NCBI GenBank assembly: GCA_027923505.1
Contig: BROI01000014.1
Location: 62,001-126,000 of the forward strand
DNA length: 64,000 nucleotides
Direction of reading: 5' to 3'
Source: Mayamaea pseudoterrestris
Taxonomy: Eukaryota
Below the pieces are notes generated by a model. That model saw nothing but the letters and a program-made list of their open reading frames with translations. It was not told the DNA's origin and made no database searches. The translations under genes and the position numbers were made by a program. Of this stretch, positions 1 to 64,000 are shown in pieces (position 1 is the stretch's first letter; the number at the start of each line of letters is the position of its first letter).

Positions 1-11
1 CTGCACATCCA

Positions 12-2375
12 TCACTTCCCAAACCCAAACAAACCATGCTGCTTCGATCTCTGCTCAGGCTTAGAGCCATGTTCTTGCTTGCTGACTAATTTCTGATAGT
101 CTTGCTTGAGCGCATCTTGTGTTGCTTTCCTTGGATCTTGACTAATGCCAGAAACACGGCGAGGTGAACTACCACGAATATCAGCACCTGGATCCGTCCA
201 CAATAAGGGTTGCGCAAGTGGTGTCTCCATCTGTCGTCGGGCAGCCTGTGCATTCACAATCTGTCTCGCCACAAATCCCAGACAAAGAAAGGCAATAAAA
301 GCAGACTTCCAACCCATTGGCAGCATACGCCCGATGGCACTAGTGGCAGGAGTCCGACCGTGCTCATCCTTCGCGGCGTCAGAACCTCCTCGCGGGCTTT
401 GTCCCATGTCAAGATTTTTCTTGGGCGAACCTTCGCCGCTAGTGCCTTCGTAAAACTTCTTTCGGCGATCTTCCGCTAGCTTGTAAAACTCGCGACGCTT
501 CTCTTCTGTCTCTTCATCCTCGCCGCCCATATGGAGCCGGTCGCGCACAGCGTCAAAACCACGTCTCGCCTTTTCGGCGCCCTCGTGCATTAAATTGGCA
601 GCTTTAGTCTTTGAAGACTCGACGCCTTCTTGAACAACGTTCTTGGCCATATCAGCGCCTTCCTGTGCCTTGGCCCACGCAGCTTCCGATCCTCCTTCCA
701 CTTGTTCGCCTGTCTCTTGCGCTGCATCTGTCACGTGATCCTTCGCTTCACGGACGTTTAAGTGCGACTGAGCAGCGCCTGTAGCAGCATCGTAACCTTC
801 GCGTACTTTTGTTTTCGTCGCCTCCATTCCCTGGGATGCAGCGTCCGCAGCTCCATGATAAGCGCTCTTGGCCATGTCGGCAGCGGCATCAACGCCTTCT
901 TCGCCCTTGTTCTTGATATGTTCGGCAGCGCCAGTAGTAGCATCATATGCCTCGCGTGCCTTGGCCGTTGTCGCGTTTATACCAAGCGCAGCAGCATCCG
1001 CAGTCGTTTCGTAGGCGGACCTGGCCGTTTCGGCAGCAGCATCCATGACTTGTCCGGTCGTGTCCTTCACGATGCCAGCGCCACTTTGAGCAACGTCGGT
1101 GGCCGCCTTGTATCCTTGTTCACTCAAATCTTTGCTTCTTTCCAGCACGTCGCGACCCTTGTCCTTTGCCATATCGACGCTTGCTTCCGCATATTCCTTC
1201 CCTGTCTGTAAAATGTTTTTCCCAGTGTCAGCAGCTGCATGTACTCCATCGCCAGCCTTCTGCTTAGCATTTTCGGCTGCCGATGCGGCAGTCTCGGCCA
1301 CTTCGCGCCCTTTCTCCTTCAACATTTCCGATGTTTCGTAGCCTTTCTCGTTTGCTCCTTCGACAAGATTTTGTGCTTGTTCATTCGTAGCTTGATACAC
1401 ACGACGTCCAGTGTCCGCTGCCGCATTCATGCCTTCCGAAATTTTTTGTTTGCCTAACTCCGCACCGGACTGAGCAGTTTCAGCGGTCAAATCGTATCCC
1501 TCTTTGACTGCGTCTGTCGCTTGCTTCGCCGCTTCGCTACTTTTGACTTTCGTTACATCCAATGCGTCCTTGATAAGCTCCTTTGCTGCACTAAATACGC
1601 CCCATCCAGTTTCGCTCGCCGATTCAACAGCCTGGTTGCCACTGTCAATGGCATTAGCAGCAAGATTTTGCCCCGTCTCTTTCATTGTATCGACTCCTAC
1701 CGCAGCTTTTTCTTTCGCCGCATCGATTGCAGCTTGGCTCTTGTCCTTCGCCGCGTCATATGTCTGTCCAACCATGTCGCCAGCCGCTAAATATCCTTCA
1801 TGCAGCTTGTCTTGCGCTGCACTCGCATGATCCTGAGCCTTTTCGACAACATAGTCTTTTACAGTCTGATAGCCTTCATTTGCCGACTCGCCGGCCGAAT
1901 TGAGAGCGGCATACGCTTTAAACTCTGCCGTATCCTCTGCAAACCTGGTCTCGCCTGTTAATTCTTCGCGACGCTTCGCTACTGTCTCGTCAACAAGGTT
2001 GCGACTCGTTTCGACGACACCTTCGACAGATTCCTTCCCGGATTGAACCTTGTCACTTGCCGAGGACTTGAGCGTCTCCAATCCCTCGGCTCCGCGCTCC
2101 TTCGCGCCCATGTGCAAAGTATCTTTCAAAGATTCGAGTCCACTCTGAACCTTCTCGTAAACTACGTTCGCCCCTTCATGGACGAGGTCTTTCACATTCT
2201 CGAAACCTTCGTTCGCCTTCTCGCCAGCAGCATTGATTGTTGCATATGCTTTAAACGAGGCAGTATCTTCAGCATACTGGCTCTTGCCTTTAATCGAATC
2301 AACTATACCACCCTCGGAATAGATCACTAGCTCAAAGGAGCACAATAGAAGCAAAGTTATTCTCCAACGCAACAT
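12..2375 (-). CDS. LEA-like Ala/Glu/Lys-rich helical repeat protein with signal peptide and a C-terminal hydrophobic segment
   Basis: 787-codon ORF from ATG 2375 (MLRWRITLLLLCSF, signal-like). Many AAKEKA / DAAAETAKSAYE-type amphipathic repeats. Internal duplication AEDTA(S/E)FKAYA. Hydrophobic stretch AFIAFLCLGFVA near the C-terminus. Confidence 0.7.
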   Translation of the reverse strand: MLRWRITLLLLCSFELVIYSEGGIVDSIKGKSQYAEDTASFKAYATINAAGEKANEGFENVKDLVHEGANVVYEKVQSGLESLKDTLHMGAKERGAEGLETLKSSASDKVQSGKESVEGVVETSRNLVDETVAKRREELTGETRFAEDTAEFKAYAALNSAGESANEGYQTVKDYVVEKAQDHASAAQDKLHEGYLAAGDMVGQTYDAAKDKSQAAIDAAKEKAAVGVDTMKETGQNLAANAIDSGNQAVESASETGWGVFSAAKELIKDALDVTKVKSSEAAKQATDAVKEGYDLTAETAQSGAELGKQKISEGMNAAADTGRRVYQATNEQAQNLVEGANEKGYETSEMLKEKGREVAETAASAAENAKQKAGDGVHAAADTGKNILQTGKEYAEASVDMAKDKGRDVLERSKDLSEQGYKAATDVAQSGAGIVKDTTGQVMDAAAETARSAYETTADAAALGINATTAKAREAYDATTGAAEHIKNKGEEGVDAAADMAKSAYHGAADAASQGMEATKTKVREGYDAATGAAQSHLNVREAKDHVTDAAQETGEQVEGGSEAAWAKAQEGADMAKNVVQEGVESSKTKAANLMHEGAEKARRGFDAVRDRLHMGGEDEETEEKRREFYKLAEDRRKKFYEGTSGEGSPKKNLDMGQSPRGGSDAAKDEHGRTPATSAIGRMLPMGWKSAFIAFLCLGFVARQIVNAQAARRQMETPLAQPLLWTDPGADIRGSSPRRVSGISQDPRKATQDALKQDYQKLVSKQEHGSKPEQRSKQHGLFGFGK

Positions 2376-2592
2376 CTTGACCAAGTTCCTTTTGTGATGT
2401 AATCACGCAAGTAGCGCGTGGATTTCGATTGCCGGCTTGAGAACCGGCGAGCAATTCTTCGAAATCGAAGGGCACGGGTGTCGCACCACTTCTCCGTCGT
2501 GACCTCGCCTCACCTGTTTGACGTCAATTAGCATAGCAAAATCAAAGATCCTCCGTAGCTTTGAGTCAACCTGTAAGCCAAGGGTATCTATT

Positions 2593-3071
2593 CTACTCCA
2601 TCAGCTCGACCACTTTCGGTGGCAAACACAACGTAGGAGCGATGAGCAAGACAAACTGGAGAAAGCGAGGAAACTTGGCTAAATTTTTTGACGCTGTAAA
2701 TGGCGACATACGCTCAAAAAGTTTGGCCACAGTTTCGTAGTCGACGCTTGATGGAGAGTTGCGCCACAAATCTCGCATAGAAGCAGTGTTTTCGAAGCGA
2801 TTTTTATTCTGTCCAGCAGACAAGCAAAATTCGAGAAGGAAGGCATGTAGGTCACTGTGACCACCAATACAAACACTTAGCAGTTCAAAGAATGACTCTG
2901 AGGTGAGTATTTCAAAGTGGCCGCCAAATTCCGTTTCCACTGAGGCTCGGAGTTCACTTTCAACTAAAGACAAATCCAATGCTTCCCCTTGGCAGGAGTG
3001 TGCCTGCATTTGAGCGACTGTCGGTTGTCTTGAAAACATGGACCCGCTCGATCGAAAATGCCAAGGAACCA
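2593..3071 (-). pseudogene. 3' fragment of the Cys/His-domain gene at 12805-15515, cut off by the retrotransposon insertion
   Basis: Starts with VPWH (inside the TSD). Joins in frame to ...FQCIRCRMVPWH at 12805-12845 when 3072-12820 (element plus one TSD copy) is removed, giving RCRMVPWHFRSSGSMF. Confidence 0.85.
3056..3071 (+). repeat. Target-site duplication, left copy (AAATGCCAAGGAACCA)
   Basis: Identical 16-mer at 12805-12820. The last A could belong to the (AAT)n tail. Confidence 0.93.
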
Positions 3072-3418
3072 ATAATAATAACTCAAAGATTTACTTCGTA
3101 GTAGTTAACTATCTACGCAGCAGCCTATGCGGCTTTATTGTCGCTCCCGCCATCAGTACAGCCGAAACTGCCCGACGAATGGGTTAGACCCCAAATTGAG
3201 AGACGACACGAGTGGTACATTCATGTGGGACAACAGACATAGGATTTCAGATTGGGACAGAGCAGTGCTGGCTAAGTTGGAAAACGCCGGGGCGAACTCC
3301 AATGCCATACTTATGCCAAGGAATGTCACAAATCGTCATTACCTGGCTGACATGAGAGAACAATGGAACAAATAACATAAAATAGTGCTTTGGTGTTGAA
3401 CATGCTGTGGTAGCTCCA

Positions 3419-6400
3419 CTAGCCATGCTCGGGTATTGCTGGCAGATTTGGTTGAAAGAGGCGGCGCATAAGTGATTGTTGCCGCCTCACAACCGCCTCC
3501 GCCGGTGTTTGTTGGGAACGGAGTTCACGCTCCGTATGGACTTGATACAGCCACGCTTCAATTTGAGTAGGAAGACGGTGTTGGATTCGGGATTGGCCAG
3601 GCTTCATGAGGTGGTGCAGGCGAGCAATGTTGGTAGGGCCCAAGGTAAATTCCTCAGCAACTTGCCGACGCAGCTCCAGAATTTTTATGCCCATTTCCCG
3701 TTTGTGGAGAGCGTCATTGCGATATGACCACATGTCCCAAGAGATATCAAAGAGCTTCCGGATGATCTGGGAAAGCCAGCGTCGTCCATTGTGGTAGGGT
3801 TTGGAGCCAGAGGCCCGGTAATGGGATTCCTGAGCTTCTGCCCATCCAATAGCAAACCTTCCCTCGAAGGCAGCCTGCCAACCCAGGTGCTGCTGTGCTA
3901 CCACCAAATCTTGGATAGCCATGGTGGAAAGAGCTGGTGGAGCAGATTGGGACCGCCACGCCCGGAGATGTTCCACAATGGCAAGTCGAAGAGGGTCCAG
4001 AGTGCCAAGCTGCATTAGCTGATCATCGAGACTCTCCATGCGCTCATTCCAAAGTTCATTGGTGCTAGGGCATTGATACAAGTGGGTTACTGTTTCAGTC
4101 ACTTCAACTGGGGTTGGGAGTTGAAGGCAAGAGGGGCAAGTATCCTCCTGGGAATGATGCCGCAGTTTGGTGCGATGCCGTACTGCCACAAATTTGGAAA
4201 TCATTTTTGTCTGGTGTTGTTGACGACCAAGAGGAAGGAGTTTGAATGCCTTATAAGAGGCCTCCCAGTCCACAGCCGCATCCGTGGAGTCACCAAATTT
4301 GCCCTTACTGCGCCAATACTCCAAGAGCGGTGGGCCATTCACGTGCTCGCGTATTGCAGACTGCACCTCCTTGCACAGTTTAATGCCATTGATGCAAATA
4401 GGAATTATTTCCTTATAGAGGAACTGAGGCATTGGCTCTGTGGAGTTATCCGCAAACTGAACGCGGTGAAGCTTGGCGGCCTCATCCATGGAGTCATACA
4501 GAGTAGCCCAGCGATCCAGGGGACCCACAAGTTGCGCGCCTTCCCAACCGCCTCGTTCGCGCTGGTGACCAAGGACATGCCGTGTTTTCCATGTAATGGG
4601 AGTATCACGCATCAAACGCTTACAGGCAGAGATGATATCAAAATGTGACTGGCTTAATGGTGTCTGTGCTTGAACCTTGCTAGCTTGTTTGAGGGCTGAG
4701 AGGCCATCGCATGCCAGCTCAAGGGAGCCTTCTGTCACGTTATAATGTTGGCAGAGCAGGTGCACAAGGACAATGGTTTGGTACAAGCCAATCAGTTCAC
4801 TCCGGTAAGCACTTTGGTCCGCAGGCTGGCCAGGAGCTAGGCAGCTGGCAAAGATAGCATTTGTGGCGTTGGCACCTTGGATGGTAGTGGCTGCAGCTCC
4901 AGTCTGCAACATTGGCTCGTAGGATCCATCACTTACGGCAACAGCTGATCCATTTTGGAGTGCCATGACGATTGCAGCCCCTTCATCTGGTGGCAGGGAA
5001 ACATGGTCAAGAATCCAGCGAGATGGCTCCGGCAGGGAAACACGCATGGATGCCAGAACAAACATTGATGGAGTAGAAGGAGCAGCCATGGAAGCACCCC
5101 AACTGTTCAACCGGACCTCTGTGGGGCTAACCATCTGTACTGATGCTCGCGCTAAGTCTAGTGGCCGCGGCACTGCCCACAACAGCTTCTGGAATACCCT
5201 GACGCGCCGACGGCATCCAGTCCCACTGTAACCATATTGAAACCAGCCGGTGGGAGCTTTCTCCATGAGAATATCAAGCCTTGGGCTAAAATAAAACCTT
5301 GTGGTAGGCTCCATGTCATCCCACACCCCCAAACTGTGACGTAACTGCCGGTTGCGAGTACACCAGTGATGCTGCAGTGCTGTTCTCCAGAGTGTCCAGC
5401 AGCGAGCTGACAGAGGACCCTGTGTTGGCCAGGAGTAAGAACTCTCACGTGACTTGTCAATTTGTCCATTCCATGCTGCCTCTGTAATATAGGCGCCATC
5501 TGCGTGCACCATGTCGGAAAGGTAAAGCAATTGCAGAAAGATGCGACACCGGTTCAGGATACCCAAGGTGGAGGGTGACCAGTCAGCATTGTTGCGAAAT
5601 ACTTCCATAATGAGCAAGTCTCCATCTCGCCGTGGCATGAATTCAGGCAAATCATCCAGGAGTTGTATAGTATGGTCATAGCAGCACTCGCCTGTGAATC
5701 GCACCCAGCTGTTAGTTGTTGTGTGGACTCGAGACATATCCGCGTCAAACAAGGGACCATTGACACCAAGTTCCAACTTCAACTGCTCCGAACTGACGCG
5801 GAGTAACTGCGACGTGTTCCGCAATGGCTGCTCAGAAGCGAAAGCCAGTGCCTCTATGTGATTAAACAGTTGGGTAGTATACATATCTGGGAAACCAAGG
5901 CCTTGAAACTTGACAGGGCCAGTCCGGACTGCGTTGGGTGTATCACTGCCAATGCCTGCCATTTGCAAAGCGGCTGTCATTGCTGGACCTTGGATCCGCT
6001 GACACTGTTTGCGAGTGAGGCAGGTTGCAACCAGAGGGTAGGAGAAGGACTTGTCAATCGTAGTACGATACGCAATTGTAGCCAAATGTCGAGGTAAATG
6101 ACTGCTTTTCAACTTGTTGGCCCAAGCAACAGACTTGGCATACAGTACTTGTGCTTGTTGGGATTCACTGCCATCTGGCGCAAGGTAAATGCCCAGAGTG
6201 CGCTCAGCATGGTCAGTTGGATACCGCTGGATTGGCTGGGTCACACCATGCATGTCCCTAACTTGGAGCTGTGCTGGGCATTCACCCTCGGGCTTGAGCG
6301 ACCAGGAACCATCGGCATGCCAGTTATATGCCATTAGATACCAGAAAGTCTTTTCTGGAGCAATTGCCCCACCAGTAGCTCGAAGACCACCCTCCCAGTG

Positions 6401-9196
6401 GTCAAGAGATCGCTGCATATCTGCTGCAACTTGTACTGGGTCTGACAAATGTGAAGCACAAATTCCTAAGTCAGTATCATCCACGAATGAATAACCAACA
6501 AAGCTGACTTTGTGACCAGAAAGGGCGCCTGTATACGCCATAGCTAGTCCCTCAGCGCGGAGCATGTTCAGAACCGGAGTGGAGACCAATGCCCAGATTT
6601 GAGGGCCTGCACCGTTCCCTTGCCCAATGGTAGAAACTGGAACGCCATATAAGTGCTTATCCTTTTCGCCACCAAAGGAGGTTGCAGAATCACCAAAAAT
6701 GGTGCGGATATTGTGCTCCAAAGCCTGGATGGTTGAAAACATGCAGATGACGGCAGGCTTGGGAACCCCTACTCGCTGCAAACTCAACGCGGCCACAGCA
6801 TGGACAATGCGGTCATAACAAGCTCGTGCATCATTGGAGCAGAGTGCCATTGGTCGGCGAAGTTGACGAGACATATCAAAGGAGAGCCGCTTCTCCAAAC
6901 CAATATAATTTGCACGGTGGCCGCGTCGTGATCCGCCTTGTTCTTTTGCTAGCAATCCATCGGATTCGGCCAGCTTCATCATCGTCTTGCCCAGAAACTT
7001 AAAACAATGATTTGCAATTGTGTCAAACAAACAGATAGCTCGAAGCTTGTCCACTTGGAAGTTGCCAGCCTTCTTTTCAATCATAACATCGATGGCCTTA
7101 TGCCAGGAAGGAGGTGGGCAGCCGGTAAGCAGTGGTAGGTACTCAAGTTGGCGATGGAATTCTGCAATCAAGGGGTCTTGCACATTTGCCATCATGTGAC
7201 CAAAGTGCCGTCCAGGATAGGATCCGGTGCGCTCCTTCTGAATATGCCAGCCATGTTGAAAAGTTGGCAGGTCAGGGATAGGATAACAGAAGGTATCACG
7301 CAATGACTCAGGTCTGATCAGTTGGTGCATCAATTTCACAGCGTACTCTGACACATTAGCCACGTCTGTCGCCACCAGCTGGCCAGCAAGGATTTTGTCA
7401 CAATAGGGTGTCACACCAAGGGGGCCAACGCAGTCATATAGTGGAGGAAGAAGGAAATCCGTACTAGAAGCTTGACGGAATCGAGCCGTACATTCAACCA
7501 TAATTGCTGCCTCCATGTCTTCCTTGCCTGTCCAGGTTATCAGTTCACCGGCCGCATTCCGGGATTGCACCATGGAGACTGCTCCTGCGTGACTGGAACG
7601 TAAAGCTGCGCGAATTATACGGGCATTGTCACGCATCTCCTCACGTTTTATAAGGGTCTTGACAATTGCAGTAGCGTCCATTGCCTTTGCAGCTGCGAGG
7701 CTTTCAACCAGTTGCTCATTGTGCGTGCGTCGAGATTGAATGGCCAACCGTTTCTTGAAGTCTATAATCTCCAGGTTCACAAGGCGCAAGGTGCGTTTCA
7801 GCTTAGCACAAGTCCATGTCAGAACCTCCATTTTTCCAGAACGTGTAGCTTGACGCAGCACCGTATGCAGACTAACAGCATGACCTCGACGTCGACGAAG
7901 CAGCAGGTACAGCAGCTGCTGATAGCGTTGCAAGTCAAGAAACATGGGCGACCAAGGGACTGCTCCTAGGAAAAGCTTGCGGCAGGTGCGCTCAGCGTCC
8001 AGCATGGCGCGAGTGCAAAAGGCATCTAAATCTTCATACTGACTTTGCTCACCAGCGCTGAGACAATTGTCCGTCTGCCTGGGACAGTATTGATTGGTAG
8101 CCTCAGTCCAAAGTTGAGCCAAAGCAGGAATGCTAGCTGCTGCCTCCAGAGATGCCTTGTATGAGGCCAAGTAAGAAGCCACCACCCGTGGATCCTGCAG
8201 CTTCAGGCGACGCATAGTTGGCCTTAAAATGGGAGGTATAGCATGCCCAAGTGCGACGTGCATTGGAACATCCAGAAAAAGTCCAGTATGGTCTGCAATC
8301 CAGCCAGTGTAGCCACAGGTGAGGCCCTGCAAGGAGGCTGACACAAACAGGCCATCAATTTTGGTGCTACCGCGTGACATTGTAGGAGGGCCGGCGCCGT
8401 GTTGTTGCAGAATGGTTTCGAAAAGCCCAACATCTTCCATCTTGCGCCTGAAAACGCTATTGGCTGGAGCCAGATCCGTATTTGCATCAATGCCAAGAAC
8501 AATATGGCAGTTATTTCGCTGGAGTTGGCGCACCACTGCTTGCAGATCATGATCAAAACGGTCAATTGGATCAATCGCTTGCCCCTTGCTGGCAAAGTGT
8601 GCATATTGCTGGCTCCAAACGGATTCTGCCCCACTCTTATTAACCACTGGACGATAAGCCACCATTGCCACGAGGACTGCTCCATTTCGGCCTCGGTAAC
8701 CATGGCCACTCCACCTACCAAGAGGGTCGCGAATTGTCAGCTGGAGATCCACCCGGGTTGCCATCTTGTTAATGCTCCATATGGAAGTGCCGCCATAAAG
8801 CATTGGTGACTTGTGACCCGGGTACTCTGCATAACAAGAGGAGGATGGACGACATGCCTCAATCCAACCCTTTTTCCGTTGCTCCAAGCGTTGATGGGAC
8901 GCCACATGCCGCCAATTCACATTGACTTCCGAAAGGCCCAAAACATCCACACGCATTTTGTTAACTGTTGATCTTACTAAGCAATCTTTACAACTACCAC
9001 AAGGTCGCCACGTCTGACACACTGGGGCTGCGGCCAACCCACCAATATTAACAAACAATAACCGAACATGATCACTGGCTGGTGCCACCAGTTCATGTCC
9101 AAAAACTCCTCCATCTCTATCCGTCGCGGCAGAGGAGGGACTGGAGTAGGCATCGCTGGAAGAGCGTCCATGTCTTCCAGAGCCTAAAGGCCTCAT
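3419..9196 (-). CDS. Retrotransposon ORF2: AP endonuclease, reverse transcriptase, RNase H and C-terminal zinc knuckle (1925 aa)
   Basis: APE motifs FVNIGGL, GLSEVN, GIDAN, TKIDGLF, DHTGL. RT motifs KLRAICL, SNDARACYDRI, GQGNGAGP, FVDDTD, TLGIYL. RNase H motifs VSDGS, RSELIG, ACDGLSA, HVLGHQ, MDEAAK. CPSC...ETVTHLYQC. Confidence 0.93.
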   Translation of the reverse strand: MRPLGSGRHGRSSSDAYSSPSSAATDRDGGVFGHELVAPASDHVRLLFVNIGGLAAAPVCQTWRPCGSCKDCLVRSTVNKMRVDVLGLSEVNVNWRHVASHQRLEQRKKGWIEACRPSSSCYAEYPGHKSPMLYGGTSIWSINKMATRVDLQLTIRDPLGRWSGHGYRGRNGAVLVAMVAYRPVVNKSGAESVWSQQYAHFASKGQAIDPIDRFDHDLQAVVRQLQRNNCHIVLGIDANTDLAPANSVFRRKMEDVGLFETILQQHGAGPPTMSRGSTKIDGLFVSASLQGLTCGYTGWIADHTGLFLDVPMHVALGHAIPPILRPTMRRLKLQDPRVVASYLASYKASLEAAASIPALAQLWTEATNQYCPRQTDNCLSAGEQSQYEDLDAFCTRAMLDAERTCRKLFLGAVPWSPMFLDLQRYQQLLYLLLRRRRGHAVSLHTVLRQATRSGKMEVLTWTCAKLKRTLRLVNLEIIDFKKRLAIQSRRTHNEQLVESLAAAKAMDATAIVKTLIKREEMRDNARIIRAALRSSHAGAVSMVQSRNAAGELITWTGKEDMEAAIMVECTARFRQASSTDFLLPPLYDCVGPLGVTPYCDKILAGQLVATDVANVSEYAVKLMHQLIRPESLRDTFCYPIPDLPTFQHGWHIQKERTGSYPGRHFGHMMANVQDPLIAEFHRQLEYLPLLTGCPPPSWHKAIDVMIEKKAGNFQVDKLRAICLFDTIANHCFKFLGKTMMKLAESDGLLAKEQGGSRRGHRANYIGLEKRLSFDMSRQLRRPMALCSNDARACYDRIVHAVAALSLQRVGVPKPAVICMFSTIQALEHNIRTIFGDSATSFGGEKDKHLYGVPVSTIGQGNGAGPQIWALVSTPVLNMLRAEGLAMAYTGALSGHKVSFVGYSFVDDTDLGICASHLSDPVQVAADMQRSLDHWEGGLRATGGAIAPEKTFWYLMAYNWHADGSWSLKPEGECPAQLQVRDMHGVTQPIQRYPTDHAERTLGIYLAPDGSESQQAQVLYAKSVAWANKLKSSHLPRHLATIAYRTTIDKSFSYPLVATCLTRKQCQRIQGPAMTAALQMAGIGSDTPNAVRTGPVKFQGLGFPDMYTTQLFNHIEALAFASEQPLRNTSQLLRVSSEQLKLELGVNGPLFDADMSRVHTTTNSWVRFTGECCYDHTIQLLDDLPEFMPRRDGDLLIMEVFRNNADWSPSTLGILNRCRIFLQLLYLSDMVHADGAYITEAAWNGQIDKSRESSYSWPTQGPLSARCWTLWRTALQHHWCTRNRQLRHSLGVWDDMEPTTRFYFSPRLDILMEKAPTGWFQYGYSGTGCRRRVRVFQKLLWAVPRPLDLARASVQMVSPTEVRLNSWGASMAAPSTPSMFVLASMRVSLPEPSRWILDHVSLPPDEGAAIVMALQNGSAVAVSDGSYEPMLQTGAAATTIQGANATNAIFASCLAPGQPADQSAYRSELIGLYQTIVLVHLLCQHYNVTEGSLELACDGLSALKQASKVQAQTPLSQSHFDIISACKRLMRDTPITWKTRHVLGHQRERGGWEGAQLVGPLDRWATLYDSMDEAAKLHRVQFADNSTEPMPQFLYKEIIPICINGIKLCKEVQSAIREHVNGPPLLEYWRSKGKFGDSTDAAVDWEASYKAFKLLPLGRQQHQTKMISKFVAVRHRTKLRHHSQEDTCPSCLQLPTPVEVTETVTHLYQCPSTNELWNERMESLDDQLMQLGTLDPLRLAIVEHLRAWRSQSAPPALSTMAIQDLVVAQQHLGWQAAFEGRFAIGWAEAQESHYRASGSKPYHNGRRWLSQIIRKLFDISWDMWSYRNDALHKREMGIKILELRRQVAEEFTLGPTNIARLHHLMKPGQSRIQHRLPTQIEAWLYQVHTERELRSQQTPAEAVVRRQQSLMRRLFQPNLPAIPEHG

Positions 9197-11361
9197 GGCC
9201 CTGGGCCACTCCCCTTGCTTTGGGAAGCGGCCGCCGCCAGATATGATGATGGCGAAAGTGTGTTGGTGTTGTGGCGATTAGGACGTGGTGGCGACGAAAG
9301 GTCTGGAGTAGTGGCGGTAGCTGTGGCGGCAATGGCTTCTTGCCAACTTGAGGACCGGCCTGACTGGGCGCCCTGCTGCAATCGTTCGTTCCGTTCCTGC
9401 ATCAAGAGCTGTATCTGAGCCATGAGATGGTCCACCTTGGCATTGCTATCAAGAAGAGCGGCTTGCATAGTTTCCTTTTCTGCCTCCATAGCCTCCAGTC
9501 GGGCCTTGGTTCGAGCCGTAGTAGCCTGGGACTGCTCCGTCATATGAGACACTGCTGAACGGGCATCCTCCTCAGTCGTTTCTGCAATGAGCACGTCACG
9601 CCGGTGACGGGCCATATCATGGCCAGAGGCCTTGCTCCGCAAGTCAAAGACTGAGCCAGCTGACATGTCATCTTCATAACAGGAGTCCACTTCATAGTCA
9701 CCACCGAGAAAGTCAAACACGTCCTGAATTGCAGTGTCGGCTGGTGCTGTGAAAACGCCACGAGTAGCGTCGTACGTAACTTGCTCATTGGCCTCGCAGT
9801 AGGGCGTTGTAAAGCTAGCGCGTAAGTTGCAGTAGAAATCATGGGTTTGCTCGTCCGTGAGATTCATGGGGGCAAGAATGCTTGAGCCAAACTGCTTGAT
9901 GATGGCATAGAGGAATGGAATGACCGTCAAATACTTCTCAACATTATGCTTGTGGATGATTACCTGAATGGTCTTCTTGGCAATCAAGTTAATTTGCTCA
10001 AAGAGGAACAGACGGCCTGACGAGAGATCACCAGCCATATCAAACAAGATGCGAGCCAACGTGAGGTCAGTACCAGCAATCAGTGGACCATCAAGATTCT
10101 TGATACAGTGGATTGTTTCTGGAGGAGCGAATTGTCCAATGATCCGTTTGTGTTTGCTGCAGATTGTTATCATTTGTTTGCGACTTGCGAGCTCAGCAAC
10201 TTGCGTCGGAATGAATATTGTCCGAAAGTTGCCAGGATACACTCGTCCCGTTTCAATTCGGTGTGGGTACATGATCCGTAGCTTCTGGACAACCATGCCT
10301 GCATCAGCAGCAACGGCTTCCACAAACAAGCCTGGGATAGTCTTGAAGCCGCGAACTCCTGCCTTTTGCTTGATATCAACGACAATGCTGCCATCTGCAA
10401 GTGACTCCATTCCGGCATTGCCATTGTGGATGGTGACTGGAAGGCCAAGTGCTTTGGAGAGTTCGCGAGTCGCCGGCTGGAATTCCATGCCACGTGTGAA
10501 TGGGATAGCCCAGAAGTATCCAACGTCAATGGTCTCCTCAAACTGTAGCACATCCGCACTAATAACAAAAGTAGGAAGTGCCTGGTGGAGAAGGCGTGCC
10601 GTTTCGCGAGCCATGTCAGTTTCCGTCAAGTCGGGATAGTAGGAAAGCAACTTGGAGTTCCATCCAATGTACACACGAGTGTAGCACTTGATTTGGTTCT
10701 TGGGGCTGCTCAGCTTATGGAACCAATTCTGACGCAGGTTGTCGAAGGACTGGCTGGCAATATCGGCTGCTGTATACGCCGTGCAGTAAGTGCCCACCAG
10801 TGGGCCGTCAGAGCGCCAAGGATAGATGACTGGGGCCAAAGCTTTGTCATGCGCCTTCTTGTCGAGAACAAGTGTAGCTTTCTCGAGGTCTGGGTTTGGC
10901 TTGCTGTAGCTGACAATCTTGAGGTGTGTCAAAAGCTTGGCGAGATTGCGGATCATGGCATTGGCGGCGACTGGATATGGAGCTGTTGGATCCTCTGCAG
11001 GAGGGCAGCCAATGAGGAACCGATGCTTGTAGGTGCGAGGGAATTCGGTGAAGACTGAACTAGTTGGAAAGCGAACTCCTGGTGATGTGCTTGGCCGGCT
11101 GGGGGTCCGGTTGAGATTCGGGCGCTTGTTGCGGTTGCGAGCACTAGTAGACGTGGGCAGCTCCTCATTGTCAGTCATGTGAAGATCCGAGTTGGCGTCA
11201 TCATTGTCATCGGACGTATCACCTTCAGCATTGCCACGCTTGCTTGACAATGGTGTGGTGGCAGTGGAGACAAGTAGCGGCTTGTTGCATGATAGTTCGT
11301 CGTGAAAGTAGATAGGTTTAACTGGAGGAGGCCCACTTTCGTTGGAGTTAGAATCCGTCAT
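9193..11361 (-). CDS. Retrotransposon ORF1 (~722 aa, C-terminal coiled coil)
   Basis: Long ORF from first ATG 11361 (MTDSNS). Its TGA overlaps the ORF2 ATG (ATGA, 9196-9193). Acidic/disordered N-terminus and heptad-like region ARLEAMEAEKETMQAALL. Confidence 0.82.
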   Translation of the reverse strand: MTDSNSNESGPPPVKPIYFHDELSCNKPLLVSTATTPLSSKRGNAEGDTSDDNDDANSDLHMTDNEELPTSTSARNRNKRPNLNRTPSRPSTSPGVRFPTSSVFTEFPRTYKHRFLIGCPPAEDPTAPYPVAANAMIRNLAKLLTHLKIVSYSKPNPDLEKATLVLDKKAHDKALAPVIYPWRSDGPLVGTYCTAYTAADIASQSFDNLRQNWFHKLSSPKNQIKCYTRVYIGWNSKLLSYYPDLTETDMARETARLLHQALPTFVISADVLQFEETIDVGYFWAIPFTRGMEFQPATRELSKALGLPVTIHNGNAGMESLADGSIVVDIKQKAGVRGFKTIPGLFVEAVAADAGMVVQKLRIMYPHRIETGRVYPGNFRTIFIPTQVAELASRKQMITICSKHKRIIGQFAPPETIHCIKNLDGPLIAGTDLTLARILFDMAGDLSSGRLFLFEQINLIAKKTIQVIIHKHNVEKYLTVIPFLYAIIKQFGSSILAPMNLTDEQTHDFYCNLRASFTTPYCEANEQVTYDATRGVFTAPADTAIQDVFDFLGGDYEVDSCYEDDMSAGSVFDLRSKASGHDMARHRRDVLIAETTEEDARSAVSHMTEQSQATTARTKARLEAMEAEKETMQAALLDSNAKVDHLMAQIQLLMQERNERLQQGAQSGRSSSWQEAIAATATATTPDLSSPPRPNRHNTNTLSPSSYLAAAASQSKGSGPGP

Positions 11362-11364
11362 GAT

Positions 11365-12530
11365 ATCGGCAGAAGTTGATGGCCGATTCGTAAACTGATT
11401 AGATGCCGGTCGTTCCAATACCTTGATATCAAAGATGGTTAAGTTTGGCGGCTTGAGCAGCGTTTTTGGGCGAGTAGCGACGGAACAAGGGAGGTGGAGC
11501 TGGAGCAGTGCAGTACTTGATGGGGAAGTTGGACCTTAGGTATCTCAAGCAGTTGATGGACTCTTTGAGAACTGATTAGCTGCCAGTCGTTCCAATACCT
11601 TGATAGCGAAGACGGTTAAGTTTGAAGGCTTGAGCAGTCTTTTTGGGCGAGTTGTGCGACGGAACAGGGGAGGTGGAGCTGGAGTAGTGCAGTACCTGAT
11701 GGCAAAGTTGGACCTTGGATATCTCGAGCAGTTGATGAACTCTTCGAAAGCTGATTAGCTACCAGTCGTTCCAATACTTTGATAGTGAAGACGGTGAAGT
11801 TTGAAGGCTTGAGCAGTGTTTTTGGTTGAAGTTTGCGCGAGGAGAAGGGTGGCGGCGAGAGAGCAGTACCTGATGGCAAAGTTGGACCTTGGATATCTCG
11901 GGCAGTTGATGGACTCTTCGAAAACTGATTAGCTGCCAGTCGAGCCAGTACTTTGATAGTGAAGACGGTTAAGTTTGAAGGCTTGAGCAGTCTTTTTGGG
12001 CGAGTTGTGCGACAGAACAGAGGAGGTGGAGCAGAGCAGTACTTGATGGGGAAGTTGGACCTTGGATATCTCGAGAAGTTGATGGACTTTTCGAAAGCCA
12101 ACTAGATGCCAGTCGAGCCAGTACTTTGATAGTGAAGACGGTTAAGTTTGAAGGCTTGAGCAGTCTTTTTGGGCGAGTTGTGCGACGGAACAGGGGAGGT
12201 GGAGCAGTGCAGTACTTGATGGGGAAGTTGGACCTTGGGTATCTCGAGAAGTTGATGGACTCTTCGAAAGCCAACTAGATGCCAGTCGAGCCAGTACTTT
12301 GATAGTGAAGACGGTTAAGTTTGAAGGCTGGAGCAGTGTTTTTGGTTGAAGTGTGCGCTGGGATAGGGTGGATGGAGGGATGCAGTCCTGGATGGCAGAA
12401 TGGAGCTTGTGTAGTGCGAGATATTGATGGACTATTCGAAATCTGATTAGCTACTGCTCTTCCCGCTAGTTTGATGTAGAAGACTGTAAAGTGAGATGAC
12501 TGTAGGAGCGTTGTTGGTTAAGTTGTGGTT
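11365..12530 (-). repeat. About 7 tandem ~173-179-bp monomers in the retrotransposon 5' UTR
   Basis: The anchor GACGGTTAAGTTTGAAGGCT, or a variant, recurs at 11434, 11611, 11790, 11964, 12137, 12310 and 12482 (terminal copies degenerate). Confidence 0.9.
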
Positions 12531-12804
12531 TGGTGATGGTTTGAAGAGGTCGGTGGAACAAATTCGGTGCGGCGCTGTAGAAATGGTACTGGTCGTTACG
12601 TAGCGCGAGGTGTCACGAAATTTGAAAATGTGACTGGTGATTTCTCGGGGAATTTTTGGGTGATGAAGGTACTTGTTTGTTTATAAAGGTTATGGTGTTA
12701 AGATAAAGTCAGTGGTAAAGTTTGTTATATGGTTGATAAGGCTGGTAAAGTTTGGTATGTTTTGGTGTGTGACGCATCGACGGCAGCTCGTGACGTAGAA
12801 TTGT

Positions 12805-12820
12805 AAATGCCAAGGAACCA
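12805..12820 (+). repeat. Target-site duplication, right copy (AAATGCCAAGGAACCA)
   Basis: Identical to 3056-3071. Confidence 0.93.
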
Positions 12821-15515
12821 TACGACATCGGATACACTGAAACGTGTCACCAACCTGCATGAAACCATGATCGAACAGCAGTGTCTCTAGGCTCGTCGCG
12901 GCGTTCGCCACAACAGCATCGATCTCTAATGCAGGAATCTCTGACATGGTTTCCGTCAATTGAGAAAGACGTTGGTACAGTATATTGAAGAACCGCCGCT
13001 GAGCGCCAAATTTGAGACTACTACATTGAAGCGAGTGAAGTTTCCGCACGTTCGACAGAGCTATCTTCAATTCCGCCGAGACGTACTGACAATTCTGGAA
13101 GTGCTGATTGAGCGATGTATTGAGCGCCGACGCAAAGTTATCGGGCGCTGTAGGAAATGATCGGCCCACTGGTGACACCGTTTGCGGCTGATGCAAGCAG
13201 TGGCGGCATTGTATACCCGCCATGCTTCGTCCGCGAGGATCGCTGCTCGGTTGGGCCGCCGTCACTTGCCGTAGCGCCAGGTAGACATACTCCGACACAA
13301 GGAACCGCTCGCTCGGTATAATGAGATTATTTTCAGAAGGATCCTCATCCCAGTTTTTCGCAGCTTCTTCCAACAAGATTTGCGTCCCCTCGTCCGTGCA
13401 GCGAGGAAATGCTTCAGGATATGCCAATCGATCATGATCCACCTTCTAATCATACATCGACCTGCGCTGCTGATGTAATTTTTGAGTAAACTCTGCCGAA
13501 ACAGCGGAAGTAACATCATCGGGTCTCGCTTCCTCCCTAAACGCTGCCGGCATGCTTGCCATTCGCGTGGTCATTTCCTCGACACTGACATCGGCTTCAC
13601 GCATGCGCGTCCACAGTTCATGGATCAATCGTCGCTGCGCTCCATACGGAAGCTGCGCCAATTGTCGACCATGCAGCTTCTTGTATGCTTGTAGCGCCTG
13701 CTTTAGCTCCACAGGCACGCGCAAACACTTGCTCAAGTGACCCGCAAAGGAAGTGGTAATGCTGGAACTCAAATTGTCTGCTGCCGAAGTAAACGAACGA
13801 CAGGACGAGTGCGGATCGTGTGTTCCGCAGTGCCGACAGCAAAAGCCGGCCAATCCCAGTCGCAAGCCTTGGGCTCGCTTGCCACGGGCACTAAAATCTA
13901 GCGGCAAAACGTGACAAATTTGCATTTGACGAATTAGCAAAAAGATAAAGTCAGTGACATGAGATTTATCGGCAGATCGTGAAAGGTTCTCCTGTAGACT
14001 GTCGGGTTCCAACAAGGCTTCGGCAAGGACGGCTTCCGCTTCTGGACTGGCCGTGATGCGAGTCATGTCCATCGAAACTGGCGCAGCCGCATTTGATGCC
14101 GAGGCATTGTTACTACTTTCGACATGAGATTCCTTGGCGTACTGCTTGCGACAAATGTCAAGCGCCAATGGACTAAGCTGCAAGTCGCGGCCAAATCGAA
14201 TGCCGCTACCAGTATCATGATTGACCAATCCAATTCGCTTGGCGGAAATATAGTAGTAACTTGCATGCGGCAAGTCCCGACGCACTCGTTTGGCGACTGC
14301 GTGTTCCTGCAAAAGTGTCTGCAACTTGATCTTTTCATCGGGCGGCAAGTGCGGACAGTTGTTTTCCCAATGCAGCTGCGGCTTTTGTTGACATAAGTTA
14401 TAAATGGCTGCCAGATTGGCTGGAAATGATATTGCTCCTGCTGGAATTGCTGCTATGGCTGTGTTATCATCCATTTGCGACTGTTGCTCTTGCGCTCGCT
14501 GGCAGTAAATGCATCGAACACCGACTCTGCCAAATGCAATGGAGGAACTCAGCTTGTACATTGCATTTTGACTCGTCGCCGAGAAGAATTCAAGACTATT
14601 GCGAATCCAGCAATGCAAATCGGAAAGGTACATTGGGTCTTCGGGCAGCGACAATCCAACGCTTCCTTCGTAGTAGCCCTCGTCCTGAATCGTCTGTTGG
14701 AGCGCCATTGGACGGTTGGCACGAATATTTTGTTGCTCTCGGGCGGCCTGCTCCTTTGTTTTGAGTCCAAGCATGAGATCAACGTCGACGGTAACGCTGC
14801 GAGTACCAACATATGAATGGTGGTTGATTGCTGCGTCATGGTGTAGCTCCGTTTCGTCTTGACTATGGTCGTCATCCGAGCCCTCCGTGTCGTAATTGGC
14901 CGTGATTAATTCAAGAAAGGATGGATATTTGCTGCGACGAATGAGCTTTTGTAGTTTGCGACGTTTCATTTCCTCCTTGGGGTCGTTCACTTCGGAATTC
15001 TGCTTGACCGTTTCAACATTGTTTGTAGACGGACTCGTCGTTATCAAGGCGGACGCTGCTAAATCTTGGTCCGTCATAAAATTCTGCAATTTCTCGTCAA
15101 CTTGTCGAGTAGAAGTTTCAGCCGCTGTCGATGTAGCAAATGCTTGCCTTGCTGTTGATGTCAATGGAGTAGTAGCGGTAGTAGGTCCATCCGGTCCATC
15201 AATGAACATGACTTCGTTACTGCTGCTAGCATCCTCGCTGAAATCACTGGCGTTGTACAATCCAGCAACTTGTTCTTTGTCATATTCTTCGTCGTCGTCC
15301 GTGTTATCCTCGGAAAACTCTACATCCGAGCCTCGTTGCTCCATGAAATCCAAGCCTTGTTGCTCCATGACTGCCGTCGCAGCTTCATATTCTTCATTCG
15401 CCAATCGATTAATTTCTTGCCGTGACGGCATGGCAGCGAATAACGCGTGCTGAAATAGCGCATGTCGAGGCGGAGATGCCTCCTCTCGCCTATCATTGGG
15501 AGAAGAATTGTTCAT
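12805..15515 (-). pseudogene. 5' part of a disrupted gene for a diatom-type protein with repeated Cys/His (putative Zn-binding) domains
   Basis: Three related modules (GRVGVRCIYC...HWENNC; GFCCRHC...HLSKC; GIQCRHC...HFQNC). In-frame TAG at 13448-13446, with the frame continuing (YD*KVDHDR), and truncation by the retroelement at 12804. Confidence 0.78.
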
Positions 15516-15795
15516 TGTTTTGCATACGGAGCTTGGCTCTTACTGTTAATAGCTTTTATGGCTCGCTTTGATCTTTTTGATCCATGGTGCCAACGACGTG
15601 ACCGACCGCGTTAACCGCTACGACATGTTCGATGCATAACCACTGCGACTATCGCTTCGATGACGTTTCTTTCGTCCCTTTTGCATTCTTCACAATGGCG
15701 AAAACGGACCGATCTCCTTAGTTTTGCTTCACGGTAGCAACGATTGACGTGTCTCATAGAGCTATTGCCAACAAATTGCCAAGTTAGCTTTCGTT

Positions 15796-18075
15796 ATGCG
15801 ATTTCTGATTGCCTGCTTTATCCCTTCGGTGGCTGCCTTTGGCATGCCATCCATTCCGTCGTCGTCCCATAGTGCTCATGTTCGCGGCAGCAGCAGCAGC
15901 AATCAACATATTTTGGCTTTTACAAATACGAAACTACATGCTGCTGCTGGATCATCGTCATCATCTACAGAATCTGCTACGTTGTCACCACCCGCAGCAA
16001 TACATGCTGACAATTGGAACTTGCTTTCGGATCGAGGACAAGCCGCCATGCAGCGACTGCTAGACCTGGACAAGAACAACAATGATCAAGCGCAACGGCA
16101 CGTTTACGGAGACTGGCCACTGGCAGGAACGGACGATGAAGGCAAGCGACGATTGGCCGAGCAGGTATGTCGAACAGAAGAACGATTAAAACGGAGCATC
16201 CTACAGTCTTGTCGTCGTCACTCATTGTATTTATCATTCATCTTTATAGCTTGCCGACTTGGATGCTGCGTATCCAGGTGGCTTGAAAGCCTATTTATCA
16301 AAGGCAAAGACACTGCTGAAAGAATCGGCAGACGGAATCAATCCCTTTGACGAATACACTGCTGAGATTCCAAACGGCGAGTACTTGTGCTACGAAAACA
16401 GCCACAAGGCAACCATGCCGTTTCGCGAGGCGGAACAAGTTGGATTGGAAGCATGCGCCGACGTTGCCTTTGTCCTGGTGGCTGGTGGGCTCGGAGAACG
16501 ACTTGGATACAGCGGCATTAAACTCAGCCTTGAGACAAACCTTTGCACGAATCAGTGCTATTTGGAGGTATACATGGAGTACATTCAGGACATGCAATAC
16601 TTGGCGCGGCAGCAAACGGGCCGGACGGACGTGAACATTCCCTTGGTCATTATGACATCGGGCGACACGGATGCACCGACCAGAGCGTTGCTGGAGGAGA
16701 ATGATTACTTTGGAATGGATCGCAACTTGGTATCGATTGTGACGCAAGACAAAGTTCCCGCGTTGAAGGACGGCGCGGCTGGACTGGCCTTGGATGAAAA
16801 TGATCGATGGTCGGTTCAAACCAAGCCACATGGTCATGGTGACGTTCACCAGTTGCTTTTCCGCGACGGCATTGTCGATAAATGGGAGCAAGAGGGCAAG
16901 ACACACGTCATCTTTCTTCAGGATACCAACGCTCTAGTGATGAACAGTATCGTGCCGACACTCGGAGTCTCAGTTACCAAGGGCTTCCACATGAACAGCA
17001 TATGCATTCCTCGACTGGCGGGCGAAGCAGCCGGAGCGATTACTCGATTAGTGTGAGTTGTTTTGAAAATGATTTTTGCTGGCTCGCGTCGCCAATATGA
17101 CGTTAACTGACTGCGAGACTTTCACATCATCTTTATTACAGACACAAGACGGATCCGGAAAAGAGCTTGGTCATCAACGTGGAATACAACCAACTGGATC
17201 CGCTCCTCCGCACACAAGGCGACTGCAAGGGTGATGTACCTGACTCAAGCACTGGATACTCTCCGTTTCCCGGAAATGCCAACAACATTATCATTGAAAT
17301 GGGAGCTTACGCCAAGACACTTCGCGGAGAAGACCAAGGTGTCGTCGTCGAGTTTGTCAATCCAAAGTACAAGGACGAATCACGCACAACCTTTAAGAAG
17401 CCTGCTCGACTAGAATGCATGATGCAGGACATTCCCAAGTTGTTTCAAAAAGAAATGGGCCAGTCAGCTAACATTGGCTTTACAATGTTCGACAGGTGGT
17501 TCACTTTTTCGCCCGCAAAGAATGCTATCGAGGCTGGTCGGGACGATGTTGCCAAGGGAAGCAAGGCACCCGGGACAATGTCATCGGCCGAGAGCGACAA
17601 GTATCTTCAAAACGCTCGTAAGCTAAAGCATGCGGGAGCAGACGTACATGTGGCAACCGACGATGAGCTTGTTGACATGGCTGGCATTCCAGTCACGCCT
17701 GGTCCTCGCATAATATTGAAACCGTCGTTTGGTATTTCGCAGCGAGAGTATCGCGCCAAGGTCAAGGGCCCCGTAAAGATCAGCGAGCGCAGTAGCGTAG
17801 TCTTGGGAGGCCACCATTTGACAATCAAAAGTTTGGAAGTGGACGGTGCTTTGATCCTTCGTTGCGGACCAGAAAGTTACGTGACGGTTGAAGACTTGCA
17901 AGTACAGAACAAGGGATGGGATCTGACACCATTGGATCCATCGAAAGACTATCCCGAGCATGTCAAGATTCGTGGATACACCATGACGAAGCACGAAACA
18001 ATGGAGATTATCATTAAGGAACCTGGTCACTTTATCGTCAAATCATCGGGCGAAGTGGTCAAGCAGGATACGTGA
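15796..18075 (+). CDS. USP: UDP-sugar pyrophosphorylase, probably plastid-targeted (3 exons)
   Basis: Motifs FVLVAGGLGERLGYSGIK, TKPHGHGDVH, FLQDTN, INVEYNQLDPLL, FPGN, RLECMMQD. Frame-preserving GT-AG introns at 16165-16249 and 17053-17141. Signal peptide ending AA-F followed by a Ser-rich transit peptide. Confidence 0.92.
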
Positions 18076-18336
18076 TCACCACACTGGGCGATCTGCTGAT
18101 GTACTAAACTTCTTTTGTATAAAGAAAGCTTTCTGAGTATCGCATTGGCTATAAATGAATGTTTATCTTGAGACACAAATAGGGTACAGATGCAACCAAA
18201 TATAAACGGTCAGCAGTATGCGACCAATGGAAGGAGTCCGCCGGTGGATCAATTTTCGTCTTGGTGCAAAATGTGCATGCGCCCGATACTTTGTTTTAGT
18301 ATACTATGCAGAGTAGCATGCAAACAACCTATCTCA

Positions 18337-19206
18337 TTATCCAGACGACGGCGACGTTTGCAGTCCCAACTGCGTCCAGTCGGCTATGTAACCGGATCCT
18401 CGACATGGATGACAAACCTCAGAACCTTGGGCCTGGCATATCTTGCACGGCTGCGGCGTCATTCCTTGCAGGGCAAACATTTTGGAGCCGTGGCAGAAGC
18501 GACAGGCCACCATGCCCGTTCCGTGACATGACTTGCATTCCTCCGAGCATGATTCTGGTTTTTCAACCTCCTTGAATGATCAAAACGAATCGCAAACGGT
18601 AAGTTGACGGAGCGTGACAGGCGCATGCGCATGGCGCACTTTTCGCTTTATACTTGTATACGTACACACTCCTCCTGATTCTCCTGCATTTGCCAAGCCA
18701 TTTCCAATCCTCGTCGTGCCTGCGAGGGATCCACCTTGGATGTTCGTTCGTGTACAGCATCATGTCCATCTTTGACAAGATTGTAAAGCTCCTGCTCCAT
18801 GATTTGCGAATCAGTCGCAGCCGAAGAGGCGCCTTCTTCCTCATCGTCGTTGCTATTACTGCTGTTGTCAGGAAAGACCATCTTGTCCCAGTCAATCTGA
18901 GATAGTGACAAGAGTTTTATATTGTTAGCGATTGCATGTTTCATTGCGATTGTCGTTTTTTAATGGTTCCTTGGTGTAACTTGTTCCGTCAGCGCAGTGT
19001 ATCATACATACCTCACATTCACCTTCCGGATCAGCGTCGCAATCCTCCAAAAACTCCTCCTTTGGTGGCCCCATCTTCAAGGCAAACTGTGTTTGCACAG
19101 ATTGTCTCATTGCATATCGCAATGGAAAAGTGCGGGGCGCCCATGCGGTTGTTGACGGAAAAGATGATGCGATGACGGCGATCAGAATGGAATGAGCGAA
19201 TCGCAT
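18337..19206 (-). CDS. Plastid-targeted DnaJ-type zinc-finger protein without a J-domain (3 exons, ~219 aa)
   Basis: Exons 19206-19012, 18896-18666 and 18570-18337 with GT-AG introns. Exon 3 translates EVEKPESCSEECKSCHGTGMVACRFCHGSK...CKICQAQGSEVCHPCRGSGYIADW (four CxxC, CxxCxGxG-type). Presequence ...TTA-WAP. Confidence 0.82.
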
Positions 19207-19842
19207 GATTCGCGGCTGATTTGCAGTGATTGACTGCTTGGAAATTGTTTCGACGTGAAATTACACTACTGATCACAATGGACGTTTCTGCTGACTATAC
19301 TGGCTGGGTGCCTTTCTTTGTTATTTGAAACCAGCAAACATGGATCCAGAATCCAGCGTCAACCCGAGCAGCTGCGCGTCGATGTTTGCTAATTAGTACC
19401 GGTATGACAACTTGCTATGTTATGGTCGCAACGCAATGGTATTGTGTGCCGAGTGTGATGATTAAAGAGTACAGTATTTACTCCGTAAGCTGTTCAATAA
19501 ATATTGCTGGCAAGCAGCTCCAGTGGAGAGACGATGAATAGCTTGATGCTCAGAGCCGTGTATCGCGCACGATATAATCGGCAGTCGCACCTCGTGGATA
19601 ACCTTACGACAGCTGAGAGCCCAGCAACCGCTCCCCCTTTAACATGCATTTAACTTGCAGCGAACAGTGTTAAGATTAGGCAGTGTGCATGCTATAAATT
19701 GTTTATAGTGAAATATTTATATAAGATGCAGGTTCTTGGTCTCGCAGTCGTTCTCGTTTATCTTGTTTGCCCCAACAGAGAAAGCATTTCGCAAGCCACG
19801 TTGCATTGCATTAAGTTGAAAGCATGCACATACGCATTTTCG

Positions 19843-21061
19843 TTACATGCTGAGCGGATGCTCGTCCAAAAAGAGTGATTGAACAGTTACCTTTGGATCC
19901 ATGCAAGGGAGAATCTCGACTGCGGCCGAAAGGTCCGCCTTGGGATGGAGCGAAGTGAGGTCAAGCGTTTCCTGGAAATCCGGAAAGATTGGAATATCCG
20001 GACTGTCAAGCATGAACCAATCCAAAGGATCGTCGGCCACAGGGTCATCGTAATTGCTCTCGACGTAGAGGCTCGTATCCGCGCCAGTCCACAAACCCAA
20101 GTCGAGTTCGTTAACTCCAGCCGGTGAAATAATGCTGAGATTCTCGGACGACGAACTGCAACTCACAGCGGAAGTATGCGCACTGATGTAATAACGACGA
20201 AAATCGAAATGTGAGATGTCTGTGTTCGTAGACAAGCGAGCATGCAAGCAAGCAGCGGCTGCGCCACAGAAGCAGCCGAAAATTACAAAGCAGCAAAGCG
20301 ATTGCGCAAATAACTTACATAATATCTGCCGTAGGAGTCGGCAAGTCGCGATTATTGTTGCAGTTCATGATATTGGCCAGCGAAATAGTGATTCGAAGCT
20401 TTTCCTTTTCGATAGTCGCTTGCGTTTGGTCGAGGTGCACAGGCTCAATCTTTAGCATCTTGCTGATTCGCGCATCGTCATAGTCGTCAGCCGGCATAGC
20501 GGAAGGCTGCGTCTTTCGCTTGCTCGTAGAAGTCGAAGTCGTTGTAAACGAATCTTCCGACGTGACCGAGGCGGACGATGACTTGGTTTTGCGCTCGAGC
20601 TTTTGAAAATATTTCTGCGCATGTGTGCGGACCTGTCAAATGTGCAGCAATGCATAACGTTAGATATTGCGCATTTAGTTATATACGACAGGTCGACGCT
20701 CGCGACGATTATCCTTTCAATAACAAGACTACTTGTTTCCACTGCAAACCCCCATTCGCCCCCTAAACTGTAAGTTGCTTACCTGAACCACCGTTCTCGT
20801 CCCAATCATGTCGGCAATCATCTTCCATTGCTTGCCATGACGCTCTAGTCCGTCGAGAAAGAGGGCATGCTCCTCGTCGCTCCAACGACCAATCTTGTCC
20901 TTATCCTTGCGGCTGAGCCTGGGACTTCCGCCCAACGACGACGAGCGGGTCAGTGATGAACTCTTGGAGGGAATCTGTTGCGCACGGTCGCTGCTGGAGG
21001 ATGAGGCGCCATGGCGGCTGGCCAATGGAGAAATCTGGATCGTCTCTTCGTAAATGGGCAT
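19843..21061 (-). CDS. MYB-related (1R, SHAQKYF class) transcription factor
   Basis: GRWSDEEHALFLDGLERHGKQWKMIADMIGTRTVVQ spliced (intron 20782-20633) to VRTHAQKYFQKL. Second intron 20318-20183. Acidic C-terminus. Confidence 0.88.
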
Positions 21062-22019
21062 GGTAAAGAGAGATGCAGCGTTTCTTATAATGTGCGAAGC
21101 AAGCAGTAGTGAACCAACAGGCGACGGAGGTTGCAAATCAAGGTCGCTCCCAGAACCGAGAGGTCTGCCGACGGCAGCTGGCCGACCGCCTCTTGATTGC
21201 ATTCTCGAGAACCCGGTTTGAAAAATCGGTGTCGCTCGTCGAATCATAAGTGAGTGAGCGGAGCAAAACGCTTTTCATTGGTTCTTTGCATGATAGAGAG
21301 AACGCTAACGAAGTAGTGGCGGTTAACAAGATGGAAGACATAGAGTGTCAAAGAGCCGGGCGGCCCTAATTGCTACTTATGCCTTTAGGTCACATTTTTA
21401 ACGCGATGCTAAGCGAACCAAGATGACGCCAGGTTCACATATTGGCCTATAGTAAACTCCTAAGCAGCTGTTTCATTTCACCAACCAGTGGCACATTTGC
21501 ACTCTCCAAATCATACAAAACTTCGCGGAACACCGAGATACTATTCCATATCGAACTTCACCGAAGTGTCACCAACATGTGCCTCCGAGCACGTGTCCGT
21601 GACCTCCAATAATTACTATGGCTGTGAATGTACTATCTCAGCACGCGACCACGACCAGAAAAACCATAACCGTAAGTCGAGATTGGCTGACGTCGATGGC
21701 TTGGCGCGCGACCGTCTGCCAGCCGCGCGCTTTGGCTGGACAGAGGACCGTTGCTCTGTCATTGATCGCCCGAAAGCAGCAGCCGACTGTAGATTCATTT
21801 TCAGCAAGAGCAACGAAACATTGGATCATAGCTGTAAAGACGAACGATAGAGAGCAGCAGCGCGCTGATTTGGAGAAATTTCGCGCCAAGCAAATCTGTC
21901 GCCAATCCATAGTCAGAATTGTTGAAGATCTTGTACCTCTTTGGTCAGTTTCTTTCCATTGGCTGCTTGCAAATAATTTGATTGCTTGGCAACTATTGCA
22001 ATCTACGACATTAGCAGTC

Positions 22020-25000
22020 ATGTCCTCTGTCAATAATGCTCGAGATGATACGAACGAAGCAAAACTTGCTGCCAATCAACATGCGACGACAATCATCAAC
22101 GGCAACCAACATCAGCTCGAAACAATTTCCTCGTCATTTGCCGATGCACCAGGAGCCATGAATTACAATGCAAATAGTAGTAACAGTATATCCAATTTGA
22201 GCGACGTAGCAGTCACGTCAACCGGCTTTGACAAGTTCAGTAGAAGCGATGACGACGTATCGACCGACCAACAAGCCTTGTTTGCGGCTCGATTGTTTGG
22301 TGACGGCATTTTGGTTCGCAAAATAAAACGGAACGGCACGACTCATACACGCACCATCCGATGCATTCACGTGCTCATTGACGCTTCCTTCGCCGCCACA
22401 GTTCCAGTCGTCGCAAGCGGCGGAAGCAGCCCTGCCTCATCGAGTCGAAACACTCCGTCGCCAGCCAGCAGCACGACCAGTTCCATGAGTCACAGTTATT
22501 CCAAATCCAAAGGTCAGCCATGGCGACCGGTGCCAGCCAATACACCGTCCAGTATCATGGCATTGTCATGGAGCAAAACGTCCTCTCAGCAGCGGCTGCG
22601 ACGGAAATCTCCCAGTGACGATGGTTTGGTACCGCTGTCAGCCTTTGCGTTCATTCGCCTCGGCAAAACGACGGATCGAGCGCATAAGAATACTGCTCCG
22701 CCAAATCTCATTTTGAGTCTACAGACAAATCAGTCGAGAGATGAAATGAACCATTTGGGAGTGACTTGGCCTCCTAGTTTGGATATAGAAGCTCCGACGG
22801 TTGGCGATCGAGACAGCTTGGCCAAGGCTTTTTCTGAGTTTTTTCGTATTCCAATCATTTCCAAGGACCAACCACCACAGTCGGAAGAGTGTGGAGACGA
22901 TGGCTTGGTCGGGCCGCGGAGAAGAAGTCTTGGAAGTAGCGACGTTCACAGTTCCTCCGGAAAGCCACCAGCTCCTCCGCAGCGAGAAAGCAACAATAGC
23001 GCCAGCGGACAATCAAGGTCACGCAAAGGCAGTGTCGAGCATGCGGCGCAAAAGCTGCCACCTCAGCATGATAATTCATCCGATGCACTTGGTAGTGGCT
23101 CGTATCCTCCGCCTCTGCCGCCCTCGCATCAGCAGCAACCGTCGCTGCCAGCTGCATCATCTTACAATTCAGCCTCAACACGGCCAAATACTTCGTCACA
23201 AGGAGTCGTCATTTCGGTCGTTGACGGCGGACAGGATGGAAACAAGTCGGGCGGATCGGCTTCGGACATGTCGACCATTACAGGGCATGGGTTCGACCAA
23301 GAGCTTGTGGAAGAGTTGCATCAGGCACTCAACGAAATGCGATCAGAGCTGGAAGAATCGCGAGTTGAAGCCGCGCGAGCCGTCAAGGTGGCAGAGCAAG
23401 CCATTCAGAGTGCCGAGCGCAGCACGAGTGTGGAATGGCAAAATACAGTAACGCATAAAGCGGCGGAAGCGGCGGCTCAGGCGCAGAAGCGATCTGCCGA
23501 AGCAATGGCGAAGCAACGAATTGCTGAGGAGCGATTAGAGCAAGAAAAACTCAATGCAGCATTTTGGAAAAAGCAAGCTGAGATTGCAGAAGAAGAAGCA
23601 GGTGCATTGCAGACGAGAGCGGCGGCGGCGGAAATTCAACGTGCCACCATTGAACAACGTCTTGAAGGTGAGAGTAGAAAGTCGGCTGCTCTGCAAGACT
23701 TGCTACAGAAGCGACTTAGTTTGAGCGAAGGGATTCAGCGAAGCGCCTTGCAAGCCAGTTTGGAACGAAACAGAATACTTGAAATGGAAGCTGAACAGCT
23801 ACGACGTCAACTCGACAAGCACTTGGAGAATACAGAGAACGGCGAAGAGAAAGCTCCTTCCAGAAGGCGACTCAGTTTTAGTCGCAAACAGAAGAGTACT
23901 CCTGAGTCTCGGGTTTCATTGCTTTCCGGAAAGACAAACTCATCGTCGAGTCAGAATCTCTCAAACACGAATGGCACTTTGAACAACTCTATGCAGATTG
24001 CGAAGATAGCCGAAGAAGCAAGCTTTATTCGTGAGCAATTTGAATTGTTGCGACGCATGACATCGGATGAGCTCGGTCAAATACCTGTTGACTCACTACA
24101 ATGGAGTGAGCAAATGAAAGCAGCTCTTTGCTTTGCGCGTGGCGAGTCCGATCGACTGCGCAATAATCTTGCCTATGAATCTGCTTCACGCCGCCTTTTG
24201 CAGCACGAAGTTGCTGACCTTCGAGGGACAATTCGTGTTTTTTGTCAACCTCGACCCAGTTCTGCTGATGAAGTGTCTTTGCTTAGTATCCAGTCGCATG
24301 AAACGGTCACCTTGCATCGCGAGCGCATTCCTACAAGTGTCAATGATGAAACGATTGGAACACTGAGTTTTCAGTTTGATCGCGTCTTTTCTGCTAGTGC
24401 TACGTCAACCGACGTTTATCAGGAAATTGAGGAGGTTGCCCTTGGCGTTTTTGAAGGATACAACGTCTGCATCATGGGATACGGACCGTCCAACTATGCC
24501 GCTGAGTCGCTTTACGGGGATCTCCGATACAAGGACGCCACAGTTTGCATTGAAAGCCACGGCGTTCAGTCGCTGACGATAGAGAAACTATTCAATGTGA
24601 CGGAACATCGCCGCGATCGATACAGAGACTCGTTTTCGCTATCTATTGTGGAAGTGTACAACGAACGAATCGCTGACCTTCTCGCTGCCACCAAGAAAGG
24701 CGAAGAATGCGGGGAAACTATCGTGGCTGATGGCGGTGGACGCAAGAAGAAGAATGCTGCGGATGATGATACTTCAAAAGGGCCGACAAAGCTCGAGATT
24801 CGTACCAATGCCCATGGCGAGGTGGTGGTGCAAGGTTCGCTCTCGGTCAAGGTGAACGATTTTGACGATACGAGCGAGGTTTGGAAGGAAAGTATGCGCA
24901 ACCGACGAACACGACTGTTGGAGCAGGGCATTGATTTCAAAGAGTACGAGGCGTCTTCGCAAATAATCGCAACACTGAAGGTGAAGTCAATTAACGTTGC

Positions 25001-25427
25001 CACAGGACTGGGAAGTTTGGGCAAGATTCAGTTTGTGAATTTAGCAGGCGCTGATGTTGTCGCCCGGCAGACCTCCACAGTCGACTCGAAGGCAGAGCCA
25101 TCACTTCAGGAACTTACACAAAGTTTGTCTGGCGCCGCCAAGGACGTTTCTTGGAGGTTTGAAAATCGCTGGGCTAGTGTTTTTGGAGAAGTAATTGTCG
25201 CTCGATCGCAATATTCCAGAACTGTTCCGTACCGAAACTCCACCCTGACCCATCTGCTTTCCGACTGCCTCGACCATGATGCTAAAGTCGTTTTGCTCGC
25301 ATGCGTCTCGTCTGATGTAAAAGATGCGCAACAAACAGCAACGACCATGCGCCTGGCAACGCAAGCTCGCAGAATTTGGCTTGGCAAGGCGACGAAACAT
25401 ACACTCGAGGAACCTTTGAACAAGTAA
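22020..25427 (+). CDS. Kinesin-14-like protein: N-terminal PH-like domain, coiled coil, C-terminal motor-homology domain with degenerate nucleotide motifs
   Basis: DLRGTIRVFC neck, FQFDRVF, EGYNVCIMGYG, EVYNERIADLL, VPYRNSTLTHLLSDCL. Long coiled coil. PH-like segments GILVRKIKRNG...IRLGKTT...SLDIEA. Start taken at ATG 22020. Confidence 0.85.
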   Translation: MSSVNNARDDTNEAKLAANQHATTIINGNQHQLETISSSFADAPGAMNYNANSSNSISNLSDVAVTSTGFDKFSRSDDDVSTDQQALFAARLFGDGILVRKIKRNGTTHTRTIRCIHVLIDASFAATVPVVASGGSSPASSSRNTPSPASSTTSSMSHSYSKSKGQPWRPVPANTPSSIMALSWSKTSSQQRLRRKSPSDDGLVPLSAFAFIRLGKTTDRAHKNTAPPNLILSLQTNQSRDEMNHLGVTWPPSLDIEAPTVGDRDSLAKAFSEFFRIPIISKDQPPQSEECGDDGLVGPRRRSLGSSDVHSSSGKPPAPPQRESNNSASGQSRSRKGSVEHAAQKLPPQHDNSSDALGSGSYPPPLPPSHQQQPSLPAASSYNSASTRPNTSSQGVVISVVDGGQDGNKSGGSASDMSTITGHGFDQELVEELHQALNEMRSELEESRVEAARAVKVAEQAIQSAERSTSVEWQNTVTHKAAEAAAQAQKRSAEAMAKQRIAEERLEQEKLNAAFWKKQAEIAEEEAGALQTRAAAAEIQRATIEQRLEGESRKSAALQDLLQKRLSLSEGIQRSALQASLERNRILEMEAEQLRRQLDKHLENTENGEEKAPSRRRLSFSRKQKSTPESRVSLLSGKTNSSSSQNLSNTNGTLNNSMQIAKIAEEASFIREQFELLRRMTSDELGQIPVDSLQWSEQMKAALCFARGESDRLRNNLAYESASRRLLQHEVADLRGTIRVFCQPRPSSADEVSLLSIQSHETVTLHRERIPTSVNDETIGTLSFQFDRVFSASATSTDVYQEIEEVALGVFEGYNVCIMGYGPSNYAAESLYGDLRYKDATVCIESHGVQSLTIEKLFNVTEHRRDRYRDSFSLSIVEVYNERIADLLAATKKGEECGETIVADGGGRKKKNAADDDTSKGPTKLEIRTNAHGEVVVQGSLSVKVNDFDDTSEVWKESMRNRRTRLLEQGIDFKEYEASSQIIATLKVKSINVATGLGSLGKIQFVNLAGADVVARQTSTVDSKAEPSLQELTQSLSGAAKDVSWRFENRWASVFGEVIVARSQYSRTVPYRNSTLTHLLSDCLDHDAKVVLLACVSSDVKDAQQTATTMRLATQARRIWLGKATKHTLEEPLNK

Positions 25428-26248
25428 AATTTCGTGGAATGATGATACAAATAGTTGTAAAATAACATATTTAAGTAATTGCTGTAACCTACTCGTGGCG
25501 ACTGACGGGCATGTGCAATTGAATGCCTGACAAACCGAACAGACGCGCACGTTCGAGTGATGAGCAACGTTGTTACAAGCGTTGCAAACGTAACTCAAAT
25601 CACAGAAGTCTTCGGTAGTATTTTTAAAAGCAACGATACAACCGCAGCGGTCCACAGCGCCCTCGGAAAACTTGCAGTTAGCTGAACTCGAAAAATCTTT
25701 TTGTGTCGCATCGGTTATTTTTATCGGCTCGACGCGCCACGACGCCTCGCACAACATTGATCAACAATCATGAACAACCATGCATGCATGCAAGCGACGA
25801 GCGAAAGTGAAAGCCAATTTTTTCTACTGTAATCTACCGACATGGCGCTGACTTGCATTGTCAAAATGAGCTTTGTGTTGCTGAGATGTAGTCGCGCGCG
25901 TTTGGGCGAAGGTTGACGAGCGTTCAAGCAAGTCAAGGCAACGATTGCATGTTGCGCCATCAGGAACGCGCACACTGCGGCAACGTTACATTTCGCTTGA
26001 GACTTGCGCGCGCGCGTCAATATTGCCTGCAAATTTCGCACGTCTACCCAACTACCAGTCATGGCGCTGCGGCAAGACGGCAGTGCAATTATAAATGAAG
26101 CGAAAATGATGGTGCGAGTACGAACATCCCTCATTTATGCTCCATCACACATTTTTGTGCAGGGGCCACGACGACGAGCGAATGACATTGCCAAGCAAGT
26201 AAATCGCGGCGCTACATGGAATGTTTCGAGCGATGGATGTGGTATATA

Positions 26249-28248
26249 TTGCCGTTTCGTTTCAAGTCGATTTTTCGGATTTTCACGACACCGCGATTCG
26301 ACCAACCATCCACCATTTGCAGCAGCATCCGTCATTCCAATTTAAAAGGCACAGAAGGAAGTAACTATAGATTTAAAACACTAGATCTACTAAGTAAGTC
26401 ATGACGGATTCAATGGTGCAGTCGGTTTTGTCATCCGAGCCGTATTGGTCCCGCCGCGGCTCCGTTTCTGAAAAAGTACGTCCGTTTTTTCGTCGGCCCC
26501 CTCCAATCCATCCTTGCTATCGCGCCATGGGTCCTTTTTGACGCTGATACCGTGCATACACTTGCTTTATAAAATAATGGATCTATTCGCCAAGTTTGGA
26601 TGAGTTCTGATGCGTATTTAAAGTAAAGTAGCCCTCAACCGGCGACCTCACATTTTGTGCAAAACTTTGAGGCGATCCACACGCTTCGTTTGACGGCAAC
26701 AAGCACCTTCTCATTCCACTATTTGCTCTATATTCTCAATACAGACGCCAACGATCTAATTGCTAAAGCGGACGGAGATTAAGCAGCGTTTAACTGACTT
26801 CGTACCGAATCACCTACAACAGCTGCAACCAGCAACACGACGCTGGCGCTTCAAGCTGCCGACATCGTCAACCATCATTTAAATGCTTTGATTTTGACAC
26901 CAGCACTTGGTCTCCATTCTTTGATATCCTGGCTTGTGTAGGACGCCTTGGAGATGCCCGTTCATCAATTGTGGGGAAGCTTTAGTCATGGCAAGTTGGC
27001 GCCGTGCGCCATTCTGTCACCGCAGTTGCACTAGCGCTGCAAAGGGCAGTTGCACGCTGCAAAAACTGCTTTGAACGCATTGAAAAGCTTATCCTTTATA
27101 ATGTATGATGGACTCGTTGGTGCAGGAAGGCGGTCTGCACGCAGCGCTCTACTTGTTCACATTGCCGCGCTCGCTGAATCGGCAGATGGCCTGCTGTACC
27201 TGCACACTTGCTTTCCTTCTAAATGGTGGCAGACAAGGCACAGAAGGCAGCCAGGGGTGTACAATTAGCGCTTCTTTAACTTGGAAGAGCTTTACTGCTT
27301 TGTCGGGTTGCCCTTCTAAAGCAAAATGCTAGGGTGAGGCCACTTTTTGCCGCAACACACATATCGGTACTAATACACTACTCGAACTGCTACTGCAAGC
27401 TCTTTTACACTTTATTAATGTTGTTTGTTTGGCAAATGTACTTTAAATTGTATCGTCACACACATGGCCGCTTCCGGTGGATTGGTAATGCTCCTGCCGA
27501 TGCCCAATGGCGGCATTGTGTCTATTAGCGTAGAAATGCTCATTAGACACACCTAATCGCTGTACATCTGCATCTTCTACTGTGTTCGATTGGTCCAAAG
27601 CCAGTAGAATGACATTTACCTTCCTGGCAAGTATGCTCCATCCTCCAATAAAGCAGGTGAAGCTTGATGCGCGCGCAAAGATTGAAACGATTCAGCCTTC
27701 ACTAACCGTCATTCTTGCCCAATTGCATGCTTACAGATGTCATTAACAAGATCGGTAAAGAATCTGACACGAGTGTTTGCTTTAGAAGTGCCAGCAATAG
27801 CGTTTTTGGGGGATGATTCCGACAGACGTTAAGGACCTGCATCGGCATCCATCTTCTGCTTGGGCATGCTGCAGTCTTCCTTGATGGTTTTGAGTGATTT
27901 TTTACGCGAAATCGATCCTGTATAAAGTAAAGAAGCGATATGTAAGTGTGCACTATAGGAGGAATTAGAATAGCGCTGTAAATTGAGGCGGTGACTGACG
28001 AGGAGGAGGAAACGGATGCAATAAAAACATAAATCGTGCTGCGGCGGGACCAATACGGCTTGAATGACAAAACTGATTACACCATTCGAACCCGCTTGAC
28101 TTACTTAGTAGATCTAGTGTTTTAAATCAATAAAAAGGACTAAGTCTGAGCTTTAAAAGGCGAAAATGGATGCTGCTGCAAATGGTGGATGGTTGGTCGA
28201 TTCGCGGCGTCGTGAAATCCGAAAAATCGACTTGAAACGAAACGGCAA
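26249..28248. mobile_element. Non-autonomous DNA element with long (~210 bp) imperfect TIRs, copy 1 (2.0 kb)
   Basis: Ends TTGCCGTTTCGTTTCAAGTCGATTTTTCGGA... and ...TCCGAAAAATCGACTTGAAACGAAACGGCAA, both flanked by TA. TIRs ~26249-26460 and ~28038-28248. No transposase ORF. Confidence 0.75.
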
Positions 28249-28289
28249 TATAGACGAGCAGCGCTGCAACCACAAAAGCAAATGTCATA

Positions 28290-30302
28290 TTGGCGTTTCG
28301 ATAGAAAATGACATTTCGACGTTTTGAAAATTCACGAGTGTGACCGCCCATCGCCCATCGCCCAAGCATTCACTTTCGTCTTTTAAAGCTCATACTTAGT
28401 CCTTTTTATTGATTTAAAGCACTAGATCTACTAAGTAAGTGAAGCGGCATCGAACGGTGTAATCAGTTTTGTCATCCGAGCCGTATTGGTCCCGCCGCGG
28501 CACGATTTATGTTTTTATTGCATCCGTTTCCTCCTCGTCGTCAGTCACAGCCTCAATTTACAGCGCTATTCTCTTTTTTGTTATAGTATACACTTACACA
28601 TCGCTTCTATACTTTTTACAGGATAGATATTGCGTTAAAGATTTACCTGAATCCATTAATTGGCGCTTTAGCATGCCGCAGAAGAAGGGTGCCGGATGCA
28701 GGTCAAAACCATCTGTCGGAATGGACCTCCACAAACGCTCTTGTAGACGCTCCCAAAGCAAGCGAACAAGCAAAAACTTTGAACTACTACATGAGAGACA
28801 ACATAAAAAGTGCGAGCGAGCGAACTCGATGGTTTGTGAAAGCTGCATCCCACTATTCCAAGAGTAGCGGCAGTACAAGTCACCTGCAATGGCGCTTTGC
28901 CGCCATTATCAATCAGCAGTCGCATCTATATCCTGCTTGCTGGTAAACGCAGTAGAAGATGCTGCTGATCAGCGACTGGGTGTGTATTGAGCATTTCAAC
29001 GCCGCTGATAAACACAAGACTGCCATTGGGCATTGGCAGGAGCGCAGGAGCATTACCAATCCACCGGGAGCAGCCATATGTGTAGCAATACAACTAACAG
29101 TACTTTTGCCAACACAAACAACCTTATACAAGTGTACATGAGCTTGCAGTAGCAATTTGAATCAGTGTATTAGTACTAACATGCTTGCTGCAGCAGAAAG
29201 TGGCATCACACTAGCAATCAACTCAACTAAAGCTCTTCCATCAAGCATCCAAGCCTCGCCAAGCTATCAACATGGATACTCGCCAAGCTATCAACATGGA
29301 TATTGATCATCCCTGGTTGCATTTTGTGCCTTGTATGCCACCGTTTAAAAGGAAAGCAAGTGTGCAGCAGGCCATCTGCCATCTGCCGCTTCCGCAAGCG
29401 TGGCAATGTGAACGAGTACAGCGCTGCATGTAAATCGCCCTCCTGCACCAAAAGGTCCATCATACATCATAACAGAAGTGCTTTTCAATGCACTTGAAGT
29501 AGTCATGCGTCATGCATTGCAGCGAAAGTGCAACTGCAGCGCGAGTGCAGCTGCGGAGCCATATTGCCATGGCTCAAACCTCCCCACAATTGATGAAATG
29601 GGCATCTCCATGGCATGCTCAACCAGCCAGAATACCAAGGAATGGAATCCAAGTGATGGTGTCATGCGCAAAGCATTCAAATGATTGTTGAAAGTGTCGG
29701 CAGCTTGATAGGGCCAGCGCTTTGTTGCTGGTGCAGGTGATTCGGTACGAAGTCATTTAAATGTTGCTTAAACTCCGCCCTCTTTGGCAATTAGATCATT
29801 TGCGTCTGTATTGATATTAAAGTGCAAAGAATGGAATGAGAAGGGGCTTATTGCCACCAAACGAAGCGTGTGAATCGCCTCAAAGTTTCGCACAAAATGT
29901 GGAGTCTCATATCAAGGGCTCGCATACTTTATACACTCATCAGAACTGGACCAAACTCAGCAATCAGCTCCATTACACTATAGATCATGTGTATGAACGG
30001 TATCAGCGTCAAAAAGGACTTGTGGCGCAATATCAAGGACGGACTGGAGCAAGCAGTCAAAGTGACGGCCGCATCACAACTAAAAAGGTGCTGCGGCGGG
30101 ACCAATACTCATTCGAAAACAAAACTAATCACACCATTAGATGCCGCTTCACTTACTTAGTAGATCTAGTGCTTTAAATCAATAAAAACGGTCTATTATA
30201 AGCTTTAAAAGGCGAAAGTGGATGCTTTGGGCGATGGGCGATGGGCGGTCACACTCGATTTTGCCCGAGCGATCGAAATGTCATGTTGCAGCGAAACGCC
30301 AA
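28290..30302. mobile_element. Non-autonomous long-TIR DNA element, copy 2 (2.0 kb), inverted relative to copy 1
   Basis: Ends TTGGCGTTTCG... and ...CGAAACGCCAA, both flanked by TA. TIRs ~28290-28501 and ~30088-30302. Interior is reverse-complement homologous to copy 1 (e.g. 26681-26720 vs 29832-29871). Confidence 0.75.
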
Positions 30303-33300
30303 TATACCATATTACGTTTTTTGGGCACCTGCGACGACAGCGTTGCATTCATTAAAGGCGCCTGTGAACGCTTACTTCCCCGTGAATGACGAAACGCTAA
30401 GCTTGAGAGTGTCATGGCGAGAATGCCGCCAGCACTTGTCGCTCGGCTTTGTACTTTTTGAAACGCGAACATGCTCCACCACCAATATTGTCCGTGTTGA
30501 TGACACAAGCGGCAGCAATCAACCATGTAAACGTCAACATTGTGGGGTGAACTATTGTTTATAGCACTACAAGCACTGCGAAATGCGCATTGGAAGCATC
30601 GTTGCCGCTGCCACCGTCTGGCAATATGTGGTGTATCGGAAACTCACTCCACGTGACTACAGCTTCGATCACTTGCATTCGATCGCCAGTCAACTCGAAA
30701 GAGGCATACTGTATAGTTTCGGACAGACCCTTTTGCGATACTTGCGCATGGCAATGTTTTAAAAGAATCGATACGAAAATAGCCCGGCAAAAGCGAGTCT
30801 GAGCAAGTGGCGGTTCTCCGACATGTTGGTCGCCAACAAGTATCGAATCGTTCTTGTGACGTTCGATACCAGTCCACAAATAGAGAGTTTCTCGTTGACG
30901 AGCTTGGTGCTATTGTGAAGGTATTACTTTTACCGGTTAAGATTTGATATTCCTGCTTGGCGCGACCTACACGATTGCGACTGTCGTCGCTTAACGTTAT
31001 CAGTGCTCACCGTCGTGCATACAAGTTAGTGAAACCAGCTTTGTTTATACCTAGGGATGGGATAATTGTCATCAAATCTCCCTTATATAGTGGTGAGCCA
31101 GCTTTGTGGAAACTGAGTCATGGTAAAGATCGGCGAATACTAGTTCCGGGCGTGATAACATTGGGCAGCAGCAGAGTACTCCTGCAGCAAGTGATCGCCC
31201 TCTCTAGCGACGAAGCACTGCGATTTAATTACTTTTTCTGTAGACAATTTACGCGATTCAAGCGAAAGAGGTTTCTTGCTTCGGTCGAGTCGCTGTATAC
31301 ATCTGATGCAAGTGTCCGGATGTACACACGACAAACTTATTTGATTCGACAAAAGAATTTGATATTCATGCTGAGATTTCCATCGAGTCTACCGGTAGTG
31401 CAGCCAACCTATTTGTCAGATCGAAGGCGACTTGTGACACGAAAGATTATCCTGGAGCGCTCGAGACTTCGCCTAGGCTAATCATAAAGATAATCCAAAG
31501 TCTTCTAATGCTAAGGTGACGACGGCAGCTTTTTGATCGTCGCTGCTATTATATTGCTTTGCTGTGGATCAACGATTTGGTCACGCACGCAAACACTTTC
31601 TTCTGCGACGTTGACGACATGCGATATGGCTTGCTTCTCGAGGCCTTCGACGTTGGCTGCTTGGCCTCGTTTTCATGCACACCTCTTTTCCATTGCATGG
31701 CTTCATTTTGCGGCGGCAACTATTAAACAGACAGCGGCTAGTGGTGCAGTACTCTCGTGGAGACGTTGCCAAAAAGCAAGATTTTGGCATAGGTGAATCA
31801 GTTGTCAATGTTGTGGTTTGAGCAACCAACGAATTGCATTCGACTACAATACCGGCCGCGCAATTTGCCAAATAAATTGCAGATGATTGCCGGGGGAATT
31901 TTTTCATGGGTTACGATATAGTTTTTGCACCCAGGATTTGGACGGCTGACCTGCTGATATATTTGCAAAGTGTGCATCCAAACGAATATGATATCTGCTG
32001 ACGCATCTACCATGTACACATTGCCAAGAAATCTTTGCGAGTCGGTGCGGCAGGCTACCGGTACCAGTGGTCTTTTATAGTCAGTCGAGTTCCGATCGAT
32101 TGAACTTTGCCATTTGACACAAATAAGTGATCGACCGGCTGTCGATGGCCATCCGACACACGAAGTAATTTACCGGCTGTCGAAGGGACTAAAACTGCCT
32201 CTGCTGGCATGCATCAATGAGACTGAAACTATTTGCCGCCAAGCGGTGACCGCGCACGAATGGAGTGGTTACCTTTGCCTCGTAAAGTGAACTCTCTGCT
32301 GTGCTTTCGTCAGGTAAATGTGTCGCTGGGAAGTGCGGCAGGTGACACTATAGTATGCGCTGAGAAGAGTTTCTTCGTGAATTTTACATCGTGCCGAGCG
32401 TGACGCATTCAAGCGCTTGCTACGACTAATAGCACCCACGTCCTTGTATTCACAGCTATATCTTCAAGGAGAGGAATGGACGTTGCAACGGGATTTCGGG
32501 GCAAGAAAGTTTGTTGTAGCGCCTGGCGCTCTGGCAGTACTTGGACCTTGTTGCTGCTCAACGGTAGTGAAGACTACTTCGCAAGTAGTAGGTTAAACGA
32601 TGAAGAAGATGTTTCTTTTTGCAACAGCAAGCTTATAGTGTTTTATGCAATCACTAGTTTCAGATTGTGAGCACAAGGCTCGACATTCGACTCGAAAGGC
32701 AGGAACATCCAGGATCATTGAAATGATAAATCTCAAAGAAGAACCCACGTCTGGTGAACAGACAATAATGCCGTTGTTATAGCTGTTGGAGCTTGTTAGC
32801 ATGAAAGCATGAAGACGGAGCGTGCAGAGCGCCATGGTGGAATGGCAACGATCCAATGCAGTCGACGGGAGTACCGGACAGACAAATACGTAAGTACCGG
32901 ACAGACAGAACCCGGACACAGTCAATCTCGACTACGGTGCTCGTTCTAGCGCTTGGCTCGTTCGTGCTTGGTACCTGGTTGCAATGGAGCTCGGCTTTAC
33001 ACATAGCAAAGGCTAGGGCATCTGTGCGTTGGCGCCATTCGACGGAGCTATATGCGTATAACAATTGCTAAGGCTCAGCACTTTCTTGCAGCTTAACGGA
33101 GCTTGTCTTGCCATCTTGCCACTTGTCCAGCTGTCTCGCTTGTTGCCTGCCCAATAAGCAACTGGTGCTTCCGTGGCGATCTGCTGCGACGCATTGCTGC
33201 CTCTAAAATTCTGCCAAAGTAGTACTTGTGGCCTCAAGGCACTCTTTTGCGTCTATTATTCATGGTACACGGTGCGAAGAAGAAGGATGTTCTGCCTAAA

Positions 33301-34012
33301 GGTAAGGTGCTACTTGCCTAGGATACAGACGGTTAGACTAACGAAATTGAGCGCGTAAAACATTTGCATAAGAGCGCCATGTTTTCAACGCTTAGCCTCA
33401 TATGTATGCAAGTGCGAACTTGATTGAGCCCTTGTCTGGATTTTTTGATGAATATGTACTTTGATCAAAATTAGAGCAGTATTATAATTTGGGCGAGCAG
33501 CTATGATTAGCCTGCAACAGAATTCTTAATGGCATGCAGCAAATCTGATTTGGCAACAACTTGTGGGTAGTTTAGTGAAGCTCTAGGATGCTTTGTTAGC
33601 CGCGAACAGAATCACAGAGCTTTTCGGTAGATTGCAACAATGTTACGAGTATCATACTTGTATGATACTGCAATCGCATCAATGGGCGAGCAAGTTTGGG
33701 TAGTGTGGGCGTTTATTGTCAATGGCCACAAACTATCGAAAAAACTGTACTGACACTCCGAGGACAATGACATCTTTTCCGGTCATTTCAGCTACTCCGT
33801 GCTAGGCTTAACTAGAACTTAGTCCGCTAATAAAAATTGCATCCCTCATGACGTCAGCATGACAATTGAATGTTCCCAGACGCTCGTCGGGGAACAGAGG
33901 GACGTCAGCAAATGCCTTCGTCGCGGTCGCCTCCCAAGCAGCCAGCCTCGAAACACTTCGAGCACATCGCACCATGACGAGACGAAACGACTCAACGATT
34001 ACGACTACCAAA

Positions 34013-37000
34013 ATGTTTTGGATTTTTGTTTGGATTCCAGTCTGCTTGGGCACAATTACTATCGTTAGATCTCAGCATCTAGACTGCCTTGTCGACGGCA
34101 AGAAACTTGCAAATTCTCGATGGAGTCTTCGACTGGGAAAGTGCTTCAATGGAAGTGACGGACAATTAAACGTACAGCCGAAAAGCTTCAGCGATAATCA
34201 CGCAACATTGACTTGGACGAGCACGACAACAGGCCTGCTCATACCAAAAGGAGGAAAGCTGTCGTTCGACTTGAGCTGTGCCCCGTTTGTCGTTGACATG
34301 GTAGCACACGGGGAAGAGTCGCTTGCACACTTCAACGACGGGACGAAAGCACTTTTCAATAGCAAAGTTGCTAATGGCACGATGCTCCAAATTGTCGTAA
34401 GCAGTGACAAAATTTTGAATGCCATCGCAGTTCCAGTAGTCCGTGACCAGCGCCACCTTTTATGCCAACGCTCGAGCACCATTTCGGTGCATGACGACGC
34501 CAACAATCTTTTGGAAATGCTTATGAACCCAATTGCCGATGGACCCTTACACACTTTAAGCGACGTGCCGACCGCATCTACGTCAAAAGCTTTAGAAATG
34601 TTGCCAGTAGTGGCGCCCAAGGTAAGTTGCGCATGCATTCATTGTCGGGTGTTTTGATTGGCGTGTCTACGGTAGCTGAGCAGATATGTCGCGTACGAAT
34701 GGTTTCCAGCTATTCTTGTGTGCTACCGACTTGGACTCGACGCATTTGCCAACAGGTAGTGCATAAAGGGCATGTCATGTGTACACCTTGCGCTGGCTCT
34801 GACGAGGCATTTGATGAATTTAGAAAATACGAGTCGAGTCTCACAAATTATGCTCCCAGACGCGACAATTTAAGAGGCTTCTTACACGTTATCTTTTGTC
34901 TATTCATTTTAGACACAGGGAGCGACAATAGCCATTGAGGAATATTCACTTGAAACATCATTGCGAGAGCACAAAATCCAAATCACGATGATCTACCATG
35001 ACGATTTCGAACGGCGATTTCAGATCAAGACAAACTACATGATCGTCGCTATAGACGACAATACGGCAAGTTTCTTTGATGGCTTTCGGCTAGTCGGCTC
35101 ACTGTATATAACCGGGCCCGTAAAGCTACGACTTATCGACGCAAGAATACTTGCAGTGCGTCAAGCTTCAGCGGACACGCCCTATACAATCAATGTGAGC
35201 ATGGAAGCTAGCGGCGAGCAACAACAATATAACTACGATTTAAGTCAGTCGTCACCACTTCAATCTAAAGACCGTGCTCTGCAACAGAACTGTCCTACTT
35301 CAACAGTGACTTGTGGACCTACAGGCAAGATCATTTGTTGGAATACCCAAGGAAAGTTCACACAAATTTGTGCATGCCCTACATGCCAATACACATTCCC
35401 TACGGATCCAAGTACATACACATGTGGTTACTGTGATACCAAAACACAGAAAAACACTTGCATACTAGACCCTCCAACAAATTGTACGTCCAATTCGACA
35501 ATGCTGGTGAGACGCTTGCTTGCCAAAACATCACTCACCCACGTAACCTTCTTGTAACAAGCCTGCAGCGCTAGTCCAACGGATGTAAGAGTGTGCCAGG
35601 CTTCAAATCAAGGTCAAGGTGGCGGGTCAACTCAAACCTTTTCTAGTAGTACACTTTGCGTAGCTGACTCTTCAAGAGGAAATAATGACTATTGTGGCTA
35701 TTGTTTTGGAACAGTAACTAAAGCACCAACAAAAGCACCAACAAAGACGCCAACAAAAAGGCCAACAAAAGCTCCAACAAAAGCTCCAACAAAAGCCCCA
35801 ACAAAAGCTCCAACAAAAGTTCCCACAAAAGCTCCTACTCCAGTAGTGGCACCAGTGGCAGCACCTATTGCAGCACCCGTTAAAGCTCCAACTAAAAGCC
35901 CCACCAAGGTAGACTAAACCGTTCATTGTTCCGCCTTTCTATACTTGCAACTTCCCTTATTTGTCTAAATTTCTCCAATATATTTCCATTTTTGGCACAG
36001 GCACCAACGAAGGCACCAAGTAAAGCTCCCACTAAGGTATATCTTTTCAGATCCTTGTTGTCATGTGACTTGCTTGTGGTCTCCCTTAGTTACTTATATC
36101 ATCTCGTTCTGATTGAATGTTGCACAGGCACCCACCAAGGCACCCACCAAAGCACCCACCAAAGCACCCACTAAAGGACCTACCAAGGCACCTACCAAGG
36201 CACCCACCAAGGCACCCACCAAGGCACCCACCAAGGCACCCACCAAGGCACCCACCAAGGCACCCACCAAAGCTCCCACCAAAGCTCCCACCAAGGCTCC
36301 CACCAAGGCACCCACCAAGGCACCCACCAAGGCACCCACCAAGGTACCTACCAAAGCTCCCACCAAAGCTCCCACCAAGGCACCCACCAAGGCACCCACT
36401 AAGGCACCCACCAAGGCACCCACTAAGGCACCCACCAAAGCTCCCACTAAGGTATGTCAAGGCAGGTCATTGTTGTAGCTTGACTTGCTCTTGGCTTTTC
36501 TTTCTCACAAAAACCATCCCCCATGGATTCAATTCTTGCACAGGCACCAAGCAAGGCCCCAACTAAAGCCCCAACAAAGGTATGTCCCAGCAAGATATTG
36601 TTGCAGCTTGACTTGTGCTTCACATCATCTGCTCACTTTTCTCACCACCTGTTTATTCCATGTTGCACAGGCACCAACTAAAGTGCCCACTAAGACACCT
36701 ACTAAGGTTCCAACAAAGGTACGCCCCAGCAGCACATTGTTGCAGGTTGACTTTTGCATTGCATCACTTGCTCACTTGTATCACCTGTTATTGATTGCTA
36801 TGTTGCACAGGCACCAACAAAGGCACCAACAAAGGCACCCACCAAGGCACCCACCAAGGCACCCACCAAGGCACCTACCAAGGCACCCACTAAGGCACCC
36901 ACCAAAGCTCCCACTAAGGTATGTCAAGGCAGGTCATTGTTGTAGCTTGACTTGCTCTTGGCTTTTCTTTCTCACAAAAACCATCCCCCATGGATTCAAT

Positions 37001-40000
37001 TCTTGCACAGGCACCAAGCAAGGCCCCAACTAAAGCCCCAACAAAGGTATGTCACAGCAAGATATTGTTGCAGCTTGACTTGTGCTTCACATCATCTGCT
37101 CACTTTTCTCACCACCTGTTTATTCCATGTTGCACAGGCACCAACTAAAGTGCCCACTAAGACACCTACTAAGGTTCCAACAAAGGTACGCCCCAGCAGC
37201 ACATTGTCGCAGGTTGACTTTTGCATTGCATCACTTGCTCACTTGTATCACCTGTTATTGATTGCTATGTTGCACAGGCACCAACAAAGGCACCCACCAA
37301 GGCACCCACCAAGGCACCCACTAAGGCACCCACCAAAGCTCCCACTAAGGTATGTCAAGGCAGGTCATTGTTGTAGCTTGACTTGCTCTTGGCTTTTCTT
37401 TCTCACAAAAACCATCCCCCATGGATTCAATTCTTGCACAGGCACCAAGCAAGGCCCCAACTAAAGCCCCAACAAAGGTGTGTCCCAGCAAGATATTGTT
37501 GCAGCTTGACTTGTGCTTCACATCATCTGCTCACTTTTCTCACCACCTGTTTATTCCATGTTGCACAGGCACCAACTAAAGTGCCCACTAAGACACCTAC
37601 TAAGGTTCCAACAAACGTACGCCCCAGCAGCACATTGTCGCAGGTTGACTTTTGCATTGCATCACTTGCTCACTTGTATCACCTGTTATTGATTCCTATG
37701 TTGCACAGGCACCAACAAAGGCACCCACCAAGGCACCCACCAAGGCACCCACTAAGGCACCCATCAAAGCTCCCACTAAGGTATGTCAAGGCAGGTCATT
37801 GTTGTAGCTTGACTTGCTCTTGGCTTTTCTTTCTCACAAAAACCATCCCCCATGGATTCAATTCTTGCACAGGCACCAAGCAAGGCCCCAACTAAAGCCC
37901 CAACAAAGGTATGTCACAGCAAGATATTGTTGCAGCTTGACTTGTGCTTCACATCATCTGCTCACTTTTCTCACCACCTGTTTATTCCATGTTGCACAGG
38001 CACCAACTAAAGCACCCACTAAAAGTCCAACTAAGGTACGCCCCTGCACCACCTTCTTTGCAGCTTGACTTGTGCTTCACATCATCTGCTCACTTTTCTC
38101 ACCACCTTTTTATTTCATGTTGCACAGACACCAACTAAAGTGCCTACTAAGACACCTACTAAGGTTCCAACAAAGGTACACCCAGCATCACATAGTTGCA
38201 GGTTGACTTTTGCATTGCATCACTTGCTCACTTGTATCATCTCTTATTGGTTCAATGTTGCACAGACACCTACCAAGGCACCCACCAAGGCACCTACCAA
38301 GGCACCCACCAAGGCACCCACCAAAGCTCCCACCAAGGCACCTACCAAGGCACCCACCAAGGCACCTACCAAGGCACCCACCAAGGCACCCACCAAAGCT
38401 CCCACTAAGGTATGTCAAGGCAGGTCATTGTTGTAACTTGACTTGCTCTTGGCTTTTCTTTCTCACAAAAACCATCCCCCATGGATTCAATTCTTGCACA
38501 GGCACCAAGCAAGGCCCCAACTAAAGCCCCAACAAAAGTATGTCCCAGCAAGATATTGTTGCAGCTTGACTTGCGCTTCACATCACTTGCTTACTTGTAT
38601 CATTCCCATTAATTTTGTGTTGCACAGGCACCAACTAAAGTTCCCACTATGATGCCCACCAAAGCTCCAACTAAGGTATGACACAGTTCACACATTGTTG
38701 CAGCTTGACTTTTGCTTCACGTCATCTGCTTACTTGTATCACTCGTGTTGCGCAGGCACCAAGCAAGTCACCCACCAAAGCTCCCACAATGGTATGCCCA
38801 GCTGCGCATTGTTTCAACTTGTCTTGCTCTTTTCCTCTTTTTCTCACATGTAAAATATTTACCTCATTTTGATTTTCCAGTCACCAACACGAAGGCCAAG
38901 CAGAACTCCTAGCCAGACACCAAGCAGGATGCCTTCACGCACTCCAAGCAGGACACCAAGCAGGACACCTTCGCGCACCCCTAGTAGAAGTCCAAGCCGT
39001 ACACCTTCCCGCACGCCAAGCAGAAGTCCAAGCACAACTCCTAGTCGTACACCTTCACGCACTCCGAGCAGAACACCAAGCAAGACTCCAAGCAGGACTC
39101 CTAGCCGTGCACCAAGCAGAACACCATCTAGCACTCCAAGCAGAACACCAAGCAGGACTCCAAGCCAAAGGCCAAGCAGGTCCCCCAGTCGCACACCTTC
39201 ACGCACTCCAAGCAGGATGCCAAGCAGAACGCCAAGCAGGAATCCAAGCAGGACTCCCAGCCAAACACCATCACGCACTCCAAGCAGATCTCCTAGCCAT
39301 ACACCAAGCAGGACACCCTCACGTACTCCAAGCATGACTCCAAGTAAAGCACCTTCACGTACCCCTAGTAGAACCCCGAGCCACACACCTTCACGCAATC
39401 CGAGCCAAACTCCAAGCAGGACTCCCAGCCTTACACCTTCAGGCACTCCAAGCACAACACCAAGCATCGCACCAAGCAAGACTCCCAGCCATATACCTTC
39501 ACGCACTCCAAGCAGAACACCAAGTCGGAGTCCTAGCCAAACACCAAGCAGGACACCTTCACATGCTCCAAGCGAGATGCCAAGCAGGACTCCCTCACAC
39601 CTCCCAAGCTATATACCTAGTAGGACTCCAAGCCGCACGCCAAGCAGGTCTCCTAGCCAAAAACCTTCACACCCTTCAAGTATACAACAAAGTAGTGCTC
39701 CAAGCCATTCACCTACAAATACTCCAAGCAGCACTCCTAGCCGCATACCAAGCAGGACACCTTCCCACAATCCTAGCAGGCAACCTTCCCCAACTCCAAG
39801 CATAACACCAAGCTTGTCCCCCTCTGTGACTCCCAGTTTGACTCCCAGCACTCACCCCAGCAGCTTGCCATCAAGTGATCCAAGTGATCTAAGTGCCAAG
39901 CCTAGTGAATCACCTAGCGCTGGACCTAGTCTCCTTCCCAGTGCCACACCAAGCTTGTCCCCCTCTGTGACTCCCAGTTTGACTCCCAGCACTCACCCCA

Positions 40001-43000
40001 GCAGCTTGCCATCAAATGTGCCATCAAGTGATCCAAGTGCCAAGCCTAGTGAATCACCTAGCGCTGGACCTAGTCTCCTTCCCAGTGCCACACCAAGCTT
40101 GTCCCCCTCTGTGACTCCCAGTTTGACTCCCAGCACTCACCCCAGCAGCTTGCCATCAAATGTGCCATCAAGTGATCCAAGTGCCAAGCCTAGTGAATCA
40201 CCTAGCGCTGGACCTAGTCTCCTTCCCAGTGCCACACCAAGCTTGTCCCCCTCTGTGACTCCCAGTTTGACTCCCAGCACTCACCCCAGCAGCTTGCCAT
40301 CAAATGTGCCATCAAGTGATCCAAGTGCCAAGCCTAGTGAATCACCTAGCGCTGGACCTAGTCTCCTTCCCAGTGCCACACCAAGCTTGTCCCCCTCTGT
40401 GACTCCCAGTTTGACTCCCAGCACTCACCCCAGCAGCTTGCCATCAAATGTGCCATCAAGTGATCCAAGTGCCAAGCCTAGTGAATCACCTAGCGCTGGA
40501 CCTAGTCTCCTTCCCAGTGCCACACCAAGCTTGTCCCCCTCTGTGACTCCCAGTTTGACTCCCAGCACTCACCCCAGCAGCTTGCCATCAAATGTGCCAT
40601 CAAGTGATCCAAGTGCCAAGCCTAGTGAATCACCTAGCGCTGGACCTAGTCTCCTTCCCAGTGCCACACCAAGCTTGTCCCCCTCTGTGACTCCCAGTTT
40701 GACTCCCAGCAGTTCCCCCAGCAGCTTGCCATCAAATGTGCCATCAAGTGATCCAAGTGCCAAGCCTAGTGAATCACCTAGCGCTGGACCTAGTCTCCTT
40801 CCCAGTGCCACACCAAGCTTGTCCCCCTCTGTGACTCCCAGTTTGACTCCCAGCACTCACCCCAGCAGCTTGCCATCAAATGTGCCATCAAGTGATCCAA
40901 GTGCCAAGCCTAGTGAATCACCTAGCGCTGGACCTAGTCTCCTTCCCAGTGCCACACCAAGCTTGTCCCCCTCTGTGACTCCCAGTTTGACTCCCAGCAC
41001 TCACCCCAGCAGCTTGCCATCAAATGTGCCATCAAGTGATCCAAGTGCCAAGCCTAGTGAATCACCTAGCGCTGGACCTAGTCTCCTTCCCAGTGCCACA
41101 CCAAGCTTGTCCCCCTCTGTGACTCCCAGTTTGACTCCCAGCACTCACCCCAGCAGCTTGCCATCAAATGTGCCATCAAGTGATCCAAGTGCCAAGCCTA
41201 GTGAATCACCTAGCGCTGGACCTAGTCTCCTTCCCAGTGCCACACCAAGCTTGTCCCCCTCTGTGACTCCCAGTTTGACTCCCAGCACTCACCCCAGCAG
41301 CTTGCCATCAAATGTGCCATCAAGTGATCCAAGTGCCAAGCCTAGTGAATCACCTAGCGCTGGACCTAGTCTCCTTCCCAGTGCCACACCAAGCTTGTCC
41401 CCCTCTGTGACTCCCAGTTTGACTCCCAGCACTCACCCCAGCAGCTTGCCATCAAATGTGCCATCAAGTGATCCAAGTGCCAAGCCTAGTGAATCACCTA
41501 GCGCTGGACCTAGTCTCCTTCCCAGTGCCACACCAAGCTTGTCCCCCTCTGTGACTCCCAGTTTGACTCCCAGCACTCACCCCAGCAGCTTGCCATCAAA
41601 TGTGCCATCAAGTGATCCAAGTGCCAAGCCTAGTGAATCACCTAGCGCTGGACCTAGTCTCCTTCCCAGTGCCACACCAAGCTTGTCCCCCTCTGTGACT
41701 CCCAGTTTGACTCCCAGCACTCACCCCAGCAGCTTGTCTGTCCTCCAAGTGCCTGCTGTTTGTCCCAGCACTCACCCCAGCAGCTTGCCATCAAATGTGC
41801 CATCAAGTGATCCAAGTGCCAAGCCTAGTGAATCACCTAGCGCTGGACCTAGTCTCCTTCCCAGTGCCACACCAAGCTTGTCCCCCTCTGTGACTCCCAG
41901 TTTGACTCCCAGCACTCACCCCAGCAGCTTGCCATCAAATGTGCCATCAAGTGGTCCAAGTGCCAAGCCTAGTGAATCACCTAGCGCTGGACCTAGTCTC
42001 CTTCCCAGTGCCACACCAAGCTTGTCCCCCTCTGTGACTCCCAGTTTGACTCCCAGCACTCACCCCAGCAGCTTGCCATCAAATGTGCCATCAAGTGATC
42101 CAAGTGCCAAGCCTAGTGAATCACCTAGCGCTGGACCTAGTCTCCTTCCCAGTGCCACACCAAGCTTGTCCCCCTCTGTGACTCCCAGTTTGACTCCCAG
42201 CACTCACCCCAGCAGCTTGCCATCAAATGTGCCATCAAGTGATCCAAGTGCCAAGCCTAGTGAATCACCTAGCGCTGGACCTAGTCTCCTTCCCAGTGCC
42301 ACACCAAGCTTGTCCCCCTCTGTGACTCCCAGTTTGACTCCCAGCACTCACCCCAGCAGCTTGCCATCAAATGTGCCATCAAGTGATCCAAGTGCCAAGC
42401 CTAGTGAATCACCTAGCGCTGGACCTAGTCTCCTTCCCAGTGCCACACCAAGCTTGTCCCCCTCTGTGACTCCCAGTTTGACTCCCAGCACTCACCCCAG
42501 CAGCTTGCCATCAAATGTGCCATCAAGTGATCCAAGTGCCAAGCCTAGTGAATCACCTAGCGCTGGACCTAGTCTCCTTCCCAGTGCCACACCAAGCTTG
42601 TCCCCCTCTGTGACTCCCAGTTTGACTCCCAGCACTCACCCCAGCAGCTTGCCATCAAATGTGCCATCAAGTGATCCAAGTGCCAAGCCTAGTGAATCAC
42701 CTAGCGCTGGACCTAGTCTCCTTCCCAGTGCCACACCAAGCTTGTCCCCCTCTGTGACTCCCAGTTTGACTCCCAGCACTCACCCCAGCAGCTTGCCATC
42801 AAATGTGCCATCAAGTGATCCAAGTGCCAAGCCTAGTGAATCACCTAGCGCTGGACCTAGTCTCCTTCCCAGTGCCACACCAAGCTTGTCCCCCTCTGTG
42901 ACTCCCAGCACTCACCCCAGCAGCTTGCCATCAAATGTGCCATCAAGTGATCCAAGTGCCAAGCCTAGTGAATCACCTAGCGCTGGACCTAGTCTCCTTC

Positions 43001-46000
43001 CCAGTGCCACACCAAGCTTGTCCCCCTCTGTGACTCCCAGTTTGACTCCCAGCACTCACCCCAGCAGCTTGCCATCAAATGTGCCATCAAGTGATCCAAG
43101 TGCCAAGCCTAGTGAATCACCTAGCGCTGGACCTAGTCTCCTTCCCAGTGCCACACCAAGCTTGTCCCCCTCTGTGACTCCCAGTTTGACTCCCAGCACT
43201 CACCCCAGCAGCTTGCCATCAAATGTGCCATCAAGTGATCCAAGTGCCAAGCCTAGTGAATCACCTAGCGCTGGACCTAGTCTCCTTCCCAGTGCCACAC
43301 CAAGCTTGTCCCCCTCTGTGACTCCCAGTTTGACTCCCAGCACTCACCCCAGCAGCTTGCCATCAAATGTGCCATCAAGTGATCCAAGTGCCAAGCCTAG
43401 TGAATCACCTAGCGCTGGACCTAGTCTCCTTCCCAGTGCCACACCAAGCTTGCCCCCCTCTGTGACTCCCAGTTTGACTCCCAGCACTCACCCCAGCAGC
43501 TTGCCATCAAATGTGCCATCAAGTGATCCAAGTGCCAAGCCTAGTGAATCACCTAGCGCTGGACCTAGTCTCCTTCCCAGTGCCACACCAAGCTTGTCCC
43601 CCTCTGTGACTCCCAGTTTGACTCCCAGCACTCACCCCAGCAGCTTGCCATCAAATGTGCCATCAAGTGATCCAAGTGCCAAGCCTAGTGAATCACCTAG
43701 CGCTGGACCTAGTCTCCTTCCCAGTGCCACACCAAGCTTGTCCCCCTCTGTGACTCCCAGTTTGACTCCCAGCACTCACCCCAGCAGCTTGCCATCAAAT
43801 GTGCCATCAAGTGATCCAAGTGCCAAGCCTAGTGAATCACCTAGCGCTGGACCTAGTCTCCTTCCCAGTGCCACACCAAGCTTGTCCCCCTCTGTGACTC
43901 CCAGTTTGACTCCCAGCACTCACCCCAGCAGCTTGCCATCAAATGTGCCATCAAGTGATCCAAGTGCCAAGCCTAGTGAATCACCTAGCGCTGGACCTAG
44001 TCTCCTTCCCAGTGCCACACCAAGCTTGTCCCCCTCTGTGACTCCCAGTTTGACTCCCAGCACTCACCCCAGCAGCTTGCCATCAAATGTGCCATCAAGT
44101 GATCCAAGTGCCAAGCCTAGTGCATCACCTAGCGCTGGACCTAGTCTCCTTCCCAGTGCCACACCAAGCTTGTCCCCCTCTGTGACTCCCAGTTTGACTC
44201 CCAGCACTCACCCCAGCAGCTTGCCATCAAATGTGCCATCAAGTGATCCAAGTGCCAAGCCTAGTGAATCACCTAGCGCTGGACCTAGTCTCCTTCCCAG
44301 TGCCACACCAAGCTTGTCCCCCTCTGTGACTCCCAGTTTGACTCCCAGCACTCACCCCAGCAGCTTGCCATCAAATGTGCCATCAAGTGATCCAAGTGCC
44401 AAGCCTAGTGCATCACCTAGCGCTGGACCTAGTCTCCTTCCCAGTGCCACACCAAGCTTGTCCCCCTCTGTGACTCCCAGTTTGACTCCCAGCACTCACC
44501 CCAGCAGCTTGCCATCAAATGTGCCATCAAGTGATCCAAGTGCCAAGCCTAGTGAATCACCTAGCGCTGGACCTAGTCTCCTTCCCAGTGCCACACCAAG
44601 CTTGTCCCCCTCTGTGACTCCCAGTTTGACTCCCAGCACTCACCCCAGCAGCTTGCCATCAAATGTGCCATCAAGTGATCCAAGTGCCAAGCCTAGTGAA
44701 TCACCTAGCGCTGGACCTAGTCTCCTTCCCAGTGCCACACCAAGCTTGTCCCCCTCTGTGACTCCCAGTTTGACTCCCAGCACTCACCCCAGCAGCTTGC
44801 CATCAAATGTGCCATCAAGTGATCCAAGTGCCAAGCCTAGTGAATCACCTAGCGCTGGACCTAGTCTCCTTCCCAGTGCCACACCAAGCTTGTCCCCCTC
44901 TGTGACTCCCAGTTTGACTCCCAGCACTCACCCCAGCAGCTTGCCATCAAATGTGCCATCAAGTGATCCAAGTGCCAAGCCTAGTGAATCACCTAGCGCT
45001 GGACCTAGTCTCCTTCCCAGTGCCACACCAAGCTTGTCCCCCTCTGTGACTCCCAGTTTGACTCCCAGCACTCACCCCAGCAGCTTGCCATCAAATGTGC
45101 CATCAAGTGATCCAAGTGCCAAGCCTAGTGAATCACCTAGCGCTGGACCTAGTCTCCTTCCCAGTGCCACACCAAGCTTGTCCCCCTCTGTGACTCCCAG
45201 TTTGACTCCCAGCACTCACCCCAGCAGCTTGCCATCAAATGTGCCATCAAGTGATCCAAGTGCCAAGCCTAGTGAATCACCTAGCGCTGGACCTAGTCTC
45301 CTTCCCAGTGCCACACCAAGCTTGTCCCCCTCTGTGACTCCCAGTTTGACTCCCAGCACTCACCCCAGCAGCTTGCCATCAAATGTGCCATCAAGTGATC
45401 CAAGTGCCAAGCCTAGTGAATCACCTAGCGCTGGACCTAAGTCTCCTTCCCAGTGCCACACCAAGCTTGTCCCCCTCTGTGACTCCCAGTTTGACTCCCA
45501 GCACTCACCCCAGCAGCTTGCCATCAAATGTGCCATCAAGTGATCCAAGTGCCAAGCCTAGTGAATCACCTAGCGCTGGACCTAGTCTCCTTCCCAGTGC
45601 CACACCAAGCTTGTCCCCCTCTGTGATCTCCAGTTTGCCTCCCAGCACTCACCCCAGCAGCTTGCCATCAAATGTGCCATCAAGTGATCCAAGTGCCAAG
45701 CCTAGTGAATCACCTAGCGCTGGACCTAGTCTCCTTCCCAGTGCCACACCAAGCTTGTCCCCCTCTGTGACTCCCAGTTTGACTCCCAGCACTCACCCCA
45801 GCAGCTTGCCATCAAATGTGCCATCAAGTGATCCAAGTGCCAAGCCTAGTGAATCACCTAGCGCTGGACCTAGTCTCCTTCCCAGTGCCACACCAAGCTT
45901 GTCCCCCTCTGTGACTCCCAGTTTGACTCCCAGCACTCACCCCAGCAGCTTGCCATCAAATGTGCCATCAAGTGATCCAAGTGCCAAGCCTAGTGCATCA

Positions 46001-49000
46001 CCTAGCGCTGGACCTAGTCTCCTGCCCCAGTGCCACACCAAGCTTGCCCCTCTGTGACTCCCAGTTTGACTCCCAGCACTCACCCCAGCAGCTTGCCATC
46101 AAATGTGCCATCAAGTGATCCAAGTGCCAAGCCTAGTGAATCACCTAGCGCTGGACCTAGTCTCCTTCCCAGTGCCACACCAAGCTTGTCCCCCTCTGTG
46201 ACTCCCAGTTTGACTCCCAGCACTCACCCCAGCAGCTTGCCATCAAATGTGCCATCAAGTGATCCAAGTGCCAAGCCTAGTGAATCACCTAGCGCTGGAC
46301 CTAGTCTCCTTCCCAGTGCCACACCAAGCTTGTCCCCCTCTGTGACTCCCAGTTTGACTCCCAGCACTCACCCCAGCAGCTTGCCATCAAATGTGCCATC
46401 AAGTGATCCAAGTGCCAAGCCTAGTGAATCACCTAGCGCTGGACCTAGTCTCCTTCCCAGTGCCACACCAAGCTTTGTCCCCTTTGTGACTCCCAGTTTG
46501 ACTCCCAGCACTCACCCCAGCAGCTTGCCATCAAATGTGCCATCAAGTGATCCAAGTGCCAAGCCTAGTGCATCACCTAGCGCTGGACCTAGTCTCCTTC
46601 CCAGTGCCACACCAAGCTTGTCCCCCTCTGTGACTCCCAGTTTGACTCCCAGCACTCACCCCAGCAGCTTGCCATCAAATGTGCCATCAAGTGATCCAAG
46701 TGCCAAGCCTAGTGCATCACCTAGCACTGGAGCTATTTCTCCTTTCCAGTGCACCACCAAGCTTGTCCCCCTCTGTGACTCCCAGTTTGACTCCCAGCAC
46801 TCACCCCAGCAGCTTGCCATCAAATGTGCCATCAAGTGATCCAAGTGCCAAGCCTAGTGAATCACCTAGCGCTGGACCTAGTCTCCTTCCCAGTGCCACA
46901 CCAAGCTTGTCCCCCTCTGTGACTCCCAGTTTGACTCCCAGCACTCACCCCAGCAGCTTGCCATCAAATGTGCCATCAAATGTGCCAAGCCAAGTGAATC
47001 ACCTAGCGCTGGACCTAGTCTCCTTCCCAGTGCCACACCAAGCTTGTCCCCCTCTGTGACTCCCAGTTTGACTCCCAGCACTCACCCCAGCAGCTTGCCA
47101 TCAAATGTGCCATCAAGTGATCCAAGTGCCAAGCCTAGTGAATCACCTAGCGCTGTGTCCTGGCCAGTCTCCTAGTCTCCCAGTGCCACACCAAGCTTGT
47201 CCCCCTCTGTGACTCCCAGTTTGACTCCCAGCACTCACCCCAGCAGCTTGCCATCAAATGTGCCATCAAGTGATCCAAGTGCCAAGCCTAGTGCAATCAC
47301 CTAGGCGCTGGACCCAGTCTCCTTCCCAGTGCCACACCAAGCTTGTCCCCCTCTGTGACTCCCAGTTTGACTCCCAGCACTCACCCCAGCAGCTTGCCAT
47401 CAAATGTGCCATCAAGTGATCCAAGTGCCAAGCCTAGTGAATCACCTAGCGCTGGACCTAGTCTCCTTCCCAGTGCCACACCAAGCTTGTCCCCCTCTGT
47501 GACTCCCAGTTTGACTCCCAGCACTCACCCCAGCAGCTTGCCATCAAATGTGCCATCAAGTGATCCAAGTGCCAAGCCTAGTGAATCACCTAGCGCTGGA
47601 CCTAGTCTCCTTCCCAGTGCCACATCAAGCTTGTCCCCCTCTGTGACTCCCAGTTTGACTCCCAGCACTCACCCCAGCAGCTTGCCATCAATTGTGCCAT
47701 CAAGTGATCCAAGCGTCAAGCCCAGTGAATCACCTAGCGCTGGATCTAGTGTCCTTCCGAGTGCCACACCAAGCGTGTCACCCTCTGTGACTCCCAGTTT
47801 GACTCCCAGCACTCACCCCAGCAGCTTGCCATCAAATGTGCCATCAAGTGATCCAAATGCCAAGCCTAGTGCATCATCTGGCGCTGGACCCAGTCTCCTT
47901 CCCAGTGCCACACCAAGCTTGTCCCCCTATGTGACTCCCAGTTTGACTCCCAGCACTCACCCCAGCAGCTTGCCATCAAATGTGCCATCAAGTGATCCAA
48001 GTGCCAAGCCTAGTGAATCACCTAGCGCTGGACCTAGTCTCCTTCCCAGTGCCACACCAAGCTTGTCCCCCTCTGTGACTCCCAGTTTGACTCCCATCAC
48101 TCACCCCAGCAGCTTGCCATCAAATGTGCCATCAAGTGACCCCAGTGCCAAGCCTAGTGAATCACCTAGCGCCGGACCAATTGTCCTTTTCAGTGCTGCA
48201 CCAAGTTTGTCCCCCTCTGTGACTCCCAGTTTGACTCCCAGCACTCACCCCAGCAGCTTGCCATCGAATGTGCCATCAAGTGATCCAAGTGCCAAGCCTA
48301 ATGAATCACCTAGCGCTGGACCTAGTCTCCTTGCCTGAAGCTTGTCCCCCTCTGTGACTCCCAGTTTGACTCCCAGCACTCACCCCAGCAGCTTGCCATC
48401 AAATGTGCCATCAAGTGATCCAAGTGCCAAGCCCAGTGAATCACCTAGCGCTGGACCTAGCGTCCTTCCCAGTGCCACACCAAGCGTGTCACCCTCTGTG
48501 ACTCCCAGTTTGACTCCCAACACTCACCCCAGCAGCTTGCCATCAAATGTGCCATCAAGTGACCCCAGTGCCAAGCCTAGTGAATCACCTAGCGCCGGAC
48601 CAATTGTCCTTCTCAGTGCTGCACCAAGTTTGTCACCTTCTGTGACTCCCAGTTTGACTCTAAGCACTCACCCCAGCAGCTTGCCATCAAATGTGCCGTC
48701 AAGTGCATCAAGTGACACGAGTGTCAAGCCCAGTGAATCACTTAGTAATGGACCTAGTCTCCTTCCCAGTGCAGCACCAAGCTTGTCACCTTCCATGACT
48801 CAAAGTTTGACTCCCAGCACTCACCCCAGCAGCTTGCTATCAAGTGTGCCATCAAGTGACCCAAGCAGCAAGCCCAGTGCCTCACCTAGCACTGGACCTA
48901 GTCTCCTTCCCAGCGTCGCACCAAGCTTGTCACCCTCTGTGACTCCCAGTTTGACTCCCAGCACCCAACCCAGCAGCTTGCCAGTGACTGTTGTGCCAAT

Positions 49001-50423
49001 TACCTTGTCTGAAGAACCTAGTGCTTTGCTGTTTCCTACTCCAACTTTGTTAACATCATTTCCAAGTACTTTTTTGAATTCTTCACCAAGCATCCAATCT
49101 AGCACCACACCTTCCTTTGCTCCAATCTCTCAACAAATGCTTATTTTGCCTACACACCTCCCAAAAGATTCTTTTACACCTTCCTTTGCTCCAATCTCAC
49201 AACAAATGCTTATTTTGCCTACACACCTCCCAAAAAATTCATTTACACCTTCCAGCATGATTGAAAAACCTGTGAAGGCCATGATGCGGTTGAATATGAA
49301 AATGATGCGCATGCGGATGCCATTGGGAATGATGCAAACACCAACACAGATGCATATGCATATGCCCACCAGTCGGCCTGCTATTGGTACCAACATTCAT
49401 ATAAAAGGAAAAGGTTTTCCGGTCACTTCCAAAAACGGTAACGTGACTGGCAAAGTTAAAGGCTCCAAAACAAAATCAAACAAAGGTCTGCCTTTGCACA
49501 ATGCTGCCAAGGGAATATTGTATCAACAAACTGAAGCAAAGGGATCAAAGCGTACCTCAACCATTTCTAAATCCAATTGGAGCAAAATGAAACATATTAA
49601 TAAGGTGACGGCAGAAAACTCTAGTAGTAAGGGACAGAATAATTCAAAAATGGTGGCGGGAAAGCTGTCATCTAGTGGCAAGGGGCTAGGTATGTCTAGC
49701 AAAAAGTCAAAGCATATCACGTCGAAGAACAAAATGAGAGGGAAGGGACAGAACAGAAGTAGCAAGGGATTTAAAGCTTCAAAAAGCAAGAACACCAACA
49801 AACCAAAGGCTCAAGTGAAGGAAAGGCCACAAAAATCAAAAGTAATGAGCAAAAATGGCAGGAGTGCACTAATGTCGCAAAATAGAGACAATAAAGACAC
49901 CAAACCCAAGAAGAACTCAAGCCAGCAGCTTGGATTTGCAAATGCGTTTGATTCACCAAACGCTGCTACAGATAGTGCACTAATTCCGGTCACCCAAAGC
50001 TCCACTGGAGCATCCCACCAAGGTGTACACATCACCAGTTCCAAATTCTCCAAGCATAAACACTCAAAAATGCCTTCACTGCGCATGATCGACTCCAGTT
50101 TGAACCGGAACTGGCCTGAAACTGCGGATATTGATGGTCTAGGCGTGGCGAGAGCCGGAATCTTAGAAAGTGTTTCCGAAATGGAGTTCTTGCCAATTAC
50201 AACACAAACTCACTTGAAGCATGGCAGTGGCATCAACAAGTGGATGGAACCTTACGTTCCTCTTCTTGTGATTGGCATGGTGGGGCTTTTATTATGCTGT
50301 CTATGCTGCCTATGGGTATACTGCATCATTTGTTGTCGACAAAGAAAGGAAGATGACAACCACACAGAAGGAGAGGAGTTTACTCTTAATTTTATGAACA
50401 GAACATCATCAGAAATAGATTGA
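34013..50423 (+). CDS. Giant type-I membrane mucin-like protein (~4,800 aa, 22 exons): signal peptide, globular and Cys-rich N-terminus, (APTK)n, (SRTP)n, 48-aa repeats, Lys-rich region, TM helix
   Basis: Signal-like MFWIFVWIPVCLGTITIVRS. Introns 34622-34912 and 35484-35561, then 19 phase-0 introns within 35909-38880. Final exon 38881-50423 ends with TM YVPLLVIGMVGLLLCCLCCLWVYCIICC-RQRKE. Frame breaks at ~45440-47340 and a TGA at 48336 lie inside the repeat array. Confidence 0.72.
35909..38880 (+). repeat. Tandem intron-exon cassette array: 18 xPTK exons and 19 homologous 80-92-nt introns
   Basis: Junctions are CAG|(G/A)CACC...|GT. Intron type GTATGTCAAGGCAGG...TTCTTGCACAG recurs at 36452, 36919, 37350, 37781 and 38410. 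Confidence 0.9.
38881..39800 (+). repeat. Degenerate 12-bp coding repeat, (TPSR)n
   Basis: Translation PSRTPSQTPSRMPSRT..., with varied codon usage. Confidence 0.9.
39805..48980 (+). repeat. 144-bp coding minisatellite, ~63 copies (TPSLSPSVTPSLTPSTHPSSLPSNVPSSDPSAKPSESPSAGPSLLPSA)
   Basis: Near-identical sequence lines recur every 720 bp (5 x 144). The unit is 12 xPSx tetrapeptides. Copies diverge toward the 3' end. Confidence 0.95.
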
Positions 50424-51564
50424 ATTTGTGCCATTACAATATGTTCTAAAATTGTATGTTTTAACATTGGTTTGATGAATCTATGTGCATATTTTAGGTT
50501 AAACCTATCTGGAGTACTCCAAGAAAGCATCCCCCTATGTTACATACTTCTTTTGGAGTTGGTGAACTCCTGCCTTGCGTAAAGTATAACCATCTTCAAC
50601 CATAATATAGTCTGCAGTGCTTTTTAACGTCACTCAGCCCACATATCTATGGCTTTTTCAATCAGCCCATACTCATTTATACAATAATGAAACGCTCTGA
50701 GTGCCAGCGTGATCAGTACCTTGAGACTTGAGCTTGGCAGTGCTTGCGTGCGTGAAGCATGCAAAAGGCTTAGCTCGTAAAGGTATTGTAGAACCTTTGA
50801 TCCCACCACCTCCTCGCCTCGCGAACGTGTCATTTACCACTGAGACATTGCTGTCGGAAGCGCCGATTGATAAAGCGGCGTGAAAGCGCAACATGCACCA
50901 CACCCGCCGAGCCGCATCATCACGATGTGCATAGTCGATACTCGTAGTTTGGCGCGCAACACTGTTATAACCCAACACTCCGGCGCTATTAATAAAACAC
51001 GGCATCGCTTACCAATAGCAGCATTCCTGATTCTGACACATTACAAGAAGGATAAAGAGCGCGTTGCAGTGCTTGCTTCTTGCCTCCCTCCAACTCGTCA
51101 TGCATCATGGCATGCAACACTCTCTTTTCAGGTGACGGCCGATCAATGTCCAGGATCAATCTTCTAAACCAATCATTGCAAACGTTTCGTGTTTCATCTT
51201 CGCTTGACATGCAGCAACTCGAAAAAACGATAACTTGTGCTTTTGAGGTGAACTCGCCAACGGCACATGCCATACATCGCGAGAAACGAAGGTGCCGAGC
51301 TCGCCCAACGTATGATGGATGCATGTCGCTACTCCAACGTTGGCTCGATCAATTAACGAAACACTCGTTGACGACTGCCGCGTGCGCCATGGCGATTTGA
51401 GCCATGCGTCTGCGCCTCGCCGACACTTGCATGGGCCAAGGTTTCGATATTTACATGTGACAGGAGCATACTTCGCCCGATGATCATTATTAGCTTGCGA
51501 AGCAAATGCAAGCACACACAAACGACAAGGTTGAAAAAGTTTGAAACGATATTGCAGTTGCACC

Positions 51565-54500
51565 ATGAAGTCTTTGGTTACCACGAGCTCCTTGCTCTTG
51601 ATGCTTGTCGGTCTCTGCTGCGGTCCCAGCCTTGTCCGAGCGGAAAACTCCGTCAGAGGAAATCGAAAGGATCATGAGGAGTATGCGGCGGCGTACTACG
51701 CGGAAGCAAATACTTTTAACGAGCAAGCATTCTCGGCGTCGAGCTTGAGTGAGCAAGACATTTCGCTTTTCGAACATGCCATGGCGAGGCTTGTCGAGTC
51801 CATGTCCCTGTCGTTTCCGACGCGCGCCCCGACGATTCCAGCACCATCTTCGCCAAGACCATCCCCATTGATGACGCCACGTCCAACGTTGCAGGCTCCA
51901 GTGACGAAAGCTCCCAGTATTGTAGTGCCAAGCACTACAGTTCCAAGCGGTGCGCCGACGGAGATTTTTCCATCCAAGGCGCCGATTGTTCCAGGTACTT
52001 CTCGTCCGTCCACCACTAAGCCAGTGACGACGCAGCGTCCAACGTTAAGCCCTACCGCTCCATCGACAAAAGCACCAAGTCAGCCCATTGTCACGACACT
52101 TCCGAGCTTCCTGCCAATTAAGGCGCCGACGAGAATTCCCTCCCCTCGGCCGACTAGTGTCACGTCTCCTCGGCCGACGCTACCCTTGACAAGTGCACCC
52201 AGCCAAGTTCCGGTGCTTGCTCCAGTTGCTCAGCCTGTAGCTCCAGTAACAACTGCTCCAGTGTTTGCTCCGACAAGTGTTGCTCCAGTCGCTCCACCAA
52301 CAGCTCCAGTCACAACAGCTCCGGTGCTTGCTCCGTCGAGTGTTTCTCCTGTCGCTCAACCTACACCACCTGTTCTTGCACCATCGAGTGCTGCTCCTAT
52401 TGCTCGCCCTACAGCACCCGTGCTTGCTCCAGTTGTGCAACCTACAGCTCCAGTGACATCAGCTCCCGTACTTGCTCCAACCAGTGCTGCTCCAGTCGTG
52501 CAACCTACAGCTCCAGTGGCTGCTCCATCGAGTGTTGCACCGCCCACGCCACCAGTATCTGCTCCCGTCCTCGCTCCAACAAGTACTGCTCCGGTGGCTC
52601 AGCCAGCAGCACCAGTGACAGGTGCTCCCGTGCTGCTTCCAACAAGTGCCGCTCCGATTATGCAACCCATCACTACCCGACCAGTTGCTGTTCCTTCCCC
52701 GCGACCGACGTTAGTTACTACTCCTCGTCCCACGTCTCCAGCCACTACTGCTCCCGCGCTTGCTCCGGCAAGTTTTGCTCCTGTTATACAACCAACGACT
52801 TCTGCACCAGTTGCTGTCCCGACGAGTGTTCCTGTGAGACCGCCGAGCACAGCCCCAGCTCCATCTACACCCAGTCCGGTTGCAACGCCGCTTCCGACGC
52901 TGCCGTCCACCAAGGTTCCAACTATGCTTCCGAGCCAGCAACCTGGGGGTGGTGCTGGAAGCAAGAGACCGTCTCAGGCAGGCGGTCCCACGATATCCCC
53001 GGCGTTCCCACCTGTCGCTCCATCAACGCCCCGCCCCAGTCCGATCACTTCTCCGCGGCCCACCCCAAGAGCAACGGCTCCATCAACAAAGGCGCCCACA
53101 AGCGCCCCAGTACGTCCCCCATCGTTTCCGCCTGTTGCACCACCAACGCCGAGACCTAGTCTGATCACATCACCTCGCCCAACACCGAGGCCAACGGCTC
53201 CGTCAACAAAAGTACCTTCAGGTGTTCCACTCTTTGTCCCAAGCGAGCAACCTGGTGGTGGCGTTGGAAGCAAGAAACCATCTCAAGCAGGCGGCCCAAG
53301 CGTAGCTCCAGGCACGCCAAGACCCAGCCCTTTGCAGTCACCGCGACCAACCAAACAAGTCAAGACGCCAGCCCCGAGTTCTGCTCCGTTGCGGACGCCG
53401 AGACCTACTGGTCCAGTTCAGTCGCCGCGACCAACGCAGCAGAAGCAACCTGTCAAACCGCCGACGCTGTGCCCGGTACTGACGCCAAGACCATCCGGGC
53501 CAGTGAAGTCACCACGACCGACGCAATTGAAGCCCGCCAGATCGCCCCCTCCCATCAAGGGAGGAAAGAAAGTCAAGGCGGGCAAAAAGGTTAAGGGTGG
53601 CAAGAAAATAAAGGCCGGGAAGAAAATCAAGGGTAAAAAGGTGAAAGCTGGGAAGAAGCAAAAGGGCGCCAAAAAGGTGAAAGCGGCTAAGAAGGTGAAA
53701 GCTGGGAAGAAGCAGAAGGGCGCCAAAAAAGTGAAAGCAGGGAAGCTGAAAGGCGGTCCGAAGAAATTAAAGTCAGGGAAGACTGCAAAACTTAAAGGCA
53801 AACGACCAAAAGTAAAAGGTGCCAAGCAGGTGAAAGTGAAGGCAAGCAAGCAGTCAAAAAGCAAGAGTGCAAAGCAAGCGACTGCACTAATTGCTGAGAG
53901 TGCCATGTCGCTCGCTCCTACTTCCTCAGAACTATATGCATTGTCAACGCCATCAGTCAAAGAAAGCAGTCAGGTCAACTCTCAGAATGGTAAGCCATTA
54001 ACTTGACTGTCATAAATAACGTGTCTCTCCGATGCACCACTTACAAAGACTTCGTGTGCAGGTCTTAAATGCTCCATGTCAGTCATGGTTAAATGTTCTA
54101 CGGAAGTCAATCAAAGCAAGCTAAATTGTACCCCCATCACACCTCCCTCAGTCTCGAAATGTACTGGAAACAAAGTGCGACAGCTTCAGTTTATTTATAA
54201 AGCCAAGCCATGCACTGCTTCTAATGCGACTGGGGAAGGGTTTCAATGCACAGATTCCAACGGCGGCCCCATTTCATCGAAAGTGTTCGTTGACATCATC
54301 ACTGGAACATCTAGCTATTTCAACACAACGGTACAGCCTGGCGATATTTTTGGCATTATTAATTCCGGTGATTTGGCTGAAACAATGAAGTTTGAAATAC
54401 ACAGCATGAATGATGACGCTCCCGATTTGCTGCTTCAAACCGTGTTCTTGAGTTCCAACTGTGCCAAGGAACACGATATAAGTCTGTTGACTCAGTACGG

Positions 54501-54822
54501 AGCCCTTCAGCTTGTTGCATTCGAAAGCGACAAGGACGGGTTTCAGTCTGCCAATGGCTTTCACTCGCAGAGCGTCCAGGTAATGAATGATGGGAACGAG
54601 GATGTCACGCTGCGCTGGGCAAATTTGACATCACCCCTGGCTGGCACAACAGCGTCACTCAGCTTGTCCGACATGCGAATCGAGAATGGTCAGTCTGCTG
54701 ACTTGCATTTGGCGTCAAGCACAACTGACGGAGCTTTCACAAGCACTCTGAAAGTTGCAGGATTTACAGCGAATGGCGATCTTGTAAACTGTTCTGTTGT
54801 CGCCACACGCGCTGTCAACTAG
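51565..54822 (+). CDS. Secreted Pro/Thr-rich and Lys-rich protein with C-terminal Cys-containing diatom domain (DUF7467-like)
   Basis: Signal MKSLVTTSSLLLMLVGLCC, ESMSLS motif, PTPRPT/APV repeats, KKVKAG repeats. Phase-1 intron 53990-54061. C-terminal domain KCTG..LQFIY..KPC..QCTDSNGGP..YF..VQPG..LLQTV..SLLTQYG. Domain name is from memory of the family. Confidence 0.8.
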
Positions 54823-55743
54823 ACAAGGCTGCCTTATTTTGTTGTTAACATAAATGACGCTCATAACTATTAGTAATAAAGAAGATATGTATATGGTTGT
54901 AACATTAGAAACAGCTATTCACAGTATGCATCTTCCGTACCACCCAGCGACTGCAAATCAACTTTTGGTGATAACTGCATTGTCACCGGCATTTCGCGCG
55001 CTTGAACGGCATGACTGATAAGCTGCCTTTGATTAACAGTAAACTGCAAAACTGCGCCCTCTCCACAGCTTCTACATCGTTAACGGCGCACAAAGCACTT
55101 GCTCGCTGCAGGTATTTGGCCTTTTTGCATCGGTGCAAAACTGTTGGCGGAGACAAATGGACAACAACATGCTGCGTCTCAATCCATTTTTTCGCTAATT
55201 TTGTCAAGAGTTGGATGTGCAGCTGTTCACTCTGGCCAAGAACGTGTGGATCGCGACATGAGAGTTTTCGCATGCACATAGTAAGTCATGATTGATAATT
55301 AGTTCTTCGGTAAGCCAGTGACTAGGTCTGATCGCAAACTGCGTTCCATGTCGTCGACGGCGCTTCTTTGCTCATCGTCACTCTCTACCATCAGCGTATT
55401 AGTTGATTGCGCTCGATCGCTGTGATCGAAGGCTGAAAGTCGCTGCATTTCGAAGACTACAGCTCCCGCTACTTGGCTTTCGTCCAAGACTGACATCTAG
55501 CGCTCATCGCTTTGCGGGATGACGAAACGCTAAGGATAATCTATGCGGCCCTGCCAATAATCTTTTACTTTGGCCGACTTTGTGCCATGCCTCTGCACAG
55601 AGCAATTGCGTATAGCGTCAGCGTCAGCTACTTGTCTCTACCGTAGTTGTTATGTCTCTCCGTTTAACCGACGAAGCGAGTCTACCATTCATTAGCTTGA
55701 TGAGCATGGAGGACCCTTGTCTCCTCGACATAATTTGCAGAGT

Positions 55744-55780
55744 GCTGCTGCTGCTGCTGCTGCTGCTGCCGCTGCCGCCG
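55744..55780 (+). repeat. Short (CTG)n/(CCG) microsatellite
   Basis: gctgctgctgctgctgctgctgctgccgctgccgccg. A similar (CTG)n run occurs at ~63318-63337. Confidence 0.7.
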
Positions 55781-56693
55781 ATGCTTCAGCGACTCGCATG
55801 GCAAAGCCGATTGCCGTCTAATGACTGCGAGCTGATGGTGCGTAGCCCGCGCCTACGGTATGTCCACACCGCATGGCGGAGCGATAAGACGCCAGCGGGT
55901 CCATTTGCTAGCTTCGTCTCCGTTAGAAAAAGCTCGATGTTCGAAACTGCTATAAGGATATTGCTTGCAAGTATGTGAAATCGTTGGCGAGTGAACCATG
56001 CATGAAGAAGGCATACCGTAGCGAAGTCGCTTACTTTTCCAGACGATTTTTTGTCGTAGCGGTTTTCCAATGTCAATGCCGCTCGACTCGCCAATTTTAC
56101 TGTCGTCTTGTGATGCAGACTTGGTGTTTTATTGTTTGCTTAAGCGTCGCACACGGAAGAGACCGCCCGCCCAACCGAACGACCGTGTGCCAATCTTACT
56201 CGCAGATGTATAGGTTGGAGATATTGTTCAGTTTTAGAGGAACTTATATCCATGTTACTGTCCGGTCATAATATGCAGCGCTGGTTGACATACATGCCGA
56301 TGATCAAAGCTTTCTCGACTTGCGATGTTAGCCACTGACCGAACGACTCCCATCACCACCGTGTTTTTTACCGACAGTGTGTGGTTCGTTTGCTTTCAGG
56401 CGCCTGCATTGTTCGCTGTACTTGAAGTACGAATTACCGACCAGGAAGGAAGTGTCATTTGGCATGTCGTTTCTAGTATGCGTTGCTGCACAGGGAAGCG
56501 GGAAGCAAGCAGGTTGCAGCTGTCGTTGGCAATCTAATGGTCGAATCCATTGTAAATGTAGCTAAAGCAGAAAAAGTTATAACAACCAATATGCAACTAT
56601 TTGATGTGTTGTTATTCCGTCTATACATATAAAAAGGACGCCTCATCGAGCAGTCCTTGCAACAAATTGCACGCATGTCTCGCTCGACATGAT

Positions 56694-59600
56694 TTAAGCT
56701 TTGACCGTGATCGAGAGCTCAGCTGAGTCAGAAACTGCTTGCATTCCAGATTCTCCTGAAATAGCAAACGTGCTGGTAAAGGTTTGACCCTCGGATGCGT
56801 AAAGATTGATGGCCGTCGTGTCAAATGGGAATGACACTGACTCTCCGGCGCCAACCTTGAGTCCCGGTGGGCTCACCAGGGAAGTTGTTCCAAAGAGGGT
56901 GGATGTGATGTTTGCCCACTTCAAAGTTGCAGCGTCGGCACCAATATTGGACACGATGAAGCTTTGCGAAATAACCTCGATTGCGCTCTGTAAGCCATTG
57001 TCGGCGTTCTTGAATGCCGTGAGCCGTAGCGAACCGTATTGGGTCAAAAGACTCACGTCGCTTTCCTCGCTACAGCTGACACTTGTTGCCACACTCTGCA
57101 ACAGTTGGCCAGGAGCGTTGCCGACTAGACTGGATACCTTGATTCGTATCCTGTTGGACAGGGCGGCGTCAGAGCTTGTGCCAAAGACAACACCTGGCTG
57201 CACAGCTCCACTGAAGTAACTCTTTGTTCCGTCGTAACTCTTGATGGTGACAAAGACGTCTGAGGATGTTGGACCGCCATTGGAATCAGAACATTGGAAG
57301 TCATTGCCAGTCGAGTTGGATGCTGCGCATGGTTTAGCATTGTAGACGTATCGCAGCTGCTGAGCCGTGGAGCCGGAGCATTTCGAGACTGAAGGCGACG
57401 ATAGACTTTCACAAGCGCGAGTTGTATCGCTTGCCAAACTGCATTCAATTGTCGCAGAGAGTGAATCCGTTACTGCTGCGGTCCCTTCTTCGATGCCTGC
57501 AGAAAGGGAAAAAATCCAGTCAGGTGAAAGTAGTCAAAGCCTTTCAATGCACGTCTTCGCTGTCATACAACTTACCACTTTGCTGGAAAACGGCACCTCC
57601 TGTTGAAGCAGTCGATCCGCCTCCACCGCCACCTGTAGTCGCAGTCGATCCACCGTTGCCACCGCTGGTATTTCCACTAGCAGTCGATCCGCCACCGCCG
57701 CCACTAGATTTTTCGCCACTGCTTGACTTTTCGCCGCTTGACTTTCCACCAGCGCTGGATCCGCCATTGCTTGACTTTTCGCCGCTTGACTTTTCACCTG
57801 CACTGGATCCGCCATTGCTTGTCTTTCCGCCGGCGCTTGAACCGCCTCCTGAACTTGTACCCTTTCCAGAACTTTTCGCTTTCGTGGTGGTCCCGCCTTT
57901 ACCACCTGAGCTTTTTACTTTCGACGCGCCGCCTTTGCCGCCCGAGCTCTTTACTTTTGACGCGCCACCTTTGCCGCCCGAGCTCTTGGTCTTTGAAGCG
58001 CCACCTTTGCCGCCTTTCGAGACGCCTCCCTTGCCACCTTTGCTTTTGCTTCCTTTTGCAGACTTCGATTTGCTTCCTTTTGTTTTGGAAAGCTTAGAGC
58101 CCTTTGTCTTTGACAGATTGGAGCCCTTTGTCTTTGACAGCTTGGAGCCCTTCGTCTTCGTACCGAACTTTGGTGCCTTACTCGTGCCAACTTTTGGCGC
58201 CTTTGAACCAAGTTTGGATCCCTTGGTTACGCTGAGCTTGGATCCTTTGGTCTTCCCAAGCTTGTTGCCCTTACTTTTGCTTCCTTTTGGTGCTTTTGAT
58301 CCAAGCTTGGATCCCTTGGTCTTGCCGAGCTTGGATCCCTTTGTCGTTCCAAGTTTGGAACCCTTGATTTTGCTTCCTTTTTGTTTGCCAAATTTTGGGG
58401 CCTTGCTTGTGCTAAGCTTTGAACCAAATTTCGGTGCCTTGCTCGTGCTAACCTTTGAGCCCTTGGTTTTAGATCCCTTGGTCTTAGATCCCTTGGTCTT
58501 GGATCCCTTGGTCTTCGTTCCTGTCGACTTGGAGCCCTTGGTCGTGCTTATCTTTGAACCCTTGGTCTTGCTGCTTTTTGAAGTTTTTCCACCCTTAGAT
58601 TTTGAACTCTTTCCGGCTTTTGAACTTGGCGATGGAAATCCTTTGCCGCCAGCTCCAGATGGGTTTTTTGATCCAGCAGGAATTCCTGGTTGCTCTGACG
58701 CACGAGGTGTGCGAGTGGCGGGTGTTGCAGTTGGCGTACAATCGATGACGCGTCCCTTGGAGCCAGGGCCGCCCTTAATTGTCTTTGATGTAATCTTTTT
58801 TGCGCCAGGATCACCCTTAGTCTTCTTTGCGCCAGGATCGCCCTTGGTCTTCTTTGCGCCAGGATCGCCCTTGGTCTTCTTTGTGCCAGGATCGCCCTTA
58901 GTTTTCTTTGGACCTGGATCACCCTTGGTTTTCTTTGGACCTGGACCAGCCTTGGTTTTCTTTCCCTTTGGTGCTTTCGAACCCTTTGGTAACTTGGGAT
59001 CAGTCCCCTTAGGCGCCTTTGGTACACCGCCCTTTCCTCCCGTGGGTGACTTTGGTGCACCGCCCTTTCCTCCCTTGGGTGACTTTGGTTCACCGCCCTT
59101 TCCTCCCTTAGGTGACTTCGGTTCACCGCCTTTACCGCCCTTGGGTGACTTTGGTAGCTTGCCTTTTGGGGATTTGGTGCCCTTTGGTAACTTGCCTGGA
59201 GGCGTTTTGCTTCCCTTTGGTAGCTTGCCTTTGGGTGATTTGGATTTACTGCCCTTGGGAGACTTCGATTTTGAGCCCTTTGGTCCCTTGCTTCCTTTTG
59301 GTCCCTTGCTGGCTTTTGGCGGTGTTGGCGTGTTGGGCTGCATCGTGCATTCTCGTGTCGGTGTCGGAGCTGGTGTAGTTTCCGGCGAGGGCCTTGGGGT
59401 CATTCCCTGGGAAGGCCTTGGTGTAGTTGGAGTACTAGGCGACGCAATTGGTGGTCGAACTTGAGTTGGTCGCGGCGAAGGCACCGGTGTGGGACGCGTC
59501 GGGGGTCGAACTGGAGGGGCCACTGGGGTTGGTGGGGCCACAGGCGACGGTGGAGCCACTGGAGATGGTGGAGCAACAGGCGATGGTGGAGCCACTGGTG

Positions 59601-61068
59601 AAGGCACTGGTGTTGGTCGCGGCGAAGGCACTGGTGTTGGTCGCGGTGAAGGCACTGGTGTGGGACGAACTGGAGGGGCCACTGGCGACGGTGGAGCCAC
59701 AGGCGAAGGTGGAGCCACCGGTGATGGTGGGGCCACAGGCGAAGGTGGGGCCACAGGCGAAGGTGGGGCCACTGGCGAAGGTGGGGCCACTGGTGATGGT
59801 GGAGCCACTGGAGACGGTGGCGCCACTGGTGACGGCGGGGCCACTGGAGACGGCGGAGCCACTGGAGACGGCGGCGCAACTGGTGACGGCGGAGCCACCG
59901 GTAATGGCGTCGGACGTGGCGACGTTCCTGGGGAGGGTCTTGAAGTCAAAACAGGCATTCGGGTAGGAGTAATCGTTGGTCCAATGCCAGGAGTTGGTAC
60001 TTTGCTGCCAACGCCTCTCGCAGGCTGTTCACTTGGAGCTTTCGTCGACGGGGCAGTGGGTCGCGGTGTCGGAACTGGAGTCGGTCTAGGTGTCGGAACT
60101 GGTGTGGGTCTCGCTGTAACCGGCGGCAAGGTTGGAACAGGCGTCGGGCGCGGTGAAGGCACTGGTGTTGGTCTCGGCGCCGGTGGAATGACTGGGCCCT
60201 TGGTTGATGGTGCCGTTGGTCTCGGAGTGGGACGGAATGTCGGGCGAAACGTTGGACCACCGCCTCCGGCTGGCTTGCTTGTACCCACTCCCATGGCTGG
60301 CTGCTGTGTCGGCAACGGAGCGGGAGCTTTCGTGGAAGGAGCGGTAGGCCTGGGCGTCGGGACTGGCGTCGGTCTGGGCGTCGGAATACCAGAAGGTCTT
60401 GGCGTTGGAATTCCAGTCGGTCTAGGAGTCGGAACGCCTGAGGGTCTGGGAGTCGGGATGCCAGACGGTCTTGGTGTAGGAATTCCAGTCGGTCTGGGAG
60501 TCGGGATGCCGGTTGGTCGTGGCGTCGGAACCCCGGTAGGTCGAAGAGTCGGGAACCGTGTGGCAGGTGGCAACGTTGGACCTTTCGTCGACGCAGTCGT
60601 CGGACGCGGAGATGGTACCGGAGTTGGGCGTAGAGTACTGACTGGTGGAGAGGTAGGTACAATCGGCATTAGTGTCGGCAACGGTGCTGGTGCTTTCGTC
60701 GAAGGAGCAGTGGGTATGGGTGTCGGACGACGGGTCGGGAATGACGAGAATGGTGGAAAAGTTGGAACTGGAGTCGGACGAGGTGACACTCCTGGAGTAG
60801 GTCTTGGAGTTGGAGCAGGAGTCTGCATTGACATTGACATGGAACCGGCAAAGTCGCTGACGATTCTGTCAAGGAAATCTTCCGTGTCAGTGTCCATTTC
60901 CGTGCCTCCTGTGGCCGAGTACGTCGTCGAGATGCCACCGTCAGTATTGGCAGACTGCAGAATGAACAAGTTTCTCGCATCTTGATCCTGTCTGCCTTCT
61001 GCAGCCGCGCCTGCTGCATTGACACTCAGGAGCCCGAGGAGAAGCACTCGAGATGCAAAGTGTAGCAT
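56694..61068 (-). CDS. Paralogous secreted Pro/Thr-rich and Lys/Gly-rich (KxxK) protein with the same C-terminal domain
   Basis: Signal MLHFASRVLLLGLLSVNAAG, RNL, GSMSMSM, PTPRPT, (VAPPSP)n, KGSK/KSPK/KGGK and GDPGAKKTK repeats. Phase-1 intron 57575-57497. Exon 2 KCSG..LRYVY..KPC..QCSDSNGGP..SLLTQYG aligns to 54062-54822. Confidence 0.82.
59520..59900 (-). repeat. 18-bp coding repeat (VAPPSP)n
   Basis: About 12 consecutive PVAPPS units plus a second short run, with synonymous variation. Confidence 0.85.
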
Positions 61069-64000
61069 GGTGTAAGGTGTTGTTGCTGGTCGATGGCCAA
61101 GATGAACGTTTGATGTGATGAGTAGTTGGAGCTCGTCGGTTCACCTCTGTTCGTCGAAGTCGAAATATCGAAATAATGAAGATGGAAGTTTGGGTTGCCC
61201 GGCTACGCCACATGCCGGCAGCGATGCTGTTCATTATGTGGTAGCTTTCGCCAGAAAGTATACTTAGACGACAACCACGAGCGAGGCAGTTCCCAACCGC
61301 TTAAATACTGAAATAGCGATGTAAGTAATCATCATGAAACGGCGCTGTATATAACGTCTTCGAGCTCTCGCGGAACTGCAACGGACCGTTCACTGTTTGT
61401 TGATAGAAGTGCACACAATCATAAGTAGGTGTGGCGCATGGTATCCTTTCGAAACGCTCATGCATCGCGCACCTGGAGGGAGTCCAATTGTTTTATCAAT
61501 AACAGGGTTGAGCTGCATTACGTGCACGTTTTTCATCGTAATTTCTTGTTAATACAGGGTAGTTTTGTAAGCAACATACTATAGACATGCTCCGATGGCA
61601 TGCGTGTTGCAAAGGCGTCCGCCATGGTCGTTTTCGATGGGTCATGGAGACATCGCGCGTCATTATGATTTTTGGAGAGCGTTACTTAGCGAATTAACGC
61701 AAGGGGCATAACTCAGGTTGGACGTTGAGGAACGTTCGCCCTGAACTGTCGAGCCGGCCTCGCTTGTTATCATGCCGTTGCGACATTAAACTTCTTGCTT
61801 CTTGCCCTCGCCTCGCATCTCGCATCAGCTGCTTGTTCAAGTTCTTGCTTCTTGCCCTCGCCTCGTCGCATCAGCTGCTTGCTTTCCATTGACTGTGAAG
61901 CCATAAAATGCCACTCGAACTTTCGCTTTGTTTTAGATCGATGCGATATTCTAAATACACATGCTCGTAAATTTCTAGTAAGAATCGGGACACATCTACG
62001 CAATGCCTTCTGTTCAACAGCAAACGACACTGACATTAGGCAGCCACCTTGACACCATTAGCGGAGCGGCACAGTTGCTCGTCAACAAATGACCTTACCA
62101 GTCTGCGGTGGATGGGCGTCCATGCAATTCCTACTACGCGCACAACATGACGACTCTTAAAAAACGTTGAAACATAACCGTGCTTTGCTTGCGAGTGCTC
62201 TGGGAACCTGGAACACCACTATCATGTCCACGTACAAGAGACTTGCTTTTAAAAGCGGACCTTACAAGCAATTCGACCTTTATGTGGAGTCTGAGTCACC
62301 ATGGAAGGAACGGAGCTCTTGCAGGTTAACAATTGGTATCAAGGCGCGGCAGCTGCTATTCGAGGACGACATGACAATCCATGCTGAGAATGCTATCAAC
62401 AGATCCGGCTGTCGACGAAATGAGGCAAGAAGCCACTTACTGCAGACGAATCATGCAATGCCATGTTGATACTATCGCCGCAAACCTTGAGACAGCAGAC
62501 ATGAACTTGCTCTGCTATGCGATCAGTCTTTCAAGAGGATGCAACTTTGAGAATTAGATGAAGAGCGTTGCAAATTGCTCCATCTTGCGTATGCTGAGAG
62601 ACTTACAGGTCGGATCAAGTTGGCAATACTGACGGCGGTGGCGTCGTCTGTGGTTTCAAATGGCACCGCGAGCGGTTCTGCTTCTGTCCGCATGTTTGGC
62701 GCAATGGGAAGCACGACGCCTACAAGCTCTCTGCCGACTGCCGGGCATGTCCGGCATCAACAAAATTAATGTGCACCATTTGCTATTCAACACGCATCAA
62801 TCATAAAATACAAAATCTTCATTGTGCAGCCGATGCTGTGCTGAATTTTTTCAGCTGCTCAACCTGTAATGCAAACCTCCACTGCGGACCAATGCTTGTT
62901 CGTGGTGCACTCTCAATACACTTGTGCATGCATTCATTGTTATGCCGACGCGTTGGAGAGCGGGCACGTTGCCGAATGGCTCTCCCGGTGCTCCGGAGTG
63001 GTTGCTAAGAGGTACTTGCAGTGCGTGGCATCCTGCATGGGTCTCCCTTTGAAATGCGTGCTTGTTAACTGGCGCTTGGGAGCAGCTCCTAGGCGTTGAC
63101 AACCTGAATGGCAAACATAAAAAGCCTGCTTAGCGCCAGTGCGTTGAGAGAGCAGCTCCTGCCATCGAAAATGCTGCTTTGAGTGCTTGAAATTCGATGA
63201 GATGATTTTTTACAACGTTTGCGATCGGTTTGGAGCACCGTTGGCTGGGTTGGCGGACTCATTTGGCGACAGGAACCAGCACGGGGCAGTCATTCATCGT
63301 GTTACAGGTGCATGTGGTGCTGCTGCTGCTGCTGCTGCGTGATCCGGTGGGAATGAGCTTTTTGATGTTGAACTTTGGCTATCTTGCCGAGCGAGAAGCT
63401 CACGAAGCGATAATCTCGCCTGTCGTTAACATGGGTACATTGATGTCAAACACACGTTGGGGGCTGAACAATGTCGCAATCAAGGCTCGGGTGACTTCCG
63501 TGCTGCATTCAAGGCTCACTATTCGCAGAATCCAGTGATGCAGCTTGCACAAGCCCTGTTCCCCCAGATAGGCGCTCAAGTTGTACTGGAGGTAAAAATA
63601 GTGGGTTGCGGCAAGAACTTGCTCCATATCGACATTGACTGCTTGAGAACAAAGTTCGAATTACAGCACACATGAGCGTTAAGTTTGTTAGGCAATGCAT
63701 GTACTCTCATGGATGATTTTGTCAAAAGCGATCATCACCGGGAACAGTGGGAGTCGTGACTAGAATGATCACCAACCCTAACGCATTGATGTGGTGCATG
63801 TAGAAGCAATCCCCTTATGGTGCAAGCTGACAATCAATTAAAAGTTCCAATGCACGAACCTTCCAGTGGCGACTCAGTCTCCATGGATGGAGGAGTCATG
63901 TTAAAGTCATCGACTTTGCCTCGCCAAGCCACGAGCAGAACCAAAAAGGCCTGGAAAAGCTCAATTTTAGAATGGGTTTTTATTATTGTTAGTTTTTAAC

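Follow-up and report, generated by a model that had tools for sequence, protein, structure and literature searches.

A mucin-like gene of the diatom Mayamaea pseudoterrestris with an array of 18 short symmetric exons, probably amplified as exon-intron cassettes

The PEVK region of titin is an extensible spacer, the length of which may be set by exon inclusion through differential splicing. Iterated exon-intron modules have been described in the silk genes Flag of Nephila and MaSp2 of Argiope (Hayashi and Lewis, 2000, as cited in PMC3563967), and the near-identical introns of silk genes imply, in the account given there, the tandem duplication or concerted evolution of exon-plus-intron modules. 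Regarding the ROCO/LRR genes of brown algae, expansion by exon duplication or shuffling is described in PMC11378527, in which alternative splicing is also reported. In the Schistosoma MEGs, exon skipping has been proposed as a source of protein variation, as outlined in PMC10526429.

In the present study, a mechanical parse of in-frame xPxK blocks placed 18 small exons and 19 introns within 35909..38880 (+) in a mucin-like gene of Mayamaea pseudoterrestris, the window being the whole stretch of DNA that was analysed (64,000 nt). The array carries its 19 introns in 2,972 bp; outside it, the same gene has two introns in the first 1.9 kb and none in an open frame of at least 6.6 kb 3' of the array, and the neighbouring genes, as read from the sequence, appear as long uninterrupted ORFs. 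The array probably arose as cassettes of exons and introns were amplified in tandem, in register with the coding repeat of 12 nt. As judged from its sequence, the host gene would encode a mucin-like diatom protein of very large size that is either secreted or anchored in the membrane, with the following parts outside the array:

34013..34621 (+): exon 1 (ORF, ATG), start codon and first half of the orphan N-terminal domain
34013-34075 (+): signal-peptide-like hydrophobic N-terminus within exon 1
34622..34912 (+): intron of 291 nt, AAG/GTAAGT...TTTTAG, joint in X3 and X4 contigs
34913..35483 (+): exon 2, remainder of the N-terminal domain, with the Cys-rich part beginning here
35484..35561 (+): intron of 78 nt, ATT/GTACGT...AACAAG, joint in an X4 contig
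35562..35908 (+): exon 3, in which the Cys-rich domain ends (...DYCGYC) and a first xPTK block without introns follows; PF04886 at 31.9 bits
35723-35830 and 35885-35908 (+): intron-free xPTK block in exon 3
38881..45543 (+): large exon without introns, xPSR tetrapeptide repeats followed by Pro/Ser-rich repeats of 144 nt (48 aa); stop at 45541-45543
45544..50423 (+): 144-nt repeats continued, interrupted by one in-frame stop and by small indels; a Lys-rich stretch and the C-terminal end follow
50259..50336 (+): putative membrane anchor read from the sequence, 26 hydrophobic residues followed by a 28-residue tail and a stop

The N-terminal domain is an orphan of all-beta/Cys-rich type. A phmmer search of 1.84 billion representatives yielded four relatives for exon 2 (E 6e-33 to 2e-15), and the product of exon 1 aligned with P0001, P0002, and P0004; no Pfam family matched the N-terminal domain. 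Contigs of runs X3 and X4 contained joints with GT..AG at four of the 21 introns of the gene, namely, the two upstream ones together with i01 and i02 at the start of the array. The joint 34619>34911 (cut +2) was present in an X3 contig (side 181) and an X4 contig (side 76), and 35483>35562 in an X4 contig (side 255). The joints 35906>35999 and 36034>36126 (cut +2 each) exactly matched i01 and i02 and were located in the same single X3 contig at a depth of 2.5 with 36-letter sides, which the tool labelled 'between: not known'; the library kind of this run was unrecorded. We refer to the evidence from X3 and X4 as transcript-like. Of the array introns, these contigs cover i01 and i02 only, and the other 17 of the 19 array junctions are predictions. 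Contigs of runs X1 and X2 ran through the introns, as expected of genomic DNA.

In the 3' part of the gene, non-3n repeat units occur at 45316, 45893, 46612, 46901, 47038, and 47191, and the frame is also closed by a stop at 48336-48338; the continuity of 45544..50423, including the anchor, with the upstream ORF is presumptive, and in view of these frame breaks, the gene may be decaying or the assembly locally error-prone. That the array is itself a non-working feature, as part of a decaying pseudogene or because the assembly of so highly repetitive a region produced an artefactual number of cassettes, appears quite improbable. The stop at 45543 and the six irregular units and in-frame stop in the same gene are in keeping with this view, as are the short-read contigs, which break inside the array such that none spans it. 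However, the in silico removal of all 21 introns left one intact open frame of 3,145 codons, all 19 array introns had intact splice sites, the X3 and X4 contigs showed splicing in the 5' part of the gene, and several array segments were reproduced by X1 and X2 contigs with no other letters. The array consists of the following parts (e, exon; i, intron):

35909..36000 (+): i01, 92 nt, divergent and old copy, 39-54% identity with the other introns
36001..36036 (+): e01, 36 nt, APTK APSK APTK, between the two joints of the X3 contig
36037..36127 (+): i02, 91 nt, old divergent copy, 46-64%
36128..36451 (+): e02, 324 nt, 27 units; the five long exons of variable length begin with this one, and an A intron follows each of them
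36452..36543 (+): i03, 92 nt, class A
36544..36579 (+): e03, 36 nt, APSK APTK APTK
36580..36670 (+): i04, 91 nt, class B
36671..36718 (+): e04, 48 nt, APTK VPTK TPTK VPTK
36719..36810 (+): i05, 92 nt, class C
36811..36918 (+): e05, 108 nt, 9 x APTK
36919..37010 (+): i06, 92 nt, class A
37011..37046 (+): e06, 36 nt
37047..37137 (+): i07, 91 nt, class B
37138..37185 (+): e07, 48 nt
37186..37277 (+): i08, 92 nt, class C
37278..37349 (+): e08, 72 nt, 6 x APTK
37350..37441 (+): i09, 92 nt, class A
37442..37477 (+): e09, 36 nt
37478..37568 (+): i10, 91 nt, class B, GTGTGT at its start, not GTATGT
37569..37616 (+): e10, 48 nt, VPTN at its end (AAC/GT, not AAG/GT)
37617..37708 (+): i11, 92 nt, class C
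37709..37780 (+): e11, 72 nt, APIK among its units
37781..37872 (+): i12, 92 nt, class A
37873..37908 (+): e12, 36 nt
37909..37999 (+): i13, 91 nt, class B, identical to i07
38000..38035 (+): e13, 36 nt, APTK APTK SPTK
38036..38127 (+): i14, 92 nt, mosaic, first ~20 nt class C-like, rest class B-like (87-88% to B)
38128..38175 (+): e14, 48 nt, TPTK VPTK TPTK VPTK
38176..38265 (+): i15, 90 nt (3n), C-like (89-90%), without an in-frame stop
38266..38409 (+): e15, 144 nt, 12 units
38410..38501 (+): i16, 92 nt, class A (99%)
38502..38537 (+): e16, 36 nt, AAA/GT at its end
38538..38627 (+): i17, 90 nt (3n), in-frame stop, B-like (82-84%)
38628..38675 (+): e17, 48 nt, APTK VPTM MPTK APTK
38676..38755 (+): i18, 80 nt, B-like (70-72%), 13-nt alignment gap
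38756..38791 (+): e18, 36 nt, APSK SPTK APTM
38792..38880 (+): i19, 89 nt, divergent (46-62%), TTCCAG end, boundary to the xPSR repeats

The parse reproduced the 18 exon lengths of the original prediction as well as its coding total of 1,248 nt and 104 xPxK units, and the frame check agreed that 18 of 18 exons are multiples of 12, and thus 3n, and in phase 0. The exons had been claimed to encode only APTK, VPTK, TPTK, and APSK, which was correct for 96 of the 104 units (75, 8, 6, and 7, respectively); the other eight are SPTK (2) and GPTK, VPTN, APIK, VPTM, MPTK, and APTM (one each). The predicted GT start and CAG end were found in all 19 introns, which are 80 (n=1), 89 (n=1), 90 (n=2), 91 (n=5), or 92 nt (n=10) in length. 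A branch-like CTYAC, described for most of them, was detected in 17 of 19, the A lying 23-36 nt upstream of the 3' end; the motif scan found it absent from i01 and i02.

The position of the intron within the 12-nt unit is constant, after AAG and before GCA or ACA. With the intron retained at this one point in each copy, exon lengths in multiples of 12 and phase 0 follow as a by-product. Among the five long exons, the number of units (27, 9, 6, 6, and 12) is the sole difference, as expected from slippage in a 12-nt repeat; e02 has a 12-nt period with 27.2 copies. The PT repeat family PF04886 scored 81.1 bits on the 324-nt exon and 41.1 bits on the 144-nt exon, and the spliced PTK region contains 120 P, 115 T, 114 K, and 97 A among 479 residues, Lys accounting for about 24%.

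On sequence comparison, the 19 array introns are all homologous. The original description of them as cloned applies within classes A, B, and C, the members of which are 99-100, 98-100, and 89-99% identical, respectively, but not between classes, with identities of only 61-77%. The classes recur in a fixed order, accompanied by 36- and 48-nt exons of their own (A-36-B-48-C), and this arrangement is reflected in higher-order periods over exons and introns of 467 bp (2.1 copies, 97% matches) and 431 bp (2.8 copies, 97%), and in shorter periods of 139 bp (80%) and 128 bp (90%) comprising one intron and one small exon. Three 407-nt cassette cores differ at only 4-6 sites, and the segment from the A intron through the 36-nt exon to the B intron is the same in cassettes 2 and 4 at 219 of 219 positions. 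The mosaic structures of i14 and i17 indicate recombination between intron classes. The introns showed no likeness to the coding 12-mer array beyond that of shuffles (10-131 of 200 reached the observed score), in line with an origin other than the coding repeat.

Homologous introns of nearly uniform length, each at the same site of the 12-nt unit, might also have originated from an introner-type mobile element of ~91 nt, which generated introns through many independent insertions with a preference for the repeat site AAG/GCACC; such elements have been reported in stramenopiles, including the diatom Thalassiosira oceanica, in the account of PMC12130899. We consider this origin very unlikely because the classes travel with their own flanking exons in a fixed order and the 97% repeat period takes in exon as well as intron, a pattern that matches segmental copying rather than insertion. 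Moreover, intron copies were absent from the rest of the 64 kb: all 109 blastn-short matches of the 19 introns fell inside 35880-38900, and a conserved 22-nt intron core had 17 matches in the window, all in the array (0.01 expected from shuffles). A scan of metagenome contigs with the intron core gave six loci, none resembling the intron.

Under tandem cassette amplification, one ancestral intron inside a 12-nt (xPTK) repeat would have been duplicated together with its flanking repeat units, most likely by unequal recombination or replication slippage in register with this repeat. Early rounds may have copied units of ~128-139 bp (one intron and a 36- or 48-nt exon), the copies then diverging into intron classes A, B, and C with their characteristic exons; in more recent rounds, or through ongoing gene conversion, three exons and three introns would have been copied together as an entire cassette (431-467 bp), resulting in four to five near-identical cassettes. 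The introns appear to be ordinary short U2-type introns, the removal of which is needed for the open frame, and their splicing is most likely constitutive, by intron definition, an expectation that we extend to the 17 uncovered introns. The spliced product would be a spacer of ~480 residues matching the Pfam PT disordered repeat (PF04886), extended, cationic, and probably O-glycosylated.

It has been suggested that the array is instead kept because symmetric exons are skipped in subsets, the PT/K spacer being adjusted in length and charge by 4 aa at a time and intron retention giving truncated forms; in-frame internal AAG/GT sites might also be used. We regard this as unlikely. Its frame arithmetic is sound, since any subset of the 18 symmetric exons may be skipped without a frameshift, and 11 internal AARGT sites within exons represent possible alternative donors. 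Two sites in cassette 3 are weakened (GTGTGT at 37478 and AAC/GT at 37616), and in the diverged copies, conservation is higher over a 20-nt intron core (0.83) than on either side of it (0.63-0.68); the core could have a function beyond basic splicing or could simply reflect patchy gene conversion. Exon skipping and intron retention both occur in the diatom Phaeodactylum tricornutum, in 1,099 and 1,341 genes, respectively, in the time course described in PMC5859163, and the PEVK exons of titin, as presented in PMC6469411, are a precedent of principle. However, in-register copying alone yields the symmetry and fully accounts for it, which means that the symmetry lends no support to selection for exon skipping. 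Since the exons encode near-identical products, skipping would alter length only, and the near-identity of the copies reflects recent duplication or conversion rather than long-term conservation. Introns of 80-92 nt around exons of 36-48 nt suggest intron definition, under which exon skipping is uncommon. No skipped or retained form of the array was found among the X3 and X4 contigs, the coverage of which is nearly nil (i01 and i02 only). The retention of any one of 18 of the 19 introns was computed to cause a premature stop with a product of 511-951 aa, and that of the 90-nt intron at 38176-38265 to leave the frame open with 30 additional residues. A short soluble form presupposes that premature-stop transcripts escape decay, and the presumed link from the array to the anchor at 50259-50336 crosses the stop at 45543 as well as other frame breaks as far as 48338.

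Considered as a product of cassette amplification, the array resembles spider silk in that a gene for a repetitive structural or extracellular protein contains several near-identical introns, as described in PMC3563967. It differs from silk in its unicellular host, its introns of ~91 nt, and its three intron classes in a fixed higher-order cassette. Silk modules are also far larger than the 36-324 nt exons of the diatom array. With titin PEVK, as characterized in PMC6469411, it shares many short tandemly duplicated exons, a Pro/Lys-rich disordered spacer, and changes in exon number by duplication or loss. Unlike PEVK, to which it has no sequence relation, its motif is xPTK, without Glu or Val; animal introns are long, whereas those of the array are 80-92 nt, and differential splicing is documented for titin but only hypothetical for the array.

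The brown-algal ROCO/LRR genes with their 72-bp phase-2 exons are also stramenopile arrays of equal-phase short exons encoding whole protein repeats; in the account of PMC11378527, these exons encode folded LRR units under diversifying selection, whereas the diatom array consists of low-complexity PT repeats with almost no diversity. The Schistosoma MEGs similarly encode secreted proteins by mostly very short symmetric exons, but their introns, according to PMC10526429, reach 5 kbp and their exons are not mutual copies; the diatom introns are ~91 nt and homologous, and one gene segment only is concerned. Introners, as presented in PMC12130899, also form near-identical intron families of uniform length, but are dispersed over unrelated genes, whereas the present copies are confined to one 3-kb stretch and were duplicated with exons. 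A Pfam search revealed no domain shared with proteins of the CaFAP1 type (no CAA domain and no Pfam family except the PT repeat). The gene product resembles CaFAP1, CaTrailin4, and Ca5609, which are PTS-rich, mucin-like glycoproteins of diatom surfaces and adhesives, as described in bioRxiv 10.1101/2023.03.06.531300, in its signal peptide, very long Pro/Thr/Ser-rich repeats, Cys-rich parts, and expected heavy O-glycosylation, and differs from them in a repeat that is about 24% Lys (114 of 479 residues).

Regarding the organization of the array, which occupies 35909-38880 (+ strand) within a mucin-like gene, a mechanical parse of 35400-39200 for in-frame xPxK codon runs matched exactly the 18 exon lengths of the original prediction (36, 324, 36, 48, 108, 36, 48, 72, 36, 48, 72, 36, 36, 48, 144, 36, 48, and 36 nt) and reproduced its total of 1,248 nt in 104 units. 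These exons (e01-e18) are set among 19 gaps spanning 35909-38880 (i01-i19, numbered 5' to 3'), with lengths of 80, 89, 90 (twice), 91 (five times), and 92 nt (ten times) and a sum of 1,724 nt. The GT...CAG ends claimed for every intron are present in 19/19 gaps, the 5' ends being GTATG, GTACG, GTACA, GTGTG, GTATA, or GTAGA, and the branch-like motif ascribed to most of them was located as CTYAC in 17 of the 19, its A lying at -23 to -36 relative to the 3' end; a scan of all 19 did not find it in i01 or i02. The branch-point consensus in its general form is yUnAy, which may not be that of this organism. APTK predominates among the 104 units (75), followed by VPTK (8), APSK (7), TPTK (6), SPTK (2), and six singletons. 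Thirteen of the 18 exons do not exceed 51 nt, and the long exons vary solely in the number of their 12-nt units (27, 9, 6, 6, and 12). The GC content is higher in the exons (0.561) than in the introns (0.43), with a window mean of 0.505.

The array segments combine canonical U2-type GT-AG ends, a branch-like motif, and frame restoration. Seventeen of the 19 are not a multiple of three in length, and the removal of all 21 introns of the gene, including two that lie upstream of the array, yields one uninterrupted frame that starts with the ATG at 34013, extends to 45543, and contains 3,145 codons. Four public sequencing runs of one study (X1-X4), none of which is recorded as RNA, cover the locus, and their assembled contigs were compared over 33500-39300. 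The contigs from X1 and X2 are continuous across the introns, as is genomic DNA. The first upstream intron (34622-34912) is bridged by a GT..AG joint, 34619>34911 (291 nt), in contigs from X3 and X4 (sides 181 and 76), and the second (35484-35561) by a GT..AG joint, 35483>35562 (78 nt), in an X4 contig (side 255). Within the array, one X3 contig carries the GT..AG joints 35906>35999 and 36034>36126 which, when moved by the two ambiguous letters, correspond exactly to i01 (35909-36000) and i02 (36037-36127), which enclose the 36-nt exon. Since this contig has a depth of 2.5 and 36-letter sides and is marked 'between: not known', the evidence for the removal of i01 and i02 is direct but thin. 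Coverage from X3 and X4 is nil from approximately 36216 to 38737, and, hence, 17 of the 19 array junctions stay predictions. Among the contigs, no form of the array with a skipped exon or a retained intron appeared, nor could one have been expected at this coverage.

Two further features of the X3 contigs were noted. One contig, at 34607-34861, continues past the end of exon 1 into the first upstream intron (291 nt), which another X3 contig splices out; its source may be a precursor before splicing, a transcript that retains the intron, or DNA carried over in that run. An X3 contig also departs from the reference at 35775 and rejoins it at 35836, so that its first, intron-free PTK block lacks 60 nt (five xPTK units); either the samples differ in repeat length here, or the contig has undergone a k-mer collapse.

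All 19 array introns are mutually alignable, and most fall into three classes of close copies, between which identity is 61-77%.

Classes of closely related introns in the array (35909-38880, + strand)
Class A: introns i03, i06, i09, i12, and i16, 99-100% identical
Class B: introns i04, i07, i10, and i13, 98-100% identical
Class C: introns i05, i08, i11, and i15, 89-99% identical

Introns i01, i02, i18, and i19 are older, divergent copies, and i14 and i17 each have a mosaic sequence drawn from two classes. The order of the classes is constant: a long exon, A, a 36-nt exon (APSK APTK APTK), B, a 48-nt exon (APTK VPTK TPTK VPTK), and C, which together form a three-exon, three-intron cassette. 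The hallmark of cassette amplification, a high-identity repeat period running across exons plus introns, was found by Tandem Repeats Finder twice with 97% matches, at 467 bp with 2.1 copies and at 431 bp with 2.8 copies. Shorter periods equivalent to one intron and one small exon were also detected, at 139 bp (80%) and at 128 bp (90%), and are older than the longer ones. Three 407-nt cassette cores differ from one another at 4-6 positions, and the segment comprising A, the 36-nt exon, and B is identical in cassettes 2 and 4 at 219/219 positions. These recent copies are near-identical through youth or gene conversion, not constraint. In cassette 3, i10 begins at 37478 with GTGTGT where the sister cassettes have GTATGT, and e10 ends at 37614-37616 with AAC (Asn) in place of the AAG (Lys) of its sisters and is followed by GTACGC; both changes are of a splice-site-weakening kind.

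A single intron residing within the 12-nt coding repeat was probably copied along with its flanks, at an early stage in units of approximately 130 bp and later as entire three-exon, three-intron cassettes. Unequal recombination or slippage would act on the homology between the flanking 12-nt repeats, which would also hold every copying event in register, so that each intron copy would come to lie after AAG and before GCA or ACA; with the intron position fixed in this manner, all exons would then consist of whole 12-nt units in phase 0. The symmetry of the exons is a by-product of this origin, and selection for exon skipping is not needed. The neighbors of the array gene in the window, seen as ORFs alone, are long and uninterrupted.

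An introner-type origin of the array introns is worth naming because introners have been reported in stramenopiles, including Thalassiosira oceanica (PMC12130899). However, the exons flanking these introns were duplicated together with them, and no copy was found beyond the array within the 64-kb window: none of 109 blastn-short matches lies outside 35880-38900, and a degenerate 22-nt intron core gave 17 matches in the window, all within the array, with 0.01 expected. The dispersed copies in unrelated genes and flanks by which introners are recognized were, thus, not seen within the window. Scans of metagenome contigs, a collection from which the organism is possibly absent, also gave nothing related; the 22-mer core occurred at six loci, all in an unrelated context, an alignment-based pattern for orthologous loci yielded 54 matches, none of which was confirmed, and neither an orthologous array nor dispersed intron copies were found there. 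The formation of the introns from the coding repeat itself (intronization) was rejected, as local alignment scores were not above those of shuffles. Segmental copying, for which a transposon is unnecessary, would provide a clean and datable rise from one to 19 introns in one gene.

Apart from the splice sites, the best-conserved part of the introns (36469-38829) is a core of approximately 20 nt of the ATTGTTGCAGCTTGACTTG type; among ten diverged representatives, alignment columns 18-38 (…ATTGTTGCAGCTTGACTTG…) show a conservation of 0.83 versus 0.63-0.68 in the adjoining stretches. The first half of the core resembles the 3' end of the array introns themselves (ATGTTGCACAG), and the core includes a second yUnAy-like motif, TTGAC. 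Its conservation may reflect a functional element or uneven conversion. RNAalifold returned no pairs for ten distinct array introns, indicating no conserved structure among them, and a search of 33500-39500 against Rfam at E<=1 gave no matches.

The modular layout had initially suggested that exon skipping could tune a Lys/Thr-rich stalk in 4-aa steps and that retention of an intron with a length not divisible by three would release a short soluble form. As a matter of arithmetic, the frame is kept when any subset of exons is dropped, as claimed. Of the 19 single intron retentions, 18 lead to premature stops and would truncate the protein to 511-951 aa; in i15 (90 nt, stop-free), the frame stays open and retention would insert 30 residues. 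The array exons also contain 11 internal AARGT sites as candidate alternative donors. Both intron retention and exon skipping have been reported in P. tricornutum (PMC5859163), which makes the tuning idea legitimate and testable. Nevertheless, we consider it improbable that the array acts, by analogy with the titin PEVK exons, as a splicing-set regulator of length and charge with the conserved 20-nt intron core as its regulatory element. If this were the case, interchangeable xPTK exons of 12-48 residues, included or skipped, would set the distance of the N-terminal domain from the cell and likewise adjust the cationic charge of the stalk of a giant surface mucin, and a unicellular alga would thereby regulate the splicing of an exon array that encodes part of a structural protein. 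A differentially spliced array would offer a simple microbial system for splicing-set protein length. Since a 12-nt repeat forces copied introns into one phase, symmetric 'modular' arrays may arise without selection for alternative splicing, which cautions against reading symmetric exon arrays as regulatory devices or design.

As read from the sequence, the N-terminus of the encoded protein is hydrophobic and resembles a signal peptide; after it comes a domain of approximately 470 residues with a Cys-rich end. Exon 2 has relatives in four clusters among 1.84 billion representative proteins, all annotated as 'hypothetical', and these four stop no later than …DYCG[YT]W, the motif at which the present gene passes into its repeats. 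Exon 1 (203 aa) did not match longer proteins, exon 2 had no usable match in the ESM Atlas, and the C-terminal 469 aa had no match in the protein search. The N-terminal domain (34013-35722) belongs to a very small orphan family. An AlphaFold2 model of the closest relative, based on an eight-row alignment, consists mostly of strands with a mean pLDDT of 48, which is too uncertain for a fold search. The spliced xPTK region comprises 479 residues (P120, T115, K114, and A97), and the PT repeat (PF04886, gathering cut-off 26.2 bits) scores above the cut-off in exon 3 (31.9 bits), the 324-nt exon (81.1 bits), and the 144-nt exon (41.1 bits).

The xPTK region is followed by approximately 300 residues of xPSR repeats and then by several dozen 48-residue Pro/Ser-rich repeats, with 41 of the 144-nt units at exact full length. 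The change from xPTK to xPSR (Lys to Arg, Thr to Ser) occurs directly after the last array intron, and the xPSR stretch (38881-39800) is intron-free and matches no Pfam family. The gene ends, again as read from the sequence, with a Lys-rich stretch and then a hydrophobic segment of 26 residues (50259-50336), after which a tail of 28 residues follows. A type I membrane-anchored mucin-like glycoprotein would have a signal peptide, a long PTS-rich region, and a C-terminal TM segment within one reading frame. Small indels and one stop interrupt the frame between 45543 and 48338, and the connection of the array to this putative anchor is therefore our inference. Units of the 144-nt repeat with lengths that are not a multiple of three occur at 45316 (+1), 45893 (-1), 46612 (+1), 46901 (-7), 47038 (+9), and 47191 (+2), and stops occur at 45541-45543 and, in frame, at 48336-48338. 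The frame breaks across 45316-48338 could be assembly errors in a difficult repeat, real decay, or unrecognized small introns. By analogy with the PTS-rich surface and adhesive glycoproteins of diatoms (bioRxiv 10.1101/2023.03.06.531300), the product would be a giant, heavily O-glycosylated surface mucin, in which the xPTK part would serve as an extended cationic spacer.

The next ORF downstream (51535-54006) encodes another long protein rich in Pro, Thr, Ser, and Ala, the tail of which is strongly Lys-rich, and the ORF after it carries DUF7467 (PF24269, E 5e-10; both within 51535-54822). The array gene and these ORFs possibly form a cluster of surface-protein genes. For a kinesin ORF in the window (24150-25427), the best identity among the relatives listed (at least 120) is 49%, and those listed with an organism name are four diatoms, one Epithemia and three Thalassiosira.

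Narrow literature searches, which are no proof that such an array is unpublished, returned no description of one in diatoms and no occurrence of the peptide string APTKAPTK. The array is of moderate interest unless cDNA shows its regulated use. The same kind of array is known elsewhere, the 54-bp exons of collagen being one example, and the present array is a tidy case of intron multiplication by segmental duplication. In the spider silk genes Nephila Flag and Argiope MaSp2, several introns are reported to be near-identical within one gene (PMC3563967), and brown-algal ROCO genes are described as carrying arrays of 72-bp phase-2 LRR exons (PMC11378527). The micro-exon genes of Schistosoma share short symmetric exons with the array; however, these exons are described as making up most of the coding sequence and as being separated by long, unrelated introns (PMC10526429), whereas the array introns measure 80-92 nt and the array contributes 1,248 nt to the 9.4 kb or more of coding sequence. 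In titin, the PEVK region is built from numerous short exons that arose by duplication and encode a Pro/Lys-rich spacer (PMC6469411), and the exons of the array likewise stand in tandem, share one phase, and encode a disordered segment rich in Pro and Lys.

Follow-up and report, generated by a model that had tools for sequence, protein, structure and literature searches.

Does the locus at 34013-50423 of the window, the 64,000-nt stretch of DNA analysed here, encode a single giant mucin, and would this protein be held in a membrane? The first part of the question can be answered in the affirmative, as the locus holds a single real diatom gene, rich in introns, that encodes a giant, mucin-like surface glycoprotein, with a function that we infer. 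The second part is uncertain, as membrane tethering depends on a reading frame that runs through the assembled breaks at 45.4-48.3 kb.

Gene model and coding status

A model of 22 exons and 21 introns (78-291 nt) was built across the locus on the forward strand, with the reading frame kept across every modelled intron. The gene is called real because of these frame-keeping introns, the existence of homologues of its N-terminal part and an open C-terminal region of 479 non-repeat codons. This region has 0 stops, the other frames have 29 and 27, and none of 5,000 shuffles gave fewer than 12. That the locus encodes a very long, secreted, PTS-rich and mucin-like polypeptide is supported. The strong C-over-G skew, the tandem repeats and the long repeat-driven ORFs on the reverse strand would also fit a non-coding satellite whose frames are open by accident in a biased repeat, but this exceedingly improbable explanation is already contradicted by phase-0 GT..AG introns and exons whose lengths are multiples of 12, by the homology of the N-terminal domain to other proteins and by the open non-repeat C-terminal region.

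The sequence-only reading had proposed one gene model for a protein of about 4,800 aa. All of its parts are present (Table 1), but to link them one has to read through two stops and five frame switches, which that reading had left unmentioned. Without such read-through the longest spliced ORF has 3,145 aa, ends at a stop at 45541-45543 and is without the transmembrane (TM) helix, while ~4,770 aa is the length of a conceptual read-through only.

Table 1. Features of the locus, with positions counted from the first letter of the window
Feature	Position	Strand	Basis
Exon 1: start codon, signal-peptide-like N-terminus, first beta-rich half of N-terminal domain	34013..34621	+	
Intron 1: 291 nt, phase 0, GTAAGT...TTTTAG	34622..34912	+	
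Exon 2: second beta-rich half, KDRALQ linker, initial part of Cys-rich module	34913..35483	+	
Intron 2: 78 nt, GTACGT...AACAAG	35484..35561	+	
Exon 3: remainder of Cys-rich module and first (xPTK) run	35562..35908	+	
Exon-intron cassette array: 19 introns, 18 mini-exons	35909..38880	+	
(TPSR)-type block, opening part of exon 22, 308 aa	38881..39804	+	
144-bp tandem array, 48-aa unit TPSLSPSVTPSLTPSTHPSSLPSNVPSSDPSAKPSESPSAGPSLLPSA	39805..48983	+	TRF, unit table
Frame-broken zone, units 39-52	45313..47333	+	
In-frame TGA, unit junction shorter by 9 nt	48336..48338	+	
Non-repeat extracellular C-terminal region	48984..50261	+	
69-bp duplication, x2.1	49107-49253	+	
Met patch	49266-49367	+	
Lys/Ser-rich stretch, 176 aa, 22% K	49395-49922	+	
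Juxtamembrane stretch	49923-50261	+	
Predicted TM helix LLVIGMVGLLLCCLCCLWVYCIICC, 8 Cys	50262..50336	+	Kyte-Doolittle, AF2
28-aa acidic tail and TGA stop (50421-50423)	50337..50423	+	

The N-terminal domain and its relatives

The N-terminus is signal-peptide-like, in line with the earlier claim, as the ATG at 34013 is followed by the hydrophobic N-terminus MFWIFVWIPVCLGTITIVRS, which has its hydrophobic maximum at residues 1-12 and closes with V-x-S; a further in-frame ATG lies upstream at 33975. The globular and Cys-rich domains are likewise present, the former as a beta-rich domain and the latter as a 114-aa module with 14 Cys. A phmmer search with the N-terminal part returned four homologues (E 7e-33 to 2e-15), all of them metagenomic fragments of this part of at most 495 aa, and none of them joins the N-terminal domain to the TM end. 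The homologues cover exon 1 as well, with an alignment to the N-terminal ends of P0001, P0002 and P0004, and the homologue alignment places the join at intron 1 within a variable linker. The ~300-aa beta-rich domain and the 14-Cys module form a small, undescribed family. A profile search with A1 gave no relatives beyond P0002 and P0003, which were already known. In the metagenome loci around the homologues, 427 stretches matched a two-row alignment and 89 matched P0002 alone, with none confirmed in either case; the ESM Atlas gave no usable match for exon 1, and a profile search of the PDB gave a chance match only (E 0.53). The AF2 model of P0001 from an 8-row alignment is all-beta, with a mean pLDDT of 43.6 that is too poor for a fold search.

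Nine frame-keeping options were enumerated for intron 2. The chosen intron retains CSASPTDVRVCQASNQG, which matches ICHASNQG in P0001 and ICHAGAQSG in P0002; the alternative at 35507-35599 was rejected because it removes this Cys-containing stretch conserved in both relatives. Judging from their peptide ends (W-Y-V; W-stop), P0001 and P0002 themselves appear to read into a GT intron.

The RXL site proposed at KDRALQ is present at 35267-35284 (RAL at 35273-35281), between the beta-rich domain and the 14-Cys module. A six-row alignment, comprising the gene of the window and four clusters of homologues, shows R, L and Q without variation in 6/6 rows within a flanking linker that is variable and gapped, and AF2 predicts no secondary structure at this position, with low confidence. 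The conserved RxLQ lends support to an RXL processing site, that is, to a putative cleavage site.

Proline-periodic repeat blocks

The claim of three blocks with Pro at every fourth residue is borne out by the gap counts, as the Pro-Pro gap equals 4 in 118/119 cases in the xPTK block (482 aa; P+S+T 49%), in 72/76 cases in the TPSR block (P+S+T 70%) and in 464/471 cases in the block of 48-aa units (P+S+T 66%). The result is a rod of ~4,000 residues, of which the first 790 aa are strongly cationic (net charge +115 and, for the TPSR block, +50) and the remaining 48-aa units near neutral.

The introns of the cassette array, each 80-92 nt long, all phase 0 and canonical GT..AG, belong to families A, B and C with 97-100% identity inside each family. 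The mini-exons range from 36 to 324 nt, have lengths that are all multiples of 12 nt and code for (xPTK)3-27, the whole being arranged as 431/467-bp tandem units. Whatever the function of the protein, the copying of 19 near-identical phase-0 introns along with the mini-exons is a clean instance of exon-intron cassette amplification. Exon 3 matches the Pfam PT repeat PF04886 (31.9 bits vs a cut-off of 26.2, E 9.7e-8), a compositional repeat whose match says nothing on function. For the 144-bp array, previously read as some 63 units of 48 aa, TRF gives 63.5 copies and wrap-around alignment 64 units; among units 2-38, 30/37 are identical.

The C-terminal region and the predicted anchor

The Met-rich patch, the Lys-rich region and the Cys-rich TM helix with its short tail were all found (Table 1). 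The helix reaches a Kyte-Doolittle 19-residue maximum of 2.84, and single-sequence AF2 predicts it as a helix with 27 residues at pLDDT >=90 (93-98); the tail has a net charge of -4. In an AF2 model of the last 166 aa only the TM helix is predicted, the rest having a pLDDT below 60, and the juxtamembrane 110 aa have no confident fold. For the C-terminal 479 aa, tail included, no relative was found among near-length or longer candidates, and the region has no Pfam match. The ESM Atlas matches for the last 340 aa, with scores of at most 0.88, are generic single-pass membrane glycoproteins and serve as leads only.

Frame breaks in the array

The five frame switches of the array lie at 45439, 46024/46046, 46736, 46979-81 and 47294/47304, and the two unavoidable in-frame stops are a TAG at 47173-47175 and the TGA at 48336. 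The latter splits ORFs of 348 and 694 codons that are in one frame, and the 694-codon ORF, downstream of all breaks, holds the TM helix. As stops separate the ORFs, two independent genes could be supposed, one for an upstream secreted mucin and a separate one downstream for a Lys-rich TM protein. This is very improbable, as the 694-codon ORF starts inside the 144-bp repeat and in register with it, has no start codon of its own with a signal peptide, and is reached by a PS-periodic frame that can be followed from the upstream ORF through every break.

The best explanation, to which we give somewhat less than an even chance, is an intact gene for a type I membrane-anchored, mucin-like tether, in which the five switches and two stops would mostly be consensus errors of the long-read assembly. 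Units 39-52 contain 8 indel events (net +1, 0, -1, 0, +1, -7, +9, +2) and 15 substitutions, while units 53-64 contain 2 and 86 (Fisher p = 3.8e-5), and indel events outside the broken zone are multiples of 3 in 4/4 cases whereas 5/8 inside it are not. The ratio of 8:15, unlike that of ordinary decay, favours consensus error over decay without proving it. The assembly, if it is that described in PMC9724779, was made from Nanopore reads with an N50 of 8.6 kb by merging two assemblies and subsequent short-read polishing; a read N50 below the length of the 9.2-kb array is counted as support for the breaks being artefacts.

If the breaks are real, the locus would carry a decaying or truncated allele, with either an anchorless secreted mucin of 3,145 aa or no stable product, and the TM part would be a recent relic. 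We regard this as unlikely, though by no means negligible. The switches and stops are part of the sequence as it stands, several events (-7, +9, -9) are more complex than the slip of one base in a homopolymer, and giants of adhesive trails have been described without a membrane anchor. The source organism, if correctly named and that of PMC9724779, is described as diploid with 2.97% heterozygosity, so that a null allele would be tolerable. The damage is, however, restricted to 3 kb of a 16.4-kb gene, which otherwise retains 21 introns, 920 codons at the N-terminal end, 5.6 kb of array and 694 codons at the C-terminal end undamaged. The TGA at 48336 may be real, as the units around it are well-behaved and have diverged mainly by substitution, and as this part of the array, with its other indels all keeping the frame, looks accurately assembled. 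The 5.4 kb of identical units show zero errors, which a simple explanation by a noisy repeat must account for. A rescue of the breaks by introns was rejected, as the array has no donor or acceptor like the GTA[TC]G...TTGCACAG of this gene and as such introns would require 2-3 kb, far from the range of those modelled. Whatever the function, polished long-read assemblies are not a safe basis for reading such repeat-rich giants.

Lysine pattern and relation to biosilica proteins

An intact gene could also encode a protein of the frustule or the silica deposition vesicle, namely a type I precursor like Sin1 or SAP1/3, whose ectodomain would be freed by RXL-type and juxtamembrane cleavage and remain in the organic casing of the silica. 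We consider this improbable. The conserved RxLQ is consistent with it, as RXL sites are described as so far reported only in biosilica-associated proteins (PMC5647440), and so is the description of Sin1, SAP1 and SAP3 as type I TM proteins with cleaved anchors (bioRxiv 10.1101/2021.09.18.460806). Two adjacent genes encode secreted PT-rich proteins with 19 and 15 matches to the penta-lysine cluster K..K..K.{1,2}K..K, a regular expression quoted in the same preprint, but gene adjacency alone is weak evidence, and the cluster occurs 0 times in the N-terminal ~3,140-aa model and the 694-aa C-terminal ORF of the giant itself. The sequence-only reading had pointed to the Lys-rich KxxK tracts of diatom silaffins and biosilica-associated proteins; the Lys-rich stretch here contains 8 K..K motifs, against 8.3 ± 2.2 expected from 2,000 shuffles, and the silaffin-like KxxK argument fails for the giant protein. 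The weaker silica-targeting rule of two K..K motifs within 10 residues finds 4 pairs, though at a K..K count that equals shuffle expectation. The C-terminal region, tail included, is without similarity to any protein searched, and a rod of ~1 micrometre would not fit the scale of the SAPs, which are described with serine-rich segments of 16-51 residues and a full-length TpSAP3-GFP of ~70 kDa (PMC5647440).

Comparison with known systems

Compared by description, the closest known kind appears to be the giant PTS-rich proteins that dominate the adhesive trails of raphid diatoms (bioRxiv 10.1101/2023.03.06.531300), such as CaTrailin4 (894 kDa), Ca5609 (>1 MDa) and the mucin-like CaFAP1 of Craspedostauros australis (bioRxiv 10.1101/2023.03.06.531300; PMC11420354). 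The protein shares with these giants, as they are described, a signal peptide, PTS tandem repeats over most of the chain, Cys-rich modules before or between PTS regions, species-restricted non-repeat parts and a gene model limited by the quality of tandem-repeat assembly. Its strict 4-residue Pro period and its polycationic xPTK and TPSR blocks have no counterpart in those descriptions. The CAA-domain Trailins are stated to be without a membrane anchor domain (bioRxiv 10.1101/2023.03.06.531300), whereas here the array would, given a continuous frame, be followed by a TM helix. A Pfam scan covering exons 1-3 plus the C-terminal region finds neither the CAA (PF20597) nor a vWA domain and has the PT repeat as its sole match, and no GDPH string occurs in the protein.

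The order of signal peptide, RXL, Ser-rich region, TM helix and short tail resembles that described for SAP1/3 and silicanin-1 of centric diatoms, although it stands in one frame here only if the breaks are read through. The protein greatly exceeds the described SAPs in size and, unlike SAP1/3 and silicanin-1, possesses a folded N-terminal domain that belongs to a separate family. The SAPs are defined by a conserved cytoplasmic segment of 28 aa directly after the TM helix. With silaffin-type cell-wall proteins it has in common the signal peptide, the RXL motif and Ser/Lys-rich low complexity, while its Lys spacing in the xPTK block is 4 instead of 3 and penta-lysine clusters are absent. The animal membrane-tethered mucins MUC1, MUC4 and MUC16 are type I proteins in which a very large ectodomain of PTS tandem repeats precedes the TM helix and a short tail, and act as bottle-brush tethers at the surface. 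The type I layout would be similar here, by analogy only and in an unrelated lineage, and the SEA, NIDO, AMOP and vWD domains of animal tethered mucins have no Pfam match in exons 1-3 or the C-terminal region.

Proposed function and its significance

Composition, neighbouring genes and the literature suggest that the protein serves adhesion and gliding or else the frustule. If the breaks in the array are consensus errors, the cell would make a type I membrane protein whose rod may be hydroxylated, O-glycosylated and extended to ~1 micrometre. A diatom RXL-type protease could cut at RxLQ and release the N-terminal domain, leaving, in the mucilage of the cell surface or raphe, a tether that is anchored in the membrane and whose cationic outer end might bind anionic polysaccharide, silica or the substratum.

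A bolder extension starts from the gliding of raphid diatoms, which pull secreted adhesive strands whose known giant PTS-rich proteins are described without an anchor. The motility model needs a transmembrane link, as yet unidentified according to the legend of Fig. 1 in PMC13056149, and proteins ~2 micrometres long could span the raphe (PMC11420354). A protein intact in vivo might be this missing membrane-spanning link of the raphid adhesion-motility complex: the acidic tail would be coupled to the raphe actomyosin system, the ~1-micrometre glycosylated rod would pass the raphe slit, RxLQ cleavage would expose the polycationic xPTK/TPSR end for adhesion to the substratum and to anionic mucilage, and a pull on the anchor would move the cell. 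We consider this a long shot, and the narrow distribution of the relatives found speaks against a general role in diatom motility.

Should the breaks be real, this is simply a mucin gene that is truncated or dying. A PTS giant that carries both a TM helix and a cytoplasmic tail would offer a concrete candidate for the transmembrane link, and with its conserved RxLQ the range of RXL-type processing would no longer be confined to biosilica proteins.

Exon–intron structure and repeat organisation

The giant mucin-like gene, modelled with 22 exons, is real. Its stretch of the window (34013-50423, plus strand) shows a strong C-over-G skew and is dense in tandem repeats, with units of 12 bp, 431/467 bp and 144 bp. 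The 18 mini-exons (36-324 nt) lying between 19 short introns are all multiples of 12 nt and consist of whole xPTK tetrads. The introns can all be aligned with one another and fall into three families, one of which (i5, i8, i11, i14 and i18, window 36360-38037) is 98-100% identical and the other two 97-100%. Near-identical intron families between whole-tetrad mini-exons imply that exons and introns were amplified jointly as cassettes, and this joint amplification is the strongest internal evidence for a spliced coding gene at the locus. Upstream of the cassettes, the position selected for intron 2 is preferred because it retains a Cys-containing stretch common to the homologues.

Coordinates of features in the giant gene and its two downstream neighbours
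Feature	Window position	Strand	Description
Exon 1	34013-34621	+	joined to exon 2 via a 291-nt phase-0 intron
Exon 2	34913-35483	+	
Intron 2	35484-35561	+	chosen from 9 frame-keeping options using homologues
19 introns, 80-92 nt	35909-38880	+	all phase 0; GTA[TC]G donors, TTGCACAG-type acceptors
144-bp array	39805-48983	+	63.5 copies, 9.2 kb
Neighbour 1	51535-54822	+	signal peptide, long PT/PS/AP-rich region, poly-Lys block KGGKKVKAGKK... (19 matches)
Neighbour 2	61140-56694	-	convergent; signal peptide with ARNL, TPRPT repeats, KGSK/KTKGSK repeats (15 matches)

All features listed by the sequence-only reading were found in the sequence, including the proline at every fourth residue: the gap is four in 118/119 cases in the xPTK block, 72/76 in TPSR and 464/471 in the 48-aa units encoded by the array. 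One array unit (41674-41868) carries an exact in-frame insertion of 51 nt which adds a single Cys (…SVLQVPAVCPS…), and Tandem Repeats Finder (TRF) reports a 195-bp period over 41568-41931 (1.9 copies, 100% matches).

The window itself is eukaryotic. Among the proteins it encodes are a kinesin motor (E 3.9e-41) and a UDP-glucose pyrophosphorylase, and the introns of its genes are short and of GT..AG type. The 8 kb upstream of the giant gene are poor in ORFs and hold a large imperfect palindrome (26272-30250) of 10 inverted-repeat pairs centred at about 28.27 kb, whose arms reach 350 nt and are 76-89% complementary. On the minus strand, a 1,952-codon open frame (3419-9277) with a weak endonuclease/exonuclease/phosphatase match (E 0.0027, under the Pfam cut-off) could represent a large gene, either of retroelement type or novel. 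A 796-codon minus-strand frame (12-2402) has Ala/Glu/Lys-rich, amphipathic-looking repeats and a hydrophobic stretch close to the C-terminus; no Pfam match was found for it.

Frame breaks in the 144-bp array

The spliced frame is 3,145 aa long and terminates at a stop at 45541-45543. Why the frame is lost became clear when the array was aligned, with wrap-around, to its own unit and the frame was traced along it. Units 2-38 are highly regular (30 of 37 identical), their sole indels, +51 and -12, both being in frame. In units 39-52 (45313-47333) base identity stays near consensus, yet there are eight indel events with net lengths of +1, 0, -1, 0, +1, -7, +9 and +2. Through these events the Pro-Ser frame takes phases 1, 2, 1, 2, 1 and finally 0, and a TAG is left in frame at 47173. 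By contrast, units 53-64 have 86 substitutions and only two indel events (-9 and +9), with an in-frame TGA at 48336 on the -9 junction. Beyond this TGA, in the same frame, an ORF of 694 codons that includes the transmembrane (TM) helix ends with the stop codon 50421-50423. As a result of the breaks in units 39-64, the single gene model put forward earlier, whose parts are all present, needs read-through of five frame switches and two stops, and its length of ~4,800 aa holds only as a conceptual one (~4,770 aa).

Several observations count for an assembly artefact. Indel events stand to substitutions as 8:15 in units 39-52 and as 2:86 in the adjoining units (Fisher p = 3.8e-5), indel lengths are multiples of three in 4/4 events outside this zone and non-multiples in 5/8 inside, and the rest of the 16.4-kb gene is intact. 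The 479 non-repeat codons at the C-terminal end contain no stops, whereas the other two frames have 29 and 27 and none of 5,000 shuffles had fewer than 12. If the source genome is the one described in PMC9724779, it was assembled from Nanopore reads (N50 8.6 kb, 52x; the array spans 9.2 kb), with two assemblies merged, short-read polished and purged of haplotigs, and the organism is diploid with 2.97% heterozygosity. A truly broken allele would instead explain why several of the indels are complex and not slips of a single base, why TGA 48336 sits where the array otherwise looks accurately assembled, and why such noise is absent from the long run of identical units; this explanation is considered unlikely. 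That the protein is intact and anchored has close to an even chance, if slightly below it.

The N-terminal domain family and the RxLQ site

With exon 2 as the query, a full HMMER scan against 1.84 billion representatives returned four proteins only (P0001-P0004). All come from metagenomes, three from contigs just 2-3 kb long; P0001 has 495 aa and 49% identity (E 7e-33). The relatives span the signal peptide, both β-rich halves, the linker and the Cys-rich module, so that the homology extends to exon 1. The two longest stop at DYCG[YT]W, precisely where the giant gene continues into xPTK, and probably run into an intron there. The R, L and Q of the RxLQ site, which lies in the exon 2 linker, are invariant in all six rows of the alignment while the surrounding linker varies in sequence and length, a pattern characteristic of short linear motifs, for instance a putative protease site. 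No Pfam family and no PDB relative was found for the N-terminal domain family, and its AF2 model was not usable (pLDDT 43.6). A search for relatives of the C-terminal region among candidates of similar or greater length found none; in a single-sequence fold of this end, the TM helix is the sole element predicted with confidence.

Neighbouring genes and the silaffin criterion

The silaffin-like Lys tracts proposed for the giant protein did not hold up against the published penta-lysine-cluster expression, as quoted in bioRxiv 10.1101/2021.09.18.460806: there are no matches, and K..K occurs 8 times against a shuffle mean of 8.3 +- 2.2. The two genes directly downstream have 19 and 15 matches, and both encode secreted, PT-rich, poly-Lys proteins with a C-terminal DUF7467. 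In the first, which is silaffin-like in its predicted design, this domain (PF24269, E 5.3e-10) lies beyond 54004-54015, the site of a stop or a short gap; in the second, of matching layout, it follows a Ser/Gly tail (E 2.2e-12). The two form a candidate pair of cell-wall protein genes adjoining the giant gene. From these matches the neighbourhood appears to be related to the cell wall, although the giant protein does not share the silaffin-type clusters. By analogy with Sin1 or SAPs, a role in the frustule or SDV would be the main functional rival to a surface tether.

A model of the possible membrane-tethered protein

For the surface tether, a working model can be drawn from what is generally known of extracellular proteins rich in Pro, Thr and Ser (PTS-rich) and from publications on diatoms. 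The rod would be hydroxylated, O-glycosylated and extended to ~1 micrometre, and would be anchored through the TM helix, possibly with acylation of the Cys residues in this helix. Its outer 790 aa carry charges of +115 and +50, each 48-aa unit -1 and the tail -4; the cationic outer end could be offered to anionic mucilage, silica or the substratum, while cleavage at RxLQ would shed the N-terminal domain. The earlier observation is confirmed in part and its interpretation supported in part: the gene is real, the silaffin-type Lys pattern does not hold for this protein, and anchoring has a roughly even chance.

A limited literature search found no description of a membrane-anchored PTS giant from a diatom. 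The protein resembles a kind already known, the giant PTS-rich surface and adhesive proteins of diatoms and, more broadly, tethered mucins. It is set apart by an N-terminal domain that belongs to an undescribed family in which RxLQ is conserved, a strict four-residue Pro period combined with polycationic blocks, an amplified array of exon–intron cassettes in its gene, and a possible membrane anchor.
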